DNA of 38,151 bases. Origin: a virus. Below are positions 1-38,151 of the stretch, piece by piece. The notes under the pieces were generated by a model that did no database searches, was not told the origin of the DNA, and was given only the letters and a program-made list of their open reading frames with translations. Location: the IMG/VR virus record IMGVR_UViG_3300045988_161139. The stretch is one strand, 5' to 3'. Made by a program: the position numbers and the translations under genes. Within the stretch, counting starts at the first letter, position 1, and every line of letters begins with the position of its first letter.

Positions 1-52
1 ACTCCTCGTAGTCCCTCCGCAACTCCTCGTAGTCCCTCCGCAACTCCTCGTA
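1..52. repeat. 21-bp tandem repeat (CGCAACTCCTCGTAGTCCCTC)n, about 2.5 copies, identical to the repeat at the window end
   Basis: Direct reading: actcctcgtagtccctccgcaactcctcgtagtccctccgcaactcctcgtagtc. The prefix of the window matches the suffix for 5, 26 or 47 nt. Confidence 0.9.
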
Positions 53-712
53 GTCTCGGCACAGATACTCGCTGTTGGGCCGATCGCCGTTGAAGAGGTT
101 GCGAAGACGTTCATAATTCTCTCGGGTCGGCAAATCCCATTGTGAGCCGCGCGTGAACCAATGTCCGGCCATGTGGGTATGCAGGGCATCGTTGACACGC
201 TTCGGTGTGAAGCCTGCCCGTTCCATTTCCGAGATCATATAATCTACCAGAGGCTTCATGCACCGTGTCCGGCACATCCCCTGTTCGTATTCGAATACAC
301 GCAGCATTTTCCGAGCCTCACCTTCCCGAATCTCAGGCCTCGACTCATAAAGTATGAATCGTTCTGCATTAGGAATGAATTTACGCGATATTGCTGCGTT
401 TTGTATTTTCCCCCAACCGTTCGACTTATTCCATGTGCAGCTATTTAAAAACAGAAACATAGTGTCAAGGATCACCTGCGTATATGCGATTCGATTATCG
501 GAGCCCCACCAGATCAGCGTACCGTTGTCTTTCAATAAACGCCGGCACTCTTCACCCCAGCGGCGTACATTGTTCAGGTAATCGTCGAACGTCGGCCATA
601 CGAAATCGAAATCGCCTTTGTACTGGAAATAGGGCGGGTCGGCGATAATCAAGTCGGCACAATGGTCGGGAAGGCAATTTTCCTCAAACCGACAGTTGAT
701 AATTTCATTCAT
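1..712 (-). CDS. DNA N6-adenine/N4-cytosine methyltransferase, N-terminal part (gene wraps across the window junction and continues at 38151..37782)
   Basis: Minus-strand translation from the ATG at 712: MNEIINCRFEENCLPDHCADLIIADPPYFQYKGDFDFVWP..., with the DPPY catalytic motif. It runs to position 1 without a stop and ends ...EYLCRDYEELRRDYEELRRDYEE, in frame with the RRDYEEL repeat that opens ORF 37782..38147. Confidence 0.8.
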   Translation of the reverse strand, partial: MNEIINCRFEENCLPDHCADLIIADPPYFQYKGDFDFVWPTFDDYLNNVRRWGEECRRLLKDNGTLIWWGSDNRIAYTQVILDTMFLFLNSCTWNKSNGWGKIQNAAISRKFIPNAERFILYESRPEIREGEARKMLRVFEYEQGMCRTRCMKPLVDYMISEMERAGFTPKRVNDALHTHMAGHWFTRGSQWDLPTRENYERLRNLFNGDRPNSEYLCRDYEELRRDYEELRRDYEE

Positions 713-727
713 AAAAAACAATTTTTG

Positions 728-798
728 CCGCGCCGGCAGGATTCGAACCTGCGATTTCACCTCCAAAGGGTGACGTGTTGCCCCTACACCACGGCGCA
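728..798 (-). tRNA. tRNA-Gln (anticodon TTG)
   Basis: Minus strand: TGCGCCG-TG-GTGT-AGGGGCA-ACAC-G-TCACC-CTTTGGA-GGTGA-AATC-GCAGG-TTCGAAT-CCTGC-CGGCGCG-G. The cloverleaf has a 7-bp acceptor stem (U1-G72 wobble), 4-bp D stem, 5-bp anticodon stem with loop CUUUGGA (anticodon UUG) and a canonical GGTTCGAATCC T-arm. No CCA is encoded. The 3' end lies 15 nt upstream of the methyltransferase ATG. Confidence 0.8.
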
Positions 799-1029
799 TT
801 GGATTCATTTGTCCCGGTGGTCCTTGCCGCTCGTGTCGTCGCAGCTTCGGAGCCTATGCCGGTTTGTTGCGCTTCGGCTATTCGCCGTCGCGGGGCTGTC
901 TCTTCGAGTCTTGCCCACGACCCGCCGATTTGGGTATTATCGGCCTACCCGATACTCTTTCTGCCCTTGCGGGCTGGGGTGATTTTGCCAGAGCACCAAA
1001 CCCCTCACCTCTGCGGGTGGCTATCGTTG

Positions 1030-1149
1030 TGGTGTAGGCAGGATTCGAACCTGCACGACTGCTTTCCGAGGAGCGTCCTCCGCAACTTGCGTTGCCCGAC
1101 CACTATCAGCCCATCTTTTTGTGTGCGTCTACCATTCCGCCACTACACC
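1030..1149 (-). ncRNA. Aberrant 120-nt tRNA-like element: perfect acceptor stem, tRNA-Leu/Tyr-like D-arm and canonical T-arm, but no recognisable anticodon arm
   Basis: Minus strand: GGTGTAG-TG-GCG-GAATGGTAGA-CGC-A...(about 65 nt containing hairpins GCAAC-GCAA-GTTGC and GAGGA-CGC-TCCTC)...GCAGG-TTCGAAT-CCTGC-CTACACC-A. The 7/7 acceptor pairing, GG-containing D-loop and T-arm are tRNA hallmarks. It is too long for a standard tRNA and no 5-bp stem with a 7-nt loop was found in the middle. Confidence 0.5.
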
Positions 1150-1258
1150 ATTTGCCGGTCTTTCCCGGCCGTCATCCTGCTGCGAGCCTCACGGCGGACT
1201 GCAAGGAATCATCACACTGATTGCCTATGCGCATTGGAGGCGCGCAAACCTTTGCCAA

Positions 1259-1323
1259 GCCCCGAAGCCGCAAAACACCCTTCTCTCAAAAACTCTAATC
1301 ATGAACACCTCCGGCTTCGGGGC
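1259..1323. other. 12-bp perfect inverted repeat (GCCCCGAAGCCG ... CGGCTTCGGGGC) with a 41-nt spacer, 5 nt downstream of the stop of the 1328..1603 gene
   Basis: Read directly: 1259..1270 gccccgaagccg and 1312..1323 cggcttcggggc are reverse complements. Confidence 0.6.
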
Positions 1324-1327
1324 GCTC

Positions 1328-1603
1328 TCATTTCAATCCTGCCCCGTCGATCTTCTCGGCTTTCAGGAGCGCTTCGACTTCGAGCCGGCTGAACAGTATC
1401 GCAGAGTTTTTAGCCGCTCCGGCCTTTATTCCCTGGATATTCTTCCGCTTGATATGATAGTCGAGCCAGTCGTTGGGATAGCTCTCGTACAATTTCCGAC
1501 GTGTCATCATGTCCGACTTCGGAGCATTACGACGGCACACGGCCAAAGCCACGAGATCGGCCGATTCGATCAGCGCATTCTGTATATCTCGGATGTTCAT
1601 CAT
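1328..1603 (-). CDS. Hypothetical small protein, possible HTH/excisionase-like DNA-binding protein
   Basis: 91-aa ORF. The C-terminal ...IKAGAAKNSAILFSRLEVEALLK loosely resembles the HTH_17/Xis family. It is the first gene of the minus-strand stretch upstream of the tRNAs and methyltransferase. Confidence 0.4.
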   Translation of the reverse strand: MMNIRDIQNALIESADLVALAVCRRNAPKSDMMTRRKLYESYPNDWLDYHIKRKNIQGIKAGAAKNSAILFSRLEVEALLKAEKIDGAGLK

Positions 1604-1749
1604 TCACAAAATTTTGCATTATGACAAAGATTCAAATTCGCGTCAGAATACGCATTCGCGCAACTGTAAGAACTTCGGTTCGAACGGTATACCGATAGCT
1701 TCTGACCGTGATATGGCGGGCAATTTCCGCCCTCTCTAAATTTCTCCTG

Positions 1750-1962
1750 TCATCTGCTGTTATTCTCAGGATCGTTTGTATCAATGAATTTTATCCGATA
1801 TTTTAGTTCAAGGTATTGGATATATGGGTCTTTATAATCATTATTCAAAAACATCGGGAATGAGCGGATCAAATAATACATAACGAAGATTGCAAATACC
1901 GCAAAACACACCGATAGCAAACACGCTGAACACATCAATATTCTAAGAGCGAAGATTTCCAT
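1750..1962 (-). CDS. Small hydrophobic (membrane) protein, hypothetical
   Basis: 70-aa ORF with a long hydrophobic segment LLSVCFAVFAIFVMYYLI in an AT-rich region. Confidence 0.35.
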   Translation of the reverse strand: MEIFALRILMCSACLLSVCFAVFAIFVMYYLIRSFPMFLNNDYKDPYIQYLELKYRIKFIDTNDPENNSR

Positions 1963-1973
1963 AAGACCAATTT

Positions 1974-2276
1974 TTATTCACGCACCCACCTGATTTTGGT
2001 GTTCTCGAATCCCCCGCGTTCACGAGCCATTCGGCGGATGCGATCCGGCTGTTCGCCATAGGTAGGGTATGTGAGATTCAATGCGTTATTTACAGTGTCA
2101 ACCGTACACCCCAGCTCTGCGGCGATCTCCTTCTTTATCGCTGGCGCAACATCGATGAATCGGATCTTCTTTTTGGTCAGTTTGTTTGTAATCTCTTGAT
2201 TCTTCATTATATTTGCATCTAATATTATTCGTTCGGTTATCGAAACGGTTACCGTTCTATGAACTTGACAATGCAA
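1974..2276 (-). CDS. HTH DNA-binding regulator (start more likely at the internal Met, 2207)
   Basis: ...EIAAELGCTVDTVNNAL... is a helix-turn-helix signature. The alternative start MKNQEITNK at 2207 sits immediately beside a TATATTTG box. It is divergent from the plus-strand regulators. Confidence 0.55.
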   Translation of the reverse strand: MHCQVHRTVTVSITERIILDANIMKNQEITNKLTKKKIRFIDVAPAIKKEIAAELGCTVDTVNNALNLTYPTYGEQPDRIRRMARERGGFENTKIRWVRE

Positions 2277-2281
2277 ATATA
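2208..2281. promoter_or_regulatory. Switch region: two inverted copies of TATATTTGCAT (Bacteroidota -7 box TAnnTTTG) forming face-to-face promoters, with the palindromes AACGGTTACCGTT and TTCGGTTATCGAA between them
   Basis: 2208..2218 tatatttgcat on the plus strand and 2271..2281 atgcaaatata (its reverse complement) on the minus strand. A further copy, ttgcaaatata, lies at 2846..2856 in minus orientation. Confidence 0.5.
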
Positions 2282-2348
2282 CAAGATAATTTTGTTAATA
2301 CAAGTATATTTTGATAGAATTTTTTTATGATATATAATAGATGTATAA

Positions 2349-2738
2349 ATGGAAGAGAAGGATATAACTCTTGCGGATATGATTCTGTCCAGTTTAATGT
2401 CAGAAAGCGAACACATTATGCTCTATGTCATACACGAGAAAGCAACAGACGAAGCCCAAGCCCAACGTGTAATATTGTCTCTCTGTTCTTATGGTGCGGC
2501 ACATGAGACCGACATACACTTAGAAAAGACTGACAAAACAGCCAACCTTATAGCACTTGGAGGAGCGCGGTATATCTACGAACAAGAGCGCCTTAAAGAA
2601 AGATATAACAAATTATCAATGTTAGATATAGAATTGTCGATACAAGAAAAGAGACGAAATAAATGGTTGTCTATTAGCGCAATATTAATCTCTTTTGTTG
2701 CACTTGTTATTTCTATTGTGAGTCTTTTCGTATCGTGA
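2349..2738 (+). CDS. Hypothetical protein with a C-terminal transmembrane helix
   Basis: 129-aa ORF. The C-terminal WLSISAILISFVALVISIVSLFVS is hydrophobic. It sits in the lysogeny-side plus-strand arm. Confidence 0.45.
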   Translation: MEEKDITLADMILSSLMSESEHIMLYVIHEKATDEAQAQRVILSLCSYGAAHETDIHLEKTDKTANLIALGGARYIYEQERLKERYNKLSMLDIELSIQEKRRNKWLSISAILISFVALVISIVSLFVS

Positions 2739-2834
2739 TAAAAAGTCATCTACATTGGAAAACCAATCTATATATACCGCATAGCATGAGCATGCGAAAG
2801 CAATTAATGACAATATAACGCAGAGGACTTTCAT
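2685..2834 (-). CDS. Possible small secreted or membrane protein (internal start of track ORF 2685..2894)
   Basis: MKVLCVILSLIAFACSCYAVY... is signal-peptide-like. A TATATTTGCAA box on the minus strand lies at 2846..2856, just upstream. It overlaps the 3' end of 2349..2738, so it remains uncertain. Confidence 0.25.
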   Translation of the reverse strand: MKVLCVILSLIAFACSCYAVYIDWFSNVDDFLSRYEKTHNRNNKCNKRD

Positions 2835-2868
2835 AGTATTGCAAATATAATAGAAAATTCGATCAAAT

Positions 2869-3297
2869 ATGTTGACGGGACAAAATAAAATCAATTTAAT
2901 ATTAGATCACGTAGGCATTAAAGCCCCTACGTTTGCTAAACATGTCGGGGTTAAATATCAGCGGATATTAGATATTCAAAACGGAAAGGTTAAAAACATC
3001 TCTGCTGAGGTAGCAAGCCGCATTATAGACGTTTATCCACAGTTCAACATTGAATGGCTTCTCACCGGCGAAGGTGAGATGTTGAATTCCGAAACGAAAG
3101 AACCTAACTCAAACGAAGAAGATATGCAAATGAAAGAATTAATCGCAGCTTTCCGCGAGAACCGTGAGATGTTGGCCGAAGCGTTGGATCAGAACTCGCG
3201 GCTCATCGGCGTGATCGAGCGGATGCAGGGGATAGACCGCTCTGCGACAGGAGTTCAAAAATCCCCCCCCCACGTATTTCGCACAGAAACCGAGTAA
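2869..3297 (+). CDS. XRE-family HTH transcriptional regulator (cI-like repressor candidate)
   Basis: An N-terminal HTH region followed by the motif ...NIEWLLTGEGEML..., which recurs in Bacteroidota phage-repressor-like HTH proteins. It is positioned between the switch region and the integrase-side accessory genes. Confidence 0.6.
   Translation: MLTGQNKINLILDHVGIKAPTFAKHVGVKYQRILDIQNGKVKNISAEVASRIIDVYPQFNIEWLLTGEGEMLNSETKEPNSNEEDMQMKELIAAFRENREMLAEALDQNSRLIGVIERMQGIDRSATGVQKSPPHVFRTETE
3263..3271. repeat. Poly-C homopolymer (9 C) inside the 3' end of the regulator gene
   Basis: aaaatcccccccccacg read directly. Confidence 0.9.
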
Positions 3298-3430
3298 ATT
3301 TCGATTGCAATAAGGAATACGATAAAATCATTTATTTATACAACAAACGGGTAAAACCGAGTTGAAATAGCCGTAGCAACGAAATAAAAAGTTATTATTT
3401 TTGTTGTACTACAATTAAAACACGTTTATC

Positions 3431-3871
3431 ATGTCTTATCCGGTATTAGCGATTGCAAACAAGTTGTTAGCCAGTGCTACCGACTACGACGGCGGAGAAC
3501 TCATGTCGAACATGAAGCTGCAAAAGATGCTTTACTATCAGCAAGGGTATCATTTAGCCGCATTCGGTACTCCCCTGTTCGATGAAGACATTGAAGCGTG
3601 GATGTACGGGCCTGTTGTTCCGTGCGTCTACGACCACTTCAAGAAGTTCGGCGCGGGCGGTATCGAACCCGAAACGGATCAACCTCTCATGCTATCGGAC
3701 GAGGAAGAATCGCTCTTTCAAGATGTGTTTACCGCCTATATTAATTTTTCAGCCTTAGGGCTTATGGAAAAAACGCACGGCGAAACTCCGTGGCGCACGA
3801 CTCCTACGGGTGTCGGTCATGTGATCGGCAAGGATAAGATGCGGGATTTTTTCCACAAGCAGTTAGCGTAA
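3431..3871 (+). CDS. Panacea-domain (DUF4065, SocA/PanA-like) protein, putative antitoxin
   Basis: MSNMKLQKMLYYQQGYHLAAFGTPLFDEDIEAWMYGPVVPCVYDHFKKFG matches the DUF4065/Panacea core (KLQKLLYY ... AW..GPV ... Y). Confidence 0.75.
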   Translation: MSYPVLAIANKLLASATDYDGGELMSNMKLQKMLYYQQGYHLAAFGTPLFDEDIEAWMYGPVVPCVYDHFKKFGAGGIEPETDQPLMLSDEEESLFQDVFTAYINFSALGLMEKTHGETPWRTTPTGVGHVIGKDKMRDFFHKQLA

Positions 3872-3886
3872 CCGGCTGCAACGACA

Positions 3887-4267
3887 ATGAGCGTCAAGAA
3901 ACAAAGTCCGGCACAAAGCTACATCGGGAAGGATAGCCGCATATCCTTCGGATTTGGCCACCTTCACGATGTGAGCTATACCGATTGCAAACAGCCGACT
4001 TTCTTCATCGATTTCTTACAACGGTTGAAGAAGATATGCTGTGTCGATTGGAATACCGTCAATACATCCCAACGGCACGCATTCGGATGGGAGAAGATTT
4101 CGATCGGTTCCATTAAGAGAAAAAAATTGAATTTGACACGCGACGTCGGGTTTCTGATGGCTTTTCGTGCCACTGGAGACAATCATGTATTTTTGGGATT
4201 CCGGGAAGGAAATGTGTTTCAAGTGGTATTTGTCGAATCAAGTTTCGGCGACATTTACAATCATTGA
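3887..4267 (+). CDS. Hypothetical 126-aa protein, candidate toxin partner of the Panacea antitoxin
   Basis: It starts 16 nt after the Panacea gene on the same strand. I recognise no family for it. Confidence 0.5.
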   Translation: MSVKKQSPAQSYIGKDSRISFGFGHLHDVSYTDCKQPTFFIDFLQRLKKICCVDWNTVNTSQRHAFGWEKISIGSIKRKKLNLTRDVGFLMAFRATGDNHVFLGFREGNVFQVVFVESSFGDIYNH

Positions 4268-4317
4268 TACTGAGATTCCGATTTTGATTTTTTTGCCACC
4301 CGTATTGCAATATAATC

Positions 4318-4839
4318 TTGTATAACATGAAATATAATTGCATTATAATTTATTTGCTCCTATTTTTGATTTCGATTAGTGCGATCAGTTGCGAAAAGGA
4401 GACTGTCATCACTATATCCAACGAATCCTTCGAAGAGTATTTTCCGTATCATGAAAATGGGAAATCATATAATGAACCTTTTCGATATGTAGGAGAAGAT
4501 AAGAATGGCGACCCTATATGGAGATCATTATATGAAATTGAGGAATCCATCAATCGGTGTACAATTGAATTTAGTAATAAAAATCATTACATAAATTTTG
4601 GAGAAATTCCGTCTCTGTCCATATTACAAGAATGGAATTATTTAAAAGAGCGACCGCAAGACTATGGAGTTGACGCATTCCATATTGTTGCCTATTTCAC
4701 CTTTACCTATGAAAATATAGATGGGAATTATTATATAAAGAATTACCACTACACTACAGATGCTCGCATATTCGGAATGAACTATCTTGAATTCGATTCT
4801 TCGAACGGAAAAATCGGCAGGTGGGTTCATAAAAAGTAA
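4318..4839 (+). CDS. Lipoprotein (likely start MKYNCIII..., 4327), moron
   Basis: Signal peptide plus lipobox ...LLLFLISISAISCEKE. Strongly AT-rich codon usage, unlike the rest of the genome. Confidence 0.55.
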   Translation: MYNMKYNCIIIYLLLFLISISAISCEKETVITISNESFEEYFPYHENGKSYNEPFRYVGEDKNGDPIWRSLYEIEESINRCTIEFSNKNHYINFGEIPSLSILQEWNYLKERPQDYGVDAFHIVAYFTFTYENIDGNYYIKNYHYTTDARIFGMNYLEFDSSNGKIGRWVHKK

Positions 4840-4900
4840 TGTGATAGATGTGGATGATGGGGTTGTAATGCTATTAATCTAAACTTTAAAACTATAAGAT

Positions 4901-5296
4901 ATGGAAGATTTTTTTGTAATGATGCTAATTGTATGGGCGGTGGGTATCTTGTCAATTATATTATTCTTCAAATTATGGAGGATGACAAATGACATTAAGA
5001 AGATTTGCATTTCTGTGGCAAAAGAACCGCAACGAGGCCGAAATTGGATGGTTTCTACGATGCTGATGAAAGGCGAGTCTCCAGAAATGATAAGTAAATA
5101 TTTAATTGAATCTTTTTCAGAGGATATTCATAGACTATACAAAGTTGGATATACGGAACAGGCGTTTACCCAATATGCAAACGCAAAAATCACCCAATAT
5201 AAAAAGTTATATGAGTTAATTGGAATAGAGATGCCAGATAGTATACAAAATGCAAATACAATCACAAAAGTAAAAACCATTTTTCATCAAGGATGA
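4901..5296 (+). CDS. Small membrane-anchored protein; paralogue of 15721..15972
   Basis: N-terminal MEDFFVMMLIVWAVGILSIILFFKLWRMTNDIKK aligns with MADIYAIIGIVMLIFGILQIVLFFKLWGMTNDVRR of the 15721 gene. Confidence 0.55.
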   Translation: MEDFFVMMLIVWAVGILSIILFFKLWRMTNDIKKICISVAKEPQRGRNWMVSTMLMKGESPEMISKYLIESFSEDIHRLYKVGYTEQAFTQYANAKITQYKKLYELIGIEMPDSIQNANTITKVKTIFHQG

Positions 5297-5357
5297 TAAC
5301 GCTTGTCTCGACTCTCCGGCAGGCTTATCCCTTGCGATAGCATTTTAACAATACCTC

Positions 5358-5945
5358 ATGGAACTGCAACCCATCCAAAGCAAGATATACGAAATCCGGG
5401 GCCAGCGTGTGATGCTGGACTTCGATCTGGCGGAACTCTACCAAGTGGAGACCCGAACACTCAAACAGGCGGTACGACGCAATATTGAGCGTTTCGAAGG
5501 CGACGATTTTATGTTTGAACTCTCGGATAACGAGTATAACGCATTGAAAGACAGAATAAGGTCACAAAATGTGATCTTAGAAATCGACGGACGAGGCAAG
5601 TATCCCAAATATCCGCCCTTTGCCTTTACGGAAATGGGGGTTGCAATGCTTTCGAGCGTGTTGCGCAGTGAGACAGCCATACGGGTAAATAGGGCTATTA
5701 TGCGGGCTTTCGTAGCGATGCGCAACTACATCATGACCACGACGACAGTAACGGCAGAATTGGCCGAAATTCGGGCACGGCTGGCGTTGTTGGAGCAGAC
5801 AGGCAAGGACAACGCCGAAGCGGTCAGCGATCTATCGGAGGATATGCGTAAGGAGCTCGACAATATCTACGAGGCAATTGCGGCACTCTCCGTGAAGGTT
5901 CCGCAGGCACGCAAATCTCCTCAGCCAATCGGGTTCAAAAAATAG
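5358..5945 (+). CDS. ORF6N-domain protein (antirepressor/Bro-N-like)
   Basis: IRGQRVMLDFDLAELYQVETRTLKQAVRRNIERFEGDDFMFELS is the ORF6N signature. The C-terminal half is coiled-coil. Confidence 0.75.
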   Translation: MELQPIQSKIYEIRGQRVMLDFDLAELYQVETRTLKQAVRRNIERFEGDDFMFELSDNEYNALKDRIRSQNVILEIDGRGKYPKYPPFAFTEMGVAMLSSVLRSETAIRVNRAIMRAFVAMRNYIMTTTTVTAELAEIRARLALLEQTGKDNAEAVSDLSEDMRKELDNIYEAIAALSVKVPQARKSPQPIGFKK

Positions 5946-6078
5946 ACAGATTATACTTGATCGATGCAGATGTTATCCTAATGTTGTTCGAATATTTTCG
6001 AATAAATATCGTAAACATTTAGTAAACAGCAAATAAAATAATTGTTTATAACAGCCTTCTAATGAAGAACTCGGACAA
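5946..6078. other. AT-rich intergenic region upstream of the recombinase; candidate attP/regulatory region
   Basis: 133 nt of low GC, with TTCGAAtattTTCGAA and TGTTTATAACA symmetric elements. Its position relative to int (between the int side and the lysis/tail end) matches a lambda-like attP location. This is inference only. Confidence 0.3.
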
Positions 6079-6741
6079 ATGAATATTCTGGGCAACCCTT
6101 TCAGAAACTTGCGCCTCGAAACACCCGCGCCGACGGCCAAACGAGCCATCTCCGCGGAGTCGATACAGCAGATAATCGACTTGCCGCCACTCGCCAACGA
6201 ACGCGCTCGGATGGCGCGGGATTGCTTCCTCCTGTCGTTCGCACTGATGGGGATGAACAGCGCCGATCTGCTGACCTGCCCGCCGGCCAGGAAGGACGAA
6301 ATCGTGTATTTCCGGCAAAAAACCGCATCCCGCCGCACGGACCGTGCAGAAATGCACGTTCGGATAGAGCCGTGCGTCAGCCCTTTGATCGCTCGCTATT
6401 CGGATAAGACGGGGAAACGATTGCTTCACTTCTACCTCCGCTACAAAGATCGCGTGTCATTCAACAAAGCGATCAACAAAGGCCTGAAAGATGTCGGCGA
6501 GGCGATAGGCGTCGATGGCCTGACGTTCTACGCTGCGCGGCACTCCTGGGCAACCATAGCGCGGACTCCCCGAGAGGAGGGCGGAGCCGGACTGGACAAA
6601 TACGTGATTCATGAAGCGTTGAATCACGTTGACACATCCATGAAAGTCACCGATATTTACCTCGTGAAAAACTGGCGTGTCATTTTCGACGCCAACAAAG
6701 CCGTAATGAATCTTTTCGATTGGAGCGGAATCGGGAAATAA
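6079..6741 (+). CDS. Tyrosine site-specific recombinase/integrase (catalytic domain only, 220 aa)
   Basis: ...YAARHSWATIAR... (box II H-x-x-R) and ...HEALNHVDTSMKVTDIYLV (H...Y) are catalytic motifs of tyrosine recombinases. No N-terminal core-binding domain is encoded upstream. Confidence 0.7.
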   Translation: MNILGNPFRNLRLETPAPTAKRAISAESIQQIIDLPPLANERARMARDCFLLSFALMGMNSADLLTCPPARKDEIVYFRQKTASRRTDRAEMHVRIEPCVSPLIARYSDKTGKRLLHFYLRYKDRVSFNKAINKGLKDVGEAIGVDGLTFYAARHSWATIARTPREEGGAGLDKYVIHEALNHVDTSMKVTDIYLVKNWRVIFDANKAVMNLFDWSGIGK

Positions 6742-6754
6742 TTCCGGCAACGAG

Positions 6755-7330
6755 TTATCGGAACACGGCCCATCCTATTTTCGTGCCGACATATTGTTTT
6801 TCCCGGATCGGATCATACCCTACTATGACCTCACCGCTCCATCGGCCTCTCGTATAGCGTCCGTAGATGCCCGCCCACTGGTTATATGGATCGATTCCGA
6901 GGGCGAGCCCCATTTCCCAGCGCGGCGGCCGCACCTCGGTATGCAGTTTTGTAACCGTAATCTCACGGAAAACCGGCTTTACTACGGCCGAAGCCCGCAA
7001 CAGCCGGTTTTCTCCTACGGTCGCATCGACAAGGAACGTTCCGGTCGAATCGGCGGAGAAATCCAGCCGGTAATCCCGTTCGAGCAGATAGTCGGCGATG
7101 ATTGCGGCTGTATCTACACTCATGTATTTCCATACCGTATCGGCCGGTTCGCGCACCGCGACCGGATAGGGTTCCCGAATGGTGTCGTACACGGGAACCG
7201 GCCACGGCACCCATCGGGTAACGGTGCTGTCGCGCATTTCGACGGAAGCCGCCCCGCGGCGGTAGCCCCAGCCGAAAAACAGTGAACCGACGATGAATGC
7301 GGCCAACAGATATGCGAGTAATCGTCTCAC
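6755..7330 (-). CDS. Hypothetical protein with N-terminal signal/TM, last gene of the lysis cassette (spanin-like candidate)
   Basis: MRRLLAYLLAAFIVGSLFFGW... It overlaps the endolysin stop by 4 nt. Confidence 0.45.
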   Translation of the reverse strand: MRRLLAYLLAAFIVGSLFFGWGYRRGAASVEMRDSTVTRWVPWPVPVYDTIREPYPVAVREPADTVWKYMSVDTAAIIADYLLERDYRLDFSADSTGTFLVDATVGENRLLRASAVVKPVFREITVTKLHTEVRPPRWEMGLALGIDPYNQWAGIYGRYTRGRWSGEVIVGYDPIREKQYVGTKIGWAVFR

Positions 7331-7731
7331 AGATGCAACACCTGCCTTCGGTTCTTCCCGTCGGCACGGTATGAAATATGAATCCAGCGGCCCCGATTCT
7401 CGTCGATGAGCTGGTCGAAGGGGATCGCGCTGGCTGCGATGCGTTCGAACAGCCGCAGATTATCCGCGACGCTGCCGGTGGTGATGTCGGCCGCTTCGCC
7501 CTTCATGTGCTGGCTTGCCGCAGCGCCGCCGACGGCTGCGTTGAGCGCCGGCGATCGGTAGCCGCTGTTCACGCCGATCGGATTGCCCCAAAGTTCGCGC
7601 ACGGGATCGAGGCATTCATCCATCAGCGCATTGAGCCGGCGAATGACGTCGTGCGACGGCGCGTTGTCGATGCGGCGCGCTGCGGCCGTATCGGAACGCA
7701 CCAATTCGGAAAGGGTGAAATACGTTGCCAT
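7327..7731 (-). CDS. Endolysin, peptidase M15 (L-alanyl-D-glutamate / D-Ala-D-Ala peptidase family)
   Basis: ...GVNSGYRSPALNAAVGGAAASQHMKGEAADI... matches the SGYRS..N..VGG..SQH..G.A.D Zn-binding core of the Peptidase_M15_3 family. Confidence 0.8.
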   Translation of the reverse strand: MATYFTLSELVRSDTAAARRIDNAPSHDVIRRLNALMDECLDPVRELWGNPIGVNSGYRSPALNAAVGGAAASQHMKGEAADITTGSVADNLRLFERIAASAIPFDQLIDENRGRWIHISYRADGKNRRQVLHL

Positions 7732-7736
7732 ACCTA

Positions 7737-7919
7737 TTATCCTTTCATTCGGTCATACCACATCTTTGCCCGCCAGCCTGCGGCGGCTCCTGCGGCCGCC
7801 CCGAATCCTGCGCAGAGCGTCGCCGTGGTGCGGATGCCGCTCGGCAGGAGGTTGAACAGAACCACCAGCGCAATGACGGCGGTCGACACGCAGAGTGCGA
7901 TTTCGACTTGCTTTTTCAT
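7737..7919 (-). CDS. Holin-like small membrane protein
   Basis: 60 aa with two hydrophobic segments (IALCVSTAVIALVVLFNLL; AGFGAAAGAAAGW) and a charged C-terminus, immediately upstream of the endolysin. Confidence 0.6.
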   Translation of the reverse strand: MKKQVEIALCVSTAVIALVVLFNLLPSGIRTTATLCAGFGAAAGAAAGWRAKMWYDRMKG

Positions 7920-7955
7920 GGCTTTTACAGTATTAAGGTTGAAGCGATTTATACG

Positions 7956-8570
7956 TTATCGATACTCGGGCAGCAGGTACTGGATGTTCATGGCCGCCGT
8001 GTGCATGATCTCCCGCGCATTCTCCTCCGATACGGACAGCGGGCGGGTGAACTCGCAGAAGATGCTGCCTATCCAGTCGTGGCGGTTGTCGTTGAGCCGT
8101 TTGATGATGGCCGCCCGACATCCGTAACTCAAAAGGATGGACTTCGCATATTTGTCGTTCACCTGCTCGTCGATATCCGTGATGTAGAGGAAGAGGTTCT
8201 TCACCAGATCGCTGCTGAACTTCGGCACCTCCGAAATCGGAAGGCCCTGCATGTGCGGTTTCATCGGTTCCACCCCTTTGCGCTTGACCTCGTAATAGAC
8301 GGACAGCAGGCTCTCGTTGCCGAGCGGATGCGGCTGTACGACATAGACCCGATCGGCATCCAGCTCGTGCAGAACGCTCCACAACTCACCGTACACGATA
8401 GACGAATTGTCGGCCCGACGGATGCTTTTCGTCTCTTCGTCCTTTTTGAACTTCTCGATTTTCAGGTCGGTCAGCTTGTTTTTGCTGTACTGGTTATAGG
8501 CGAACCACGCAGCGATAATAGTCCCGAAGGCACTGATGATTGCGGGAAGGTATTCCATATTGTATTTCAA
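7956..8570 (-). CDS. Membrane-anchored hypothetical protein (moron candidate between tail fibres and lysis genes)
   Basis: N-terminal TM LPAIISAFGTIIAAWFAY followed by an approximately 170-aa soluble domain. No family recognised. Confidence 0.5.
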   Translation of the reverse strand: MKYNMEYLPAIISAFGTIIAAWFAYNQYSKNKLTDLKIEKFKKDEETKSIRRADNSSIVYGELWSVLHELDADRVYVVQPHPLGNESLLSVYYEVKRKGVEPMKPHMQGLPISEVPKFSSDLVKNLFLYITDIDEQVNDKYAKSILLSYGCRAAIIKRLNDNRHDWIGSIFCEFTRPLSVSEENAREIMHTAAMNIQYLLPEYR

Positions 8571-8573
8571 AGA

Positions 8574-8828
8574 TTAAACATTGTGTACTTGTTGCCTTTC
8601 CTCTTCGCGCTGCGCCACCCGCTCGGCTTCGAGCTCGGCGAGGGTCATTTCGTTTCGGTTGTACTCTGCGTTCGCCTCCTCGTATCGAGCGAAATCTTCG
8701 GGATAGGCCTCGCGGAACGATGCGCCCGTCTTACTACATTTTGCGGCTCGTTCGTCCGAGGAGGCCATGATCGCGCGCAGCGCCAGCTGCCGCGATTGCA
8801 AAGCGTCGATTCTCTTTTGCAGTTCCAT
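8574..8828 (-). CDS. Small coiled-coil protein, hypothetical
   Basis: 84 aa, highly charged with heptad character (ELEAERVAQREEERQQ). Confidence 0.45.
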   Translation of the reverse strand: MELQKRIDALQSRQLALRAIMASSDERAAKCSKTGASFREAYPEDFARYEEANAEYNRNEMTLAELEAERVAQREEERQQVHNV

Positions 8829-8848
8829 AGTTTATAATGATTTTCGTT

Positions 8849-10201
8849 TTACAAAGCAGCTACCGGCCGAACATCCTGTGATATACATTTGACGTAGGAA
8901 AACATGATCCCTTCGATACGATAACTCATGAATGCAGAACCGATATCGCCTTCGCAACTCGTCCAGCAAGAAGCGGAGTTTGCCAATAAAGTCGCCTTAC
9001 CGAGGCGCGACAGCGTGCGGTTCACAGGGTCGCGCTCCACATCGCCGGCTGTCAGTACACGATCGTGCAGGAGCAGATAGAGTTCTTCGACCGACGGCAG
9101 CCACCAGCTGCCCGCTTCGAGCCCTGTCGTCGTACTTTCGACCGCGACGCCGTATTCAAGTGCGGCCGCTGCGGCCGGATAACAGGGTTTGCTCTGACCG
9201 TAAATATCCGTAAAGCGCAGGCGGCCGATCTTCGCCGTGTTCGTCCTGCCGTCGCGCAGCATCGCCCCGTAAGCGCTCGGATACTGAGCCATGTGCTCGC
9301 CGAAGAGATACGATGCATAATCCGCATAGGCAGCCCGCAGCTCGGCGCAGAATTGGGAACCTTCGAACGACGCCTGATTGACGATCGTCTCCGAGCCGAG
9401 CGGCACGTTCGAAGTCGGGGCTGTGCCGTTTGCTGAGTAATATTGCAGGAACAATTCGGAATTCATTCCTGCCCGCGTACCATTCACACCGTTCTTGCGT
9501 CGAACGTATTCGACCGTCTGACCCTCATCGAGCAGCAGCCCCGTAAGGGCTGCTTGATAGTTCGTGTCGTCGGGCCGTGTCGTGAGTGTCGCGCCGCTCA
9601 TCGCTTCGATCGTCGTCCATGATTTCGAATAGCCGTTCGACGTGAGAACGATGCGTCCTGCCGCCTCGTCCGCCGTAGCCGACCAACCGCCGCGATCGAC
9701 GCTGGACATGTTTACTTCACCCGTTTTAAATGCCGCATTGGCAGCTGCTGCGAGGTCGGAAAGCGTAGCACCGGCGGTATAGGTGATCGTCTTTTCAATC
9801 GAGTCGGCGAATTTCAATACGATCGTCCCGCCGGCTGCCAGATCGAAATCCGACAAGGCGACTTCGTAGGAGTAGGCCCAAAGGGATATAGTAGGACTAT
9901 CGAGTGAGACGATCAGCACTTTGTCGCCCTGCCGCGCATAGACGACAGCCAGCGGGGTGAGGGTCGCAGGAAGCTGTGCGGCCGAGAGGGTCTCACCCTT
10001 GACGAACCGGATCGCACCGGCCGTCTTGTCGTAGACCGCGCAGTCACCGACCGAGGCTGCATCCTTGCCCACGACGATGTTCACGCCGTCGTAGATGATT
10101 TCGTTGTCGCTGGCGATGAGCGAGACGGCCGATTGCGTCGACAGGCGATCCGTGTCGGAGGCATACGCCGCACGATCCGTATATTTGTTTACTTGTGACA
10201 T
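8849..10201 (-). CDS. Tail fibre / receptor-binding-associated structural protein
   Basis: 450 aa, rich in Thr/Ser/Gly/Ala as is typical of fibre proteins. It lies immediately downstream of the LamG-containing fibre gene. Confidence 0.5.
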   Translation of the reverse strand: MSQVNKYTDRAAYASDTDRLSTQSAVSLIASDNEIIYDGVNIVVGKDAASVGDCAVYDKTAGAIRFVKGETLSAAQLPATLTPLAVVYARQGDKVLIVSLDSPTISLWAYSYEVALSDFDLAAGGTIVLKFADSIEKTITYTAGATLSDLAAAANAAFKTGEVNMSSVDRGGWSATADEAAGRIVLTSNGYSKSWTTIEAMSGATLTTRPDDTNYQAALTGLLLDEGQTVEYVRRKNGVNGTRAGMNSELFLQYYSANGTAPTSNVPLGSETIVNQASFEGSQFCAELRAAYADYASYLFGEHMAQYPSAYGAMLRDGRTNTAKIGRLRFTDIYGQSKPCYPAAAAALEYGVAVESTTTGLEAGSWWLPSVEELYLLLHDRVLTAGDVERDPVNRTLSRLGKATLLANSASCWTSCEGDIGSAFMSYRIEGIMFSYVKCISQDVRPVAAL

Positions 10202-10213
10202 GGTATCGAGGTT

Positions 10214-12025
10214 TTAGAGGTTTTTCCAATCCGCCACGGCCGCGTTGCCCGTGGACTTGTAGACGGCGCCCGAGGCGGTGTCGATGTAGAACTGGCCGGC
10301 ACGATCGGGCGCTTTCGTCGGGGCGCCGCTGCCCGTCAGGATCAGGTTGTTCGGGCCCCACACGCCCAGCTCCCTGACCTGCAACTCGGGGATCACGGCA
10401 GCGCCCGACAACACGGCCACGAGTGTCCGTTCGAGGGTCGTGACGCGGGCTTCGAGGCTGCAATCCGATGCGGCGAGGACGGTGAAGGTATCGCTGTCTC
10501 CGGAACGCTGTCGATAATCGAACACGGCCGTGCCGCCCGTTGCAGTCGGAACATACGGCAGATCGAGGCCCGCACCCGACGTGTCGCGCCACTTGTCTGC
10601 CAACAGACCGGCGGCGATGTATTCGGCCACAAGTCCGGTGCGCATCTCACCCGACAGAGGCAGCATGTACCGCTCCGGTTCGCCGCCGTTCCACAGCGTG
10701 GCGACCTCCGAGGCCGTGAGGGCGTAGTTGAAAAGACGTGCGCCGAGGATGACTCCGGAGAAAGACCCGCTGCCGTCCGATAGTGCCCCCAAACAGAAAT
10801 GCGTGGGGTCGGTGATCGTGGAATAGTCGGTGGTCTCCCGATCCTTCACCGAATTCATATATCCCGCAGAGGTGCCGTTTTTGTCGAATGAGACTACGAC
10901 CTGGTACAATTTCCCCGATTCGGGATTGAACGACACGAGGGTCTTGGGGCCGATGTTGCAGAACAGACGGTTCGATGCGATGAATATGGATACTCCGAGG
11001 TTCGCGTTGGAACCGCCGTGGTCGAAATAGAGGAACGAGTTCGGCGTTCCGTCGCATTTGAAGGTTACGACGAGTGTCTTGGCGGTGGAGAGACACAAGG
11101 CAGGATCGGTCGACACGAAGCCTCCGTTGCCCGTTTTGACGCCCGTCTGACGTCCCTGCAAAGGGGCTATCTGCGACGATTTGATATATCCCGTCGAAGG
11201 GTCGAGGTCGGCTTTGCCGGCGAGTGCATCGGGAATATCCGATACGGACACAGAGGTACGCATCGCCGAAAAGGTGCCTCCTGACTCTGTAATGGTCAAT
11301 GCAATGTATTCCCCCGAAGATATATATTCGATTTCGAGTGTTATTTTCAGTGGCAGACCAACACTCCTATTTACATCTACTATCACAGGAATAGATGCAC
11401 TCCTGTTCGCCGCAGCGGGATCGGTCGACACAACGACGATACAGTTTCGCCTGAGCAACTTCGAGCATAACTTGCTGAATGCGTCTACACCCCCGACGGC
11501 CGCACTGATCTCTTCGCTCGTACTGTCGCTATCGATGCCGAGATAACCGGAGGGAAGGGCCGTGTTGTTGAGCAGATCGGCCCACTCCATCGATGATGCC
11601 GTATACGGCAGTCTCGATAAGGTAAATGTTTCCGATGTCAACGTAAGACTGGACGGGAGCACGTATGTCTGCGATGCATAATATCCGATGACGGCCTTCG
11701 TATCGGCATGCACTCCATATCCTGACGGTACGAGGTATTGTCCTCCGTTATCGGGAATCCTGACAACAGGTACCGTGTGAATCGGATCCGCAACGATCCG
11801 ATCGTATGCTGCCGCGATTTCAGAGGCAGACATATCGGGCAGATAGCTGTCGTCTATGGGGTCGGCTTTGGTCAACAACACCACAGGGGTTGTGTTCCCC
11901 AGAAACTCGGCGATCTGGTCGAGCGTGGCGAAGGTGGACATGCTATCCCCGTCCTGAATCTCCAACGCAACCGCACCGTTCAGGGTCTGAGCTTGCTGTA
12001 AGTCTTTGATCTTATAATTTGCCAT
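10214..12025 (-). CDS. Tail fibre protein with a concanavalin-A-like/LamG domain
   Basis: ...THFCLGALSDGSGSFSGVILGARLFNYALTASEVATLW is a LamG/Laminin_G_3-type motif. The C-terminal ...GQFYIDTASGAVYKSTG... is fibre-tip-like. 603 aa, downstream of the tape measure. Confidence 0.65.
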   Translation of the reverse strand: MANYKIKDLQQAQTLNGAVALEIQDGDSMSTFATLDQIAEFLGNTTPVVLLTKADPIDDSYLPDMSASEIAAAYDRIVADPIHTVPVVRIPDNGGQYLVPSGYGVHADTKAVIGYYASQTYVLPSSLTLTSETFTLSRLPYTASSMEWADLLNNTALPSGYLGIDSDSTSEEISAAVGGVDAFSKLCSKLLRRNCIVVVSTDPAAANRSASIPVIVDVNRSVGLPLKITLEIEYISSGEYIALTITESGGTFSAMRTSVSVSDIPDALAGKADLDPSTGYIKSSQIAPLQGRQTGVKTGNGGFVSTDPALCLSTAKTLVVTFKCDGTPNSFLYFDHGGSNANLGVSIFIASNRLFCNIGPKTLVSFNPESGKLYQVVVSFDKNGTSAGYMNSVKDRETTDYSTITDPTHFCLGALSDGSGSFSGVILGARLFNYALTASEVATLWNGGEPERYMLPLSGEMRTGLVAEYIAAGLLADKWRDTSGAGLDLPYVPTATGGTAVFDYRQRSGDSDTFTVLAASDCSLEARVTTLERTLVAVLSGAAVIPELQVRELGVWGPNNLILTGSGAPTKAPDRAGQFYIDTASGAVYKSTGNAAVADWKNL

Positions 12026-12029
12026 AGTG

Positions 12030-12371
12030 TCATTCGGTTTTGGGTAGATCGCCCAGACGCAGGAAATCGTGTACGTTGGACGGATGTTGTCTGAGATGAT
12101 GCCGAGCCGCTGCGGCCGTCAGATTCAAGTGTGTGTAGAGTTTTCCGCGATAGCGGATCACGATGCCGGATTTGAGCATGTAACCGCCGTTTGCGCCTTT
12201 CTGCTCCTTCCGCAAATAGGAGGCGATCATCGCGGCCGCATCACGGAACCGGTTGGGACACCGGCCGCTGAAATCGGAAAGCATCGGACGCCCGAACACT
12301 TCCCGATAATCCGATTCGATCCGCTTCTTCTCTTCCATGCACAGAGAGGTGCCCGATGCGCACCTCTCCAT
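12030..12371 (-). CDS. Hypothetical small protein (C-terminal portion of track ORF 12030..12935, from the internal Met)
   Basis: MERCASGTSLCMEEKKRIESDYREVFGRPML... has normal composition and starts 26 nt after the stop of the 12398..12979 gene. The upstream part of the 301-aa track ORF is Arg-rich shadow-frame sequence. Confidence 0.4.
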   Translation of the reverse strand: MERCASGTSLCMEEKKRIESDYREVFGRPMLSDFSGRCPNRFRDAAAMIASYLRKEQKGANGGYMLKSGIVIRYRGKLYTHLNLTAAAARHHLRQHPSNVHDFLRLGDLPKTE

Positions 12372-12397
12372 GTACCAGTCCAACGGTTGCATACCCC

Positions 12398-12979
12398 CTA
12401 CTCGGCCGGAGTACACAATGCTTCCAGCGCGGCGCGAGAAGCGTCGATACCGCCGGCGTCGAAGAAGATCTGCGGCGTCGGTGCGTTCTGCTCGATCAGG
12501 TCGCCGCCCCAACCTCCGTTGTAGCCGTCGCCGTACTTGTCGAGCGTCGCGTTCTGCATCGATGCGCCCTGTTCGTAGCCGATCACACAGAACGCCTGGC
12601 TGCCGTCCGCACCCTTCGCCTTGTTCTCGTAGATAGCGACCCAGTCCTCGTTCTTGAACGCCTCGATGTTCTGCGAGTTCGCGGGGCTGTCGGCCAGCAT
12701 ACGCAGCGGCAGCGTCTTGTTGATGGCGATGCCGATTTCGGCGTTCTGATCCTCGTAGATCAGCCCGTTGTAGGGCGTTTTGGAGGGAATCGAGAACCGA
12801 TAGGCCCTCTTGCCGGATTTGAGTGCGATCTTGGTGATCTTCGGTTTGGTGTAGGTCGTCGCCGATTCGTCCAGATCGGACTTCTTGATAAGATAGGCAA
12901 TCTTCTCGACGCCCACCCCATAGACCGTGTTGCAATCTTGCAGGATATCGCCTGCCAGATCATTGATACATTCTGCCAT
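12398..12979 (-). CDS. Tail structural protein, hypothetical
   Basis: 193 aa, first gene after the tape measure. It is preceded by the conserved promoter-like element. Confidence 0.5.
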   Translation of the reverse strand: MAECINDLAGDILQDCNTVYGVGVEKIAYLIKKSDLDESATTYTKPKITKIALKSGKRAYRFSIPSKTPYNGLIYEDQNAEIGIAINKTLPLRMLADSPANSQNIEAFKNEDWVAIYENKAKGADGSQAFCVIGYEQGASMQNATLDKYGDGYNGGWGGDLIEQNAPTPQIFFDAGGIDASRAALEALCTPAE

Positions 12980-13020
12980 TGTTTTTTTTATTTATTATAA
13001 AAGGATTAATTCGTGTTTGA

Positions 13021-13075
13021 AGCAAATATAGGATACGCAGGAAGGGTTCCTCCGAACTTTTCGCTGTTTTTTTAC
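13021..13075 (-). promoter_or_regulatory. Conserved late-operon element, copy 1 (-7 box TATATTTGCTTCAAA plus upstream AGCGAAAAGTTCGGAGGAACCC block, minus-strand sense)
   Basis: Plus strand: tttgaagcaaatataggatacgcaggaagggttcctccgaacttttcgctgttttttt. It is near-identical to 24585..24643. Confidence 0.55.
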
Positions 13076-15663
13076 CTTTTGCGTCCGGCGTAGCGCGCCG
13101 TCTCATCCTGCACCTTGACCCGCCGCTGACCGTTGTTTATATCCCTGACCGTCACGACAGGGTTCGGAAGCCGGCGCATCACGCGCTCGAACATCTGTTC
13201 CATCTGACGCATCCCCGAACTCTTCTCCGGAAGATGCCGCGTCGGAATGGCGTTGCCGCCGCTCGACACGTTCATCATCGAGAGCACCGGCCCCCAATCC
13301 ACGACCGCACGGGCCGTCATCACGGCCTCGCCGTTGGACAGCCGCGCAGGGATGCTGTCGCTCGTACCCGTGCCGGGGCCGGTCACAAGACCGCCGCGGG
13401 CAAATTTCGGCGTAGCCGGTTTCTCGGCTTGATTCAAAACTTGGTACGCCTGCGCAATAGCGGAAAGGACAGCCGCAATCGCAGCCGCCATTTTGATCGG
13501 ACGCGCGGCATTGCCTGCAATCGCTTCGGAGATCGCCAACGCCGTATTGACACCGATATTGAACAGCGCCAGCAGTTTTGCGAACTCGGCAAACTCCGCA
13601 TTATCTTCGGCCAGCGTATTGAACAGATTGGCTGCCGCACCGCTGATCGTCGACATCGCCGTCAATGTGGTGTTTAGCTGATATTCAGCCTGCTCTTTGG
13701 TAATTCTTGCCGTCTCCAATTTCGCATCCTGAACCGCCATTTCACCATTGAGAACGGCCGTCTGGTATGCAACATCCGAATCATACAGAGATTCTTTCGT
13801 TGCTTCGTCCATACTCAGCAGTGCCTGGTATTTATCCATAGCGATGCGAAGCTCCTCCTGCGCGATCGCCCGCTGGGCGGAGAGACGTTTCCCATTATCC
13901 TCGCTTTTCAGGTCGGAATAGTTCTCGTTCTTGACTTGCGCACGAGCCAGGGCATCCATCTGGGCATCCATACCGAGGCGGGCCCTGATGCGCGCTTCCT
14001 CACGCGCCAACTCCTTGCGCAACGCCTCCTCGCTGTATTTTTCCTCGACGGATATTCGGTCTTTCTGATACTTTTCGTCCAGAGCCAATATCCGTTTGTT
14101 CAGCGTCTCTTTCTCTTGAAGGAGCCACGCCGCCTGCTCTCCTTCGGCGGTTTTCAGCAGGATGTCGATCTCGCTGATTCGCTTTTCTGCCGATTTTTTC
14201 GCAACCGAGTTTTGCTCAGAAATGCTTTTTAACTCGCTCTCTTTCGTCTTGGTACGCATCTGCTGGACGAGTTGGAAATAATCCTTCTCCGCTTTGAGGG
14301 CCGCATCTTTCGCTTCCTTGATGGCTTTGGCGCGGGTTTTGGCGGTTTGGGTTGCTTTTGCATCGGTTTCATTCAGACGTTCTTGCAATTCCCGCAGAGC
14401 GGAATTTTCCTGAGCATTTAGCCGTTTTAACCCCGCTTCCATTTCTGCAAGTTTGTTGTTTGTCTCAACTGAATTCTTAGTCGGTTCGGCACTTAATTTC
14501 GCGATCTCGAAATCCAACTGGGCGATGTCCTTTTTGATTCTGAACATTTCCCGCGTCTTGTCTATTGCTTCCTGTGCATATTTTGCACGTTCCGCATCCG
14601 AGTTTTTCAATTTATCGTTCGATTTCAGTCGCGCCTCCGCTATTTCCGCTTCGAGTTCTGCAATCCTTACGACGCCTTCCCTGTATTTGATGTTTCGTTC
14701 TTCCTGTTTAGCGGCTAACTCGTTGAATGTTTTCTGTAATTTATCGGCTTCTTCTCTCTGGCTTGTAAAAAGCCTAGGAGTCTTATAAGGGCCTACCTTC
14801 ACAAAATCCTTCAGATAGATTTTTAACTTTGTCCAGAAAATCTTAAATTTCGATGTCGTATTGACGATCGATTCGCCCATCCTGTCTATGGTATTGGTGT
14901 AGGCTGCATTCCACGCATCGGCTGCGGACATCGCCCTCTGATATTTATAAAACAACTCTTCGTTCTCCTGAATACGGGCATTTACTTCCCGAATGGAAAA
15001 CGATAGCGCCTGATAGCTGGCATAGATAGCAGCAATAGCAGCTCCGATAGGTGTAGCAATGAATGCCGCCATCTGTTTAACAAGAGACCCAATGGCACCT
15101 GCTGCACCCTTAATGACATTCGTAATGCCTCCCGCATTTTGAGCCGTTTGCGCAAGTTGTAGCAAGAAATTGTTTCCAACAGGAAGCGTGTTCTGAATGG
15201 CATTCTCATAATTGCCGACATTCGAACGATAATCGCCGATTGCGGCCTCCGCCTCTTTAACGGCGTCACGCTGGGCTTTGATATGATCTGCTAACGCTTT
15301 CCCGCTGGCGCTTTCGCGTTCGGCGGCCGATAACCTTCCATACTGCGCAATAAGGCCGTTCAGATTCGCGCGTAGTTGATTCAAAGACCCGTCAAGCTCT
15401 TTTTCGACCTTAATGTTATTTTGAATCTCTTTTTCATACTGTCTTTGTTCATCCGTCAAGGCTTTTGTGGTAGACTTCAATTCTAATTGTGCCTTTTTAT
15501 AATCGGACAGCGAAATCTGGCCGGTCTCGTACTCTTTTTTGAGGTCGGACAAAATCTTCTTATTGTCTTCAATCGCTTCGTTGGCTTTTACCCAACCCTG
15601 AACGAGTTCCTTATAATTGAAGCGAATATTAATAATCTTATCGATCGAATCTTGTGTAGCCAT
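13072..15663 (-). CDS. Tail tape measure protein
   Basis: 863 aa. Long coiled-coil/alpha-helical K/E/Q/A-rich repeats and a Gly-rich C-terminus (GGLVTGPGTGTSDSIP). Position fits a tail module. Confidence 0.8.
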   Translation of the reverse strand: MATQDSIDKIINIRFNYKELVQGWVKANEAIEDNKKILSDLKKEYETGQISLSDYKKAQLELKSTTKALTDEQRQYEKEIQNNIKVEKELDGSLNQLRANLNGLIAQYGRLSAAERESASGKALADHIKAQRDAVKEAEAAIGDYRSNVGNYENAIQNTLPVGNNFLLQLAQTAQNAGGITNVIKGAAGAIGSLVKQMAAFIATPIGAAIAAIYASYQALSFSIREVNARIQENEELFYKYQRAMSAADAWNAAYTNTIDRMGESIVNTTSKFKIFWTKLKIYLKDFVKVGPYKTPRLFTSQREEADKLQKTFNELAAKQEERNIKYREGVVRIAELEAEIAEARLKSNDKLKNSDAERAKYAQEAIDKTREMFRIKKDIAQLDFEIAKLSAEPTKNSVETNNKLAEMEAGLKRLNAQENSALRELQERLNETDAKATQTAKTRAKAIKEAKDAALKAEKDYFQLVQQMRTKTKESELKSISEQNSVAKKSAEKRISEIDILLKTAEGEQAAWLLQEKETLNKRILALDEKYQKDRISVEEKYSEEALRKELAREEARIRARLGMDAQMDALARAQVKNENYSDLKSEDNGKRLSAQRAIAQEELRIAMDKYQALLSMDEATKESLYDSDVAYQTAVLNGEMAVQDAKLETARITKEQAEYQLNTTLTAMSTISGAAANLFNTLAEDNAEFAEFAKLLALFNIGVNTALAISEAIAGNAARPIKMAAAIAAVLSAIAQAYQVLNQAEKPATPKFARGGLVTGPGTGTSDSIPARLSNGEAVMTARAVVDWGPVLSMMNVSSGGNAIPTRHLPEKSSGMRQMEQMFERVMRRLPNPVVTVRDINNGQRRVKVQDETARYAGRKR

Positions 15664-15720
15664 AATTTTATAGTTTCTTGTTTTTGCGTATCTTTGTTCT
15701 CAACCAAATCTCAAATCATC

Positions 15721-15972
15721 ATGGCTGACATCTATGCAATCATCGGAATCGTAATGCTGATATTCGGCATTCTGCAAATCGTTCTTTTCTTCAAACTCTG
15801 GGGAATGACGAACGATGTACGGCGACTTACGGAACATTTTCTGAAATCAGATGAAAATGAGAATATAAACCTTCCTTTTAAAGAAAAAGATGGATCCGGC
15901 GATCTCATAGTAGGCATCGTGATTACTCTTATCGGTATTTTAATCATTGCTATTCTATTTTTTACAGCTTGA
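15721..15972 (+). CDS. Small two-TM membrane protein on the opposite strand within the tail module; paralogue of 4901..5296
   Basis: MADIYAIIGIVMLIFGILQIVLFFKLWGMTNDVRRLTEHFLK...LIVGIVITLIGILIIAILFFTA. Internal Met of track ORF 15487..15972. The upstream part of that ORF is antisense to the tape measure gene. Confidence 0.55.
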   Translation: MADIYAIIGIVMLIFGILQIVLFFKLWGMTNDVRRLTEHFLKSDENENINLPFKEKDGSGDLIVGIVITLIGILIIAILFFTA

Positions 15973-18031
15973 TCAATTTGCACTCGCATATACCGTCCTC
16001 ACCGGTCGTGACGGAGTAGATGGCGAAATAGCATCCGTACACGTCGAGGTAAACCCGCCGCGTATAGTCGAGATTGCAGATGTCGGCCACGGTCAGTTTG
16101 ACGTAGACCGTAATCATGCGGAACTTTTTCAGGATCCGCTGGTAGGCTGCATACCGTTGCGCCACGATACCCTCCGACCCGCCGAAATACATCGTGCGGG
16201 GGAACAGGCCGTGCCTGTAACGACCTACCGTACCGTTTCCGTCTTCAATCGTCGTATTCACATCGGCAAGAATACGGGCAGAAGGAGCAGAGTAATTTAC
16301 CTCCTTTGCTCCGTTGACTGTCTGTTCCTCATAGCAAGGCACAAAAGCGAATGGCCTATCAGGGCGATCCGGATTCCAACCTGTTCTATTGGTCGAAGCC
16401 GAGAAATCCAACGATACCAATTCGTTCTCCCGCTCGATGTTCTCGTTGTCGATGGAGATGATGCCCTGCGTGTTCAACATCTCGGCGTCCTCGTCGTTGT
16501 CGTAGTCGAGCGTGTTGGTCTGGGCATAATCCCCCATCGTGAACTCCGTCCCCTCCGGCCGCCAGATTTCGCCCCGATCGTTCAGAATCACTTTGCGGCT
16601 CCAATCCTGAATCGTTGCGTCGAGATGACTGTCGACGATTCGTCTGTCGGTTTGCGTGCTCGGCGTCCGGTTGTCTCCCGAATCGACGATGCGATAGTCG
16701 TAGTCGATCGTGTCCGTCGAATTATAGAACTGATCGGGCGACATCATGTGGATCGTATTATTATCCGAACTGTCCGGATAGGCGAAAAGTCCGGCCATTG
16801 TCATCAATGCCGACAGGAACTCCGCGTGCGTCATATCCGGCAGATTCTCGGCTATCGGAAACGGAGAGGGGAATTGGATGTCGTCGAAATGGGGCGTGAT
16901 GATGAATCGGGCAGCGATCGTTTGCTCCTGTTCGACTGGATAGAGGTATTTTATCTGCCAGTAAACATAATCCGTGTCTTGGACGTCGATTTCCAAATCT
17001 TTCACGATATCGGGACCGATTCCAAATGTCGCTAAGCCATTGCTTATTGTACCTCTACGTTCGAAAAGGAGTTTGCGAGTTTGGGACTCGTTGGTAGTGT
17101 TAACTCCGTAAAGAGCGATAGATGGTGATACATTTCCGAATTTATTCCCTTTAATTCCGACAGGGTTGTCGTCGTAACTTAAAATGGAAACTGAAATCTT
17201 TTCCAAATTTGAAACGTTGAAATTACGATAACGAGACCCCGTGTCACTCCCTGTTCCCGTATCAATTTCAATATCCCACAACCCCCGTTTGTCGGCCGTG
17301 ATATTCTCCTGCTTGAATTCGATATTATTGATGTATTGTAACGTGCTATATAAATATCCGGAACTTGCCTCGAACCGATCCGAATACCAACTGTCGGGCC
17401 CCGAGTTTTTCGACACGAGCGGAACGATCATCGGATGTTTGTCACTGGTTTGGCTCAAACGGGTTATATTCTCTATCGTGATACCGTGATATTTCTGTAT
17501 GGCATCCAAGATCGCGGATACTTGTACGGACGGATGCGAATAATTGATATTACGTCCTGCCCCGAAATCAATCTGGATAAATCCTGCCAATGCTGTATCG
17601 GAGGGCAATGCCCACGGCACCTCTTTGTTCCACTCGACATAATCCGCTCCTGCCACCTCGATGATCTGCTCGCGCAGATCGCGCAGCGAAGCGTCGAACA
17701 ACGGCTGGAAGTTGTCGATGTTGCCCCACACGAGTGTGATGTTGATCGTGTCGGTTACGTCCGTAACCATCGCATACCCCCGCGTGAAGACCGGAAAGCC
17801 GCCGAGGTAGTACGCTGCCGAATGCTTCCCGTATGCCGCCGAATCGTCCAAGATGTCGATGCGGTCGATCAGACCGAAGGCCTTGCGGTTGCGGGGCGTC
17901 AGCGGCAGATTGATCTCCGCGCTGCGGTTGCTCTGGATCACGTCGAGATCGTTGAAGACCGGCGACTGGAAGATCAGCGACGGCGTATCTTCCAGATCGC
18001 ACAACTGACCGTTTATGTAGAGCTCCTTCGT
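15962..18031 (-). CDS. Large virion structural protein (approximately 689 aa from MTKELYING...), function unknown
   Basis: Track ORF 15962..18187. The first 52 codons overlap the upstream gene and are Arg-rich. A start at 18031 gives an ATGA overlap with the stop of 18031..19002. Confidence 0.55.
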   Translation of the reverse strand, partial: TKELYINGQLCDLEDTPSLIFQSPVFNDLDVIQSNRSAEINLPLTPRNRKAFGLIDRIDILDDSAAYGKHSAAYYLGGFPVFTRGYAMVTDVTDTINITLVWGNIDNFQPLFDASLRDLREQIIEVAGADYVEWNKEVPWALPSDTALAGFIQIDFGAGRNINYSHPSVQVSAILDAIQKYHGITIENITRLSQTSDKHPMIVPLVSKNSGPDSWYSDRFEASSGYLYSTLQYINNIEFKQENITADKRGLWDIEIDTGTGSDTGSRYRNFNVSNLEKISVSILSYDDNPVGIKGNKFGNVSPSIALYGVNTTNESQTRKLLFERRGTISNGLATFGIGPDIVKDLEIDVQDTDYVYWQIKYLYPVEQEQTIAARFIITPHFDDIQFPSPFPIAENLPDMTHAEFLSALMTMAGLFAYPDSSDNNTIHMMSPDQFYNSTDTIDYDYRIVDSGDNRTPSTQTDRRIVDSHLDATIQDWSRKVILNDRGEIWRPEGTEFTMGDYAQTNTLDYDNDEDAEMLNTQGIISIDNENIERENELVSLDFSASTNRTGWNPDRPDRPFAFVPCYEEQTVNGAKEVNYSAPSARILADVNTTIEDGNGTVGRYRHGLFPRTMYFGGSEGIVAQRYAAYQRILKKFRMITVYVKLTVADICNLDYTRRVYLDVYGCYFAIYSVTTGEDGICECKLIKL

Positions 18032-19002
18032 CATAGCGTCAAGTGCTTTATCGAAAGTTCTACCACGCAGTCCTGCATGCAGGCATTCGTCCGCGAGATG
18101 TCGCCGTCTTCGACATAGGCGTCGATCCACACCTTCCGCCGGGCGTCGTACAGCTGCACCTCCCGTCCGGAGAGAATCGATGCGCACAGGTCGAACAGTT
18201 CACGGTCGACCAGTCCGCTATGGAGCGTATGGGTCGTGGTCGCCGTGATCGTGCGGTGGCGTTCGGGTGTCAGTTTCTCGGAGAGCGTTTCGAAGGTCTC
18301 GTCTTCGGATACGTCGTCGACGCGCTCGGTCGGATGCCAGAGAAAGTAACGCATCAATCCCGTTGCATCGCGCCAGCGCACGAACGATCCGCTGTCGCAA
18401 GGATTCACCACGACCGTCAGACGCGCGCTCTTCACGGCACCGGTCGTGCCGCCCGTCGAGACGATCAACTGCCGCTCGCCGCCTCCGAATTCGCGGAAGA
18501 AGGTCATCGGAAGGGAGAACACGGGATCGACACGCGAATAGACCTCCCGCCGGCCGCTGTCGGCATCGGTGAAAGCGAAGTCCTGCATGGCGCCCGTATA
18601 GGAGTTGACGAGAATCTGCTCGCTGTAATCGAACGCCGGAAAGACCACGATCTTCGACGGCTGGGGCCAGCTGATCGGGGTATCGGCCTGCGCATTGTTC
18701 GTCATCGCGCGCGCCGACGCCCCTTTGAGCAGATAGAGCGGCGACGAGGCGATCGCCTGCCCGTCTACTTCGAGGCTGATCGTCGTTTGCGCATTCCCGT
18801 CCTGTGCGATGATTTCGAACAGATCGTCCATCGGGAATACGGCCGAACCGTTGATGATCGAACGCACCAACGTATAGCCGCCGACTTTGACAACGGCCGC
18901 ATTGTATGTCGGCGCTTCGCTGACTCCGACCGTATTGTAGTTTCTCGCCAGCGAAATGGCGGGTGTTAATCTATATTTAGGCATAATCACTGATTGTTTC
19001 AT
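18031..19002 (-). CDS. Structural protein (candidate major tail protein), hypothetical
   Basis: 323-aa ORF in the tail module. No motif recognised. Confidence 0.45.
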   Translation of the reverse strand: MKQSVIMPKYRLTPAISLARNYNTVGVSEAPTYNAAVVKVGGYTLVRSIINGSAVFPMDDLFEIIAQDGNAQTTISLEVDGQAIASSPLYLLKGASARAMTNNAQADTPISWPQPSKIVVFPAFDYSEQILVNSYTGAMQDFAFTDADSGRREVYSRVDPVFSLPMTFFREFGGGERQLIVSTGGTTGAVKSARLTVVVNPCDSGSFVRWRDATGLMRYFLWHPTERVDDVSEDETFETLSEKLTPERHRTITATTTHTLHSGLVDRELFDLCASILSGREVQLYDARRKVWIDAYVEDGDISRTNACMQDCVVELSIKHLTL

Positions 19003-19540
19003 TCAACATCGTAAACACGCTGCGGTCGAGCTGCTCGGAGAGTTGCCGGTCGATGTCGTCCACGGCCGGCTGCAACAGGTCGAACAGAATCTCCGTACCG
19101 CCGCCCTCGCGGTAGAGCACCGTGCCCTTGCTCCATACGTTCGCCGCCACGGCGTAGGCGTCGATCTCCTCGATGCCGTAGAGCCCCTCTTTGGCCTGCG
19201 CCCATCGTTCGATCGCAAGGAGAAAAGCATCGAAGGAGGCGTATTGCGCCTGCACATCGCCCGCAGAACGTCCCTCGTCGACGCCGGCGATCCCCTGCCG
19301 GCCGACGAACGCCGCTTCGAAACCGTCGTCGTTCTGTTCGACCTGCGTTTGGAGCGATGCCGCCGTAGCACCCGTGGCCCACTCCGGCACGCCGAGGCTG
19401 TTGACCCGCTTTCCGCTGCTGCCCGTCTTCGTTTGCAGATTCGCCACGACCTGCGTGCGCAGCGTATCGAACCGCGCTTCGCACACCTCGATGAATCGCT
19501 GCGGATCGAAATAGCGCAGTATCTTGTCGATCCTATCCAT
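18977..19540 (-). CDS. Hypothetical head-tail/tail assembly protein
   Basis: 187-aa ORF in a coupled operon (8-nt overlap with the upstream gene). Confidence 0.45.
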   Translation of the reverse strand: MDRIDKILRYFDPQRFIEVCEARFDTLRTQVVANLQTKTGSSGKRVNSLGVPEWATGATAASLQTQVEQNDDGFEAAFVGRQGIAGVDEGRSAGDVQAQYASFDAFLLAIERWAQAKEGLYGIEEIDAYAVAANVWSKGTVLYREGGGTEILFDLLQPAVDDIDRQLSEQLDRSVFTMLNETISDYA

Positions 19541-20027
19541 TGTTGCAGGTCGAATAGGTCATCGTCGCTTCGCATTCGACTCCGCAGACCAGCTGATCGA
19601 ATCGGGCGGCGAACGGGGTGATCTTCGTGACCTGCACCTCGACTCCCCGATCCCGCAATGCCTCGAAAAACTCCGCCGAGCGGTCGATCATCTCCTCGAC
19701 GATCGGCATGACCTGCGTCGCGGTATCGGGTTCCGCTTCGCCGAGGTCGCCGCAGAAGAGGAACTTCGAGGCGCGCTTGTAGACGCCATCGAGATCCGTC
19801 GGCGTGATCGTCTCGAAGAATTGCCGCACGACGACCGGATACTCCGTGATCGTCCCCAGGATGTAGTTCGTCTCTTTAAGGCGGGCATAGATATACGAAC
19901 CGAAGCCGCACGCCCCGGCGGCCTTGTCGATATGGTCGTTCAGCGAGTTTATCTTCACTCCCACGATACGTCGGGCCGGCGGCGTCTGCCCGACGACCCT
20001 GTACTCGTATTCCTTGTTGTCGGTCAT
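19533..20027 (-). CDS. Hypothetical structural protein
   Basis: 164-aa ORF, with 4-nt overlaps on both sides. Confidence 0.45.
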   Translation of the reverse strand: MTDNKEYEYRVVGQTPPARRIVGVKINSLNDHIDKAAGACGFGSYIYARLKETNYILGTITEYPVVVRQFFETITPTDLDGVYKRASKFLFCGDLGEAEPDTATQVMPIVEEMIDRSAEFFEALRDRGVEVQVTKITPFAARFDQLVCGVECEATMTYSTCNNG

Positions 20028-20617
20028 CTTCTTTTGATTTTAGAGGTTTGTATCCTGCTGAGATTGCGCTGCTCGATCACGTCGTTCGTCGTCGACTCGA
20101 AGGCTTCGTAGACGACGCTCCACTCCATGCCGTAGACCGACGCGGGCGATACGGCGCCGTTCATGATCTGCACGTACTTGCGCACCACGGCGGCGATGCC
20201 TCGGTCGGGGCGGTCGATCTGCGCCTGCCGCTCCTCGTCGGTCGGTTCGATTTTCAGATCGGCGAATCTCTTCGAGATGGCCGCGAGCGTGTCCATGCAG
20301 TGCAGAAAGTAGCGGTACGCACGGATGAACCGCAAATCCGCGACCTTCTCTTTCGGGATGCCGAGCATTTGCGACAACACGTTGACGAAGTAATCGGTGG
20401 AGCGGTTCGTCGCGTTCAGCACCGCCAGATCGCGCATCGTCATGTGTTTCGGATCGCGGGCCGCAATACGCCTGTCCGGCAGCCACCGCCGATGCAGTAC
20501 GCAGCATTCCGGTTCCGCCCGTCTCTTGATCTCTTCTGCAAACCGACGGCTTTCGAGGTTGAACAATGCCGCCCTGCCGATGATGATGTCCCGAACGGTA
20601 TCGGTCGATTTGACGAT
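20024..20617 (-). CDS. Hypothetical head-tail connector-region protein (start taken at internal Met MIVKSTDT...)
   Basis: Track ORF 20024..20731. The N-terminal 38 codons overlap the upstream gene. An internal Met at 20617 gives an ATGA junction. Confidence 0.4.
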   Translation of the reverse strand: MVKSTDTVRDIIIGRAALFNLESRRFAEEIKRRAEPECCVLHRRWLPDRRIAARDPKHMTMRDLAVLNATNRSTDYFVNVLSQMLGIPKEKVADLRFIRAYRYFLHCMDTLAAISKRFADLKIEPTDEERQAQIDRPDRGIAAVVRKYVQIMNGAVSPASVYGMEWSVVYEAFESTTNDVIEQRNLSRIQTSKIKRR

Positions 20618-21096
20618 CATAATCCGAATAAGTTTGCGGGTTCGAAAATTGCCGAACAATAGTCCGGCACGGCCCCCAGTTCGACGAGCTTCGGCCGCAG
20701 GACGCAGCATTGGCGCACCATATCGTTCCAAACCTCTATGGCACGGATGCGCGGACTCGCTTCGTCCGAATATTCCCCACGCTGCACCTTCTCGCCGGCC
20801 GGTGTGCCGACCGTAGTATGCGTGCGCAGCCAGTAGAAATAGACATAGTTCGCAATGGGCGAGGTCTTGACCGCTTCGTTTCTGAGCAGCGCAACGATCT
20901 GCGGATTCTCCTCCGCCGTCGCCGCCAGTGCCTCACCCAGCAGATTGCGGAGAAATATCGGCTCGTAAATGGCGATGTAGGAGTTCGCCGAATCGATGAG
21001 TGTCTGAGCGAGCGCCGTCGGCTTGTCGTCCTTCCGATTGGCGATGCCGGAGATGTAGATCGGATCCTTCTCGAAATAGGTGTTGTCGATAATCAT
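20617..21096 (-). CDS. Hypothetical head-completion/adaptor protein
   Basis: 159-aa ORF following the capsid genes. Confidence 0.45.
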   Translation of the reverse strand: MIIDNTYFEKDPIYISGIANRKDDKPTALAQTLIDSANSYIAIYEPIFLRNLLGEALAATAEENPQIVALLRNEAVKTSPIANYVYFYWLRTHTTVGTPAGEKVQRGEYSDEASPRIRAIEVWNDMVRQCCVLRPKLVELGAVPDYCSAIFEPANLFGL

Positions 21097-21107
21097 GGGA
21101 AATGTAT

Positions 21108-21133
21108 TTAGCGGGCGCAGGGGCGATCAAACC
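21108..21133 (-). terminator. GC-rich hairpin after the capsid gene pair (CGCAGGGG-TTTGATCG-CCCCTGCG); candidate attenuator/terminator
   Basis: 8-bp perfect stem read on the minus strand. No U-tract follows. Confidence 0.35.
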
Positions 21134-21152
21134 CCTGCGTCCTGAAATTACT

Positions 21153-21316
21153 TCACCGTTTCTCGGTGGCGCGGCCCAACTTGATGAGCGTCTTGGCATG
21201 TACGGGATGCACCTCATAGGCTTTGCCCTTCTCCAGCGTATTGCCGGGGCCGCCGGTTCCGTAGACCGTCACGCGATCGTTGAAGTCCACATTGGTCTTT
21301 TCTTCTTTCGTTGCCA
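21153..21316 (-). CDS. Small protein (54 aa) directly downstream of the major capsid gene (head decoration/unknown)
   Basis: Minus-strand translation: MATKEEKTNVDFNDRVTVYGTGGPGNTLEKGKAYEVHPVHAKTLIKLGRATEKR*. Below the 60-aa track cutoff. Confidence 0.4.
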
Positions 21317-21358
21317 TATTCTTTTTCGTTTAACGTGTTTGACTTAGGCTGCCACCTT

Positions 21359-22621
21359 CTAAGACTCGGCAGCCGGTTTCTGCAAGGCGGCGATAATGGT
21401 CGCAAACGTGCCTTTGACGAACGCCCCCTGATCGACCGATGCGAAGTACGAGTGCAGACGCTCCTCGCAGATGACCGTGAAGAGATTCTTCTGGAAGTCG
21501 TCGTCGACCCACCCGAATTCGACGCGAATGCCTTTGTACGGGCGAACGTTCCATTTGCTCGTATCGGCAACGAGGAAATCGCCGGCCTTGACGTAGGTCG
21601 ATTCCACGATCTCCACCCCGCGGATGAGCCGGAACAGCTCGTCCGAGATGTAGTGACCCGTCGAATCCTTCGTCAGGTCGATGGAGGCCCGATCCGAAGG
21701 GTTGAGCATCACCACGTCGGGATAGAAGTTCAGGTTCCGCATCTGGAGGATCGCTGCGCGGATCGCATCGGCCTTGTTCGCCATTTCGACCGTCCCGTCG
21801 AGCGCGGTGGCCGTATAGGCGGCAGCAGCCGTAAAGATGCCTTTGAGATTCACGCCCGTGCCGTCACCGGTGAGCAGCTGTTTCGTGCGTTCCTGAACGA
21901 GCGACGTGCGCAGCATGTTGTCGATCTCCGACTGCATATAGTCGAAATCGTCGCGCATCTCGTAGGAGATTTTGGCCGATACGGCCACTTTCTTCGCCGT
22001 CGACGTCTCAGGGACATACGACCAGTCCATAGCGGGCTTCAAGGTCCCCTCGGCGATGAATGCAGGAGCGCCGTTGCCGGGCTTGCGATCCACCCACGTG
22101 ATATTGGGCGAGTTGGTCGAGCCCTTGAACAACCGTTCTACGACGCGCGTGTCTTCGCTCGGCGCGTAATGAATCGTGCGGTCTACTTCGGTGTTGAGCG
22201 CTGCAACCGCCGTGGTATTGGCCGCCACGGTGATCGTCGTAGCCGCCGCTTTGATCTCCAGTTCGAGCGCCGTATTGCGTTTCTCCGCGAAAGCGCGTTT
22301 CGCCTCGTCGCTCGAAAGGAACGCCTTGATCTGCTCGCGGATCGTGCGGCCCTTTCCGGCGCTACCGCTCATCGAACGGCGGATCTCGCTCCCCTGCTCC
22401 TTGAGAGCCTTCTCGATCTCCGCGATCTTCTCGGCCGACACGCCCAGTTTCCCGAGCGACGATTTTACCGACTCGACGATCTCTTCCTCCGATTTGATCC
22501 CCTCGGCCAGCATTTCGAGCTGGTCGTTGATGTGCTTGCCGAGCAATTCCATGCCCTTGCGATCCACATCCGAGAACTCCCCGCTGTCGGGCAGTTTGAA
22601 TTTCTTGAATTTGAATGCCAT
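21359..22621 (-). CDS. Major capsid protein (HK97 fold) with an N-terminal coiled-coil/scaffold-like segment
   Basis: 420 aa. It lies immediately after the prohead protease, and the N-terminal 120 aa are helical and charged. Length and position are typical of HK97-type MCPs with a delta domain. Confidence 0.7.
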   Translation of the reverse strand: MAFKFKKFKLPDSGEFSDVDRKGMELLGKHINDQLEMLAEGIKSEEEIVESVKSSLGKLGVSAEKIAEIEKALKEQGSEIRRSMSGSAGKGRTIREQIKAFLSSDEAKRAFAEKRNTALELEIKAAATTITVAANTTAVAALNTEVDRTIHYAPSEDTRVVERLFKGSTNSPNITWVDRKPGNGAPAFIAEGTLKPAMDWSYVPETSTAKKVAVSAKISYEMRDDFDYMQSEIDNMLRTSLVQERTKQLLTGDGTGVNLKGIFTAAAAYTATALDGTVEMANKADAIRAAILQMRNLNFYPDVVMLNPSDRASIDLTKDSTGHYISDELFRLIRGVEIVESTYVKAGDFLVADTSKWNVRPYKGIRVEFGWVDDDFQKNLFTVICEERLHSYFASVDQGAFVKGTFATIIAALQKPAAES

Positions 22622-22626
22622 GTTTT

Positions 22627-23322
22627 TCAGTTTTTGATTTGACCTAATTTTTCGAATACCGAACTGCGTGAAGTGAGTGGCGCGCGGGCCGGCTCGGCTT
22701 TGAACATCGACAGTATTCTGCTGTGTACTTTTTCGTATTCATCGGGCGCGGTCTCCCGTAATGCCTTGACATATCGTTCCATGTCGTCCAAGGCTTTCAT
22801 GTCGCCGATATACTCCGTGTGCTCGTTGGCGCCGAAGGTGACGACCGAAATCTCGTGCAGAATAATCTCCTTCACGATCAGGCAGTCGAGATCGGGATCG
22901 TAATCGCATTTGTCCCATACATACCGATAGCCGATCGAGAACTGGTTGAGCACCCCTTCGTGCATCTGCACCCATGCGCGGCGAGCGTCCGGCACGGCAT
23001 CGAAATCCGAGAGCTGCACCGTGGCGTATCCGCCGTCGTCCTTCTCCTCGATCGACAGGATACGGCCGATCGGGTTCTTCGTCTCGTGCTGCCACAGGAA
23101 TTGTATCTTCCGGTTCGTCGCAGACGCCGGCCCGCGCTCCTGAATACTCTTGCTGATGCAACCCTTCATCAGCATGTCGCCGTCCGAATCGACCGTTCCG
23201 AACGAACAGAACTTCACGAGAATGATGTGTTTCTCCTCGTCCACGACATCGGCCTTTAATATCGGCGCTTGCTTGAAAGCCCCGCCGCGGCTCATGACTT
23301 TTTTATACAGTAGTTTGTCCAT
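22627..23322 (-). CDS. Prohead protease (HK97/S78 family)
   Basis: ...FSIGYRYVWDK...IILHEISVVTFGANEHT... resembles the Peptidase_S78 core. It lies between the portal and the MCP. Confidence 0.7.
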   Translation of the reverse strand: MDKLLYKKVMSRGGAFKQAPILKADVVDEEKHIILVKFCSFGTVDSDGDMLMKGCISKSIQERGPASATNRKIQFLWQHETKNPIGRILSIEEKDDGGYATVQLSDFDAVPDARRAWVQMHEGVLNQFSIGYRYVWDKCDYDPDLDCLIVKEIILHEISVVTFGANEHTEYIGDMKALDDMERYVKALRETAPDEYEKVHSRILSMFKAEPARAPLTSRSSVFEKLGQIKN

Positions 23323-24593
23323 TATTCCAGAATGTTTGCAATGATGTTTTTCCCCTGTTGCTCGGTAATGAGACCGGAGGCGATCGCGTTGCTGGCAGCC
23401 GTCACGGCCGCCGTCAGCGAGTCGGCATACATCCGCTTCGCTTCCTGGAAGATCGACAGGTGATCGAAATAGGGAACGATGCGGAATCCATCGAACCCGT
23501 GCGCCGCGTTCAATACCTCCGATATTCGCTCTGCATCCGGTTTGATCGCATCGTTGTACAATTTGACCTCGGCCGCCGTAAGATTCGCATAGGTCGTACC
23601 TTCGGTGTCGATCAGTACATACGGCACTTGATAGGCATCGGCGATCTCCTTCTTGGCATTGCGCTGCACCTCCGTGAGATTCATGTCCTTCATGTTGGCC
23701 GAAATCTGCACGAAAGCAGCCTTCAATCCGGTCACGATGTACTTATATTGGCCCTTCATCACGCCGTATCGCCGCAGGGCCGCTTGTGCCTGCTCCCGAT
23801 CCTCCTTGTTCTCCGGCAACACGGATGTCCGGAAATCCTCGCTATTCAACGAGATGATACCCAATGCCCCTCTGTTGATGATGAGTTCGTTCTGCGCCTC
23901 GAATGACGACACGAAAGGATTGACGGCGTTCTGCAAGGCTGACAGACGCGACTGCGATGCTCCGAAGATATTCGGATTATAGGCCGAATCCCGCACGACG
24001 AACATTTGATCCCGATCGACACGAATTTGATAATCGTTGATCGAAACCATATAATAATCGATCTGCGGATCGGGCCGGAAACCGGTGAATTCGGAGGTCG
24101 TCACCTCCTGAACAAGCGGATTCGGAATCACGTAGAGTTCGTAGGCCGTGGGCACACCGACCGGCTCCCAGCGAAGAATATAGGCTTTTCCGTAAATATC
24201 CTTGAAGGCTTCGATCATCGCCGTGAAATCTTCGATCGTTTGAAAGTCATTCGGATGCTTCCACCTGTTCAGTTCCTCCGTGCGACCTGCGACCTGGCGA
24301 GCGTCGTCCGACGGATCGACAGCCCACCAGCGGGCGTTGCGAATTGCCGCGGATTTCTTGGTCACGACCGAAAACAACGCGCTGCACCGAGCGTAAGCGA
24401 TAGTCTGTCCGGCAACGGTGTCGCAGTCGATCGTACTACCGCTGCCCAATCCCATTGCCGAGAGAAAATCGCGCACAGAGACGAACCGCTGTTCCTCCGC
24501 TGTCGGAGTTCCGCACTCCGATTTCGTCGTCAAGTCCTGACTCTTACTTCGCCACTTCAAGCTGAATCTCATTGCACATAGCCTTTGAAGCAA
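23322..24593 (-). CDS. Portal protein
   Basis: 423 aa, directly after the large terminase and before the protease. It is preceded by the conserved promoter-like element. Confidence 0.65.
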   Translation of the reverse strand: MLQRLCAMRFSLKWRSKSQDLTTKSECGTPTAEEQRFVSVRDFLSAMGLGSGSTIDCDTVAGQTIAYARCSALFSVVTKKSAAIRNARWWAVDPSDDARQVAGRTEELNRWKHPNDFQTIEDFTAMIEAFKDIYGKAYILRWEPVGVPTAYELYVIPNPLVQEVTTSEFTGFRPDPQIDYYMVSINDYQIRVDRDQMFVVRDSAYNPNIFGASQSRLSALQNAVNPFVSSFEAQNELIINRGALGIISLNSEDFRTSVLPENKEDREQAQAALRRYGVMKGQYKYIVTGLKAAFVQISANMKDMNLTEVQRNAKKEIADAYQVPYVLIDTEGTTYANLTAAEVKLYNDAIKPDAERISEVLNAAHGFDGFRIVPYFDHLSIFQEAKRMYADSLTAAVTAASNAIASGLITEQQGKNIIANILE

Positions 24594-24643
24594 ATGTAAG
24601 GGCGATAAAAGAGGGTTCTCCGAACTTTTCGCTGTTTTTTCAT
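24585..24643 (-). promoter_or_regulatory. Conserved late-operon element, copy 2 (-7 box TACATTTGCTTCAAA plus AGCGAAAAGTTCGGAGAACCC block)
   Basis: Plus strand: tttgaagcaaatgtaagggcgataaaagagggttctccgaacttttcgctgttttttcat. It lies between terL and the portal gene. Confidence 0.55.
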
Positions 24644-25905
24644 TTTCGGCGGTTGCAGACCCAATAGAGATACTCCATTACAGCGTATCGGGCCGCATCC
24701 CACAAGTGATTGAATTTGTCGATCGGCTGGTTGATCGTAATGCCGTTCACCGAATCCCACACATAGGAATTGGCCTCGGTTTGGAAATTACGGCTGCGGA
24801 CGATATGGAGGCGGAACGATTTGACCATGTGAATTCCGTCCGTTACGGAACCGGCATATTTCTTCGCCTTCACCACGCTGAGCCCGCGCAGCAGCAGGCC
24901 GTCGACCATCGATTCGGGATTTTTAGCGTATTTGTCCGCCGAGTCGGCGAATATGGGCATCCGCCCGACTGTCCCCTCTATCGCATCATAGAGCAAGGCC
25001 GGATCGGAGCAGGGTGCATAAAACTCTTCCTTCATGTATAGATCAAGCCCCCGAAGCCCCAGACGGACGAGCGCCGTAGGATCGTTCGTAAATCCGAAGT
25101 CGAGGCCGAACACGACCCTTTCCAGGTCGGACGGAAATTCATCGATCCAGTCGATATTCGGATAGACAAGGCCCTCTTTCGCCGCACGGATTCCCAATCC
25201 ATAGACTTTCCATCGCCACTCGTCGGCCGTGCCCGCAGCAATGTTCGCCGGTGTAGGTTCATAGGATTCGATCTCTCGTATGACCCCAGGCGGGCAGAAC
25301 GGATTGTCTTTGTATGTCGTGTGCGTAAAATAGGTGTGCGGCTGCCCTTCCAGTTCGAAGGCCCAATGTTCGGTATATTTGGGATTCCAGTCGCCGATGA
25401 CCATCGTCGTGCAGCGCATCGTGATATTTTTGTACTGCTGCTTCGAGATGTCGTCCAGCATCTCGTTGATGTAGATGATGTCGCAATCGTATCCTTCACG
25501 GCTATCCATTCTGTCCAATCCGCGGAAATGGATCACGGAGTTGTTGATATAGTAGTCGGGATGTTGATTCTCGCTGCGCATCGCATCGGGATCGTAGACG
25601 CCGCGCAGGGTCAGTTTCTTGCGGAAATCGGCAAGGGTGATCTCCTTGCAGGCCTGCAACGTATTTCGATATACGAAGATATTGAGCGGGGATAGTGCGA
25701 GCGTACAGATGTCGTACAGAAAATCGAAGGCATCGTAGGTCTTCCCCGAACGGCTCGACCCTTCATTAAAAATCTTCAACACCGCATCCCGTTCCCTGTA
25801 CTGCATGTACCGATACATGAGGTAACGATACACTTTCCCCCGATAGGTGCGGATGTCAGGCAGACGATGCATCGGCAGGCGGTGTTTTTTCGATCGACAA
25901 CGCAT
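24640..25905 (-). CDS. Terminase large subunit (PBSX/Terminase_3-like); true start probably at an internal Met (25872 or 25818)
   Basis: Walker A ...NEGSSRSGKT... and nuclease-domain acidic motif ...VFGLDFGFTNDPTALV... Confidence 0.8.
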   Translation of the reverse strand: MRCRSKKHRLPMHRLPDIRTYRGKVYRYLMYRYMQYRERDAVLKIFNEGSSRSGKTYDAFDFLYDICTLALSPLNIFVYRNTLQACKEITLADFRKKLTLRGVYDPDAMRSENQHPDYYINNSVIHFRGLDRMDSREGYDCDIIYINEMLDDISKQQYKNITMRCTTMVIGDWNPKYTEHWAFELEGQPHTYFTHTTYKDNPFCPPGVIREIESYEPTPANIAAGTADEWRWKVYGLGIRAAKEGLVYPNIDWIDEFPSDLERVVFGLDFGFTNDPTALVRLGLRGLDLYMKEEFYAPCSDPALLYDAIEGTVGRMPIFADSADKYAKNPESMVDGLLLRGLSVVKAKKYAGSVTDGIHMVKSFRLHIVRSRNFQTEANSYVWDSVNGITINQPIDKFNHLWDAARYAVMEYLYWVCNRRK

Positions 25906-26446
25906 CCTCCGCGTCTATTTGAATGACGACGGGAGCGACGGCAGGATTTTCTATCTTTCCGGATAGTTTCACCTCCTTCGGCGCTGCGTAACCCAACATG
26001 TTCATGATGCTGTCGAGACTCTTCTGCTTGTCGTAGCACTCGATCTTCACGAACTCCTCGACAATCTCATCGCCATTCGAAGCGATCCGTTTGACCTGTT
26101 TGGTATTGATCGACTTTATACATGCCTTCTCGTCGTCCGTAAGCGACTCGAACTCTTTAAGCGACATCCAGCCGTTACGAATGCGGGTCGCATCCGAAAA
26201 GGCGATCTTCTGGTGCTCGCGGATGATCTGCAAGGCCGAGATGCCCGCAGCCTCGGCAAGGTGAGTTTTCAGATATTCGATCCTCGCTGCAACCTCACTG
26301 TTTTGTAATAGCAGATAGGCATTATTCCATACCGTGTTATCGCTCATGTTCGAACATCTGTAAGCATAGCGATATGCCTCGGACGCATTACCGCATTCGA
26401 GGTACTTATTGCAAAACTTTTCCTGTTTGATCGTGAGCTTGCCCAT
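25856..26446 (-). CDS. Terminase small subunit (Terminase_2-like)
   Basis: MGKLTIKQEKFCNKYLECGNASEAYRYAYRCSNMSDNTVWNNAYLLLQNSEVAARIEYLK matches the Terminase_2 N-terminal signature (LT.KQ..F...Y...GNA..A...AGY). Confidence 0.75.
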   Translation of the reverse strand: MGKLTIKQEKFCNKYLECGNASEAYRYAYRCSNMSDNTVWNNAYLLLQNSEVAARIEYLKTHLAEAAGISALQIIREHQKIAFSDATRIRNGWMSLKEFESLTDDEKACIKSINTKQVKRIASNGDEIVEEFVKIECYDKQKSLDSIMNMLGYAAPKEVKLSGKIENPAVAPVVIQIDAEDALSIEKTPPADASSA

Positions 26447-26475
26447 ATATGCAAAGATCGCCTATCGGGGAGACG

Positions 26476-26503
26476 ATTCTTTCAACTTTTCGCTCTTTTT
26501 CAT
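26476..26503 (-). promoter_or_regulatory. Partial third copy of the conserved element (AGCGAAAAGTTGAAAGAAT block) about 30 nt upstream of the terS start
   Basis: Plus strand: attctttcaacttttcgctctttttcat. Confidence 0.4.
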
Positions 26504-26727
26504 TGCCCGATATAGCGGTATTGTAGGTGTGCATGTAAATCATGCCACTCTTCGATCAGTCGGGGATGCCGTTCGACAAATGCCTCCCACTCGATGCGGC
26601 GCAGATAGATCCGCCCGTTGCGGACGACTGTGCCGAGTGTCCGATCCACTCGAATCGATTTCCATATCCAACGTGTCGAAATGCCGTACTCATCGGCTGC
26701 GGCCTGAATTGAGATAAAACGGTTCAT
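26500..26727 (-). CDS. Small HTH (MerR/Xis-like, HTH_17) DNA-binding protein upstream of terS
   Basis: ...AADEYGISTRWIWKSI...GRIYLRRIEWEAFV... Confidence 0.55.
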   Translation of the reverse strand: MNRFISIQAAADEYGISTRWIWKSIRVDRTLGTVVRNGRIYLRRIEWEAFVERHPRLIEEWHDLHAHLQYRYIGQ

Positions 26728-26796
26728 TGCAAATCCCGAATTAATTACTACCTTTGTTCTTGGGTGAGGGGTGATCTTTCGGGATCGCCTCTTTTT

Positions 26797-27075
26797 CTAT
26801 TTTTCCATCTCTATCAAATAATCCATATTTGACCAACCGCCAGCAGCTTTAACAGACGCGACGCACGTTTCCATATATCTATCTGGAATCGGATATAAAA
26901 GCTGATCTTGACGATAGCCATAACTCGACCCGCCTATAAACCGGATATTTCCCCACTCATTACGAGTCAATATGTACTCGATTAATTCCCTAACGGTATA
27001 TTCTCGATCGAATATTACATCATAAGGCGCGGTCTCATCCCCGCCTATTTTATCTGTTCGTCTGTATTTTATCAT
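26797..27075 (-). CDS. Hypothetical protein
   Basis: 92-aa ORF in a coupled operon. Confidence 0.4.
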   Translation of the reverse strand: MIKYRRTDKIGGDETAPYDVIFDREYTVRELIEYILTRNEWGNIRFIGGSSYGYRQDQLLYPIPDRYMETCVASVKAAGGWSNMDYLIEMEK

Positions 27076-27080
27076 TTCCT

Positions 27081-27440
27081 CTACCTTTCGAGTTTCACCT
27101 CCTCGTCCATTCCGACGATACCCCGCCGGCGCAGGCGCTTGATAAAGTTCTTCATGTTCAATGCCTGCTCATAGTAACAGTCCTTTTCGACCTTGACACG
27201 CGATTTACGGTCGCTCTCGACCTTCATGTTCTCAGGATTCAGCCACGAATCGGCTGACACCTCCACTTCCGCTCTCGACGCTGTCCGCGTAACCGTATTG
27301 AATTTATAGAGGGTATGACCTGGCACCCGAACCAGTTGCCCGATCAGTTTGTATTCGTTCTGCTTTCGTTCGACGGCCTCAATCTGCGCTTTGGCGATCT
27401 TATCGTTCGTCACGCCGTCATGTGGAGTCAAGATGTCCAT
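27081..27440 (-). CDS. Hypothetical protein (start taken at internal Met to avoid a 140-nt overlap)
   Basis: Track ORF 27081..27584. Met49 at 27440 lies 4 nt after the upstream stop. Confidence 0.4.
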   Translation of the reverse strand: MDILTPHDGVTNDKIAKAQIEAVERKQNEYKLIGQLVRVPGHTLYKFNTVTRTASRAEVEVSADSWLNPENMKVESDRKSRVKVEKDCYYEQALNMKNFIKRLRRRGIVGMDEEVKLER

Positions 27441-27444
27441 CGTT

Positions 27445-27795
27445 CTATTCGTTTTCGTAAATCGGTCGCCAGCCGATAACCACACCATCGTATCCGAGAC
27501 ACTCTTCTGCATTCTGGCAGAAGGAATAGCCTCCATCACACATCCACACATCATCTTGGCGGGCTCCAAGATAAATTCGCTCATGTTCGCCGTCCGAGAC
27601 TTTCATCAAAACACACGAATTATTTTCCGGCAGTTCCTCATTCGGATTACGCCAGCGGGTCAATTCTTCCCGCTCGGATTGGGCACCTGCAATAAAGTCA
27701 CATTCAGTTAACTTCATGTGACTGCCGTATTCTCTCGTCCCACCACGCCACACTTTTCGAGCATACTTTTTTGCCCTTTCCTTAATCGCTTTCAT
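27445..27795 (-). CDS. DUF551-like phage protein
   Basis: The C-terminal ...GYDGVVIGWRPIYENE resembles the DUF551 C-terminal W.P.P signature. Low-confidence family call. Confidence 0.4.
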   Translation of the reverse strand: MKAIKERAKKYARKVWRGGTREYGSHMKLTECDFIAGAQSEREELTRWRNPNEELPENNSCVLMKVSDGEHERIYLGARQDDVWMCDGGYSFCQNAEECLGYDGVVIGWRPIYENE

Positions 27796-28052
27796 ATCTC
27801 ATCCAATTTTTGGATAAATGATCTCAAATCTTCACACAGCGCAGGGTCGCACACCCTACCGCTCCCGTCACAACCGTCCTTATATTTGCATGAGGATTTG
27901 AATGCCTCTATTGCCTTTTCACGCATCCGCTCCTCGGTTTCTTGCTCGGCAAGTCCTGCCATCCTTTCGGCATCCTGCATTGTCACATACCCGCTATACG
28001 GATAGCTGCACTCGTGATCGTACAAGTAATTTTCAGCTCTTTCACTTTTCAT
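27792..28052 (-). CDS. Hypothetical Cys-rich small protein
   Basis: 86-aa ORF with 4-nt overlaps on both sides. Confidence 0.4.
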   Translation of the reverse strand: MKSERAENYLYDHECSYPYSGYVTMQDAERMAGLAEQETEERMREKAIEAFKSSCKYKDGCDGSGRVCDPALCEDLRSFIQKLDEI

Positions 28053-28456
28053 TATTCTACTCCTTTCAGTAATTCTGGGTTATCGTGCATATTGCCGATT
28101 GCCCACATTTGATAGGAATCGTCGAAGCAATCGGAAATAAGAAAAATATCCACGTCGCCGAAGTTCACAACGAACCCACAGTTTCGCCACTCGACCACTC
28201 CGATGCTCCCGAACTTATCGGTCAGTACATCCCCTTCGCAAATTTCTTCACCGTTCTTGTCTTTCAGACCCGTGTACTGGCCGATTGTATCGGGGTAAAC
28301 TTCGTCAATGATTGCCTTTATTCCATTCTCTTCCGAATATTTTGTCATCGAAACAATGCCAGTTTTCCCATTAAAACACTCCACAAGACTACCGACAGCC
28401 CATTCCATTGTATCAGGGCGTTTGCCTCGGAATTTAATTTCTCTCATAGTCTCCAA
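28052..28456 (-). CDS. YopX-family phage protein
   Basis: MREIKFRGKR...YTGLKDKNGEEICEGDVL...IGNMHDNPELL matches YopX N-terminal, central and C-terminal motifs. Confidence 0.75.
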   Translation of the reverse strand: METMREIKFRGKRPDTMEWAVGSLVECFNGKTGIVSMTKYSEENGIKAIIDEVYPDTIGQYTGLKDKNGEEICEGDVLTDKFGSIGVVEWRNCGFVVNFGDVDIFLISDCFDDSYQMWAIGNMHDNPELLKGVE

Positions 28457-28495
28457 TTTTTTTTGTAATTATTTCGAGATTTTGCCAGAATCTCG

Positions 28496-28966
28496 CTATT
28501 TCTTGAAATGTTTGATAATCTCCTCGGCGGTGGCCTTATGCCGAGCAAGTCCCTCCCATTTAGATATGATCGGATCGTCTTCAACATGATCCATACCGAT
28601 ACATAGTGACCATCTATCCGTAATTTCGTTTACATACCACTGCATGTAATCGTTCTCGTCGTTCATCGCCGCCAATGCCTTAAACAGCTCGATATTCTCG
28701 CCGCAGTCTATGGCTGGGTGTCCTTTGGCAACATTTTCAGCCTTGAACTGGTCGATGGAATATCGGGTTTCCTCGTCGTAGTCGCAGATCCCGTGCACCT
28801 CGTAAGCGATTTTAAGCCGATCAATCCCTCTGCAATGCAGGGTGTTACAGCCGTCAAATAGGCAGCAGGAGCAGACGTGATACCCGATTCCCTTCAGCCA
28901 TTCGGTCAGCTCCTTTCGCTTTTCCGCATCCTCGACACGGACAAAGCACGGTGTTGTAAACTCCAT
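28496..28966 (-). CDS. Hypothetical protein
   Basis: 156-aa ORF, Cys/His-containing. Confidence 0.4.
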   Translation of the reverse strand: MEFTTPCFVRVEDAEKRKELTEWLKGIGYHVCSCCLFDGCNTLHCRGIDRLKIAYEVHGICDYDEETRYSIDQFKAENVAKGHPAIDCGENIELFKALAAMNDENDYMQWYVNEITDRWSLCIGMDHVEDDPIISKWEGLARHKATAEEIIKHFKK

Positions 28967-28967
28967 A

Positions 28968-29549
28968 CTATTTCACCAATTCGAATTCGTAAACCACCAC
29001 CCACGGGTTCCGATCCCACGTTCCGCGGCCGGATACCTTGTCAATCAGCGAAGCGAAGGCTTCGCGGTGATCGTCAAAATAGAAGCCCTCTTCTCGGCGC
29101 ATATCTTCAAAGTAAAATTTGCCAATTTGGGGCAAATACCGAATTCCCTCCCTAAGGCAATCAGCCTCCGAAATATCATACAACCGCTCGCACTTGATTC
29201 CGGTGATGCGGATTTGATGCGGCATCAACTCGGCCTTAGTAAGCATCTTGTTCGTCCAACCAGATGGTTTATCATCATCTTCCCAAGCATACGGATTGAC
29301 ACAGTTGGAGTAGTCGAAAATATCTTGATATCTCTGCGCCACGGCCACGACCTCGCCGACCTTGTAGGACAGCTTTTTCTCAGCACATACATCGCCACTA
29401 CGCCCGATGATTTGGACGTATCCTGCAAAAATTCGTACCTGTACGTCGGAGGTGGACTTGATATTAATCAGCATCATCGCCATGGTCTTTCGACCCTCGA
29501 TGACCGCCTGCGTCAAGCCGTAGCGGTCGTTGAACATAATCTTTTTCAT
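28968..29549 (-). CDS. ASCH-domain-like protein
   Basis: The N-terminal ...LTQAVIEGRKTMAMMLI and the C-terminal ...NPWVVVYEFELVK resemble ASCH-domain signatures. Moderate confidence. Confidence 0.45.
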   Translation of the reverse strand: MKKIMFNDRYGLTQAVIEGRKTMAMMLINIKSTSDVQVRIFAGYVQIIGRSGDVCAEKKLSYKVGEVVAVAQRYQDIFDYSNCVNPYAWEDDDKPSGWTNKMLTKAELMPHQIRITGIKCERLYDISEADCLREGIRYLPQIGKFYFEDMRREEGFYFDDHREAFASLIDKVSGRGTWDRNPWVVVYEFELVK

Positions 29550-29599
29550 CCTTTATAGTTTTTGAATTCCACACTCTTGAAAATCGCCCGATGATTGCA

Positions 29600-30330
29600 T
29601 CAGCGGGCCAACCGTTTTTGCTCATTTGTCGGCTCGACGTTATTATCGAAATCCCTGTATGGCTGGGCGAACGGGAGTACTCCCAATTTGCGCAAAGCAT
29701 TGATTCGCTCCAATGCGTCATCGACATCTTGAATCAGGCAGTAGACAAAAATCCGATAAGGCTTAACACCTCGACGTCCCAATTCCTTCACACACTTGGC
29801 TACCGGTTCCAGCTGTGACATCCGGTCACAGGCGAATCGTACCTGATTCATCCATTTCACGCGGGACAACAAGTCGAGGATGAAGGCGTCGTCGCAAGCC
29901 TGACGTGCATCCAGACCTTGATTGAAATCTACGGAGATACCCATACGGACGATCTCCTCGATCTGTTCCAACCCGAAGTCCGACGCCAGCACATTGTTGT
30001 CGAGCAGCACGGCGCGCCGTTTGTCGCCGATGAATTCACGAAGCGGCGATGCCGGACGGATCGAGCCCTCCTTATGCGGAACGATGCACCACGGGCAGCG
30101 GTTCACGCATCCCCGCGTCAGAAAGCCATAGGCTTCGTCCACTCCGTACAGCGAATAATCCGGACAGCAATGTTCGATCTCGTCGGGCAGCGTCGTCGTG
30201 TAGTCTTTATAGCCTGTGCCGGCACGTACGACCTCGCAAGGGTAATAATCCGGACAGTCGGGCGGAAAGCCCATCATCTGGGCCACATATCGGGGATTCA
30301 GTCGGGAACCCTTCCCAGTTCGAGACGGAT
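29600..30330 (-). CDS. CX3CX2C (radical-SAM-type) cysteine-motif domain, read through without a stop from the 3' end of the broken C5-methyltransferase
   Basis: ...YGFLTRGCVNRCPWCIVPHKEG... shows C-x3-C-x2-C as in radical SAM / QueE / NrdG-like proteins. No canonical start codon lies between the methyltransferase motif X (GFPPD) and the cysteine motif. No clear GGE motif is visible. Confidence 0.45.
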
Positions 30331-31083
30331 GCGAAATCATGACGTCGTGGACGACTCCGCTCTTCCGCGTGGCTTGACTGGGTGGAAGACTGGAATTTAT
30401 AGCATCGTTGACCGTCGGCGTTGACAACAGCCCCATCCGCGTTGCAAGCGCGAGCGTCGGCCGAGCAGTCGCACCATCCGACAGGCTCCTGTTCACACGC
30501 CCGCTCCCGCAATCCGACGCGACCGGTGTCGGCAGTAGAGCCGGCGGCAATGGCTCCGAACCGCTCTTGCCATGAACTTTCAGCCCTTGCGTCACCACGG
30601 TGGGCAACAAACCATGTTCTGTATCGCAGGTGGGGAGCACCGACGCCAGCAGCTGGTATAAGGTACGCTTGCACCTCGTATCCTGCCGCCTCCAAATCAG
30701 CGCACACCTGCTCGAAAACCATTCCCTGCGACCAATTAACGATTCCGAGAACGTTCTCGCCCACGACCCAGCGCGGTCGAACAGTCCGAACAACTCCGAG
30801 CATTGCGGGCCAGAGGTAGCGGTCGTCGGCCGTACCCTTGCGTTTGCCCGCGAGGCTGAACGGCTGGCACGGGAAACCGCCGGTGAGCACGTCGATGCAG
30901 TCGCGCCAAACGGTAAAGTCTGTTGTTCGTATGTCTTCATATTTGTTCCGATTCGGGAAAATGATACTTCAATACGCGCCGGCAGAACGGGTCGATCTCG
31001 CAGTTGAAGACGTTCGTCCAGCCGGCCCACGCGGCCGCTAAGTCGAAGCCGCCGATGCCGCTGAATAGAGAACCGTGCGTCAT
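30207..31083 (-). pseudogene. DNA (cytosine-5)-methyltransferase split over three reading frames (two frameshifts)
   Basis: Frame A from the ATG at 31083: MTHGSLFSGIGGFDLAAAWAGW...KYHFPESEQI* (motif I). Frame B from 30937: YEDIRTTDF...LTGGFPCQPFS (motif IV)...VVGENVLGI (motif VI)...PHLRYRTWFVAHR (motif VIII). Frame C from about 30560: LLPTPVASD...RLNPRYVAQMMGFPPD (motifs IX/X). The first frameshift is a 1-nt difference in CAAATAT (plus ttt 30942..30944); deleting one A restores ...ESEQYEDIRTT. Confidence 0.7.
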
Positions 31084-32021
31084 TAGTACTCCACCGCTGC
31101 CCTGCGATCGATGAAGAAATGAATACCCGGTGCGCATTCGCTCCACCTGTTATCGTCGAAATCCGGAACTTCCACAGTAGCACCGACAGTGTAGACGAAG
31201 TCTTTGTCATGGTCGGAACGAACGGTATCCTCAGTTGCCTTGGTGCCGTCCATGTTCTGAATCTCCATGACGTATGCTTTATCGCAACGGCATTTGTGTC
31301 CCGTTGCCGAACTGCGCCGTGCATCTTCCGGAATTCGTAATTTTACGATATGCCCAGAGGCTTTTTTCCAACCGATGAAACTACCCTCAGTCGGACATGA
31401 TAGATAACATCCCTTGGCATCGCGTAGGTTGGCACCGCGCAGGTCGGCGCCGTACAGGTTGGCACCGCGCAGGTCGGCACCGCGCAGGTCGGCGCCGTAC
31501 AGGTTGGCACCGCACAGGTCGGCACAGCGCAGGTCGGCATCGCGCAGGTTGGCACCGCGCAGGTCGGCATCGCTCAGGTTGGCATCGCGCAGGTTGGCAT
31601 CGCGCAGGTTGGCATCGTACAGGTCGGCACCGCGCAGGTTGGCATCGCGCAGGTTGGCACCGCACAGGTCGGCGCCGTACAGGTTGGCACCGCACAGGTC
31701 GGCACAGCGCAGGTCGGCATCGCGCAGGTTGGCACCGCTCAGGTTGGCACTGCGCAGGTTGGCATCGCACAGGTTGGCACCGCACAGGTTGGCACCGCGC
31801 AGGTCGGCACCGCGCAGGTTGGCACCGCGCAGGTTGGCACCGCACAGGTCGGCATCGCACAGGTTGGCATCGCGCAGGTCGGCATCGCGCAGGTTGGCAC
31901 CGCGCCTAATAGCGTCCAAAACCGTTTCGGTGATTGTGTTTCCCTCTTTCGTGTATTCAAATACGACCGAGCCAGTCCAACGGTTGCGGATTTCGATTTT
32001 AATCTGTTTCGTTGATTCCAT
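31083..32021 (-). CDS. Pentapeptide-repeat protein (about 40 A(D/N)LxG-type repeats) with a distinct C-terminal domain
   Basis: ...GANLRDADLRDANLCDADLCGANLRGANLRGADL... throughout residues 40-200. The C-terminal 110 aa is non-repetitive (CYLSCPTEGSFIGW...ECAPGIHFF...). Its stop overlaps the Dcm ATG as TAATG. Confidence 0.8.
   Translation of the reverse strand: MESTKQIKIEIRNRWTGSVVFEYTKEGNTITETVLDAIRRGANLRDADLRDANLCDADLCGANLRGANLRGADLRGANLCGANLCDANLRSANLSGANLRDADLRCADLCGANLYGADLCGANLRDANLRGADLYDANLRDANLRDANLSDADLRGANLRDADLRCADLCGANLYGADLRGADLRGANLYGADLRGANLRDAKGCYLSCPTEGSFIGWKKASGHIVKLRIPEDARRSSATGHKCRCDKAYVMEIQNMDGTKATEDTVRSDHDKDFVYTVGATVEVPDFDDNRWSECAPGIHFFIDRRAAVEY
31397..31910. repeat. 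Near-perfect 15-bp tandem array (gcaggt(c/t)ggca(c/t)cgc) underlying the pentapeptide repeats
   Basis: Read directly. Dozens of units differ only at 2-3 positions. This generates spurious long ORFs in all frames on both strands. Confidence 0.9.
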
Positions 32022-32394
32022 TGTGGTAAATTTGTTTATCCGGATTCATGTATTGATTTGCGGCAGCAATAGCATCTTCGAGCGTGCGAACTACAACATA
32101 CTTGTTCCCCGCAGTCTCAAAGGACTCTTGCCATCTTCTCTGTACGGCACTCTGACGACTGCCCTTTCCCTGTGTCTTGAACTCCAAACCGAGCGATCCG
32201 TACTTGCCCCTCGGAACGAGCAGAAGCAAATCCGCAGCACCGGCCGTCATACCTTCGGCCTTCATGATTGCGGCTTCGGTCTTACTCCGGAGTCCGCCGT
32301 TCGGGACACTCGTCAGACATAGTGCATAGGACGGATATTGCATCCGGAACCAGCGGACGAACGACTGTTGTATACGAGATTCAACGTGCCTCAT
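31999..32394 (-). CDS. VRR-NUC domain nuclease
   Basis: ...VRWFRMQYPSYALCLTSVPNGGLRSKTEAAIMKAEGMTAGAADLLLLVPRGKYGSLGLEFKTQGKGSRQSAVQRRWQESFETAGNKYVVVRTLEDAIAA matches the VRR-NUC pattern (hvPNgg.r...G..aGvpDl.l...g....iE.K...G..s..Q..w). Confidence 0.75.
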   Translation of the reverse strand: MRHVESRIQQSFVRWFRMQYPSYALCLTSVPNGGLRSKTEAAIMKAEGMTAGAADLLLLVPRGKYGSLGLEFKTQGKGSRQSAVQRRWQESFETAGNKYVVVRTLEDAIAAANQYMNPDKQIYHNGINETD

Positions 32395-32978
32395 TTGCGC
32401 AGACTGTTTCCATTGAACGCAACACGATAGCACAGGTATTTAATACGGTCATATATCCGGTCACCATAGCGTTCCTTGATGCCTTCACCCGACAGATTTG
32501 AGGAAGCTATAACCATCCGATCGGGGTTATCCTGCACCTTGTTCACGATCTCGACTACCACATTCCGGCGTGTACCGAATTCGACGCGATCCACCTCTAC
32601 ACCTATATCGTCCAATGCGATGAACTTGCGTTTTAATACCTCGTCGATACATACGTCCTGCGCTCCGCAGTCCACGACCGTAACGATTCGATTAGCGAAC
32701 TTGCGCAACAGCATGGGAATGGCGTAGCGGGTTATCAGGGATTTTCCGCGTCCGCAATTACCGAACAGCAAAAGTCCCTTACCGTTGTTATCCGACAACC
32801 ACGCTGCAACCTTGTCGTATTCGGGAAGCCATACCAATCGTTCTCCCATTGCCGACAGCACAGTAACCAGCGCGTTTTTCAATTCCGTCCGCGCATCGGG
32901 TATCCGAAACCGGAAGCGTGCGCATGGAACCGGATTACCCTCAGTTTGTAGTTGTTTGAGTATTTCTTCGTAAGACAT
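32391..32978 (-). CDS. DnaC/IstB-like AAA+ ATPase (helicase loader)
   Basis: Walker A LLLFGNCGRGKSLIT; Walker B-like KFIALDDIG. Size and position follow a replication initiator. Confidence 0.7.
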   Translation of the reverse strand: MSYEEILKQLQTEGNPVPCARFRFRIPDARTELKNALVTVLSAMGERLVWLPEYDKVAAWLSDNNGKGLLLFGNCGRGKSLITRYAIPMLLRKFANRIVTVVDCGAQDVCIDEVLKRKFIALDDIGVEVDRVEFGTRRNVVVEIVNKVQDNPDRMVIASSNLSGEGIKERYGDRIYDRIKYLCYRVAFNGNSLRK

Positions 32979-32980
32979 AT

Positions 32981-33844
32981 TCAGAATTCATCATAATGTT
33001 GAGTCGGTTTTGCATGGTAGGTCGTAGCCGGATGCCGAGTGTTCGAACGGGGCAACGACGTTTCATTACGCCGACGCGCCCAATTCAGAAATGTCAGATA
33101 GGCCGAACGATTGCGTTTCAGCAAGGGTTCGTAGTTATGCATCGCGCGCAATAGGTCGCGGATGAAGTCAAGAGCATAAGCCTCTTTTAAAGCCGAGAAT
33201 TGCGCCTCGGAAAAAGGCTCTTTCATTTTCGCGACTCGCGGTGCATTTTCCGAAATCCATTGTTGAAACTCCAAGAACTCGCGGGAGGGGGTGCCGCGGA
33301 ACTGGGGGAGGGTGTTGGAGGAGTCAGTTACCTCTGCCTTCTCCGAGAAGGGCGGTAGTACGACTATCTCCCCATTAGGGGGATTATAGGGGGTAATATT
33401 ATTCTTGTCTAGTCTATCTTCTATACAAGAAGTATCGCCTTCGTTTTGGCTTCGTTTTTGGCTTCGTTTTTGGCTCCGTTTTTGGCTCATGTTTTGGCTC
33501 ATGTTTTGGCTCATATTTAAGCCAATTGAACCATTTGAAACGATGCCTGATTCGGGATTCGGTTCTTCAACGAATGAAAAAGCTGTGCGGTTCCCCTTCC
33601 CGCGTCCTCCCGTTATGATATGTAACAGACCCGCTTGCTCCAATCGGTTTTTTGCTCTCGAAATTGCATTGCGTGACGCCCCTACATTCTCGGACAGCCT
33701 TCTGTCGGAATGCGTGAAGCTATTCGGCCAGCCTAACCGATTCGCTTGTTCTACAAGGTAGAAGTAAAGCCTCGATTCACAGCAGCCAAATTGCCACGTT
33801 GCATCCAATTGCCAAAATTTGCGTATCAGGTCTATATAGCTCAT
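32981..33844 (-). CDS. Replication initiation / primosomal protein with an N-terminal winged-helix domain (start at the internal Met MSYIDLIRKF...)
   Basis: ...LYFYLVEQANRLGWPNSFTHSDRRLSENVGASRNAISRAKNRLEQAGLLHIITGGRGKGNRTAF is a typical phage replication-protein wHTH. It contains a low-complexity NMSQNMSQNMSQKRSQKRSQKRSQ linker. Confidence 0.6.
   Translation of the reverse strand: MSYIDLIRKFWQLDATWQFGCCESRLYFYLVEQANRLGWPNSFTHSDRRLSENVGASRNAISRAKNRLEQAGLLHIITGGRGKGNRTAFSFVEEPNPESGIVSNGSIGLNMSQNMSQNMSQKRSQKRSQKRSQNEGDTSCIEDRLDKNNITPYNPPNGEIVVLPPFSEKAEVTDSSNTLPQFRGTPSREFLEFQQWISENAPRVAKMKEPFSEAQFSALKEAYALDFIRDLLRAMHNYEPLLKRNRSAYLTFLNWARRRNETSLPRSNTRHPATTYHAKPTQHYDEF
33438..33515. repeat. 12-bp in-frame tandem repeats (ttttggct(c/t)(a/c)(t/g)g) within the replication protein gene
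   Basis: ttttggcttcgtttttggcttcgtttttggctccgtttttggctcatgttttggctcatgttttggctcat read directly. Confidence 0.85.
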
Positions 33845-34209
33845 AATCGCATCCTCTCTTTCTCTAAACTTATCATCGTGCGAAGGTTGTCGCATTGGTG
33901 CTTGCACGCCGCATTGATCCGATCCAGCCACTTTTCAAGGGCATTCAGCTCGGAAGACGCACTGCCGATCAGTTTGTTCGCAAGCGACGGGGAAAGGCTG
34001 AGAATAGTCTCTTTCTCGTCGTGAAACAGCTTGGCCACAGCTGCATCGCGCATTCCGACCACCTCGCTCAGCAACGCCCCGCTGCGAGCATAATATACAC
34101 CCAGTTGATCCAGCCGCCCCACCATCGAATCGATGTCGGAAAAAGTCGTGCATTCAAGAAGATTCTGGATGTCTCGCGCCTCCCTGCGTATCTGTTCGAT
34201 CCTTGTCAT
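33841..34209 (-). CDS. Hypothetical protein
   Basis: 122-aa ORF, helical with coiled-coil character. Confidence 0.4.
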   Translation of the reverse strand: MTRIEQIRREARDIQNLLECTTFSDIDSMVGRLDQLGVYYARSGALLSEVVGMRDAAVAKLFHDEKETILSLSPSLANKLIGSASSELNALEKWLDRINAACKHQCDNLRTMISLEKERMRL

Positions 34210-34360
34210 GACGTTTGTTTATTTTCTTCAATAACAACCTTCCGCGGCGTAACGCATCCCATTCCTTTGCGGTCAGCAACGTATGCCCGCGGATGCGGGA
34301 CAGGACGCGGAGGATGCGGAGCGCTTCCCGCGCCTCCGCATCGGTAATCCGCATATCCAT
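34154..34360 (-). CDS. Hypothetical small basic protein
   Basis: 68-aa ORF. It overlaps the downstream gene by 56 nt, so one of the two starts is uncertain. Confidence 0.3.
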   Translation of the reverse strand: MDMRITDAEAREALRILRVLSRIRGHTLLTAKEWDALRRGRLLLKKINKRHDKDRTDTQGGARHPESS

Positions 34361-34362
34361 CG

Positions 34363-34659
34363 TCAGAAGGGAAGATCATCCGTATTATCCGCTACGGGCA
34401 AATCGGAGACTTGATCCGGCGTAGGTTCCGCAGGACGGAAGATAACTGACTTGCCTCGGCCGACATACGTGCGCGCGTCTTTTCGTTCGCGTTCCTCTTT
34501 GCTCTGACGGATGAATACGCAGTGCGTATTCTCGTACTGATCCGGCTGGCGAAGCTCCGAAACGCATATCGAAATGTACTTCTTGCCGTTTTCGGCGACG
34601 AAAATTTTGTCTCTGGGAATATCGCTCACGCAGAGCGATACATTGATTAAATCTGCCAT
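34363..34659 (-). CDS. Hypothetical protein (possible DNA-binding)
   Basis: 98-aa ORF with 3-nt spacing to its neighbours: MADLINVSLCVSDIPRDKIFVAENGKKYISICVSE... Confidence 0.4.
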   Translation of the reverse strand: MADLINVSLCVSDIPRDKIFVAENGKKYISICVSELRQPDQYENTHCVFIRQSKEERERKDARTYVGRGKSVIFRPAEPTPDQVSDLPVADNTDDLPF

Positions 34660-34661
34660 TG

Positions 34662-35120
34662 CTACCGTTTTTTGAAGGTTACTTTAAGTGTCGTCTTGCT
34701 GCTTCGCGCAGGAGGATAGAAAATTTCGCCCGTGGCGGGATCCGTCAGGCCGGAGGCCGGCAACGCCCGCAATATCTTCTCCTTCTCCTTGATGTCGGCC
34801 ATGACCGCATCACGCATTTTGTACAGGTCGTCCAAAGCCTGGCAATTACAGCCCGAGTAGTCGTACTTGACGCCGGCCTCCACCTCTTCGATCGTACAGT
34901 CCGAGGATGTTTTCCCGTGTCCGTATTTAGCCAGTTCGCGCAACGTAATGTCGCGCACCTCTTCGGACTTCTTGAACAGCTCGATCGCCTTCTCCATGCG
35001 GGATATATTCTCGTAAGCGACGAGCGGATCGACGTCTCCGCGGGTAACGGCGTCGACGGCGAGCTTCGCCAGCTCCGTGGGGCTGCTCGTCTCGCGTATC
35101 AATACAGGTTGTGTGTTCAT
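34662..35120 (-). CDS. Hypothetical protein
   Basis: 152-aa ORF between Rad52 and the replication genes. Confidence 0.4.
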   Translation of the reverse strand: MNTQPVLIRETSSPTELAKLAVDAVTRGDVDPLVAYENISRMEKAIELFKKSEEVRDITLRELAKYGHGKTSSDCTIEEVEAGVKYDYSGCNCQALDDLYKMRDAVMADIKEKEKILRALPASGLTDPATGEIFYPPARSSKTTLKVTFKKR

Positions 35121-35791
35121 ATTTTCTGCTGTTTACTGTTTAGATATTCGTCGTAAAATTTGGCGAAGACTACCGCCGTCGTATCGTCCGCATCGTAAGT
35201 GCGACGAAGGAAGGCGATGACATCGAATTTCGTCGGGTCTTTGACCGTCGTACTGCCCTTGTACGCCCAGCGCATGAACTGATCGCGCAAGACCGGATCG
35301 TTCAGCATATCGGCCGTGATCCGTTTCTTCGGAGCTGCCTGCACGGCTGCGGCAGCCGGGATCGGGTCGGGAGCAGCCGGCAGGCGTTGCACGGAGCTCT
35401 GAGGTGGCGCCCCCGCGCCGGTCTGTCTGCCCTTGAATACCTCGGCTCCGATACCCAACCAGGAACAAACCTTCGTCAGCGCATCCGTGGTCGCTCCCTT
35501 GCAGGCGTCGCCCAGATCGGCGTTATCGTTGCCGCCAAAACACTCGTAATAGATGCCGTATTCAGGGATCGAAAAACGTAGCTTGACGACGACCATGCGC
35601 TCGGAACGTTCGACGATCTCCGTCTCCACACGCCATGAGCCTACGCCGAAAACCTCGTTGAGCCGTTCCGTTACATAAATCGACTTGATAGACGACAGGA
35701 ACTTCTTCGTCGGATGCTGCGAGACGGCTTCATCGGGAAGACGTCGATCCAATGCCGCCTTCTGTTCGGGGGTGATAGTTCGTGTTTCCAT
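35117..35791 (-). CDS. Rad52/Rad22-type single-strand annealing protein (recombinase)
   Basis: ...IKSIYVTERLNEVFGVGSWRVETEIVE...VVVKLRFSIPEYGIYYECFGGNDNADLGDACKGATTDALTKVCSWLGIG matches the Rad52 fold motifs (FG..GWS ... G.G ... K.A.TDA.K). Confidence 0.75.
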   Translation of the reverse strand: METRTITPEQKAALDRRLPDEAVSQHPTKKFLSSIKSIYVTERLNEVFGVGSWRVETEIVERSERMVVVKLRFSIPEYGIYYECFGGNDNADLGDACKGATTDALTKVCSWLGIGAEVFKGRQTGAGAPPQSSVQRLPAAPDPIPAAAAVQAAPKKRITADMLNDPVLRDQFMRWAYKGSTTVKDPTKFDVIAFLRRTYDADDTTAVVFAKFYDEYLNSKQQKI

Positions 35792-35796
35792 AGCCT

Positions 35797-35961
35797 ATTT
35801 ATCCTCTACTATTCTATGCGTGAACTTCTTCGCATCGAGATGGCGCATCATGTACGCGATCTCTTTGCGTATCTCGTGCGTCCGCAACTTGCGGCTCCAA
35901 CTCCCCGACGCTACAATATTCGTAGGACGGGCGATCTCGTAGATTTCGATTCTCGTTTTCA
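35797..35961 (-). CDS. Small protein (54 aa), hypothetical
   Basis: Minus-strand translation: MKTRIEIYEIARPTNIVASGSWSRKLRTHEIRKEIAYMMRHLDAKKFTHRIVEDK*. It ends 3 nt before the Rad52 start. Confidence 0.4.
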
Positions 35962-35976
35962 TGTGTGACAGATTGG

Positions 35977-36417
35977 TTAGTTGAGTTGCTTTTCAAGGAT
36001 TATTGCATAGTCCGGATATTCTCGGCCATATTGGTCATATACCACGCGAACGCATACCCTGTCGCCCGTGTATTCGGCGTAGCGCTCCACACTGCCGTCG
36101 TCGTGGCTGCCGCCGATGCGCGATTCGTATTCCGCGTAGAAATCGACCGAAGCCGTCAGACCTCTATATTCAACCTCGCAGGTTCCGGATTCCAGCCCGA
36201 GATCATGGGTGATCGCTTCGTTAATCTGTCTGGCGAACTCTTGCAGTTCGGAAGGAACGAGATGTATTTTCGGTTCCTCGATACCGCAGACCACCACAAT
36301 CGGCTCGTCTTTCGACTTCGTGTGCAGGTCATACCCGTAACGGGCCGGTACACTCAAACTCGGATAAACCGCGTATTCTTCTTTTGGCGTTTTCATGCTT
36401 TTCTCAGAATTTTGCAT
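35977..36417 (-). CDS. Hypothetical protein
   Basis: 146-aa ORF. An internal start MKTPKEEY... is possible. Confidence 0.4.
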   Translation of the reverse strand: MQNSEKSMKTPKEEYAVYPSLSVPARYGYDLHTKSKDEPIVVVCGIEEPKIHLVPSELQEFARQINEAITHDLGLESGTCEVEYRGLTASVDFYAEYESRIGGSHDDGSVERYAEYTGDRVCVRVVYDQYGREYPDYAIILEKQLN

Positions 36418-37030
36418 GTTGACGATTGTAGATTCTCCGCATGGAGTTCATCAGATCGGGGAACGTCCGGATATACCCCATATCGACCGAGAAGGCCAGT
36501 TTGCGTTGCAGGTCGTCCAACGCCCGAAGCTGATTCGGCGATGCCGTGTTCCGGATGTCGCGTTCATGCTTGTTGAAGACGATCCAGTTCAAACCCCGCG
36601 CAACCTGAGAATAATCCACATCCGGAAGCGCGGCGATCGACCGTGCAAGTACGTTGTAGTTGTCGCCCGCATGATGCCGGTACTCGATCAGCTGGTCGTA
36701 AACGAATTTCACGACTTTAACCTCGAAGCGGGGATTGAGCCACATCGCAAACTTCACGAACAGGTACGGGTGCATCCATGTACCGCCGTTGTATTTGCCG
36801 CGTGTTTTTAAATATGCCAAATTTGGCACCTTTAAATTTTCCTCCTCCATCAGCGCCTCGATGAAATCTTTGGTGTTCTGATTTTCAAAGAAGTCCTGTA
36901 TTCGTTTGTTGCTGTTCTTGGCTTTGTTCCATTGCGCAAGCAACGACGTCGCGTTGAACATGCCGTCTCTCGTGCGTTGGTATACCTCGAATTTACCCAG
37001 CGGGCGGGTCATGATGACATTGCTTTTCAT
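36404..37030 (-). CDS. KilA-N domain protein (antirepressor-type)
   Basis: ...FNATSLLAQWNKAKNSNKRIQDFFENQNTKDFIEALM...LKTRGKYNGGTWMHPYLFVKFAMWLNPRFEVKV matches KilA-N (GGTW.HP.la..fA.Wlsp.F). Confidence 0.75.
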   Translation of the reverse strand: MKSNVIMTRPLGKFEVYQRTRDGMFNATSLLAQWNKAKNSNKRIQDFFENQNTKDFIEALMEEENLKVPNLAYLKTRGKYNGGTWMHPYLFVKFAMWLNPRFEVKVVKFVYDQLIEYRHHAGDNYNVLARSIAALPDVDYSQVARGLNWIVFNKHERDIRNTASPNQLRALDDLQRKLAFSVDMGYIRTFPDLMNSMRRIYNRQHAKF

Positions 37031-37146
37031 CGTTCGTTGAAGAATTCGTTAAACTTCCGTTCGAAATATGCTCTGTGCGCGGCCGCAAACCCGTAGGCGG
37101 CCAGGATCGCACACGAGAAAAGAACAAGGATCACAAGCTCGGCCAT
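37027..37146 (-). CDS. Small membrane protein (39 aa)
   Basis: MAELVILVLFSCAILAAYGFAAAHRAYFERKFNEFFNER*. Its stop overlaps the KilA-N ATG (ATGA). Confidence 0.35.
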   Translation of the reverse strand: MAELVILVLFSCAILAAYGFAAAHRAYFERKFNEFFNER

Positions 37147-37300
37147 AACACTTGCGGTTCGGAGAGACGTTTGCGCTCTCGATAGATGAACAGATCGCGT
37201 TTGCGACGCTGAGTATGGACTCGTTTATACCACATGCACCAGAAATAACCGGCCACTCTCTTCCAGAGAGGCGCGGGCTTCAATTCGAATGAATCCATGA
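37133..37300 (-). CDS. Small basic protein (55 aa)
   Basis: MDSFELKPAPLWKRVAGYFWCMWYKRVHTQRRKRDLFIYRERKRLSEPQVLWPSL*. It is tightly packed between neighbouring genes. Confidence 0.3.
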
Positions 37301-37309
37301 TCGTTTATT

Positions 37310-37582
37310 TTATCGGTTCTTGTAGATGCGTTCCAGACAGTCGAGCTTGCTGCCCACACTTTCGACGGACGAGTAGCGGCCCGTGAGTACATTGTCGCAC
37401 CAACGGAAGACAACAGCAATCGCGCAGCGCGTGAATTCGCGCGGCGTGAGTGGTTCTTGAATATCTTCAAGGTGGAACAATCGAACGATCTCCGATTTCG
37501 TGAGGTGACTGTACGGGTAAGGTACGGATGTAGCCCCGCTACTGTTCTTCGCGGGTCGGCTACTTTTAACTTGGTCTCGCAT
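37310..37582 (-). CDS. Hypothetical protein, first gene of the minus-strand early operon
   Basis: 90-aa ORF downstream of a TATATTTGCAATG box. Confidence 0.4.
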   Translation of the reverse strand: MRDQVKSSRPAKNSSGATSVPYPYSHLTKSEIVRLFHLEDIQEPLTPREFTRCAIAVVFRWCDNVLTGRYSSVESVGSKLDCLERIYKNR

Positions 37583-37614
37583 TGTCAGTTAAAAGTTTGT
37601 ATGTATAGGGCAAT

Positions 37615-37710
37615 AAAAAAGGCGTTGCCCCTATCAGTTTGCGAGACCGACACGACTACCGTAGTAGAAGTGGACAAAGGGCAACGCTTTATTACAAGCG
37701 TTAATTATGT
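37615..37710 (-). other. Two hairpins in the leader between the methyltransferase stop and the early operon (TAGGGGCAA-CGCCTTTTTTA-TTGCCCTA; AACGCTT-GTAATA-AAGCGTT)
   Basis: Read directly at 37615..37643 and 37687..37706. Candidate terminator for the methyltransferase transcript and/or regulatory leader. Confidence 0.35.
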
Positions 37711-37745
37711 TCTTTTGATACGATCATCGTATCGATCTCGCATTG

Positions 37746-37760
37746 CAAATATACGAATTC
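37746..37760 (-). promoter_or_regulatory. Early promoter -7 box (minus strand CGTATATTTGCAATG), same core as the switch-region boxes
   Basis: Plus-strand cattgcaaatatacg is the reverse complement of TATATTTGCAATG. It points into the replication module. Confidence 0.45.
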
Positions 37761-37781
37761 ATTTTGAATTTGCAAAAAAAA

Positions 37782-38151
37782 TCATAGCAACATCTGTGTG
37801 CCTAAATACTTTTTTACTCGTTTATTACTCGTTTCGGCATATTTCGGATCGATCTCATACCCCACGAATCGGCGTCCCAGTTTGGCAGCCATTGCACACT
37901 CCGTTCCGCTTCCTGCGAAGGGTACCACCACGAGTGCACCGGGACGTGTCGTGACCTGAATCAGATAACTGGTGATCGCCTCGCCTTTGACTGTGTCGTG
38001 CCCGTAGTGTTTCGATGCGCCGGAATCTTGCGGAAACTGCAATACGTCGGTCGACCGTTCGGGAAGATTGAACGGCCTCCGCAACTCCTCGTAGTCCCTC
38101 CGCAACTCCTCGTAGTCCCTCCGCAACTCCTCGTAGTCCCTCCGCAACTCC
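37782..38151 (-). CDS. DNA N6/N4 methyltransferase, C-terminal part (SAM-binding FxGxG half)
   Basis: The ORF begins (L/M)RRDYEELRRDYEELRRDYEELRRP..., followed by VVPFAGSGTECAMAAKLGRRFVGYEIDPKYAE, which is motif I (FxGSGT) of beta-class N6_N4 methyltransferases. Motif IV (DPPY) is in the 1..712 part, the order expected for the ParB-methyltransferase/beta class. Confidence 0.8.
   Translation of the reverse strand, partial: ELRRDYEELRRDYEELRRDYEELRRPFNLPERSTDVLQFPQDSGASKHYGHDTVKGEAITSYLIQVTTRPGALVVVPFAGSGTECAMAAKLGRRFVGYEIDPKYAETSNKRVKKYLGTQMLL
38078..38151. repeat. 21-bp tandem repeat, about 3.5 copies, in frame within the methyltransferase (encodes RRDYEEL heptads)
   Basis: ccgcaactcctcgtagtccct repeated to the end of the window. 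Same unit as positions 1..52. Confidence 0.9.

Follow-up and report, generated by a model that had tools for sequence, protein, structure and literature searches.

Sequence evidence gives about an even chance that the 120-nt tRNA-like element at 1030-1149 (minus strand) encodes a functional, non-decoding RNA that combines a tRNA-Leu shell, here called the chassis, with an exchangeable structured insert, here called the cargo. The window, meaning the whole stretch of viral DNA that was analyzed, is 38,151 nt long (IMG/VR record IMGVR_UViG_3300045988_161139). The element cannot read codons because it lacks an anticodon stem-loop. Its shell is present in hundreds of phage and prophage loci, and the covariation of the acceptor pairs argues clearly that the chassis is under selection at the level of RNA. 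No description of such a family was found in Rfam 15 or in the searched literature, including a search with the D-arm sequence string.

Anatomy of the element and its surroundings

The Rfam model RF00005 detects the element with 40.9 bits (gathering score 29; E = 1.9e-5 over the whole window) and covers model positions 1-71 end to end, with 63 nt standing for 15 model positions of the anticodon arm; ARAGORN makes no call with default settings. Both searches had been proposed in the initial annotation, and no standard tRNA with another fold emerged. At the Rfam gathering threshold for the window, and at E ≤ 10 for 600-1700, the only matches were to tRNA. Reading the element directly (position p of the element is window coordinate 1150-p), the 5' strand of the acceptor stem, GGUGUAG (p1-7; 1143-1149), pairs with CUACACC (1031-1037) through seven of seven Watson-Crick pairs. 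U8 and G9 follow the 5' strand and lead into the D-arm GCGGAAUGGUAGACGC (p10-25; 1125-1140), which has a 3-bp stem and a 10-nt loop of tRNA-Leu type and is read as GCG-GAAUGGUAGA-CGC. The T-arm GCAGG-UUCGAAU-CCUGC (p96-112; 1038-1054), also placed by the RF00005 alignment, lies inside an 18-nt stretch, GCAGGTTCGAATCCTGCC, which the adjoining tRNA-Gln shares without a difference. The discriminator A73 stands at 1030 and is followed by CAA, so that CCA is not encoded; the 3' half of the element reads GCAGGTTCGAATCCTGCCTACACCA. The perfect 7-bp acceptor, the Leu/Tyr-type D-arm and the consensus T-arm described initially are thus all present. With a decoding tRNA the element shares the 7-bp acceptor, the D-arm with GG and the TTCGAAT T-loop, but not the anticodon arm with its 5-bp stem, 7-nt loop, U33 and 3-nt anticodon. 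A Leu anticodon (NAG or YAA) in a canonical loop was absent from both the Rfam alignment and the ARAGORN intron mode.

The 70-nt cargo (p26-95; 1055-1124), the last base of which, U95, is the equivalent of U48, occupies the site of the anticodon and variable arms. The initial estimate of about 65 nt with two small hairpins was close, since this segment folds into two to three small hairpins, only one of them robust. The best supported is Pc, GCAAC-GCAA-GUUGC (p55-68; 1082-1095; pair probability 0.87-0.88), which is closed by a GNRA tetraloop that stays GNRA in a natural GCAA to GUAA variant. It is followed by Pd, GGAG-GACG-CUCC (p69-80; 1070-1081). The common polymorphism at p73 (G73U) sits in the loop of Pd, giving GACG or UACG, and would disrupt an alternative GAGGA/UCCUC hairpin. 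A closing helix Pa, GGCUG/CAGYC (p39-43 with p89-93; 1057-1111), is possible but uncertain: it appears in the minimum free energy (MFE) fold of the cargo alone, and a U92/C92 polymorphism leaves a G-U or a G-C pair, yet the window's own variant gives a pair probability of only 0.17. Pa and UCGG/UCGG (p51-54 with p81-84) would jointly make a three-way junction in this uncertain model. A hammerhead reading of the cargo segment CUGAUAG...GAAA was rejected, as the essential GA of the CUGANGA core is missing and Rfam gives no match. Nor does Rfam detect any small self-cleaving ribozyme or riboswitch aptamer in the cargo.

The element, the tRNA-Gln and the spacer between them all lie on the minus strand, which the initial annotation had not specified. 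The tRNA-Gln(UUG) is canonical as first described (728-798 by RF00005, 60.4 bits, E = 8e-11; 727-798 by ARAGORN; both minus strand). The 15-nt distance reported from its 3' end (gene 798-728) to the ATG of the methyltransferase (712-710, minus strand) also holds. The latter open reading frame (ORF), an N6_N4 DNA methyltransferase, has its N-terminal part at 1-712 (minus strand) and resumes at the window's other end (37785-38147). It comes next after the tRNA-Gln in only 5 of the 47 related loci with a readable neighbour, and the adjacency is therefore incidental: the methyltransferase is a downstream neighbour and not a conserved partner. Co-transcription of the tRNA-Gln and the methyltransferase had been proposed; that of the element with both is plausible, given the common strand and the lack of a convincing terminator. 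The spacer (799-1029, minus strand, 231 nt) had been described as about 230 nt, GC-rich and hairpin-dense. Its GC content of 0.59-0.60, against 0.3-0.5 farther along the window, and an MFE z-score of -2.0 bear this out, though modestly. The spacer is nearly invariant in the clade, has no Rfam match and probably belongs to the precursor transcript; across the 68 related loci described below its variation is too sparse for a covariation test. On the 5' side of the element, a leader (1150-1327, minus strand) contains a hairpin with a 12-bp stem (1323-1259) and a biallelic mosaic patch at about 1240-1205. An ORF at 1974-2276 that was weighed as a helix-turn-helix protein gave no match in a Pfam search. 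The host is probably a Bacteroidota gut bacterium, as suggested by the lack of Shine-Dalgarno sequences, related contigs from the human gut and family members in Bacteroidota prophages.

Allele exchange and the wider family

A total of 68 near-identical gut phage loci carry the tRNA-Gln, the spacer and the tRNA-like element in conserved form, which argues that neither RNA gene is a chance match. Within a single shell, these loci hold one of two unrelated inserts: allele A (120 nt), which is that of the window and is identical or nearly so in 46 loci, and allele B (103 nt), found in the other 22. The flanks of A and B are 92-98% identical, the centres are unrelated in sequence, and the break points of this cassette swap fall exactly at the D-stem and the T-stem, so that the conserved arms clearly serve as recombination junctions in these loci. 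The allele also recombines freely with the biallelic patch 60-100 nt upstream, all four combinations being present. All 68 loci have a perfect acceptor, D-arm and T-arm, the sole chassis substitution yielding a G-U pair, and all three substitutions in the allele A cargo either lie in loops or switch between G-U and G-C.

The same shell was found in at least 119 viral loci with one pattern, and further loci came from metagenomes and prophages. It should be noted that conservation of the D-arm and T-loop in this family is imposed by the search, because members were gathered by exact D-arm and T-loop patterns. U8 (61 of 61 chassis), U48 (60 of 61) and A73 (51 of 61) formed no part of the pattern. 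Among the same 61 distinct chassis, compensatory changes occur at all seven acceptor pairs; the rows compared had been pre-filtered for at least six of seven acceptor pairs, a filter that 65 of 77 acceptor combinations passed. Acceptor cells in this set are paired in 99.1% of cases, against 37-46% with slid partners, and none of 500 shuffles matched the observed score. The A-C-A-A tail is common to the wider family, with C74 invariant, and the elements have flanks similar to those of the true tRNA genes that share their loci. Descent from tRNA-Leu may have occurred more than once within the family.

Cargos are far more diverse. From 156 unique elements, 115 unrelated cargo clusters were obtained, and a single phage tRNA island can hold up to seven or eight copies that share one acceptor stem and differ in cargo; Rfam scores these island copies as long tRNAs of 87-132 nt. 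Within clusters, compensatory changes are seen (CAUCC/GGGUG to UAUCC/GGAUA; AUUCAG/CUGAAU to AUUGAG/CUCAAU), and pairings of pseudoknot type are present. The thermodynamic signal is weak, with a mean z-score of -0.78 over 137 cargos, -0.5 to -0.9 for allele A and +0.5 for allele B. No motif common to all cargos was found, and k-mer enrichment is only modest (ACCC, AGGTGG, GATAG). A guide or antisense role for the cargo was rejected, as complementarity to all the collected phage loci on both strands did not exceed that of shuffled cargos. ORF clustering over 143 loci and PHROG annotation of the neighbours of solitary copies revealed no conserved partner protein. Those neighbours are heterogeneous (transposase, helicase-methylase, tail fibre, terminase, Sak4, SbcC), and solitary prophage copies lie just 5' of, and co-oriented with, such diverse genes in 17 of 19 loci. 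When the window region and a typical family member were compared by BLAST with GenBank phages, no record contained both chassis halves; at the sensitivity used, cultured phages seem to lack the family.

Proposed function and competing explanations

In the preferred explanation, the element would be transcribed from the minus strand together with the tRNA-Gln, excised by host RNase P and the 3' tRNA-processing enzyme, and then provided with CCA. Such tRNA-like processing is expected because the element keeps the stack of acceptor and T-arm, the elbow of D- and T-loop and the A73-C74-A-A tail that true tRNA genes of these phages have. The likeness to tRNA-Leu extends over the 7-bp acceptor, U8, the 16-nt D-arm, A15/U48, the T-arm and A73. 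The D-arm is of the Leu type (3-bp stem and GGAAU(U)GGUAGA loop), and phage genes that ARAGORN calls as tRNA-Leu(CAA/UAA/GAG/UAG) contain the identical 16-mer. The differences from a canonical tRNA-Leu lie in the centre, where roughly 33 nt of anticodon and variable arms have given way across the family to 45 to more than 100 nt of unrelated sequence that forms neither a 5-bp/7-nt anticodon stem-loop nor a Leu anticodon. The identity set of the Escherichia coli leucyl-tRNA synthetase (LeuRS) comprises A73, A15-U48 and G18G19/A20a, while neither the anticodon arm nor the long variable arm is needed for charging, the former being required for editing but not for aminoacylation (PMC9976931). A73, A15, GG and U95 (equivalent to U48) are all found in the element, although this is the E. 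coli set and may not represent the rules of the host. Since the chassis keeps all that E. coli LeuRS is reported to need, the D-loop context included, and only LeuRS-dispensable parts have been lost, charging with leucine appears possible. The cargo would then be the specificity module: a compactly folded domain, different from one phage to the next, for which recombination inside the conserved arms is the means of exchange. As for its role, one could speculate that the RNA is a stable decoy, or an aptamer-like molecule, directed against a factor of the host or of a rival phage, in a counter-defence neighbourhood. A broader and more tentative version, which may well be wrong, holds that a universal tRNA-Leu chassis, stable, self-processing and possibly chargeable with leucine, displays diversified folded modules that are shuffled between phages by recombination in the conserved arms and either act as decoys or aptamers against factors of host defence or of rival phages or direct the attached leucine or tRNA enzymes to certain targets.

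A simpler possibility, though an unlikely one, is that the chassis alone matters, as a form of "tRNA punctuation" at which RNase P and RNase Z cut to free the tRNA-Gln and to define or stabilize the mRNA, with the centre as filler. RNase P and Z recognize the acceptor/T-arm and the elbow, so the conserved parts of the element are those that these enzymes would see and the variable part is the one they would ignore; the position of the solitary prophage copies in front of co-oriented, diverse genes and the absence of a universal cargo motif fit this reading as well. Filler, however, would be expected to shrink in compact genomes, and cargos reach 134 nt in the collected loci (in a scan with unrestricted gap) against the roughly 33 nt of the arms that they replace. 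Nor would punctuation account for compensatory change and conservation inside cargo clusters, for unrelated alleles maintained at 46:22 in one clade, for the seven or eight copies with different centres in tRNA-rich islands, or for the retention of A73 and U48. This last point, together with the complete published E. coli LeuRS identity set and the loss of only those arms that charging does not need, would rather suit a leucyl-tRNA mimic for which charging is itself the function, whether as a leucine donor for a non-ribosomal transferase, as a sink for LeuRS or EF-Tu or as a sensor, with the cargo modulating or targeting it. We regard this as decidedly unlikely: A73 is missing in 10 of the 61 chassis, neighbourhood ORF clustering and PHROG annotation reveal no associated transferase or synthetase gene, and a pure sink would have no use for more than 100 cargo types.

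The remaining explanations deny the element a function as a separate RNA or restore to it that of an ordinary tRNA. The silence of ARAGORN at default settings, the missing anticodon arm and an allele B centre no stabler than shuffled sequence could all mark a decaying tRNA-Leu pseudogene with a junk centre, but this is very improbable when the arms are perfect in 68 of 68 loci with a lone substitution to G-U, when acceptor covariation is strong across the family, and when one architecture recurs in hundreds of phages and one shell surrounds more than 100 centres. Introns occur in bacterial and phage tRNA genes, and the intron mode of ARAGORN can force the element into a tRNA-Cys(GCA) with a 26-nt intron at 33/34; a true decoding tRNA, either spliced or with an unusual anticodon loop, is nevertheless hardly credible. 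The forced model has A33 instead of U33, a mismatched anticodon stem, a non-canonical 33/34 site and a long unpaired remainder, and it breaks the Pc hairpin (pair probability 0.88). Moreover, the GCAA to GUAA variant would recode the supposed anticodon GCA to GUA, and neither allele B nor the more than 100 other cargos has an equivalent arm. A group I intron was rejected, since its fold exceeds 200 nt, far above the 63-70 nt of the insert, and no intron family was matched at the gathering threshold or at E ≤ 10, nor any ribozyme family. Of the three readings offered initially, the tRNA mimic thus survives, whereas the tRNA with an insertion or intron fails on the faults of the forced model and the degenerate tRNA on acceptor covariation. 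It was also suggested that the locus might resemble an attP core. Phages often integrate at tRNA genes, and the conserved arms do behave as recombination junctions, so the element might be a DNA-level feature, either an attP core derived from a host tRNA-Leu or a hot-spot for recombination or homing, with RNA features that are inherited and unused. This is scarcely believable, and the attP similarity is unsupported: the element lies unsplit, with both phage flanks, inside contigs of 212 kb and 242 kb, no exact copy of its 5' half occurs in 185,579 species-representative genomes, and the 5' and 3' strands covary, although an attP would need just a tRNA's 3' part.

Known counterparts and implications

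Several known RNAs resemble the chassis RNAs in part. The engineered tRNA scaffold reportedly introduced by Ponchon and Dardel in 2007 is said to keep the acceptor, D-arm and T-arm, to replace the anticodon arm by an arbitrary structured RNA, and to confer correct processing and high stability in bacteria through its shell. It shares the design of chassis and cargo but is man-made, whereas the chassis RNAs are natural, Leu-type and spread over hundreds of phages with more than 100 cargo families. In phage T4, RNAC and RNAD lie in the tRNA region and have tRNA-like ends and processing, and we know of no modular or hypervariable core in them. As small phage RNAs they resemble the 120-nt element; they have been detected by Northern blot and their functions are still unknown (PMC9697503). 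GOLLD and ROOL are enigmatic structured RNAs of phages and prophages that often lie beside tRNA genes (PMC12286853). Unlike the chassis RNAs, they are 400-800 nt long and have conserved folds without a tRNA shell. Searches of 18 family-rich loci at the Rfam gathering threshold returned tRNA and one GOLLD, the latter in a tRNA island (locus L041) where its gene stands alongside elements of the chassis family; a like search of the window gave no match to GOLLD (RF02032) or ROOL.

Both tmRNA and YrlA have a tRNA-like acceptor/T-arm domain that engages tRNA enzymes without an anticodon arm, as in the 120-nt element. The element differs from tmRNA in having neither a tag ORF nor G3-U70, and from YrlA in that its ends form the acceptor stem, whereas YrlA carries its tRNA-like module internally and forms the Ro-binding stem from its ends. 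Rfam gave no match to either RNA at the window, and ARAGORN, which is aware of tmRNA by default, called none; a "permuted tmRNA" that appeared at a lowered ARAGORN threshold was spurious. Murine gammaherpesvirus 68 likewise encodes tRNA-like RNAs, which serve as a processing handle for attached small RNAs. That virus is eukaryotic, however; its RNAs are Pol III transcripts, with the hairpins attached 3' of the tRNA-like unit and not inserted at the anticodon arm.

The tRNA islands of phages are commonly attributed to codon supply or to the replacement of tRNAs that host nucleases have cut. The sequence patterns described here suggest that many of the "odd tRNAs" of phage genomes are instead members of an abundant class of RNA in which the processing features of tRNA, and probably those for charging, are kept and the decoding arm has given way to a variable folded module. 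On short family members ARAGORN reports assorted incorrect isotypes and "anticodons" of 2 or 4 nt, and such miscalls would contaminate censuses of phage tRNAs and inferences of codon reassignment. Were the universal-chassis reading true, the family would stand as nature's version of the engineered tRNA scaffold and as the RNA equivalent of anti-defence gene cassettes that encode proteins. If the modules bind defence factors or other host factors, they would constitute a new layer of RNA-based conflict between phage and host, and, ready-made, a library of natural, stable, aptamer-like RNAs whose expression scaffold is already proven.

The tRNA-like element and its surroundings

The window is a siphovirus-type phage genome of ~38 kb with genes for a terminase, a portal, a major head protein, and a tape-measure protein. 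A single tRNA was called by ARAGORN across the window, tRNA-Gln(UUG) at 727-798 on the minus strand, and this gene (728-798; 60.4 bits) is also one of two matches to the Rfam tRNA model, in agreement with the initial annotation. The second match, at 1030-1149 on the same strand (40.9 bits, the gathering score being 29; window-wide E = 1.9e-5), covers model positions 1-71 with 63 nt in place of 15 anticodon-arm positions; no Rfam family other than tRNA was detected in this element. Read directly on the minus strand, the 120-nt element is GGUGUAG-UG-GCG-GAAUGGUAGA-CGC-[70 nt]-GCAGG-UUCGAAU-CCUGC-CUACACC-A, with CAA directly 3' of the final A, which agrees with the anatomy first proposed for it: an acceptor stem, D-arm, and T-arm (here, the shell) around an atypical centre (the cargo). 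As also described initially, 15 nt separate the 3' end of tRNA-Gln from the start codon, ATG at 712-710, of a gene for an N6_N4 DNA methyltransferase, and the 231-nt spacer between the two RNA genes is GC-rich (0.59-0.60) and hairpin-dense, folding somewhat better than shuffled sequence (z = -2.0). An identical 18-nt T-arm stretch (GCAGGTTCGAATCCTGCC) is present in the tRNA-like element (1037-1054) and in tRNA-Gln (735-752), and could reflect gene conversion or common origin.

Several other features of this genome were observed. A hairpin (1259-1323, minus strand), in which a stem of 12 bp (GCCCCGAAGCCG...CGGCUUCGGGGC) closes a loop of ~40 nt, begins 5 nt past the stop codon of an ORF at 1328-1603 (minus strand); the absence of a U-tract sets it apart from standard terminators. 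The same 21-nt tandem repeat, encoding EELRRDY repeats, occupies both window ends (1-55 and 38076-38151), and the methyltransferase gene is split across them (2-712 and 37785-38147, minus strand), indicating a circularly permuted or terminally redundant genome. A 15-nt tandem array of 32.8 copies (31414-31905) within an ORF at 31083-32021 (minus strand) specifies a long A(D/N)LRG protein resembling pentapeptide-repeat proteins, and varies in copies among related phages, as seen from many offset BLAST hits. Additionally, the 574-aa product of an ORF at 29603-31324 (minus strand) joins a DNA-methyltransferase-like region to a radical-SAM domain (PHROG), an unusual fusion.

Exchange of the centre among near-identical phages

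A scan with the 5' half of the element recovered 19 viral contigs, and further scans extended this set to 68 loci, all from the clade of the window phage and many originating in human-gut metagenomes; their flanks are 92-98% identical to the window. Two forms of the element occur in this clade: allele A, of 120 nt (46 loci, including the window), and allele B, of 103 nt (22 loci). They are identical through ...GACGCAC, and identity resumes in the last nucleotides 5' of the T-stem; between these shared ends their sequences are unrelated. A second biallelic patch (CCUCCAAUGCGCAUAGGCAAUCAGUGU... versus CCUUUAAUGUGCUGUAUCUUUUCAUAUUUAUUAUUGU...), which may be a promoter variant, lies 60-100 nt upstream of the element (~1205-1240, minus strand). 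All four combinations of patch and cargo allele were found (19, 26, 12, and 8 loci), indicating that recombination separates the two sites.

Only three substitutions occur within allele A across its 46 loci: G73U falls in the loop of a hairpin, GGAG-GACG-CUCC; U92C changes a G-U pair to G-C within a possible closing helix; and a GCAA to GUAA change keeps a GNRA tetraloop. The sole shell change in the clade, C69U, yields a G4-U69 pair. Cargo stability is little above that of shuffled sequence. The hairpin GCAAC-GCAA-GUUGC of allele A is robust (pair probability of 0.88), and the remainder of the predicted fold is uncertain, being modeled as either three tandem hairpins or a three-way junction.

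Variation was also seen elsewhere in the locus. Of 47 related loci, only 5 have the methyltransferase 3' of tRNA-Gln; most carry a different ORF (ATGAAAAAAGA...) in that position, so that the junction at 713-727 is another mosaic break point. The spacer is mosaic too, since in two related loci (L028 and L173) it is 364 nt long with unrelated sequence in its middle.

A widespread family with a Leu-type shell under selection

Viral contigs were scanned for the D-arm and T-loop separated by 55-85 nt, the gap in an ordinary tRNA-Leu being ~36 nt. At least 119 viral loci match this pattern, all of the matches listed place a non-homologous centre within a tRNA shell, and most of those listed share the acceptor stem AGUCAGG/CCUGACU. 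Where phages have tRNA islands, the AGUCAGG shell is repeated with different centres; one locus (L002) holds seven copies and one variant within 5 kb, and two others hold six (L025) and five (L036). Rfam scores these island copies as tRNAs of 87-132 nt. Across the family, total length ranges from about 70 to >150 nt, and short members are mislabelled by ARAGORN as assorted isotypes with 2- or 4-nt "anticodons". Further scans of viral contigs, metagenomes, and bacterial genomes recovered members with ~60 different acceptor stems. The bacterial genomes belong to Chryseobacterium, Epilithonimonas, Dysgonomonas, Bacteroides, Mucilaginibacter, Chitinophaga, Paenibacillus, Dyella, and Desulfospira, and phage genes flank these copies, which therefore appear to be in prophages.

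Selection on the shell was evaluated in an alignment of 61 distinct shells from which the cargo had been removed, with the D-arm and T-loop fixed by the search pattern. Among these rows, pre-filtered for at least six of seven acceptor pairs (65 of 77 combinations passed), all seven acceptor pairs vary on both strands, and acceptor cells are paired in 99.1% of cases versus 37-46% with slid partners. The observed covariation score was reached by none of 500 shuffles. Moreover, at positions left free in the search pattern, U8 is present in 61 of 61 shells, U48 (the nucleotide before the T-stem) in 60, and a discriminator A in 51. A control scan with a 20-44 nt gap found the same 16-nt D-arm in genuine phage tRNA-Leu genes (anticodons CAA, UAA, GAG, and UAG) and never a canonical Leu arm on the AGUCAGG shell. 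The shell is thus of Leu type and under RNA-level selection. The leucyl-tRNA synthetase (LeuRS) of E. coli requires A73, the A15-U48 pair, and G18G19/A20a; it still charges tRNA-Leu truncated of both arms, the anticodon arm being needed for editing only (PMC9976931). Judged by these E. coli rules, the conserved positions are suggestive of a family that keeps the parts needed by LeuRS and replaces those that are dispensable.

The cargos are far more diverse, with 156 unique elements forming 115 unrelated clusters. No motif universal to the cargos was found, those of 18 family-rich loci gave no Rfam match besides tRNA, and their identity or complementarity to the collected phage DNA showed no excess over shuffled controls. 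Compensatory changes and pseudoknot-type pairings inside clusters indicate that at least some cargos are constrained folds rather than products of drift.

Other atypical RNAs were seen in phage tRNA islands. In one (L041), a GOLLD RNA (RF02032; 262 bits; 1293-1710) is followed directly by tRNA-Leu(UAA), and ~250 nt beyond lies a family member of the AGUCAGG type. Four others (L015:5854-5924, L040:5124-5195, L044:6622-6692, and L117:1250-1322) contain tRNA-sized genes with normal arms and 6-nt "anticodon" loops, for which ARAGORN reports 2-nt anticodons; these may constitute a second class of tRNA-like genes that do not decode. Unexplained RNAs of phage tRNA regions also include RNAC and RNAD of phage T4, whose function is unknown (PMC9697503), and GOLLD/ROOL (PMC12286853).

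Alternative readings and a possible role

The initial annotation had offered a tRNA with an insertion or intron, a degenerate tRNA, or a tRNA mimic, and had raised similarity to an attP core. An intron-bearing tRNA can be modeled only by force, as tRNA-Cys with a 26-nt intron; this model departs from U33, contains a mismatch in its stem, and disrupts the best hairpin of allele A, and the natural GNRA-preserving variant would recode the tRNA, which moreover would have no counterpart in allele B. The intact, covarying shell is at odds with decay to a pseudogene. A role as an attP core is unlikely, since the element is unsplit on contigs of 212 kb and 242 kb and a search of 185,579 representative genomes found its 5' half in none of them. 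A pure punctuation signal for RNase P/Z would explain the conserved shell, but leaves unaccounted for both the retention of A73 and U48 and the long, constrained, multi-copy cargos. Of the readings first offered, that of a tRNA mimic is right, and the intron, degenerate-tRNA, and attP readings lack support. The observations establish a tRNA-Leu-type shell, the lack of a decoding arm, the exchange of the centre as a cassette, and a large family with a covarying shell.

By the defining tests of each, the element is neither a decoding tRNA, an intron-bearing tRNA, tmRNA, nor GOLLD/ROOL. With tmRNA and YrlA it shares the character of a tRNA mimic that has no anticodon. It would work much as the tRNA scaffold engineered for RNA expression does. 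The element belongs to a widespread phage family of RNAs that have a tRNA-Leu shell and exchangeable cores, within the already known broader kind of tRNA-like non-coding RNAs. A description of this family was not found in Rfam 15 or in the literature searched, including by sequence string; in a large survey of structured RNAs from viruses, tRNA-like candidates are mentioned in general terms only (PMC10690425).

The element would be co-transcribed with tRNA-Gln and, its flanks being similar to those of genuine tRNA genes in these phages, would be excised by RNase P and processed at its 3' end, with CCA addition and possibly leucylation. No protein family was found consistently near the element loci; orphan DNA methylases and recombination genes are frequent in the neighbourhood. 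Given this neighbourhood and the diversified, exchangeable cassette, it may be speculated that the cargo acts as a binding module of the decoy or aptamer type, directed against host or competitor factors.

Follow-up and report, generated by a model that had tools for sequence, protein, structure and literature searches.

PanA and PanT were defined by Kurata et al. 2022 (PNAS, PMC8832971), whose 1,268 predicted pairs fall into 88 toxin clusters; MqsR-like, PemK/MazF, and ParE domains are among the partners of PanA. Cluster T1, with rows in parts 1, 2, 3, and 6 of the Dataset S1 table, is the first-listed partner cluster and probably also the largest (PMC8832971). Salmonella phage vB_SemP_Emek contributes one of its pairs (YP_006560565.1/YP_006560566.1, listed as pT1/T1) and Alistipes senegalensis another (WP_019152038.1/WP_083871171.1), and those parts of the table also hold T1 rows for other Bacteroidales, Flavobacteriia, Firmicutes, Actinobacteria, Cyanobacteria, and Proteobacteria. 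The tested members of T1 are labeled "mRNase" in Table S1. That of Clostridium cadaveris is toxic and was not neutralized by its PanA, and those of E. coli MOD1 and of Emek are not toxic in E. coli, the Emek construct (pBAD33 SD-YP_006560566.1) carrying the protein as annotated. No T1 pair was validated as a toxin-antitoxin among the three tested, and PanA-PanT complexes were shown for other pairs (Kurata et al. 2022, PMC8832971).

The Panacea domain is also found in MqsR-PanA of Bacillus fungorum, where a Zn-binding, MqsA-like domain at the N-terminus neutralizes the toxin and Panacea is accessory (Ernits et al. 2023, PMC10440598). Standalone Panacea antitoxins neutralize by direct contact and multidomain PanAs use other domains, and Panacea has been proposed to act as a sensor (Ernits et al. 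2023, PMC10440598). In the SocAB system of Caulobacter, a type VI toxin-antitoxin, SocA has the same Panacea domain (Pfam SocA_Panacea). Later studies of T1 were looked for in the literature, with nothing beyond the two Atkinson/Hauryliuk papers, and the relevant accessions were not found in the version searched of the NetFlax paper supplement.

The pair of genes described here lies in a viral DNA stretch of 38,151 nucleotides (IMG/VR record IMGVR_UViG_3300045988_161139, hereafter the window). It is a gut-Bacteroidota prophage member of the catalogued PanT cluster T1, whose association with PanA and predicted activity are already published. The identity claims taken together, i.e., a PanAT pair, the T1 family, and a RelE-type fold, are made with high confidence.

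The gene pair and its prophage

The window is a prophage of Alistipes communis, which carries the panA-panT pair as a moron (Table 1). Both ORFs noticed in the initial annotation are found where it had put them, and the Panacea core that it had recognized (KLQKMLYYQQ...AWMYGPVV) is indeed in the first one, which matches Pfam SocA_Panacea PF13274 at 73.6 bits (gathering cut-off 25.7, E=3e-20) over residues 30-121 of the product and positions 1-112 of 113 in the profile. According to Pfam, the product is Panacea only, with no added domain and no N-terminal extension domain. It matches phrog_1281 (E=4e-40) and scores 72.7 bits on the NCBIfam SocA equivalog NF047745, far under the cut-off of 190, and is therefore a generic standalone PanA-type protein, not SocA. 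Its exact sequence is WP_278844687.1 of A. communis, named "SocA domain-containing" or "Panacea domain-containing" and present on at least 1000 public contigs.

The second ORF encodes a 126-aa protein for which no family had been recognized, and this is borne out. There is nothing at E<0.1 in Pfam and NCBIfam, whether for the protein or for 10 of its distant relatives, and no match among PDB sequences, by phmmer alone or as a 60-sequence profile. Its sole match is phrog_8366, of "unknown function" (E=2.8e-12). The exact sequence is WP_278844686.1 of A. communis, a "hypothetical protein" common in human-gut Alistipes prophages (791 public contigs).

Table 1. Positions of the features of the window
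Feature	Position	Strand	Remarks
tRNA-Gln	727-798	-	
Second tRNA-like match	1030-1149	-	Rfam tRNA, 40.9 bits
HTH protein	2869..3297	+	Precedes panA
Possible Bacteroidota-type -7 promoter box TATTTTTG	3396..3403	+	Fits TAnnTTTG; weak, by position only
panA, 146 aa	3431..3871	+	ATG start; standalone Panacea/DUF4065 protein, putative antitoxin
Intergenic spacer, 15 nt	3872..3886	+	panA and panT ORFs share the reading frame
panT (cluster T1 family), 126 aa	3887..4267	+	ATG start; RelE/ParE-fold protein, putative mRNA endonuclease toxin
R63-H64-x2-G67-x-E69 motif codons	4073..4093	+	Loop before beta2 and start of beta2
R94 codon, FRATG motif	4166..4168	+	End of strand beta3
Y124-N-H126 motif codons	4256..4264	+	C-terminal; the protein ends at H126
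Lipoprotein-like ORF	4318-4839	+	Signal peptide, then Cys; no family
Small membrane ORF	4901-5296	+	N-terminal hydrophobic helix; no family
ORF6N-domain anti-repressor-like protein	5358-5945	+	PADLOC PDC-S05 (candidate defence family), E=1e-51
Integrase-like ORF, 220 aa	6079-6741	+	phrog_1, E=6e-6; no Pfam match
Endolysin	7327-7731	-	
Tape measure protein	13072-15663	-	
Major head protein	21359-22621	-	
Large terminase	24640-25905	-	
Replication genes	about 32.4-33.9 kb	-	
Transcriptional-regulator match	36404..37030		Early-gene end of the window

A plus-strand arm with a GC content of 35-47%, against 53-62% in the phage body, separates the lysis end from the tRNAs. Its gene order is HTH, panA, panT, lipoprotein-like ORF, small membrane ORF, ORF6N, and truncated integrase-like ORF. 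The pair had been placed in an accessory arm, next to the repressor. The arm is confirmed; what precedes panA is an HTH gene, whose product is at most a putative repressor. The early and replication genes, along with the regulator match, sit at the end of the window opposite to the pair. The lipoprotein-like and small membrane ORFs, directly downstream of panT in the stretch of lowest GC (35%), are likely morons as well. The integrase-like ORF, flanked by the anti-repressor-like gene on one side and the lysis genes on the other, is similar to tyrosine integrases in their C-terminal catalytic part only and is probably a truncated integrase. The second tRNA-like match adjoins tRNA-Gln and covers the full 71-position model, yet is 120 nt long and gets no ARAGORN call; an insertion within a tRNA, or the remnant of an attachment site at the prophage border, could explain it. 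Elsewhere in the window, an ORF of 574 aa (29600-31324, minus strand) joins a DNA methyltransferase-like region (phrog_1008) to a radical SAM domain (phrog_9298), a fusion that is unusual in phages.

Upstream of panA, the candidate -7 box lies 28 nt 5′ of the ATG, inside the 133-nt gap that follows the HTH gene, and its pattern is a common one, with 24 matches in the window for 12.7 expected by chance. A scan for sigma-70 promoters and terminators gave nothing above the shuffled background, the sigma-70 part being uninformative for this phylum. The same gap contains a 9-nt perfect inverted repeat (TACAACAAA at 3339-3347 and TTTGTTGTA at 3400-3408), the right arm of which overlaps the putative box; the repeat could be an operator or due to chance.

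Fold and candidate active site of the 126-aa protein

Two independent AlphaFold2 models, one from 27 close homologues (pLDDT 76, pTM 0.70) and the other from a diverse alignment of 60 sequences (pLDDT 87, pTM 0.78), agree on the order of elements, which runs from a short strand through two helices and four antiparallel strands to a short tail at the C-terminus. As modeled, this is a fold of the RelE/ParE superfamily. Structure comparison ranks mRNA interferases above ParEs, the scores being 7.4 for Thermus thermophilus RelE (81/89 residues aligned), 6.9 for E. coli HigB, 6.6 for the Helicobacter pylori HP0892-type toxin, 6.2 for YafQ, 6.1 for YoeB, 5.6-5.8 for archaeal RelEs, and 4.8-5.2 for ParEs. 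A Foldseek search of the PDB returned RelE/ParE-type families, every match having E>=0.3. Because hhalign gave no alignment of the family profile with approximate single sequences of E. coli YoeB, P. vulgaris HigB, and E. coli RelE, the RelE assignment is one of structure only. In contrast with the RelE, HigB, YafQ, YoeB, and ParE toxins, to which it has no detectable sequence similarity, the protein is 30-40 residues longer than RelE/ParE toxins, its N-terminal tail is basic and disordered, its beta2-beta3 loop is extended, and its partner is Panacea and not a RelB, HigA, YefM, DinJ, or ParD antitoxin.

Among 245 unique full-length members of the family, the near-invariant positions are F21, F23, W55, R/K63, H64, G67, E69, R94, G104, R106, Y124, and H126. 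R/K63 and H64 are each found in 234 members, G67 and E69 in 242, and R94 in 236. Y124 is present in 225 members and H126 in 229, the remainder being mostly gaps, and H126 is the last or nearly the last residue across the family. In the secondary structure of the model, R/K63 and H64 lie in the loop that leads into beta2, E69 opens this strand, R94 and R106 close beta3 and beta4, respectively, and Y124-x-H126 is in the tail.

The catalytic residues are K52, K54, R61, R81, and Y87 in RelE; E46, R65, H83, and Y84 in YoeB; and H54, D90, Y91, and H92 in HigB. We take the conserved residues of the 126-aa protein to be located where these three toxins keep theirs, matching them by secondary structure. 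The C-terminal Y124-N-H126 resembles the catalytic tails of HigB (..DYH) and YoeB (..HY). The ParE toxins, which share the fold, raise the alternative that the protein poisons DNA gyrase and is not an RNase. The ParE gyrase poisons are not known to have such a set of catalytic residues. A presumed placement of residues like that of RelE, YoeB, and HigB, with a set not known in ParE, therefore favors an mRNA endonuclease, probably a ribosome-dependent one, and a ParE-like activity seems quite improbable.

Conservation of the pairing and relation to cluster T1

Homologues of the 126-aa protein were obtained by a word-indexed search, which gave 45 unnamed homologues, and by running a profile against 1.84 billion cluster representatives, which gave 710 at E<=1e-3 and 215 at E<=1e-10, all of 125-160 aa. 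The loci were collected with one alignment (A1), and a wider one (A2) served as the profile for the hhalign comparison with Emek.

PanA and its partner co-occur almost systematically. About 120 related loci, found in genomes from many genera of Bacteroidota, on viral contigs, and in phages of Proteobacteria, have a Panacea gene directly upstream on the same strand. Among 57 loci of species-representative genomes, mostly Bacteroidota, this is the case for every intact partner with upstream DNA, the exceptions being three genes at contig edges and two fragments. Among 70 loci of IMG/VR viral contigs, 68 have a Panacea ORF immediately upstream; in 64 both genes are intact and adjacent, and in four further ones either partner is truncated. 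In the other two, about 1.7 kb is inserted between PanA and an N-terminally truncated partner. The distant members (about 29% identity) include Pseudomonas phages vB_Pae_CF60a and relatives, E. coli phages E212, EC.P3, and phiv205-1, and Salmonella phage vB_SemP_Emek, and the PanA gene is immediately upstream in the three whose annotation was checked (vB_Pae_CF60a, E212, and Emek). Reciprocity holds, as the closest relatives of the 126-aa protein also adjoin a PanA gene. Nearly every copy of the module is carried by a prophage or an island, near lysis or integrase genes.

The distance between the panA stop and the start of the partner, measured in 58 pairs, has a median of 1 nt; all values lie between -17 and +15 except a single one of 95, and overlaps of -1, -4, and -8 are frequent. 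Pairwise identities among the PanAs correlate with those among their partners (Mantel r=0.62, with 0/2000 permutations as high). Small gaps or overlaps and correlated identities therefore indicate that the two genes are inherited and diverge as one unit. If the 126-aa ORF were instead an unrelated phage moron that happens to stand behind a Panacea gene, one would not expect overlapping stop and start codons, co-divergence, or a pairing kept down to about 25-30% identity, across phyla, and in differing neighborhoods. Three divergent homologues illustrate the latter, since all have a Panacea gene as the immediate upstream same-strand neighbor and their flanking genes are wholly different (a locus with a dynamin-like GTPase, an island with an integrase, and the lysis-integrase junction of a prophage). 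The neighborhood data thus refute a fortuitous adjacency, which is hardly credible.

With the window protein at its center, the profile A2 aligns to Emek YP_006560566.1 at an hhalign probability of 99.8% (E=2e-28), and the RefSeq annotation of Emek has this protein as the downstream neighbor of the PanA gene product, YP_006560565.1. The negative control, gp28 of Listeria phage B025 (cluster T9), has a probability of 0.1% and is ruled out as a homologue. Cluster T5, which has many Bacteroidales entries, is ruled out as the home of the protein as well, its representative being MazF-like. For the Barb4 and Barb6 (Bacteroidales) homologues, gap arithmetic hints, in a way that is not conclusive, at the T1 row of Barb6 (gap 72).

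Like the T1 PanATs of Emek, E. coli MOD1, C. cadaveris, and A. senegalensis, the window pair consists of a standalone Panacea gene followed within a few nucleotides by a partner of 125-160 aa; it is likewise phage- or prophage-borne, with a predicted mRNase. It differs from Emek in that the window protein, from a Bacteroidota prophage, has only about 26% of aligned residues in common with its Emek counterpart. The likeness to SocAB stops at the Panacea domain, as the partner has a RelE fold and is not SocB, and nothing points to a ClpXP adaptor mechanism; membership in this type VI system is rejected on that partner and on the score against NF047745. The likeness to MqsR-PanA lies in the combination of an mRNA-interferase toxin, here a predicted one, with a Panacea-containing antitoxin.

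The initial annotation had presented the 126-aa protein as a candidate novel PanA-associated toxin, to be checked by a structure search and by its neighborhood in other genomes. The structure search gives the RelE/ParE-superfamily fold in both models, and the two-gene arrangement is conserved in every genome locus with an intact partner and upstream DNA and in 68 of the 70 viral contigs. The idea of a PanA partner is upheld, in that the gene is a conserved and tightly coupled companion of the Panacea gene. Its novelty is not, since the protein has that fold, is homologous to Emek YP_006560566.1, and belongs to T1, a family already catalogued.

Proposed roles: nuclease and antitoxin, or conditional effector

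The account that we consider reasonably probable as a whole is that of a RelE-fold mRNA endonuclease inhibited by a co-translated Panacea protein, in a prophage addiction or abortive-infection-type defence. For this pair, we infer an RNase activity, its dependence on the ribosome, direct neutralization, and a biological role along the following lines. The 126-aa protein would be an endoribonuclease that cuts mRNA, probably in a ribosome-bound manner like that of RelE, HigB, and YoeB, with E69, H64, and H126 as the likely residues of acid-base catalysis and R63, R94, R106, and Y124 positioning the RNA. The standalone PanA would bind it directly and keep the nuclease inactive, and the tight coupling of panA and panT is consistent with co-expression. 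If the nuclease were set free, by loss of the prophage, turnover of the antitoxin, or a cue of infection detected by Panacea, translation in the lysogen would stop, and the outcome would be addiction to the prophage or an abortive-infection-type defence. Since the window PanA is Panacea only, unlike MqsR-PanA, any neutralization must come from the Panacea domain, and direct binding is the most likely mode.

The 126-aa protein can be called no more than a putative toxin, because two of the three T1 homologues tested are not toxic in E. coli. These two, Emek and E. coli MOD1, also speak for the main rival account, in which the RelE-fold protein is harmless or inactive alone and PanA, more than a mere antidote, is its sensor or its partner. 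The protein would then act only once a phage or stress cue is sensed through Panacea, or only on particular RNAs, in superinfection exclusion, abortive infection, or RNA processing. The proposal of Panacea as a sensor (Ernits et al. 2023, PMC10440598) and the near-constant location of the module on prophages and islands, close to lysis or integrase genes, fit such a role. However, the C. cadaveris member is toxic, and expression in E. coli may not report activity. PADLOC, moreover, gives no significant match for the 126-aa protein (NsnC, at E=0.023, was disregarded). The Emek result has a further caveat. The annotated Emek PanT (NC_018275.1, 1857-2342) is 161 aa long and overlaps panA by 62 nt; the ATG consistent with the family gives 139 aa and starts 4 nt after the panA stop. 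Since the annotated start was used, the protein tested probably carried 22 spurious N-terminal residues.

The decay of the two genes bears on both accounts. Seven loci (L047, L050, L065, L074, L099, and L075/76) have an intact PanA with a truncated partner, and only two (L077 and L132) have a disrupted PanA with an intact partner. The gene for the putative toxin is thus lost more often than panA, as expected of a costly downstream gene, which argues against a harmless protein and is suggestive, not decisive. The two loci of the second kind argue in the other direction: in L132 (1919-2359) PanA is broken by an in-frame stop and in L077 (2200-2481) it is truncated at the N-terminus, the downstream gene looking intact in both. 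They may be counter-examples to a strict dependence on the antitoxin, or sequencing errors. Taken together, these points leave the conditional effector a real possibility, if an unlikely one.

Two of the loci deserve separate mention. In a prophage nearly identical to that of the window (L074, IMGVR_UViG_3300045988_135918, 2486-2734, also protein P0011), the 126-aa protein is 96% identical over residues 1-72 and is disrupted after about residue 72-80, with PanA intact, in what looks like natural inactivation. In L047 (3528-4337), a second full-length Panacea gene stands downstream of the N-terminally truncated partner, and may be a tandem or swapped PanA module.

In conclusion, no new kind of system is revealed. 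The 126-aa protein is linked to PanT cluster T1, a putative toxin-antitoxin family. What is added is a fold assignment and a candidate active site (H64, E69, R94, Y124, and H126) for a protein that RefSeq calls hypothetical and that lies outside the Pfam models, together with neighborhood statistics and the start-codon caveat for the negative test of Emek. A more speculative reading, which we regard as doubtful, is that the T1 proteins are RelE-fold nucleases that are not constitutively toxic and are licensed only when a standalone Panacea senses an incoming phage or prophage induction. If this were true, the published "not toxic" results would reflect an absent trigger or a mis-annotated start codon, and the module of gut Alistipes and other Bacteroidota would be a trigger-dependent abortive-infection or superinfection-exclusion system.

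Follow-up and report, generated by a model that had tools for sequence, protein, structure and literature searches.

Genome organization around the repeated element

The DNA analyzed here, referred to as the window, is a stretch of 38,151 nucleotides from a virus (IMG/VR record IMGVR_UViG_3300045988_161139). Positions 1-55 of the window are repeated at 38084-38138, and the window is therefore regarded as a phage genome, about 38.08 kb long, that closes into a circle. The overlap of its ends (1-76 and 38063-38138) consists of 21-nt tandem units (ACTCCTCGTAGTCCCTCCGCA). One long train of minus-strand genes runs from a canonical promoter at 37753 through the recombination and replication genes, and its early genes include KilA-N, a Rad52-like protein, a replication initiator, a DnaC-like loader and VRR-NUC, as well as a pentapeptide-repeat protein, a methyltransferase/radical-SAM ORF and YopX. 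The train then continues through terS, terL, portal, protease, capsid, tail genes, the tape measure and the distal tail genes. A low-GC accessory region is located on the plus strand at 0.1-6.7 kb.

The minus strand of the window contains exactly three copies of one element, at 13071..13016, 24639..24584 and 26500..26447, which are referred to here as copies A, B and C. A previous reading, made from the sequence alone, had placed three copies at these sites on this strand, and both the sequence and a weight-matrix scan confirmed them. The genes that it had assigned to the sites (terS, portal and a post-tape-measure gene) also hold in PHROGs matches. Genes were curated by homology, with PHROGs used for identities, because long antisense ORFs made a greedy ORF-based gene call unusable. 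The genes at the three sites are as follows:

26500..26727, minus strand: p75, an ORF of 75 aa with a predicted winged helix-turn-helix; candidate factor for the upstream block of the element
25856..26446, minus strand: terS (phrog_51, E 5e-27); the gene served by copy C
24640-25905, minus strand: terL (PHROGs)
23322..24572, minus strand: portal (phrog_12); the first gene served by copy B
13072-15663, minus strand: tape measure (PHROGs)
12398..12979, minus strand: post-tape-measure gene of 193 aa (phrog_21217, E 3e-21); the first gene served by copy A

For the portal gene, relatives have a 416-aa gene call from the same start. A 301-aa ORF with a TTG start (12030-12935, minus strand) overlaps the 193-aa post-tape-measure gene in another frame; its real start is probably internal, near 12390, since relatives call a gene of 102-120 aa there.

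Structure of the three copies

Each copy is a cassette of about 56 bp, in which a 22-bp block (A5-N-AGCGAAAAGTT-SRRAG) is followed by a 19-bp spacer and a Bacteroidota -7 box. The box takes the forms TATATTTGC and TACATTTGC, and GATCTTTGC before terS. The parts of the copies, all on the minus strand, are as follows:

13016..13071: copy A, between the tape-measure stop codon (TAA 13074-13072) and the post-tape-measure gene
Parts of copy A: block 13071..13050 (AAAAACAGCGAAAAGTTCGGAG), spacer 13049..13031, -7 box 13030..13023 (TATATTTG); minus-strand read TAA-AAAAACAGCGAAAAGTTCGGAG-gaacccttcctgcgtatcc-TATATTTG-cttcaaa
24584..24639: copy B, occupying the 67-nt gap between terL and portal
Parts of copy B: block 24639..24618, spacer 24617..24599, -7 box 24598..24591 (TACATTTG); minus-strand read TGA-AAAAACAGCGAAAAGTTCGGAG-aaccctcttttatcgccct-TACATTTG-cttcaaa
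26447..26500: copy C, occupying the 53-nt gap between the 75-aa ORF (stop TGA 26502-26500) and terS
Parts of copy C: block 26500..26479 (AAAAAGAGCGAAAAGTTGAAAG), spacer 26478..26460, -7-like box 26459..26452 (GATCTTTG); minus-strand read TG(A)AAAAGAGCGAAAAGTTGAAAG-aatcgtctccccgataggc-GATCTTTG-catatATG

All three copies are intergenic, lie on the sense strand, point at the downstream gene and are the last thing before its start codon. They begin at, or 0-1 nt past, the stop codon of the upstream gene, which is the tape measure for copy A, terL for copy B and the 75-aa ORF for copy C. The intergenic gaps are essentially filled by the cassettes, entirely so between terL and portal and between p75 and terS. 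Between neighbouring sites the distances are 1.9 and 11.6 kb. In every copy, 28 nt separate AGCGAAAAGTT from TTTG, and this includes copy C, which had previously been described as partial; that copy is instead complete, with the same geometry and with the -7-like box GATCTTTG in place. A distance of about 45 nt from box to start codon had also been proposed, and this fits the ATG of the post-tape-measure gene (43 nt) but not the portal ATG at 24572, which is 18 nt from its box. In copy C, the end of the box is 5 nt from the terS ATG (26446).

The box of copy C (GATCTTTG, 26452-26459, minus strand) contains a GATC that is kept in every lineage except that of the related locus L299, and relatives encode N6-adenine or N4-cytosine methyltransferases. 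The predicted promoter at copy C could therefore be methylation-sensitive.

Copy number and departure from chance

The sequence AGCGAAAAGTT occurs exactly three times in the window (13055-13065, 24623-24633 and 26484-26494), and a search of the window for relatives with one mismatch found none. Copies A and B match exactly over 23 nt, and no longer dispersed repeat exists in the genome; in 30 shuffled sequences, the longest repeats reached 14-18 nt. With a weight matrix built on the two conserved blocks, the three sites scored 49-51 bits and the next-best site in the window scored 12 bits, while the best site per shuffle had a mean of 6.5 bits and a maximum of 14.8 bits (n = 20). This gap in score indicates that there are exactly three copies, without weaker relatives. 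The box motif TAnnTTTG is itself enriched, with 24 sites in the window against 12.7 +/- 3.5 expected, a count that none of 100 shuffles matched.

Conservation in related phage lineages

Look-ups in IMG/VR and in assemblies recovered many near-identical genomes and several diverged lineages. Thirteen versions of the element, from the window and from loci L204, L282, L287, L290, L294, L299 and L300, were aligned without gaps. Their consensus is AaAAA-N-aGcgaAAAGTt-NNN-aG, then 19 nt, then nA-NN-TTTGc. The spacers differ in sequence in all 13 versions and are exactly 19 nt long in all 13. The motif search in related phages that the sequence-only reading had proposed thus showed that block, box and spacing are kept across several lineages. 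The pattern is sharpest in the comparison of copy A with its counterpart in L204: 21 of 22 positions are identical in the block, 2 of 19 in the spacer, 8 of 8 in the box and 10 of 30 downstream. This uneven divergence, in which the blocks are kept and the spacers are free, indicates selection. Two constrained blocks at a fixed distance with free sequence between them form an arrangement that is promoter-like; neither a structured RNA nor a recombination joint or mobile repeat would look this way.

Orthologues of copy A in L204, L290 and L294 retain block, box and spacing with unrelated spacers, and copy B is kept in L282, L287 and L300. Copy C in L299 reads AGCACAAAGTT-N24-CATATTTG-ccgt-ATG. 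The block itself varies in two lineages, with GTGTGAAAAGTG in that of L290 and AGCACAAAGTT in that of L299; in L290, a variant block GTGTGAAAAGTGGAGAG is combined with the box TAACTTTG at the same spacing. These loci differ in their overall relatedness to the window. For L204 and L282, terL is 93% and p75 83% identical; p75 is 83% identical in L287 and L300 and 63% identical in L299; and the post-tape-measure protein is 85% and 78% identical in L290 and L294.

In relatives whose terL is 65-67% identical, the portal gene overlaps terL (ATGA) and the element is absent; p75 is likewise absent from the group at 65%. Upstream of terS, the relatives at 65-67% have ordinary promoters after a terminator. 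A weight-matrix scan of the relatives with 65% terL identity, and of the chromosomal islands described below, found zero copies of the element. These element-free relatives with overlapping terL and portal mark the cassette as an innovation of this lineage. The likeness of copies A and B extends slightly past the constrained block (CGGAG(G)AACCCT), which suggests that the cassette was spread by duplication. Searches of IMG/VR with the exact 17-mer and with a relaxed 15-base pattern gave, outside the lineage, only chance matches in coding sequences. GenBank phages gave no Megablast match to the 15-kb late region and the best terL protein match was below 42% identity, so that an annotated close relative does not exist.

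The same junction was also found in a more distant relative, L293, whose post-tape-measure protein is 48% identical. There the junction (L293:4728-4887) is 160 nt long and contains a hairpin followed by CATATTTG, without the AGCGAAAAGTT block. An internal promoter at the post-tape-measure junction may be common, with upstream signals that vary.

Proposed promoter grammar and predicted start sites

The housekeeping promoter consensus in Bacteroidota (sigma-ABfr) is -33 TTTG / -7 TAnnTTTG (PMC6847099, PMC2483708). The -7 element is numbered from T-12 and A-11 to T-8 through G-5, it has no G at -10 or -9, and the start site lies 4-5 nt past the box (PMC6847099). When the G of TTTG in the cassettes is set to -5, the box occupies -12 to -5, the AG lies at -33/-32, GAAAAGT at -44 to -38 and the A-run at -53 to -49, so that the upstream block spans about -53 to -32.

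The consensus TAnnTTTG is matched by copy A (TATATTTG), by copy B (TACATTTG) and by orthologues (TAACTTTG). Copies A and B carry a perfect TAHHTTTG with C as the next base, as do the canonical promoters of the genome. T-12 is absent from copy C (GATCTTTG), which has a G at this nearly invariant position, and from L299 (CATATTTG). At the N19 position, where a -33 TTG or TTTG would be expected, the triplets in the three copies are GAG, GAG and AAG. For six of the genome's canonical promoters, TTG is found upstream of the box at 19 bp (2208, 2281, 2287, 26749 and 37753) or at 20 bp (4361). One of these served as the comparison:

37746..37775, minus strand: canonical host-type promoter (TTG-N19-TATATTTGC) that heads the early operon of this strand

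The 22-bp block is located where the missing -33 TTG should be, which fits a site for an extra factor. Retention of the host -7 signal with a specific block in the place of the -33 signal is how activator-dependent or sigma-appropriated phage promoters are arranged. The missing TTG is no proof that an activator is needed, since the -33 element is already weak in Flavobacterium johnsoniae (PMC6847099). An E. coli-type sigma-70 match at 13021..12994 was disregarded because such matches are irrelevant in Bacteroidota.

From this numbering, the following start sites are predicted:

13018/13017 (A), minus strand: predicted start for copy A, with a leader of about 39 nt
24586/24585 (A), minus strand: predicted start for copy B, which leaves about 14 nt of leader before the portal ATG (24572)
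26447/26446, minus strand: predicted start for copy C, on or beside the A of the terS ATG

Because the predicted start of copy C coincides with the A of the ATG, the sequence points to a leaderless terS mRNA, with transcription that would initiate at the A of the AUG. Although box and ATG are separated by 4 nt in L299 and by 5 nt in the window, the terS ATG has its A at the predicted start in both.

The p75 protein and related chromosomal islands

Pfam and PHROGs scans of about 40 ORFs revealed no sigma factor and no known late activator family. The p75 gene lies between a hairpin (26766-26793) and copy C. The AlphaFold2 model of p75 has a pLDDT of 91.6 and predicts a beta-alpha-alpha-beta-beta arrangement with two C-terminal helices. 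The best Foldseek matches were BldC, the Xis of mycobacteriophage Pukovnik, RacA and the Tn916 Xis, with probabilities of 0.98-1.0 and E values of only 0.05-0.7. In Pfam, HTH_23 and HTH_17 were below threshold; HTH_17 was matched by 3 of the 14 alignment members, with a best E value of 2e-4, under the curated cut-off. A match to Mor was found for one alignment member only (E 0.11), and a PDB sequence search with p75 was empty. For p75, AlpA/Q-type antitermination of P. aeruginosa was weighed as an analogue and set aside, as AlpA has eight helices and its site lies between -35 and -10 (PMC9371919).

p75 was found in every element-bearing lineage for which the terS region was recovered, and it travels with the late module in lineages that have wholly different early modules. 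One evolutionary event could by itself account for p75 and the element being present or absent together. p75 is a candidate for the cognate activator, a role with which the evidence is compatible; the predicted fold would equally suit an excisionase or a terminase accessory protein.

Close homologues of p75 also occur in chromosomal islands of about 14 kb (L295-L298, for example L297:1-13300), located in contigs of 69-305 kb, with LepA, UbiA and catalase among the host genes on their flanks. The islands encode an integrase, HTH_17, Lin1244_N, DnaB (a replication module), Fic/HTH_3 and WYL_2. They also carry copies of the phage 741-aa and tape-measure genes that are 93-97% identical, and a p75 copy that is 91% identical in amino acids (98.9% in nucleotides). 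The segments of the window matched by the islands are 13138-14346, 15682-18039 and 26534-26718. Neither terminase or capsid genes nor the promoter element was found in the islands, which may be phage satellites. That a close p75 copy occurs there without the element counts against p75 as the factor for the block.

Proposed mechanism and alternative explanations

Our data indicate that the cassette is very likely a promoter. The earlier interpretation of the element as a promoter stands on the two conserved blocks, the fixed distance and free spacer in 13 versions, and the TAnnTTTGC box; the further labels that it had given the element, namely late, dedicated and activator-binding, we infer from sequence. 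In line with the activator-dependent late promoter class of phages (P2 Ogr, Mu C and T4 MotA type), the three copies lie before terS, portal and the post-tape-measure gene, with the block at -53 to -32 and a spacing that is invariant in the 13 versions. We propose, with moderate confidence, that the cassettes are three internal late promoters used by host sigma-A with the help of a factor that binds at about -53 to -32. The three sequences would be paralogous copies of one lineage-specific promoter cassette, whose -7 box would be read by host sigma-A RNA polymerase. The normal -33 TTG contact is missing and would be replaced by a sequence-specific factor on the block. The most likely candidate for this factor is the phage protein p75, a predicted Xis/BldC-like winged helix encoded directly upstream of copy C. 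As the factor would substitute for the -33 contact, the promoters would fire only after it had been made. The cassettes would split the packaging and structural region into terS-terL, a unit from portal to the tape measure, and the tail-tip genes onward; between its portal and tape-measure ends, the copy B unit would include the protease, capsid and tail genes. Under this proposal, we infer where transcription starts, that it is late, that it needs a factor and which factor this is.

A serious rival, although we consider it rather unlikely, is that the cassettes are factor-independent host sigma-A promoters in which the block acts as an UP-like element, with its A-tracts touched by the C-terminal domains of alpha. 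Under this reading, the cassettes would constitutively boost a long operon from within and would not form a regulated late class. What makes this rival serious is the weakness of the -33 element in at least one Bacteroidota species, F. johnsoniae (PMC6847099). It also agrees with the phasing of the A-tracts, since A5 at -53 to -49 and AAAA at -43 to -40 are centred at about -51 and -41, one helical turn apart, and with the fact that the scanned proteins include no sigma factor or known activator family. However, a generic A/T-rich UP element needs none of the G/C positions (aGcG, GT and the AG at -33/-32) that are conserved in nearly every lineage. The block is also found nowhere else in the genome, canonical promoters included, and those use TTG at N19. 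It is improbable that the block is a protein site for a DNA transaction other than transcription, such as packaging by terminase and p75 or a recombination linker, with an incidental -7 box. In favour of this reading, the predicted fold of p75 is that of Xis and of terminase-accessory proteins with a winged helix (weak Foldseek matches to 7lw0 and 6hn7), copy C adjoins terS, and lineages differ in a mosaic way to both sides of copy A and of p75. Neither a pac site nor a recombination joint, however, would predict the fixed 19 bp to TAnnTTTGC in 13 versions with unrelated spacers. In addition, the three sites, separated by 1.9 and 11.6 kb, all run along the direction of transcription, and each is the last feature before a start codon.

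The remaining alternatives are less probable again. The likeness of copies A and B past the constrained block would suit a functionless small selfish or recently duplicated repeat of the MITE or REP kind, and copy B does look like an insertion when compared with the relatives in which terL and portal overlap; but the copies lack terminal inverted repeats, have a single orientation and are all intergenic, and their uneven divergence indicates selection. The sequence-only reading had named a small mobile repeat at random positions as the scenario that would count against a promoter. In IMG/VR the full element is confined to this phage lineage, and the scenario was rejected; we regard a selfish repeat as very improbable. 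More remote still is an action as RNA, in the form of a terminator, attenuator, processing site or structured leader. A likeness to a hairpin with a T-run is seen on the plus (antisense) strand, but in copy A only (fold z = -2.2); copies B and C lack this hairpin, folding of the sense strands does not surpass that of shuffles (z = -1.5, -0.5, -0.8 and +0.7) and reveals no common structure, and, if the boxes are real, the conserved block lies mostly upstream of the predicted start. A scan for intrinsic terminators found zero sense-strand sites at any copy, and Rfam gave no family at the element, with only two tRNA matches elsewhere in the window. Programmed frameshifting or read-through at the A-run past the stop codons was ruled out, as the downstream frames are unconserved.

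Comparison with known promoter systems

Compared with Bacteroidota housekeeping promoters, the cassettes are similar in the TAHHTTTG box followed by C in copies A and B, and their position and orientation relative to the genes fit. They differ in that they lack the -33 TTG/TTTG and have a 22-bp block at -53 to -32, and copy C has a G at -12.

In phage P2 and its satellite P4, several late operons share a site upstream of a weak -35, and this site is used by a small phage activator, Ogr, and by its satellite homologue, delta. Ogr itself has a zinc finger and recognises a dyad whose centre lies near -55. The window resembles this system in its repeated late-operon site and in the existence of islands (L295-L298) with a 91%-identical p75. 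In contrast, the block has no dyad common to all copies, and p75 is a predicted winged helix. By analogy with P2 and P4, p75 might be a late activator, and the putative satellite islands in Alistipes chromosomes might use their own p75 to switch on or retime the three late promoters of a helper phage, although we consider this doubtful. If true, a trans-activation circuit in the manner of P2 and P4 would be described for the first time in phages of Bacteroidota.

The middle promoters of T4, which have a MotA box, and the Mor and C promoters of Mu keep a host -10-type element and replace the -35-type element with a phage box at a fixed spacing. The cassettes are similar in that the host -7 element is kept, the phage block lies at a fixed spacing and the promoter class is repeated in the genome, but no protein resembling AsiA, MotA, Mor or C was detected here. 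For RinA, ArpU and LtrC of Gram-positive siphoviruses, a small regulator gene is located just upstream of terS and its target promoter lies before terS. The p75 gene is likewise directly upstream of terS with a cassette before terS. However, there is no sequence or family match to these regulators, three targets are present here as opposed to one, and the host phylum and promoter grammar differ. The Xis2c and Xis2d proteins of Bacteroides CTnDOT are Xis-type proteins that double as transcription activators, and the CTnDOT Xis-type proteins and BldC bind A/T-containing direct repeats upstream of promoters. p75, with its predicted small MerR/Xis-like winged-helix fold, is similar to these proteins; judged by that fold, it could also simply be an excisionase.

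Temperate Bacteroidales phages dominate the human gut virome, and the control of their transcription is almost uncharted. In the literature searched, no late-promoter class has been defined for them. A repeated phage late promoter is of a familiar kind and the type of mechanism is conventional; it is the lineage-specific version with Bacteroidota grammar that is new. The element offers a compact promoter grammar, in which a -7 box is combined with a specific block in place of the -33 element, together with three predicted start sites, one of them leaderless, and a short candidate regulator. If confirmed, it would aid the annotation of operons in related gut prophages, and it could provide an inducible phage-specific pair of promoter and regulator for engineering in Bacteroidales.

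Host assignment and additional features of the genome

The host is a member of the Bacteroidota, as indicated by a homologue of p75 annotated from Alistipes communis (Bacteroidota) and by the integrases of relatives, and the virus is probably a gut phage of Alistipes. A terL search of genome contigs gave only a distant match in Saprospiraceae. Relatives of the phage have Bacteroidales-type integrases (Phage_int_SAM_5) and S24 repressors; neither an integrase nor an S24 repressor was recognisable in this genome. The plus-strand region at 2869-6741 contains a SocA_Panacea gene and a 220-aa ORF where L277, L278 and L281 have Peptidase_S24 and Phage_int_SAM_5. A look-up of ORF 775-1392 found nothing on record.

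Between the genes of 92 aa and 75 aa, on the plus strand at 26723-26803, there is an antisense canonical promoter (TTG-N19-TACCTTTG) that is followed 10 nt on by a 12-bp hairpin and a T-run. From this region an RNA some 40 nt long would be made; alternatively, it may serve as a bidirectional terminator. Conservation of the hairpin and CAAAGGTAGT extends to L285, where they lie upstream of a 61% homologue.

A tRNA-Gln (anticodon TTG) at 727-798 on the minus strand was called by both ARAGORN and Rfam, and a tRNA-like match of 120 nt at 1030-1149 on the same strand, called by Rfam only (40.9 bits), may be interrupted or degenerate. About 31 tandem units of 15 nt are located at 31083-32021 (minus strand) in the gene for the pentapeptide-repeat protein, which has a DUF5758 C-terminal domain; relatives have one or two copies of this gene, of differing lengths. 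The ORF at 29600-31081 (minus strand) matches a DNA methyltransferase PHROG in its N-terminal half and a radical-SAM PHROG in its C-terminal half, where CxxxCxxC is present, and it may be a DNA-modification enzyme.

Follow-up and report, generated by a model that had tools for sequence, protein, structure and literature searches.

Where a C5-cytosine methyltransferase seems to be scattered over three reading frames and to run, without a stop, into a CX3CX2C domain, the locus may hold a wrecked gene, an artefact of sequencing or a new fused enzyme. Such a locus occupies positions 29,600 to 31,083, minus strand, of the DNA analysed here (hereafter the window), a viral stretch of 38,151 nucleotides recorded in IMG/VR as IMGVR_UViG_3300045988_161139. 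We consider it highly probable that these positions preserve what is left of an accessory module of three genes from a temperate gut phage, in which a second gene (beta) is nested within the methylase gene (alpha), and that the module is dead. From the names of the matching proteins, the host is probably Alistipes.

Organization of the locus and its lesions

The frames described in the sequence-only reading are indeed present (Table 1). The frame that starts at the ATG at 31083 opens with MTHGSLFSGIGGFD, matches the Pfam DNA_methylase profile and ends in SEQI*; the second, with GGFPCQ, VVGENV and PHLRYRTWFVAHR, aligns to profile positions 53–168; and the third runs from LLPTPVASD through RLNPRYVAQMMGFPPD and, stop-free, into GFLTRGCVNRCPWC, ending at the TGA at 29600–29602. 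The window therefore holds C5 methylase motifs I, IV, VI and VIII (FSGIGGFD, GGFPCQ, VVGENV and PHLRYRTWF), whereas a single uninterrupted C5 methylase ORF with motif X is found in its relatives and not in the window itself.

In intact relatives, about 98% identical to the window, an alpha methylase of 316 aa is followed by a radical SAM protein of 293 aa with a start of its own, and beta is nested within alpha. Alpha is a C5 methylase with motifs I–VIII and X (studied in relative L001), recognized by Pfam PF00145 (E 2.1e-40) and TIGR00675 (121 bits, the cut-off being 100.65), the PF00145 match being confined to profile positions 2–168 of 324. Neither the TRD nor motif IX is present between motifs VIII and X in alpha's own chain, and motif-IX-like text occurs there in the +1 frame. 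This middle stretch of alpha is of low complexity and hypervariable, with indels; its first codon position varies most, and it is free of protein-level constraint. Beta, a 248-aa ORF in alpha's +1 frame, has its start codon, an ATG, across alpha codons 47–48 (TAT GAA), spans alpha codons ~47–296 and carries LLPTPxAxD repeats, RLNPRYVAQMMGFPPDWT and the motif-IX-like LNPxxVxxMMGFPxxWT. The start of the radical SAM gene overlaps the end of alpha by 13 nt; in the window, its natural stop shares nucleotides with the start ATG of the gene that follows (28968–29549).

Lesions were called by aligning the window at the DNA level with eight relatives (L001–L008; ~98% identical), and only three differences affect a reading frame: one A gained at 30944, a gap of 283 bp that follows 30255 and, at 29600, a G>A change. 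The extra A, correctly recognized from the sequence alone, turns GAACAATATGAAG of the intact relatives (E-Q-Y-E) into GAACAAATATGAAG and disrupts alpha past codon 47. At this site upstream of the beta start, the sequence is GAAC-AATATG or GAAC-ATCATG in intact alleles, GAACAAATATG in the window and relative L011, and GAACAAAAATG in L006 and L007. The methylase had been described as broken across three frames, but it has one frameshift lesion only; what was taken for its third frame is a nested gene, conserved and found in the intact relatives too. A second frameshift had been suspected at about 30550–30600; the alignment with the eight relatives contains no indel in this stretch, through which the intact methylase ORF keeps the second frame.

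The 283-bp deletion is flanked by imperfect 10-nt direct repeats, CGCC(G/C)GACTG, and removes motif X of alpha, the last 20 codons of beta and the first ~57 codons of the radical SAM gene; the lost segment includes GGCAACGCCATAGTCCCGCAGGTG, with motif X GNAIVPQVA. It joins beta in frame to the radical SAM remnant, producing a 446-codon chimeric ORF at 30940–29603. This fusion arose by chance through repeat-mediated deletion, and the earlier proposal of a decaying methylase fused fortuitously to a downstream radical-SAM-like gene was essentially right. At 29600, TGG has become TGA, a nonsense mutation at Trp276 of the radical SAM protein, 17 codons before the natural end at 29546–29548, with which the conserved C-terminus is lost; the G is present in 8/8 relatives, and W276 is invariant in 43 homologues. 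Translation of this TGA as Trp (code 4) was considered and rejected, since the codon is TGG in the relatives and this gene, like neighbouring ones, naturally ends in TGA. That the radical SAM part lacks its first ~57 codons, and that the stop at 29600 is a mutation, had gone unnoticed in the sequence-only reading.

Table 1. Coordinates of the methylase, nested gene and radical SAM features in the window
Feature	Position	Strand	Description
Alpha N-terminal fragment	30937..31083	-	48 codons, motif I FSGIGGFD; Pfam PF00145 E 1.5e-5; relatives stay in frame
Stop TGA of the alpha fragment	30937-30939	-	Overlaps beta ATG (ATGA)
AAA run with extra A (+1 frameshift)	30942..30944	-	Precedes the beta start codon by 2-4 nt
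Alpha remainder, second frame	30207..30941	-	Motifs IV GGFPCQ, VI GENV, VIII PHLRYRTWF, followed by low-complexity middle; Pfam E 1.6e-27
Alpha remainder past the deletion junction	stop at 30207	-	Out of frame; motif X GNAIVPQVA missing
Beta, nested +1 ORF	30257..30940	-	Codons 1-228 of 248; MKTYEQQTLPFG...LLPTPVASD...RLNPRYVAQMMGFPPD
Beta tail, 20 codons (WTELPFRHGAASRSKPTATP)	absent from window	-	Lost in the deletion
Deletion junction	30255..30264	-	Surviving copy of the repeat CGCC(G/C)GACTG
Radical SAM remnant	29603..30256	-	~Codons 58-275 of 293; CX3CX2C GCVNRCPWC; fused in frame to beta
Premature stop TGA	29600..29602	-	Was TGG, invariant Trp276 of the radical SAM protein
Stranded 3' end of the radical SAM gene	29546..29599	-	CNHRAIFKSVEFKNYKG and natural TGA stop

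A conserved gene nested in the methylase

The +1 frame of alpha is open over 205–339 codons in all 78 intact homologous loci (43–94% alpha identity, GC 0.40–0.60), compared with only 1–87 codons for the +2 frame of the same loci. In most loci the first beta ATG falls at alpha codons 43–59; beta ends 17–50 codons ahead of the alpha stop. Shuffles of synonymous codons match the observed +1 open length in 0–17 of 1000 cases. Across the ~101 codons of motifs IV–VIII, the +1 frame contains 0 stops in 76/76 loci, where the shuffles expect 3.5; by chance, such a stretch would lack stops with a median probability of 0.008. Selection keeps the beta frame open. Within motifs IV–VIII, the third codon position of alpha is the most variable (0.288 vs 0.074 and 0.108), and in the middle of the gene it is that of beta (0.450 vs 0.315 and 0.294). 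The N-terminal ~112 residues of beta track the constraint on alpha and may have no function of their own. Beta-like proteins might be taken for an independent family unrelated to methylases, a candidate that we rejected: because their SPADSPASRS-type motif can be a +1 reading of GGFPCQPFS, the N-terminal similarity is a by-product of alpha conservation, with which the constraint data agree.

Beta matches phrog_1008, named DNA methyltransferase (E 5e-21), and a phmmer search returned 498 matches. Among 5.8 billion proteins, 344 are beta-like, as against at least 8,000 homologues of alpha, the latter from phages of Bacteroidota and Firmicutes and from low-GC environmental viruses. Searched with tblastn against plasmids, beta gave Bacteroides matches only. 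No match to beta was found in Pfam or NCBIfam, nor does its profile match a solved C5 methylase in a search of PDB sequences, so the designation "motif IX-like" rests on the pattern of LNPxxVxxMMGFPxxWT, on its position in protein P0315, in which the beta-like region precedes motif X in a single chain, and on the name of phrog_1008. Modelled on its own with AlphaFold (AF2), beta gives a low-confidence structure (mean pLDDT 38). The arrangement extends to a cultured virus, Bacteroides phage BS-TP4 (GC 48%), with a +1 ORF of ~390 codons inside its annotated methylase.

By analogy with the two-polypeptide methylase M.EcoHK31I, alpha and beta would most likely assemble into one active methylase, to which beta would contribute the DNA-recognition (variable) region and motif IX. 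Between motifs VIII and X, constraint is confined to beta, for which reason the recognition region appears to sit there. In protein P0333, a tandem in-frame fusion of the alpha core with a beta-like C-terminus, motif VIII and the conserved block ahead of motif X are only ~11 residues apart in the aligned segments. This fusion, the selection on the beta frame and the beta-frame wobble pattern lend indirect support to the view that both polypeptides would be produced and needed for methylation.

The radical SAM protein

The earlier assignment of the cysteine triad survives in part. Its radical SAM character is borne out by the CX3CX2C motif (GCVNRCPWC in the window), whose C107, C111 and C114 are invariant in 43 homologues, by a match to phrog_9298, "radical SAM domain protein" (E 3e-90), and by the fold: the protein of an intact relative (P0003) has the radical SAM partial TIM barrel, with an AF2 mean pLDDT of 83.8 and only weak Foldseek matches. 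Scores against Pfam PF04055 fall below the gathering threshold (17.4–19.6 bits vs a cut-off of 29.5). The proposed kinship with QueE/NrdG-type activases was not borne out, the weak NCBIfam matches being to the MiaB/RimO family. Residues 1–57 of the intact protein form a Rossmann-like N-terminal domain, which is deleted in the window; with W276 also converted to a stop, no complete translatable radical SAM gene is present there.

Alternative explanations

Could the indels be sequencing or assembly errors, the native locus encoding a whole methylase with a radical SAM enzyme after it or joined to it? The extra A does lie within a short A run, and most close relatives are intact. However, the exact 446-aa chimera exists as a database protein, the contig of which (L102; ENA, sample SAMEA2042520) is an independent gut contig 99.99% identical to positions 27266–36940 of the window (9,675 bp, 1 mismatch, 0 gaps). 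Because this contig has the extra A, the deletion and the TGA, the lesions are not sequencing errors. In addition, L011 has the same +A allele, L006 and L007 have a different +1 allele, and neither the loss of 283 bp between 10-nt repeats nor a G>A change is typical of homopolymer errors. A generally error-prone assembly was also rejected, given the intact genes flanking the module and the near-identity to the independent contig; errors thus appear extremely improbable as an explanation. Alternatively, the +1 alleles near the beta ATG may act as a functional on/off or ratio switch rather than being plain losses of function, for instance through termination-reinitiation at ATGA that boosts beta, or by yielding a three-piece enzyme. 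Four alleles occur within 4–5 nt among otherwise ~98%-identical sequences, two independent +1 variants are found in 4/12 close relatives (window counted), the alpha stop overlaps the beta start (ATGA) in the +1 alleles, and inactive C5 methylase fragments can complement each other (PMC3404938). Nevertheless, the A run of 3–5 nt is too short for classical phase variation, the motif IV–X part of alpha is without an evident start in the +1 alleles, and frameshifts and chimeras at many other sites in the gene fit the frequent loss of a dispensable gene; with two further inactivating lesions in the window, we hold a switch to be very unlikely. Read from its sequence, the module in the window is dead, with alpha broken and beta and the radical SAM gene truncated, and the verdict on the window is a clean negative: neither a new fused enzyme nor a sequencing artefact.

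The nested frame itself could be read differently, as part of one polypeptide made by programmed frameshifting, with alpha translated through motifs I–VIII, a +1 shift into beta and a −1 shift back for motif X. Only by reading alpha, beta and alpha again is the canonical order VIII, TRD, IX, X restored, and databases contain chimeric alpha-to-beta ORFs, for example P0444, in which the switch comes right after motif VIII. Yet the beta frame is stop-free for ~101 codons upstream of the would-be shift in 76/76 loci, with 3.5 stops expected, and has an ATG near alpha codons 43–59 in most of them. No conserved slippery site was seen, nor did ATA-TGA or AAA-TGA offer a good one for a programmed +1 shift. 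In the chimeras the frame changes at many different points, as it would in random frameshift mutants; P0333 has motifs VIII and X of alpha contiguous and beta appended after X; and the precedent of M.EcoHK31I, in the published passages on it, comprises two polypeptides. Two separately translated products are the reading that we prefer, and a frameshifted single chain has little likelihood. As for the notion that the methylase and the radical SAM protein form a pathway of DNA cytosine hypermodification beyond 5mC, put forward from the sequence alone, the genes of this lineage share 13 nt, the radical SAM homologue has a DNA methylase directly upstream in 3/8 sampled contexts (C5 in L001; N6_N4 in L090 and L098), and radical SAM methylases and methylthiotransferases are among the best structural matches. 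Against it, an intact radical SAM gene is found in 0/78 other intact alpha/beta loci, the broken relatives L011 and L023 keep only its 3' remnant, and 5/8 radical SAM contexts are without an adjacent methylase, the adjacent ones belonging to unrelated families. Homologues sit in varied contexts; the pathway is without support from gene linkage, and we regard it as unlikely.

Implications

On balance, we lean slightly towards the view that a very large family of phage C5 methylases consists of obligate two-subunit enzymes, with the recognition subunit overprinted in the +1 frame. If so, with a whole recognition subunit of ~200–330 codons overprinted, the overlap would rank with the longest conserved ones on the same strand in prokaryotic viruses, beta would escape standard annotation almost everywhere, the low-complexity middle of annotated methylases would be a by-product of the overlap, and the frequent frameshift alleles at the beta start would represent natural off-switches. 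In many phage entries named "DNA cytosine methyltransferase", the middle is oddly low in complexity and no TRD can be recognised; these most likely have their recognition subunit in the second frame; specificity prediction, REBASE-style typing and interpretation of gut-phage methylomes would consequently miss half of the enzyme. The "DNA cytosine methyltransferase" of Alistipes communis (P0444) and similar database proteins seem to be chimeras in which a frameshift has joined the two frames. For the study of long dual-coding regions, the family offers a natural, sequence-rich system, in which protein-level constraint switches frame along a single gene.

Comparison with known systems

Two-domain radical SAM enzymes whose N-terminal domain is Rossmann-like include the cobalamin-binding MgmA, TsrM, CysS, TokK and OxsB, as well as AprD4 and the methylthiotransferases RimO and MiaB. 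All are longer than the intact protein described here (417–730 aa vs 293 aa) and only 10–14% identical to it, and the copy in the window, unlike them, is without its N-terminal domain and C-terminus.

The nested-gene architecture is already known, from M.EcoHK31I and from an "internal gene" annotation in Paenibacillus phages. In Paenibacillus larvae phage Shelly, SHELLY_55 is homologous to alpha (blastp E 4e-48) and SHELLY_56, annotated as "g55 internal gene" in the +1 frame (KP296795), to beta (E 8e-17), so that the arrangement is already present in GenBank and RefSeq. The host in this case is a member of the Firmicutes, and its annotation calls the internal gene no more than a hypothetical protein or second methyltransferase, without naming a role. 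The passages covered of a comparative paper on P. larvae phages (PMC6070908) do not discuss the nested gene, and the parts of the P. larvae phage literature that a search brought up held no description of it.

M.AquI is a split C5 methylase that needs both subunits, is divided in the variable region and has motif IX on the smaller subunit (PMC3404938). It thus resembles the present pair in its two subunits and in the placement of motif IX, but its genes are not nested over ~250 codons as they are here. They are said, in work of Karreman & de Waard from 1990, to overlap at their ends only. The small subunit of M.AquI also carries motif X, in which it differs from beta.

The closest parallel is M.EcoHK31I, a two-polypeptide C5 methylase of E. 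coli (Lee, Kam & Shaw 1995), whose beta, according to the passages on it in PMC2836561 and PMC3404938, is encoded wholly within another frame of alpha, both polypeptides being required for activity. Common to M.EcoHK31I and the present genes is an alpha with motifs I–VIII plus X; beta carries motif IX in M.EcoHK31I and a candidate motif IX, by pattern, here. At ~310 aa, the alpha of M.EcoHK31I is also similar in size to alpha here. By description, on which this comparison is based, the TRD is assigned to alpha in M.EcoHK31I and seemingly lies in beta here, where the middle of alpha is an unconstrained spacer. The beta of M.EcoHK31I is small, whereas here it reaches ~80% of the length of alpha. 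M.EcoHK31I belongs to a restriction-modification system and the present genes are orphan phage methylases, yet in both a different frame of the alpha gene contains the whole beta ORF, here in 78/78 intact homologous loci and in L001, BS-TP4 and Shelly.

Origin of the apparent fusion

The sequence-only reading described a C5 cytosine methylase broken over three frames and running into a CX3CX2C, radical-SAM-like region. As a transcription this was accurate: frames, motifs and stops were re-read as described (Table), and Pfam DNA_methylase matched the first-frame (E 1.5e-5) and second-frame (E 1.6e-27) pieces. The third frame had no DNA_methylase match, and the CX3CX2C part scored 17-20 bits against Radical_SAM, below the 29.5 cut-off. 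In a protein search, the latter part matched thousands of stand-alone proteins of ~292 aa, several of them 98-99% identical, which have 56 additional N-terminal residues (MQKIGLVDVDGHHFPNLALMKLSAWHK...) compared with the window and end in ...KRLARWCNHRAIFKSVEFKNYKG. Gut-metagenome contigs encoding one of these close homologues (L001-L008) share the gene order pentapeptide/DUF5758, DNA_methylase (316 aa; hereafter alpha), radical-SAM-like (293 aa) and more phage genes, with alpha and the radical-SAM-like gene overlapping by 13 nt.

Aligned with these contigs at the DNA level, the window shows three relevant differences (lesions 1-3, Table). The deletion is bounded by two copies of CGCC(G/C)GACTG. 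Lost with it were the methylase's final 41 codons with motif X (GNAIVPQVA), ~57 initial radical-SAM codons and the tail of the third-frame ORF. A loss of 283 bp (3n+1) happens to bring the third and the radical-SAM frames into line, hence the absence of a stop or start between them. Thus, what had been proposed as a possible native methylase and radical-SAM fusion stands only as a chance join of decayed genes. The alignment contains no indel around 30550-30600, where one had been suspected, and the supposed second frameshift of the methylase is instead a conserved nested gene (beta, the third frame); alpha stays in the second frame in the intact relative.

Features of the methylase locus and other parts of the window
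Feature	Position	Strand	Description
First frame	ATG 31083 to TGA 30937-30939	-	MTHGSLFSGIGGFD...HFPESEQI
Second frame		-	carries GGFPCQPFS, VVGENV, PHLRYRTWFVAHR
Third frame	ends TGA 29600-29602	-	LLPTPVASD, RLNPRYVAQMMGFPPD, continuing without break into GFLTRGCVNRCPWC
Lesion 1	30944		extra A (DNA alignment with L001-L008)
Lesion 2	after 30255		283-bp gap (DNA alignment with L001-L008)
Lesion 3	29600		G>A, LARW Trp codon to TGA (DNA alignment with L001-L008)
Natural radical-SAM stop with next-gene ATG	29546-29549		overlaps ATG of next gene (ATGA)
Next gene	28968-29549		product on record as hypothetical protein of Alistipes communis
Pentapeptide-repeat + DUF5758 gene	31083-32021	-	312 aa, directly upstream of methylase
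tRNA-Gln(ttg)	727-798	-	
Low-GC ORFs	2000-6000	+	GC 0.35-0.47, much below 0.50-0.62 of remaining phage-like window

Decay of the module

Sequencing error, the other origin considered for the indels, is contradicted by a 10.6-kb human-gut scaffold (ENA sample SAMEA2042520), which matches window positions 27266-36940 at 99.99% identity with 1 mismatch and 0 gaps and encodes the exact 446-aa chimeric ORF (30940-29603) that we found in the protein collection. The +A allele also occurs in L011, and L006 and L007 have another +1 allele (GAACAAAAATG). The lesions are therefore real. In the window, alpha is interrupted beyond codon 47 and has lost motif X; beta, without its last 20 codons, is joined to the radical-SAM remnant; and the radical-SAM gene is without residues 1-57 and stops at W276*, an invariant position; no functional product should be expected from the module. 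Alpha is broken in 5 of 12 close relatives, the window counted. Downstream of the methylase in L011 (3766-3846) and L023 (3742-3843), only the last ~30 radical-SAM codons are left, an independent loss of the same gene. We conclude that this is an accessory module of an ordinary kind, inactivated throughout, and that the seeming fusion is an evolutionary deletion artefact. Judging by the names of matching proteins, the host is probably Alistipes.

Alpha-to-beta chimeric ORFs with differing frame-switch points are numerous in databases. Five database "methylases" of ~295 aa (P0391, P0393, P0396, P0444 and P0478), which start in the alpha frame and continue in the beta frame, are probably frameshift mutants, taken up by gene callers because both frames are open; in NCBI and UniRef, P0444 goes by the name DNA cytosine methyltransferase (Alistipes communis). 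At 30941-30945 and the equivalent site in L001-L011 and L023, four alleles (ATCATG, AATATG, AAAAATG and AAATATG) lie within 4-5 nt directly upstream of the beta ATG, amid DNA that is ~98-100% identical. Two are independent methylase +1 frameshifts, in which the stop of the shortened methylase overlaps the beta start (ATGA). This cluster may reflect a hotspot, selection on the beta start region or an off-switch.

The pentapeptide-repeat gene measures 56, 61, 182, 237 or 277 aa in relatives, so either the number of repeats differs or some gene calls are faulty; its repeats leave other frames open over long stretches of both strands (e.g., 31387-31909). The low-GC stretch may be a cargo region or an element edge.

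Radical-SAM protein and its genomic neighborhoods

An intact relative of the radical-SAM protein is well modelled (pLDDT 83.8) and the three cysteines are invariant in the homologue alignment. It is a genuine but minimal radical SAM enzyme. A cytosine-modification module including this enzyme had been envisaged, and a DNA methylase does lie directly upstream of the radical-SAM gene in 3 of 8 sampled contexts. These methylases come from two unrelated families (C5 in L001; N6_N4 in L090 and L098), the other contexts are phage replication or conjugative-element accessory regions, and the gene is absent from all 78 other intact alpha loci. Linkage to C5 methylases is weak, and a joint hypermodification role, though conceivable, has no support here.

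The homologues directly downstream of the N6_N4 methylase (L090:3019-4885 and L098:1975-3879; 60-80% identity) occupy conjugative-element-like or chromosomal settings, with a further C5 methylase 1.9 kb downstream in L098. Another homologue (L094:7428-8882) resides in a phage region with two genes matching TAGT (PF20691) and a ParB_N gene, a neighborhood that might be related to DNA modification.

A gene nested in the methylase gene

In the intact relative, the methylase is encoded in the second frame throughout (end ...WEGFPTESPICGPDDGLSAGLDGITFPAWRRESIKAYGNAIVPQVALRIFETINEYE), and the +1 frame of the same DNA holds a 248-codon ORF, MKTYEQQTLPFG...LLPTPVASD...RLNPRYVAQMMGFPPDWTELPFRHGAASRSKPTATP*. 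With the 117-aa third-frame peptide as query, phmmer retrieved 498 proteins at E ≤ 1e-3, and beta matched phrog_1008, "DNA methyltransferase" (E 5e-21), in PHROGs. The cultured Bacteroides phage BS-TP4 has an annotated methylase of 441 aa with a low-complexity middle, the gene of which contains an open +1 ORF of ~390 codons (end LNPLFVAEMMGFPPDWTVLPF) at a GC content of only 48%. In Paenibacillus phage Shelly, the cytosine methylase gene has in its +1 frame a beta homologue (E 8e-17), SHELLY_56, annotated as "g55 internal gene". GGGAGG lies 12 nt upstream of the beta ATG in Shelly, a spacing so long that this is no more than suggestive.

Among 80 viral contigs with alpha homologues (43-94% identity, GC 0.40-0.60), alpha is intact in 78, the exceptions being L011 and L023, both frameshifted. 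All 78 have an open +1 frame of 205-339 codons with the MGFP motif, against just 1-87 open codons in the +2 frame. In most loci, the first beta-frame ATG is located within alpha codons 43-59, often arising from alpha Y-E-D (TAT GAA GAx), and beta stops 17-50 codons ahead of alpha. When synonymous codons of alpha were shuffled, the observed open length was reached in 0-17 of 1000 shuffles per locus. Not one of 76 loci has a +1-frame stop across the ~101 codons of motifs IV-VIII, where shuffles predict 3.5 stops (median chance of zero, 0.008). Codon-position variability here is highest at alpha position 3 (0.288 vs 0.074 and 0.108); under the alpha middle it is highest at beta position 3 (0.450 vs 0.315 and 0.294), and in the terminal overlap it is low at all three positions. 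These shifts indicate that alpha is under selection towards the ends of the gene and beta in its middle, where the alpha protein is hypervariable with indels and beta has LLPTPxAxD repeats in modular form as well as a conserved tail. That the beta frame stays free of stops well ahead of its constrained part argues for independent initiation.

Comparison with known methylases

In two database proteins, alpha and beta are physically linked. P0333 (482 aa) has an alpha core followed by an in-frame beta-like region, a non-nested tandem version of both parts, and in its aligned segments motif VIII and the conserved block preceding motif X are only ~11 residues apart; P0315 carries a beta-like region and then motif X in one chain. 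Alpha would be a compact catalytic core, with beta as the source of motif IX and of the variable (recognition) region, and the low-complexity middle of alpha would be a by-product of carrying beta. Beta alone was modelled with low confidence (pLDDT 38) and had no match in Pfam or NCBIfam or among solved structures. Nested genes of this type, already annotated in part in some phage records, are far commoner than the available portion of the literature suggests. A precedent is M.EcoHK31I, a two-polypeptide C5 methylase of E. coli in which, according to PMC2836561 and PMC3404938, the beta gene lies inside the alpha gene in a different frame, alpha contains motifs I-VIII and X, beta contains motif IX and both are required; by analogy, the conserved nested gene described here probably belongs to the same class.

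Follow-up and report, generated by a model that had tools for sequence, protein, structure and literature searches.

The locus examined here raises the question of what use a phage could have for a protein whose middle part is written in an expandable DNA repeat. The gene lies on the minus strand at 31083..32021 of a 38,151-nucleotide viral sequence (IMG/VR record IMGVR_UViG_3300045988_161139, the whole of which we call the window) and is a complete open reading frame of 312 amino acids in the ORF list. A preliminary description of this DNA took the product to be a pentapeptide-repeat protein with a separate C-terminal domain, and both parts of that description are borne out. The protein scores 201.8 bits against Pfam PF00805 (cut-off 20.2, E 6.6e-61) and 126.2 bits against Pfam PF19062, the DUF5758 domain (cut-off 26.9, E 6.3e-37), with profile positions 3-105 of 105 covered in the latter case. 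Structure prediction gave both a beta-helix and a beta-rich C-terminal domain. In the AlphaFold model (pLDDT 84.3 overall and 95-98 in the C-terminal domain) a short strand recurs at each fifth residue of region 41-203, which is predicted to form a right-handed quadrilateral beta-helix of about eight coils and matches the solved pentapeptide-repeat structures of Np275/276, HetL, MfpA and QnrB1 in Foldseek (E 3e-11 to 1e-6), the top PDB matches being cyanobacterial and synthetic pentapeptide proteins and not Qnr or MfpA. The helix is preceded by an N-terminal cap (residues 1-40, MESTKQIKIEIRNRWTGSVVFEY...AIRRG, 31902..32021, minus strand) modelled as a beta-hairpin and short helix (strands 20-25 and 28-33, helix 34-39), and is followed by the conserved DUF5758 domain (residues 207-309, 31095..31403, minus strand). 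The cap sequence is 95-100% conserved across the group A relatives, and this cap type is rare in the wider DUF5758 family, being found in 1 of 150 representatives. The protein has a pI of 5.27 with 49 acidic and 42 basic residues, and the array alone a pI of 4.6 and a net charge of -6. The combination of PF00805 and PF19062 is already catalogued in Pfam.

The array is the strongest repeat in the window by a wide margin. Tandem Repeats Finder places it at 31414..31905, with 32.8 copies of 15 bp, 85% matches, no indels and a score of 641. In the coding register, 32 clean units of the form A(D/N)Lxx make up residues 41-200 (31422..31901, minus strand), with one degenerate unit at each end, so that the earlier count of about 34 units holds, whereas that of about 40 tandem pentapeptides was too high. 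The units follow the DNA pattern GCC-(A/G)AC-CTG-(C/T/A)(G/A)C-(G/T/A)(G/A)T and encode A(D/N)L(R/C/Y/S)(G/D/C/S). The motif first given, A(D/N)LxG, is too narrow, since the 32 units end in G (20), D (9), C (2) or S (1). Calling the array near-perfect is apt insofar as 9 of the 15 unit positions do not vary and the synonymous sites are nearly fixed, but the mean pairwise identity between units is 85.6% and 14 distinct nucleotide units are present among the 32. There is also a higher-order duplication, visible as the longest exact repeat, in which 74 bp at 31485..31558 recur at 31665..31738 (minus strand), an offset of 180 bp or 12 units; unit identity is maximal at this same offset (0.90, with 6 identical units), and off-diagonal BLAST matches agree. 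The order of the units showed no strong same-face (lag-4) periodicity (|r| <= 0.14).

On its downstream side the gene ends in a TAATG junction (31081..31085, minus strand), in which its stop codon (TAA, 31085..31083) overlaps the ATG (31083..31081) of a C-5 cytosine DNA methyltransferase (Dcm) gene. The overlap, which had been taken to indicate co-expression with Dcm, is confirmed; about 30 related loci share it, as do the four loci L099-L102, and an overlap with an intact Dcm gene is kept in many relatives. In the window the argument from it is nevertheless moot, as the methyltransferase is a remnant at 30207..31083 (minus strand) in two frames, 30937..31083 and 30207..30890, both of which match Pfam PF00145. 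By comparison with the intact 314-aa gene of loci L010, L043 and L008 it has suffered a +1 insertion (GAACAA[A]TATGA) and has lost about 740 bp, and judging from these lesions it is probably a pseudogene. On the upstream side the gene start overlaps by 23 nt a VRR-NUC-like gene (31999..32433, minus strand). The adjacency to a VRR-NUC nuclease noted previously is real, but the nuclease assignment is weak, with 19.9 bits against Pfam VRR-NUC falling under the cut-off of 23.8 (E 8.1e-4); the same gene matches phrog_824, of unassigned function, at 1.8e-37 and the endonuclease phrog_93 at 4.3e-7. It is the last gene of a replication module that also contains a DnaC-like loader (32391..32978, minus strand) and a replication initiator (32981..33931, minus strand), an order that is kept in most group A relatives. 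We found no minus-strand terminator-like site in 29400..34400 and no promoter-like site of the pentapeptide gene's own. In loci L099-L102 the gene retains its Dcm partner behind a different replication module, which implies that it is not tied to the replication genes. PADLOC gave no match for the gene or its neighbours, and the gene sits within the replication module, outside any recognised anti-defence island. The phage is probably a temperate siphovirus-type phage of the gut with Alistipes as its probable host; its genome gives a weak integrase match, and a prophage context is found in Alistipes communis records.

Before any meaning is read into the array, it must be asked whether its length or unit order is wrong here and whether much of the variation among relatives is short-read collapse or mis-joining. 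At least 12 IMG/VR contigs terminate within the array, three loci with 3 units have flanks in common with loci of 19-21 units, proteins from many short-read assemblies contain only 0-10 units, and the deposited genome of Vibrio phage 24, which carries a comparable array, needed Sanger correction. We nevertheless consider such an artefact very improbable. The exact 312-aa protein together with 10.6 kb of its surroundings is reproduced at 99.99% identity in a second record, an ENA scaffold, and since no k-mer recurs within the array at k >= 77, it should be resolvable with reads about 100 nt long. A different array, also of 32 units, was assembled independently at locus L028, and the differences between arrays in unit types and orders go beyond what collapse can create. 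Identical 19-unit arrays occur in three separate metagenomes (loci L016, L024 and L027) and one array protein, P0072, was found in 6 contigs, from which it follows that the arrays are heritable. The Sanger-era genomes of phages L and ST64T, moreover, differ by exactly one unit. Some of the very short, 3-unit arrays may be collapsed, and a scan of contigs for the locus returned only MAGs and no long-read isolate genome.

Among 82 related loci we found 70 distinct arrays, with 3-42 units as read from short-read assemblies, and the encoded proteins are between 147 and more than 350 aa long. Different arrays were present in 9 of 17 locus pairs that share identical 459-nt flanks, and unit-wise alignments show indels of whole units and of blocks, with 3′ blocks common to arrays. 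The array is thus a genuine variable-number tandem repeat. Its units come and go and are copied in blocks, and recombination or slippage keeps them alike, which amounts to concerted evolution. Together with the 12-unit internal duplication, this upholds the earlier proposal of recent expansion or ongoing recombination. The opposite outcome, a fixed count with non-identical codons, is found among the mycobacteriophage members of the family, where the count is fixed and the codons are degenerate, whereas in the lineage of the window the count varies. Within the unit, the relatives vary only at positions 4, 10, 11 and 14, the remaining positions being 92-100% fixed. The variable sites are two-state transitions (A/G at 4, C/T at 10, G/A at 11 and at 14), with a minor-allele frequency of about 40-50% at positions 4, 10 and 14, and all four alter residues that point outward, of which each unit has three. 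Close relatives therefore carry predicted helices that differ in both length and surface, and the net charge of the array among the 70 relatives runs from -0.68 to +0.29 per unit, some arrays being net basic. Synonymous sites, on the other hand, are 92-99% fixed within both sub-lineages and differ between them (GGT/GAT versus GGA/GAA), position 15 being T in 737 of 799 units of the close lineage and A in 399 of 436 units of the lineage at 80% identity. The excess of non-synonymous variation could stem from structural constraint and homogenisation without diversifying selection. A diversity-generating retroelement was rejected as its source because the changes are two-state transitions and not adenine-specific substitutions relative to a template, and no reverse transcriptase was found among the window ORFs scanned. 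Deamination of 5-methylcytosine made by the neighbouring Dcm was considered as a source of the transitions, but within the unit position 10 (position 11 on the opposite strand) is the only one that stands in a CpG context.

DUF5758 makes a constant counterpart to this variable helix. The residues that are invariant in 117 sequences (P210, K219, R236, C244, R245, A249, Y277, G299 and H301) are all present here; they represent the family's CP motif, K, R-x-S, KCR, Y and GIHFF. The family comprises 3,950 representative clusters, with DUF5758 always C-terminal, and spans phages of Bacteroidota, Proteobacteria and Actinobacteria, while giant viruses have proteins related to it in fold; none of its structural relatives has been solved. 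The preliminary description had allowed that the C-terminal region and repeats might match a known structural or host-targeting family, and an HMM search does place the region in a known family, but one that is neither structural nor host-targeting. A sequence search of the domain against the PDB gave nothing meaningful (best E 0.22), a literature search on DUF5758 returned no paper mentioning the domain, and the domain shows nothing recognisable as a nuclease, a pore or a NADase. The closest parallels in cultured phages are gp54-61 of the cluster E mycobacteriophages (Kostyavirus) and gp9 of Ralstonia phage BOESR1, which have the same two-domain architecture and the C-terminal invariant residues, 45-53% identity to the window protein over 91-93% of its length, and an early-gene position. 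A T7-like Ralstonia phage has its homologue among the early genes, upstream of that for RNA polymerase, and the homologue in a cluster E mycobacteriophage is the third gene of the early operon, adjoining the repressor. In BOESR1 the 15-bp array is likewise homogeneous (27.9 copies at 85%), whereas the mycobacteriophage members have degenerate repeats, no array at the DNA level and the same length in dozens of phages. Against the 32 units of the window and up to 42 in a sister lineage, family representatives have at most 17. Proteins of Klosneuvirus, Hyperionvirus, Mimivirus and Acidovorax phage ACP17 have the same C-terminal fold (TM 0.7-0.8 in BFVD) at the end of other scaffolds (MORN, HEAT, RING or pentapeptide); they differ in these N-terminal parts, in their 12-39% identity and in their eukaryotic hosts. 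Since BOESR1 and the cluster E mycobacteriophages are tractable, the role of the domain is a testable question. A putative metal site can be drawn in DUF5758 from C209, C244, C296 and H301.

A function has been demonstrated for one phage protein with a comparable array. Vibrio phage 24 counters Sucellos, a RexAB-like abortive-infection system, by means of its pentapeptide-repeat protein gp60; deletion of 24_60 makes the phage sensitive to Sucellos, the changes in escapers are Y112R plus N110N/N115D within the repeat, and the repeat region had to be resolved by PCR and Sanger sequencing (bioRxiv 10.1101/2024.07.02.601686). Phages L and ST64T, with more than 99.9% identity, differ at only two sites, and a 15-bp, one-unit deletion in the pentapeptide gene accounts for one of these (PMC8022706). 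Phage 24 carries a gene of the CP-T1 type, and we found 15-bp arrays of 12.7 copies at 94% in CP-T1 and of 13.7 copies at 88% in phage L; the unit consensus, GCCGACCTGCGCGGT, is identical to one unit of the window array. The proteins of this group (gp60, that of CP-T1 and orf232 of ST64T and L) are like the window protein in having a short cap, a homogeneous A(D/N)L(R/Y/C)(G/D) array of 15-bp units and a small C-terminal domain. They also share an array that is hard to assemble, a copy number that differs between near-identical phages and a location in an early operon, which in phage L is the PL operon, between ral and gene 17. Furthermore, the residue classes affected by the phage 24 escape mutations (N/D and Y/R) are also variable in the window array. 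The differences are nonetheless substantial. The CP-T1 and L proteins have an unrelated 'PDLTF...' C-terminal domain with no Pfam family and no DUF5758 match, the N-terminus of the phage 24 type is of the form ILxxHxxW, and the hosts are gammaproteobacterial, although one relative of the window protein, P0117, does have an ILxxHxxWL-type N-terminus. Because both the N-terminal and the C-terminal types differ from those of the anti-Sucellos protein, the analogy is one between repeat arrays alone, and whereas the anti-Sucellos function is demonstrated for gp60, for the window protein we infer it.

With this analogy as a guide, we tentatively favour, at somewhat short of an even chance, the reading that the gene encodes a protein binder, expressed from the early operon, that engages a rapidly evolving protein of the host or of a prophage, most likely one that takes part in an anti-phage defence system. 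The intracellular protein would be transcribed with the replication genes, its beta-helix would provide the binding surface, and the invariant DUF5758 would contribute a constant activity or a constant partner. Recombination within the array would offer a quick way to new binding variants, as was observed in experiments with gp60 and Sucellos. Neither PADLOC nor NCBIfam gave a functional match that supports an anti-defence role, and the want of lag-4 periodicity together with a more than tenfold range in length is awkward for a shape-complementary surface and fits equally a helix that merely spaces two other parts. On that alternative account, which we think unlikely, a conserved role in replication, recombination or host takeover would reside in the cap and DUF5758, the helix would be a rod of non-critical length, and the variation in copy number and surface would arise, with no adaptive value, from slippage and unequal recombination within a homogeneous repeat. 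The gene is indeed the fourth of the conserved block of initiator, DnaC-like and VRR-NUC-like genes, the last of which it overlaps; arrays anywhere between the shortest and the longest stand beside near-identical flanking domains, and the mycobacteriophage members, fixed in length with degenerate repeats, indicate that hypervariability is not needed for function. Yet neutral homogenisation should lose or fix variants, and here non-synonymous sites stand at intermediate frequency while synonymous ones are fixed. The alternation of D/N, R/Y/C and G/D/S recurs in unrelated phages of Ralstonia, Vibrio and Salmonella, changes in the repeat were selectable in the one case tested, that of Vibrio phage 24, and loci L099-L102 pair the gene with Dcm but with another replication module.

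The DNA mimic that was originally proposed fares less well, and we regard it as quite improbable. On that proposal the beta-helix would imitate B-form DNA and block a restriction endonuclease, or gyrase or topoisomerase IV in the manner of Qnr, MfpA and AlbG. The anti-defence half of the proposal is plausible, given the Sucellos analogy and the early or anti-defence regions in which homologues are found. What the protein shares with the known mimics is the fold, a right-handed beta-helix with four sides and a similar diameter (Foldseek E 1e-7 to 1e-6 for MfpA, Qnr and AlbG), to which may be added the mild acidity of the window array, the DNA-modification genes that adjoin the gene here and in CP-T1, and the position of the phage L sister gene after the antirestriction gene ral. 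The mimicry itself is disfavoured by the NCBIfam scores, which lie far below their cut-offs (Qnr 57.5 against 240, QnrB 71.2 against 460 and MfpA 59.6 against 360 bits), and by the closest PDB matches being of other kinds. Known topoisomerase-directed pentapeptide proteins have a fixed size, about 180-220 aa in Qnr and MfpA, and these two end in a helix that mediates tail-to-tail dimerisation, where the window protein has a predicted beta-rich domain of 105 aa and relatives of widely varying length. Antirestriction mimics of the Ocr and ArdA type are strongly and uniformly negative, whereas array charge among the relatives extends into the basic range. Less probable again is a prophage sensor for defence or superinfection exclusion, in which the array would recognise components of competing phages, much like the repeat sensors of NLR-like bacterial immune proteins, and DUF5758 would act as an effector protecting the lysogen. 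Such a role would suit a probably temperate phage and an architecture of variable repeat and constant C-terminal domain, and both the bacterial NACHT proteins and the Hailong system have sensor modules made of pentapeptide repeats. The gene, however, lies within a lytic early or replication operon and overlaps both neighbours, which is not a moron position; strictly lytic T7-like phages carry homologues, PADLOC gives no match, and DUF5758 has none of the effector features named above. The chance that the repeats act at the DNA level, as iterons or some other array to which the replication initiator binds, with coding secondary, appears to us exceedingly small. The array is 1 kb downstream of the initiator and helicase-loader genes, and origins embedded in coding sequence are known, for example in lambda gene O, but the repeat is in frame, belongs to a clear Pfam family and varies in step with the inward and outward residues of the beta-helix. 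Equivalent arrays in other phages are far from replication genes, the phage L origin is annotated in an O-like gene, and a better candidate exists in a 12-bp x 6 repeat within the initiator gene (33439..33511).

Several other identities were considered for the protein and rejected. A RiPP precursor of the CefA type, with Cys at every fifth residue, scored 27.4 bits, below the cut-off of 30. A RiPP matured by a radical SAM enzyme was also dismissed, as the radical SAM protein of relatives is a weak Radical_SAM match with no SPASM domain; its gene is truncated in the window and absent from most relatives. The NCBIfam family Alr5209 exceeded its cut-off (138 against 125) only when three repeat stretches were summed on a 113-residue model consisting entirely of repeats.

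The protein-binder reading also has a more far-reaching version, which we hold to be distinctly unlikely, in which the array is a recombination-driven diversity generator and DUF5758 a constant adaptor or effector, common to phages and giant viruses, that varied scaffolds (pentapeptide, MORN, HEAT) direct at fast-evolving host immune proteins. The four two-state sites, multiplied by a free number of units, would give combinatorial surfaces on a rigid helix, and unequal crossing-over and gene conversion would reshuffle them within phage populations; if true, this would be a viral counterpart of variable repeat receptors. If the inferred binding role is right, the array, which outpaces its surroundings, would be a marker of arms races between gut phages and their hosts that can be read from sequence. 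Whatever the function, such arrays matter for virome catalogues, as they cause short-read assemblies to break or collapse and make the number of protein clusters too high. A partial precedent is provided by the BACON repeats of crAssphage, which (PMC6949934) likewise belong to a protein of a gut Bacteroidota phage with a repeat number that varies between strains; there, however, each repeat is a whole domain of about 80-100 aa and the protein is probably a virion or adhesion component, whereas here the repeats are units of 5 aa (15 bp) in what would be a cytoplasmic early protein.

The gene at 31083..32021 (minus strand, an ORF of 312 amino acids) encodes pentapeptide repeats (PF00805, E 6.6e-61) followed by a DUF5758 domain that covers its whole Pfam profile (PF19062, E 6.3e-37), an architecture that is already catalogued. 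In the coding register, a 40-residue N-terminal cap leads into 32 clean units and a 112-residue C-terminal part. The 15-bp array is the strongest repeat in the window (31414..31905, minus strand; 32.8 copies, 85% matches and no indels by Tandem Repeats Finder), and its clean units, GCC-(A/G)AC-CTG-(C/T/A)(G/A)C-(G/T/A)(G/A)T, occupy 31422..31901 on the same strand. The preliminary description had counted about 40 pentapeptides in about 34 units and proposed a separate C-terminal domain; its anatomy holds, the numbers are corrected, and the identical 312-aa protein is reproduced in an ENA scaffold together with the 10.6 kb around it at 99.99% identity. Structure prediction, one of the checks it had proposed, gave a regular beta-helix and a separate C-terminal domain modelled very confidently at 95-98 (AlphaFold, 117-sequence alignment, pLDDT 84.3). 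Foldseek searches of the PDB returned pentapeptide-repeat proteins only (Np275/276, HetL, designed solenoids, MfpA, QnrB1 and AlbG), and the matches among predicted viral structures were uncharacterised proteins from phages together with numerous proteins from giant viruses (TM 0.7-0.8), in which a DUF5758-like domain is placed after MORN, HEAT, RING or pentapeptide modules.

The HMM search of the C-terminal 110 residues, also proposed earlier, recognised the domain in 3,950 representative clusters (library-wide HMMER search, 50% identity), in proteins of 125-430 aa and at the C-terminus in every case. The best matches in the phage collection were in Ralstonia phage BOESR1 (53%), a Thiohalocapsa phage and about 150 cluster E mycobacteriophages (45%), whose homologues are annotated as "pentapeptide repeat protein". 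All PHROG matches of the 312-aa protein are to families of unknown function, and a literature search found no mention of DUF5758 by name. The feature is real and well defined, and its product is a new member of a known but uncharacterised family; what goes beyond routine annotation here is that DUF5758 is a large, virus-wide C-terminal domain without known function. Nine of its residues are invariant (P210, K219, R236, C244, R245, A249, Y277, G299 and H301) and C209 and C296 nearly so, and a Cys/His metal site is possible. One relative, P0117 (187 aa), has a 93% identical DUF5758 yet another N-terminus (MDLKKILDEHLLWLNGEGG...), of the ILxxHxxWL type often met with across the wider family and also in the proteins of phages L and CP-T1, which indicates swapping of the N-terminal cap between near-identical genes.

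Variation within the array falls almost entirely on the protein surface. In the window, 9 of 15 nucleotide positions are invariant among 14 distinct units (mean pairwise identity 85.6%), and nearly all differences are non-synonymous and lie on the outward-pointing residues of the helix: D/N at i-1, R/C/Y/S at i+1 and G/D/C/S at i+2. We fetched 182 related IMG/VR loci, of which 80 were kept, with 13 genome loci and several ENA contigs. The 82 loci with a readable array yielded 70 distinct arrays, and repeat number, whose comparison had been suggested previously, does vary. Arrays range from 3 to 32 units (mode 19, the window being the maximum) in the close group, with C-terminal domains at least 89% identical, and from 7 to 42 in a sister group at about 80% identity, as measured in short-read assemblies, where 12 or more contigs break off within the array and those of 3 units may be collapsed. 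Over the 1,235 units compared, appreciable variation is confined to positions 4, 10, 11 and 14 and consists of transitions throughout; every other position is 92-100% fixed. In the last codon, 737 of 799 close-group units have T as the third base and 399 of 436 sister-group units have A, so the alternative residue at that position is D (GAT) in the close group and E (GAA) in the sister group, a classic signature of homogenisation among the units of a lineage. The array is a variable-number tandem repeat that undergoes concerted evolution.

It also evolves faster than its surroundings, since of 17 pairs of loci whose 459-nt flanks are identical, 9 have different arrays (e.g. 19 vs 21, 34 vs 42 and 12 vs 20 units). 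Unit-by-unit alignment revealed indels of whole units and of blocks, with 3' blocks in common. Between the window and the related contig L028, whose flanks differ by 2 nt, 25 units are identical, 6 differ (9 nt) and one is shifted, and within the window array a 12-unit (180-bp) duplication fits expansion from a modal array of about 20 units. The ongoing recombination supposed in the preliminary description is therefore borne out. The arrays are nevertheless heritable, because identical ones recur: three independent metagenomes contain the same 19-unit array, and six contigs carry the 178-aa variant P0072. In two IMG/VR contigs, L028 (1204..3330) and L018 (200..1585), the whole gene is tandemly duplicated, in a segment that also takes in the final 84 nt of the VRR-NUC gene and 147 nt of downstream sequence. 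Both contigs share one junction, the array differs between the two copies, and this could be either a real segmental duplication or a misassembly of mixed strains.

Cultured phages lend independent support to array variability. Salmonella phages L and ST64T are >99.9% identical, and a 15-bp deletion of one pentapeptide unit is one of only two differences between them (PMC8022706); in Vibrio phage 24, PCR and Sanger sequencing were needed to resolve the repeat (bioRxiv 10.1101/2024.07.02.601686). Homogeneous 15-bp arrays of the same kind occur in BOESR1 (27.9 copies), Vibrio phage CP-T1 (12.7) and phage L (13.7), whereas the mycobacteriophage homologue is constant in length and its repeats are degenerate. 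Among 150 diverse DUF5758 representatives, about a quarter carry runs of at least 8 units drawn from a small, lineage-specific alphabet, the longest run being 17. The CP-T1 gene (L084, JQ177061.1, 3956..4516) is not annotated as a pentapeptide-repeat gene, only short hypothetical ORFs overlapping it, and has two methylase genes and a TetR-like regulator immediately upstream.

The protein has the pentapeptide fold and the two-domain architecture, with variation restricted to outward-facing residues, and this structural and evolutionary part of our account is much firmer than the functional part. Tentatively, we suggest that the beta-helix could offer a surface for binding proteins in an arms race whose other party is most likely a host or prophage defence component, with DUF5758 supplying a constant function beside the variable helix; this combined reading is plausible, if still short of probable. 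The single experiment that bears on this comes from Vibrio phage 24, in which deletion of 24_60 greatly increases sensitivity to the RexAB-like system Sucellos and six of six escapers carry Y112R plus N110N/N115D in the repeat (bioRxiv 10.1101/2024.07.02.601686). These positions fit a change from A-N-L-Y-G-A-N-L to A-N-L-R-G-A-D-L, and because two nucleotides must change to turn Y into R and a synonymous change accompanies them, we infer replacement of whole units, which looks like intra-array recombination. The analogy is partial, since phage 24 carries a CP-T1-type gene that shares the array type with the window gene but has a different C-terminal domain. What exceeds routine description is the population-level view: in an early phage gene, a repeat changes fast through recombination, and the changes are restricted to the surface.

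A beta-helix that is simply a tolerant spacer with neutral variation seems rather unlikely to us: the more than tenfold length range and the absence of strong same-face periodicity in unit order would suit it, but it leaves unexplained why four non-synonymous sites persist at intermediate frequency when the synonymous ones are fixed. The DNA mimic proposed in the preliminary description finds no support in the data and is improbable, as Qnr and MfpA models score far below their own cut-offs, array charge spans -0.68 to +0.29 per unit, and the protein neither keeps to one length nor has the dimerisation helix. A prophage defence sensor is distinctly improbable, being hard to square with a lytic-operon position and with homologues in lytic phages. 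The truncated contigs and possibly collapsed arrays of short-read assemblies could in principle point to an assembly artefact, but this is very unlikely given the ENA scaffold and the array itself, whose longest internal exact repeat measures 74 bp; k-mers of 77 or more occur only once, so reads of about 100 nt can resolve it. That the 15-bp array serves as iterons is most unlikely of all.

With its terminase, portal, major head protein, tape measure and weak integrase match, the window is the genome of a siphovirus-type phage, and two close homologues are Alistipes communis proteins by NCBI naming. The gene occupies an early-operon position. The order replication initiator, DnaC-like loader, weakly VRR-NUC-like gene, whose end shares 23 nt with the start of the pentapeptide gene, and pentapeptide gene is kept in most close relatives, and homologues also lie in early regions: upstream of RNA polymerase in a T7-like Ralstonia phage, and in cluster E mycobacteriophages in third place within the early operon, adjacent to the repressor; the sister architecture in phage L sits in the PL operon between ral and gene 17. 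Our scan of the coding strand over 29400..34400, not tuned to Bacteroidota signals, found no terminator-like sites. The downstream side is mosaic, with Dcm abutting the stop codon in about 30 loci, about 1 kb off in others and missing in some; loci L099-L102 retain an intact overlapping Dcm but have a different replication module upstream.

Co-expression with Dcm had been argued from the TAATG at 31081..31085 (minus strand), where the pentapeptide stop overlaps the methyltransferase ATG. The argument fails for this window, in which Dcm (30207..31083, minus strand) is a pseudogene by comparison with related loci L010 (2138..3079) and L043 (3333..4274). Translation ends after codon 48 because of an extra A (+1) in GAACAA[A]TATGAAGACAT, at about 30938..30950. 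In addition, some 740 bp are deleted, with 30-nt microhomology; L010 and L043 carry what is lost here, namely Dcm motifs IX-X, an entire gene for a Dam-like N6-methylase and roughly the first 75 codons of a radical SAM gene. Relatives are polymorphic for indels at the insertion site: about 33 loci have the in-frame form, 4 have +1 and 3 have -1. Nested inside Dcm is a +1-frame ORF of about 250 aa (MKTYEQQTLPFG...LLPTPVASD...LSPRYVAQMMGFPPDWT; L010 2253..3023; in the window, the 574-aa ORF at 29600..31324, minus strand). It begins at the indel hot spot and is uninterrupted in every relative examined. It has a match to phrog_1008 "DNA methyltransferase" (8e-17) and none in Pfam or NCBIfam; it could be dual coding or a relic.

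Elsewhere in the window, the replication-initiator gene contains a 12-bp repeat at 33439..33511 (about 6 copies, 88% matches), which encodes MSQN/KRSQ repeats and is a candidate for origin iterons; lambda gene O likewise holds its origin iterons within coding sequence. The same perfect 21-bp tandem repeat (ACTCCTCGTAGTCCCTCCGCA) is found at both ends (1..55 and 38076..38151), which suggests a circular or terminally redundant contig broken by the assembler inside this second tandem repeat of the window. Two stretches of low GC (0.40-0.44 vs 0.50-0.60 elsewhere), 2001..6000 and 14001..16000, point to mosaic or recently acquired segments, and the former adjoins the weak integrase match at 6079..6741.
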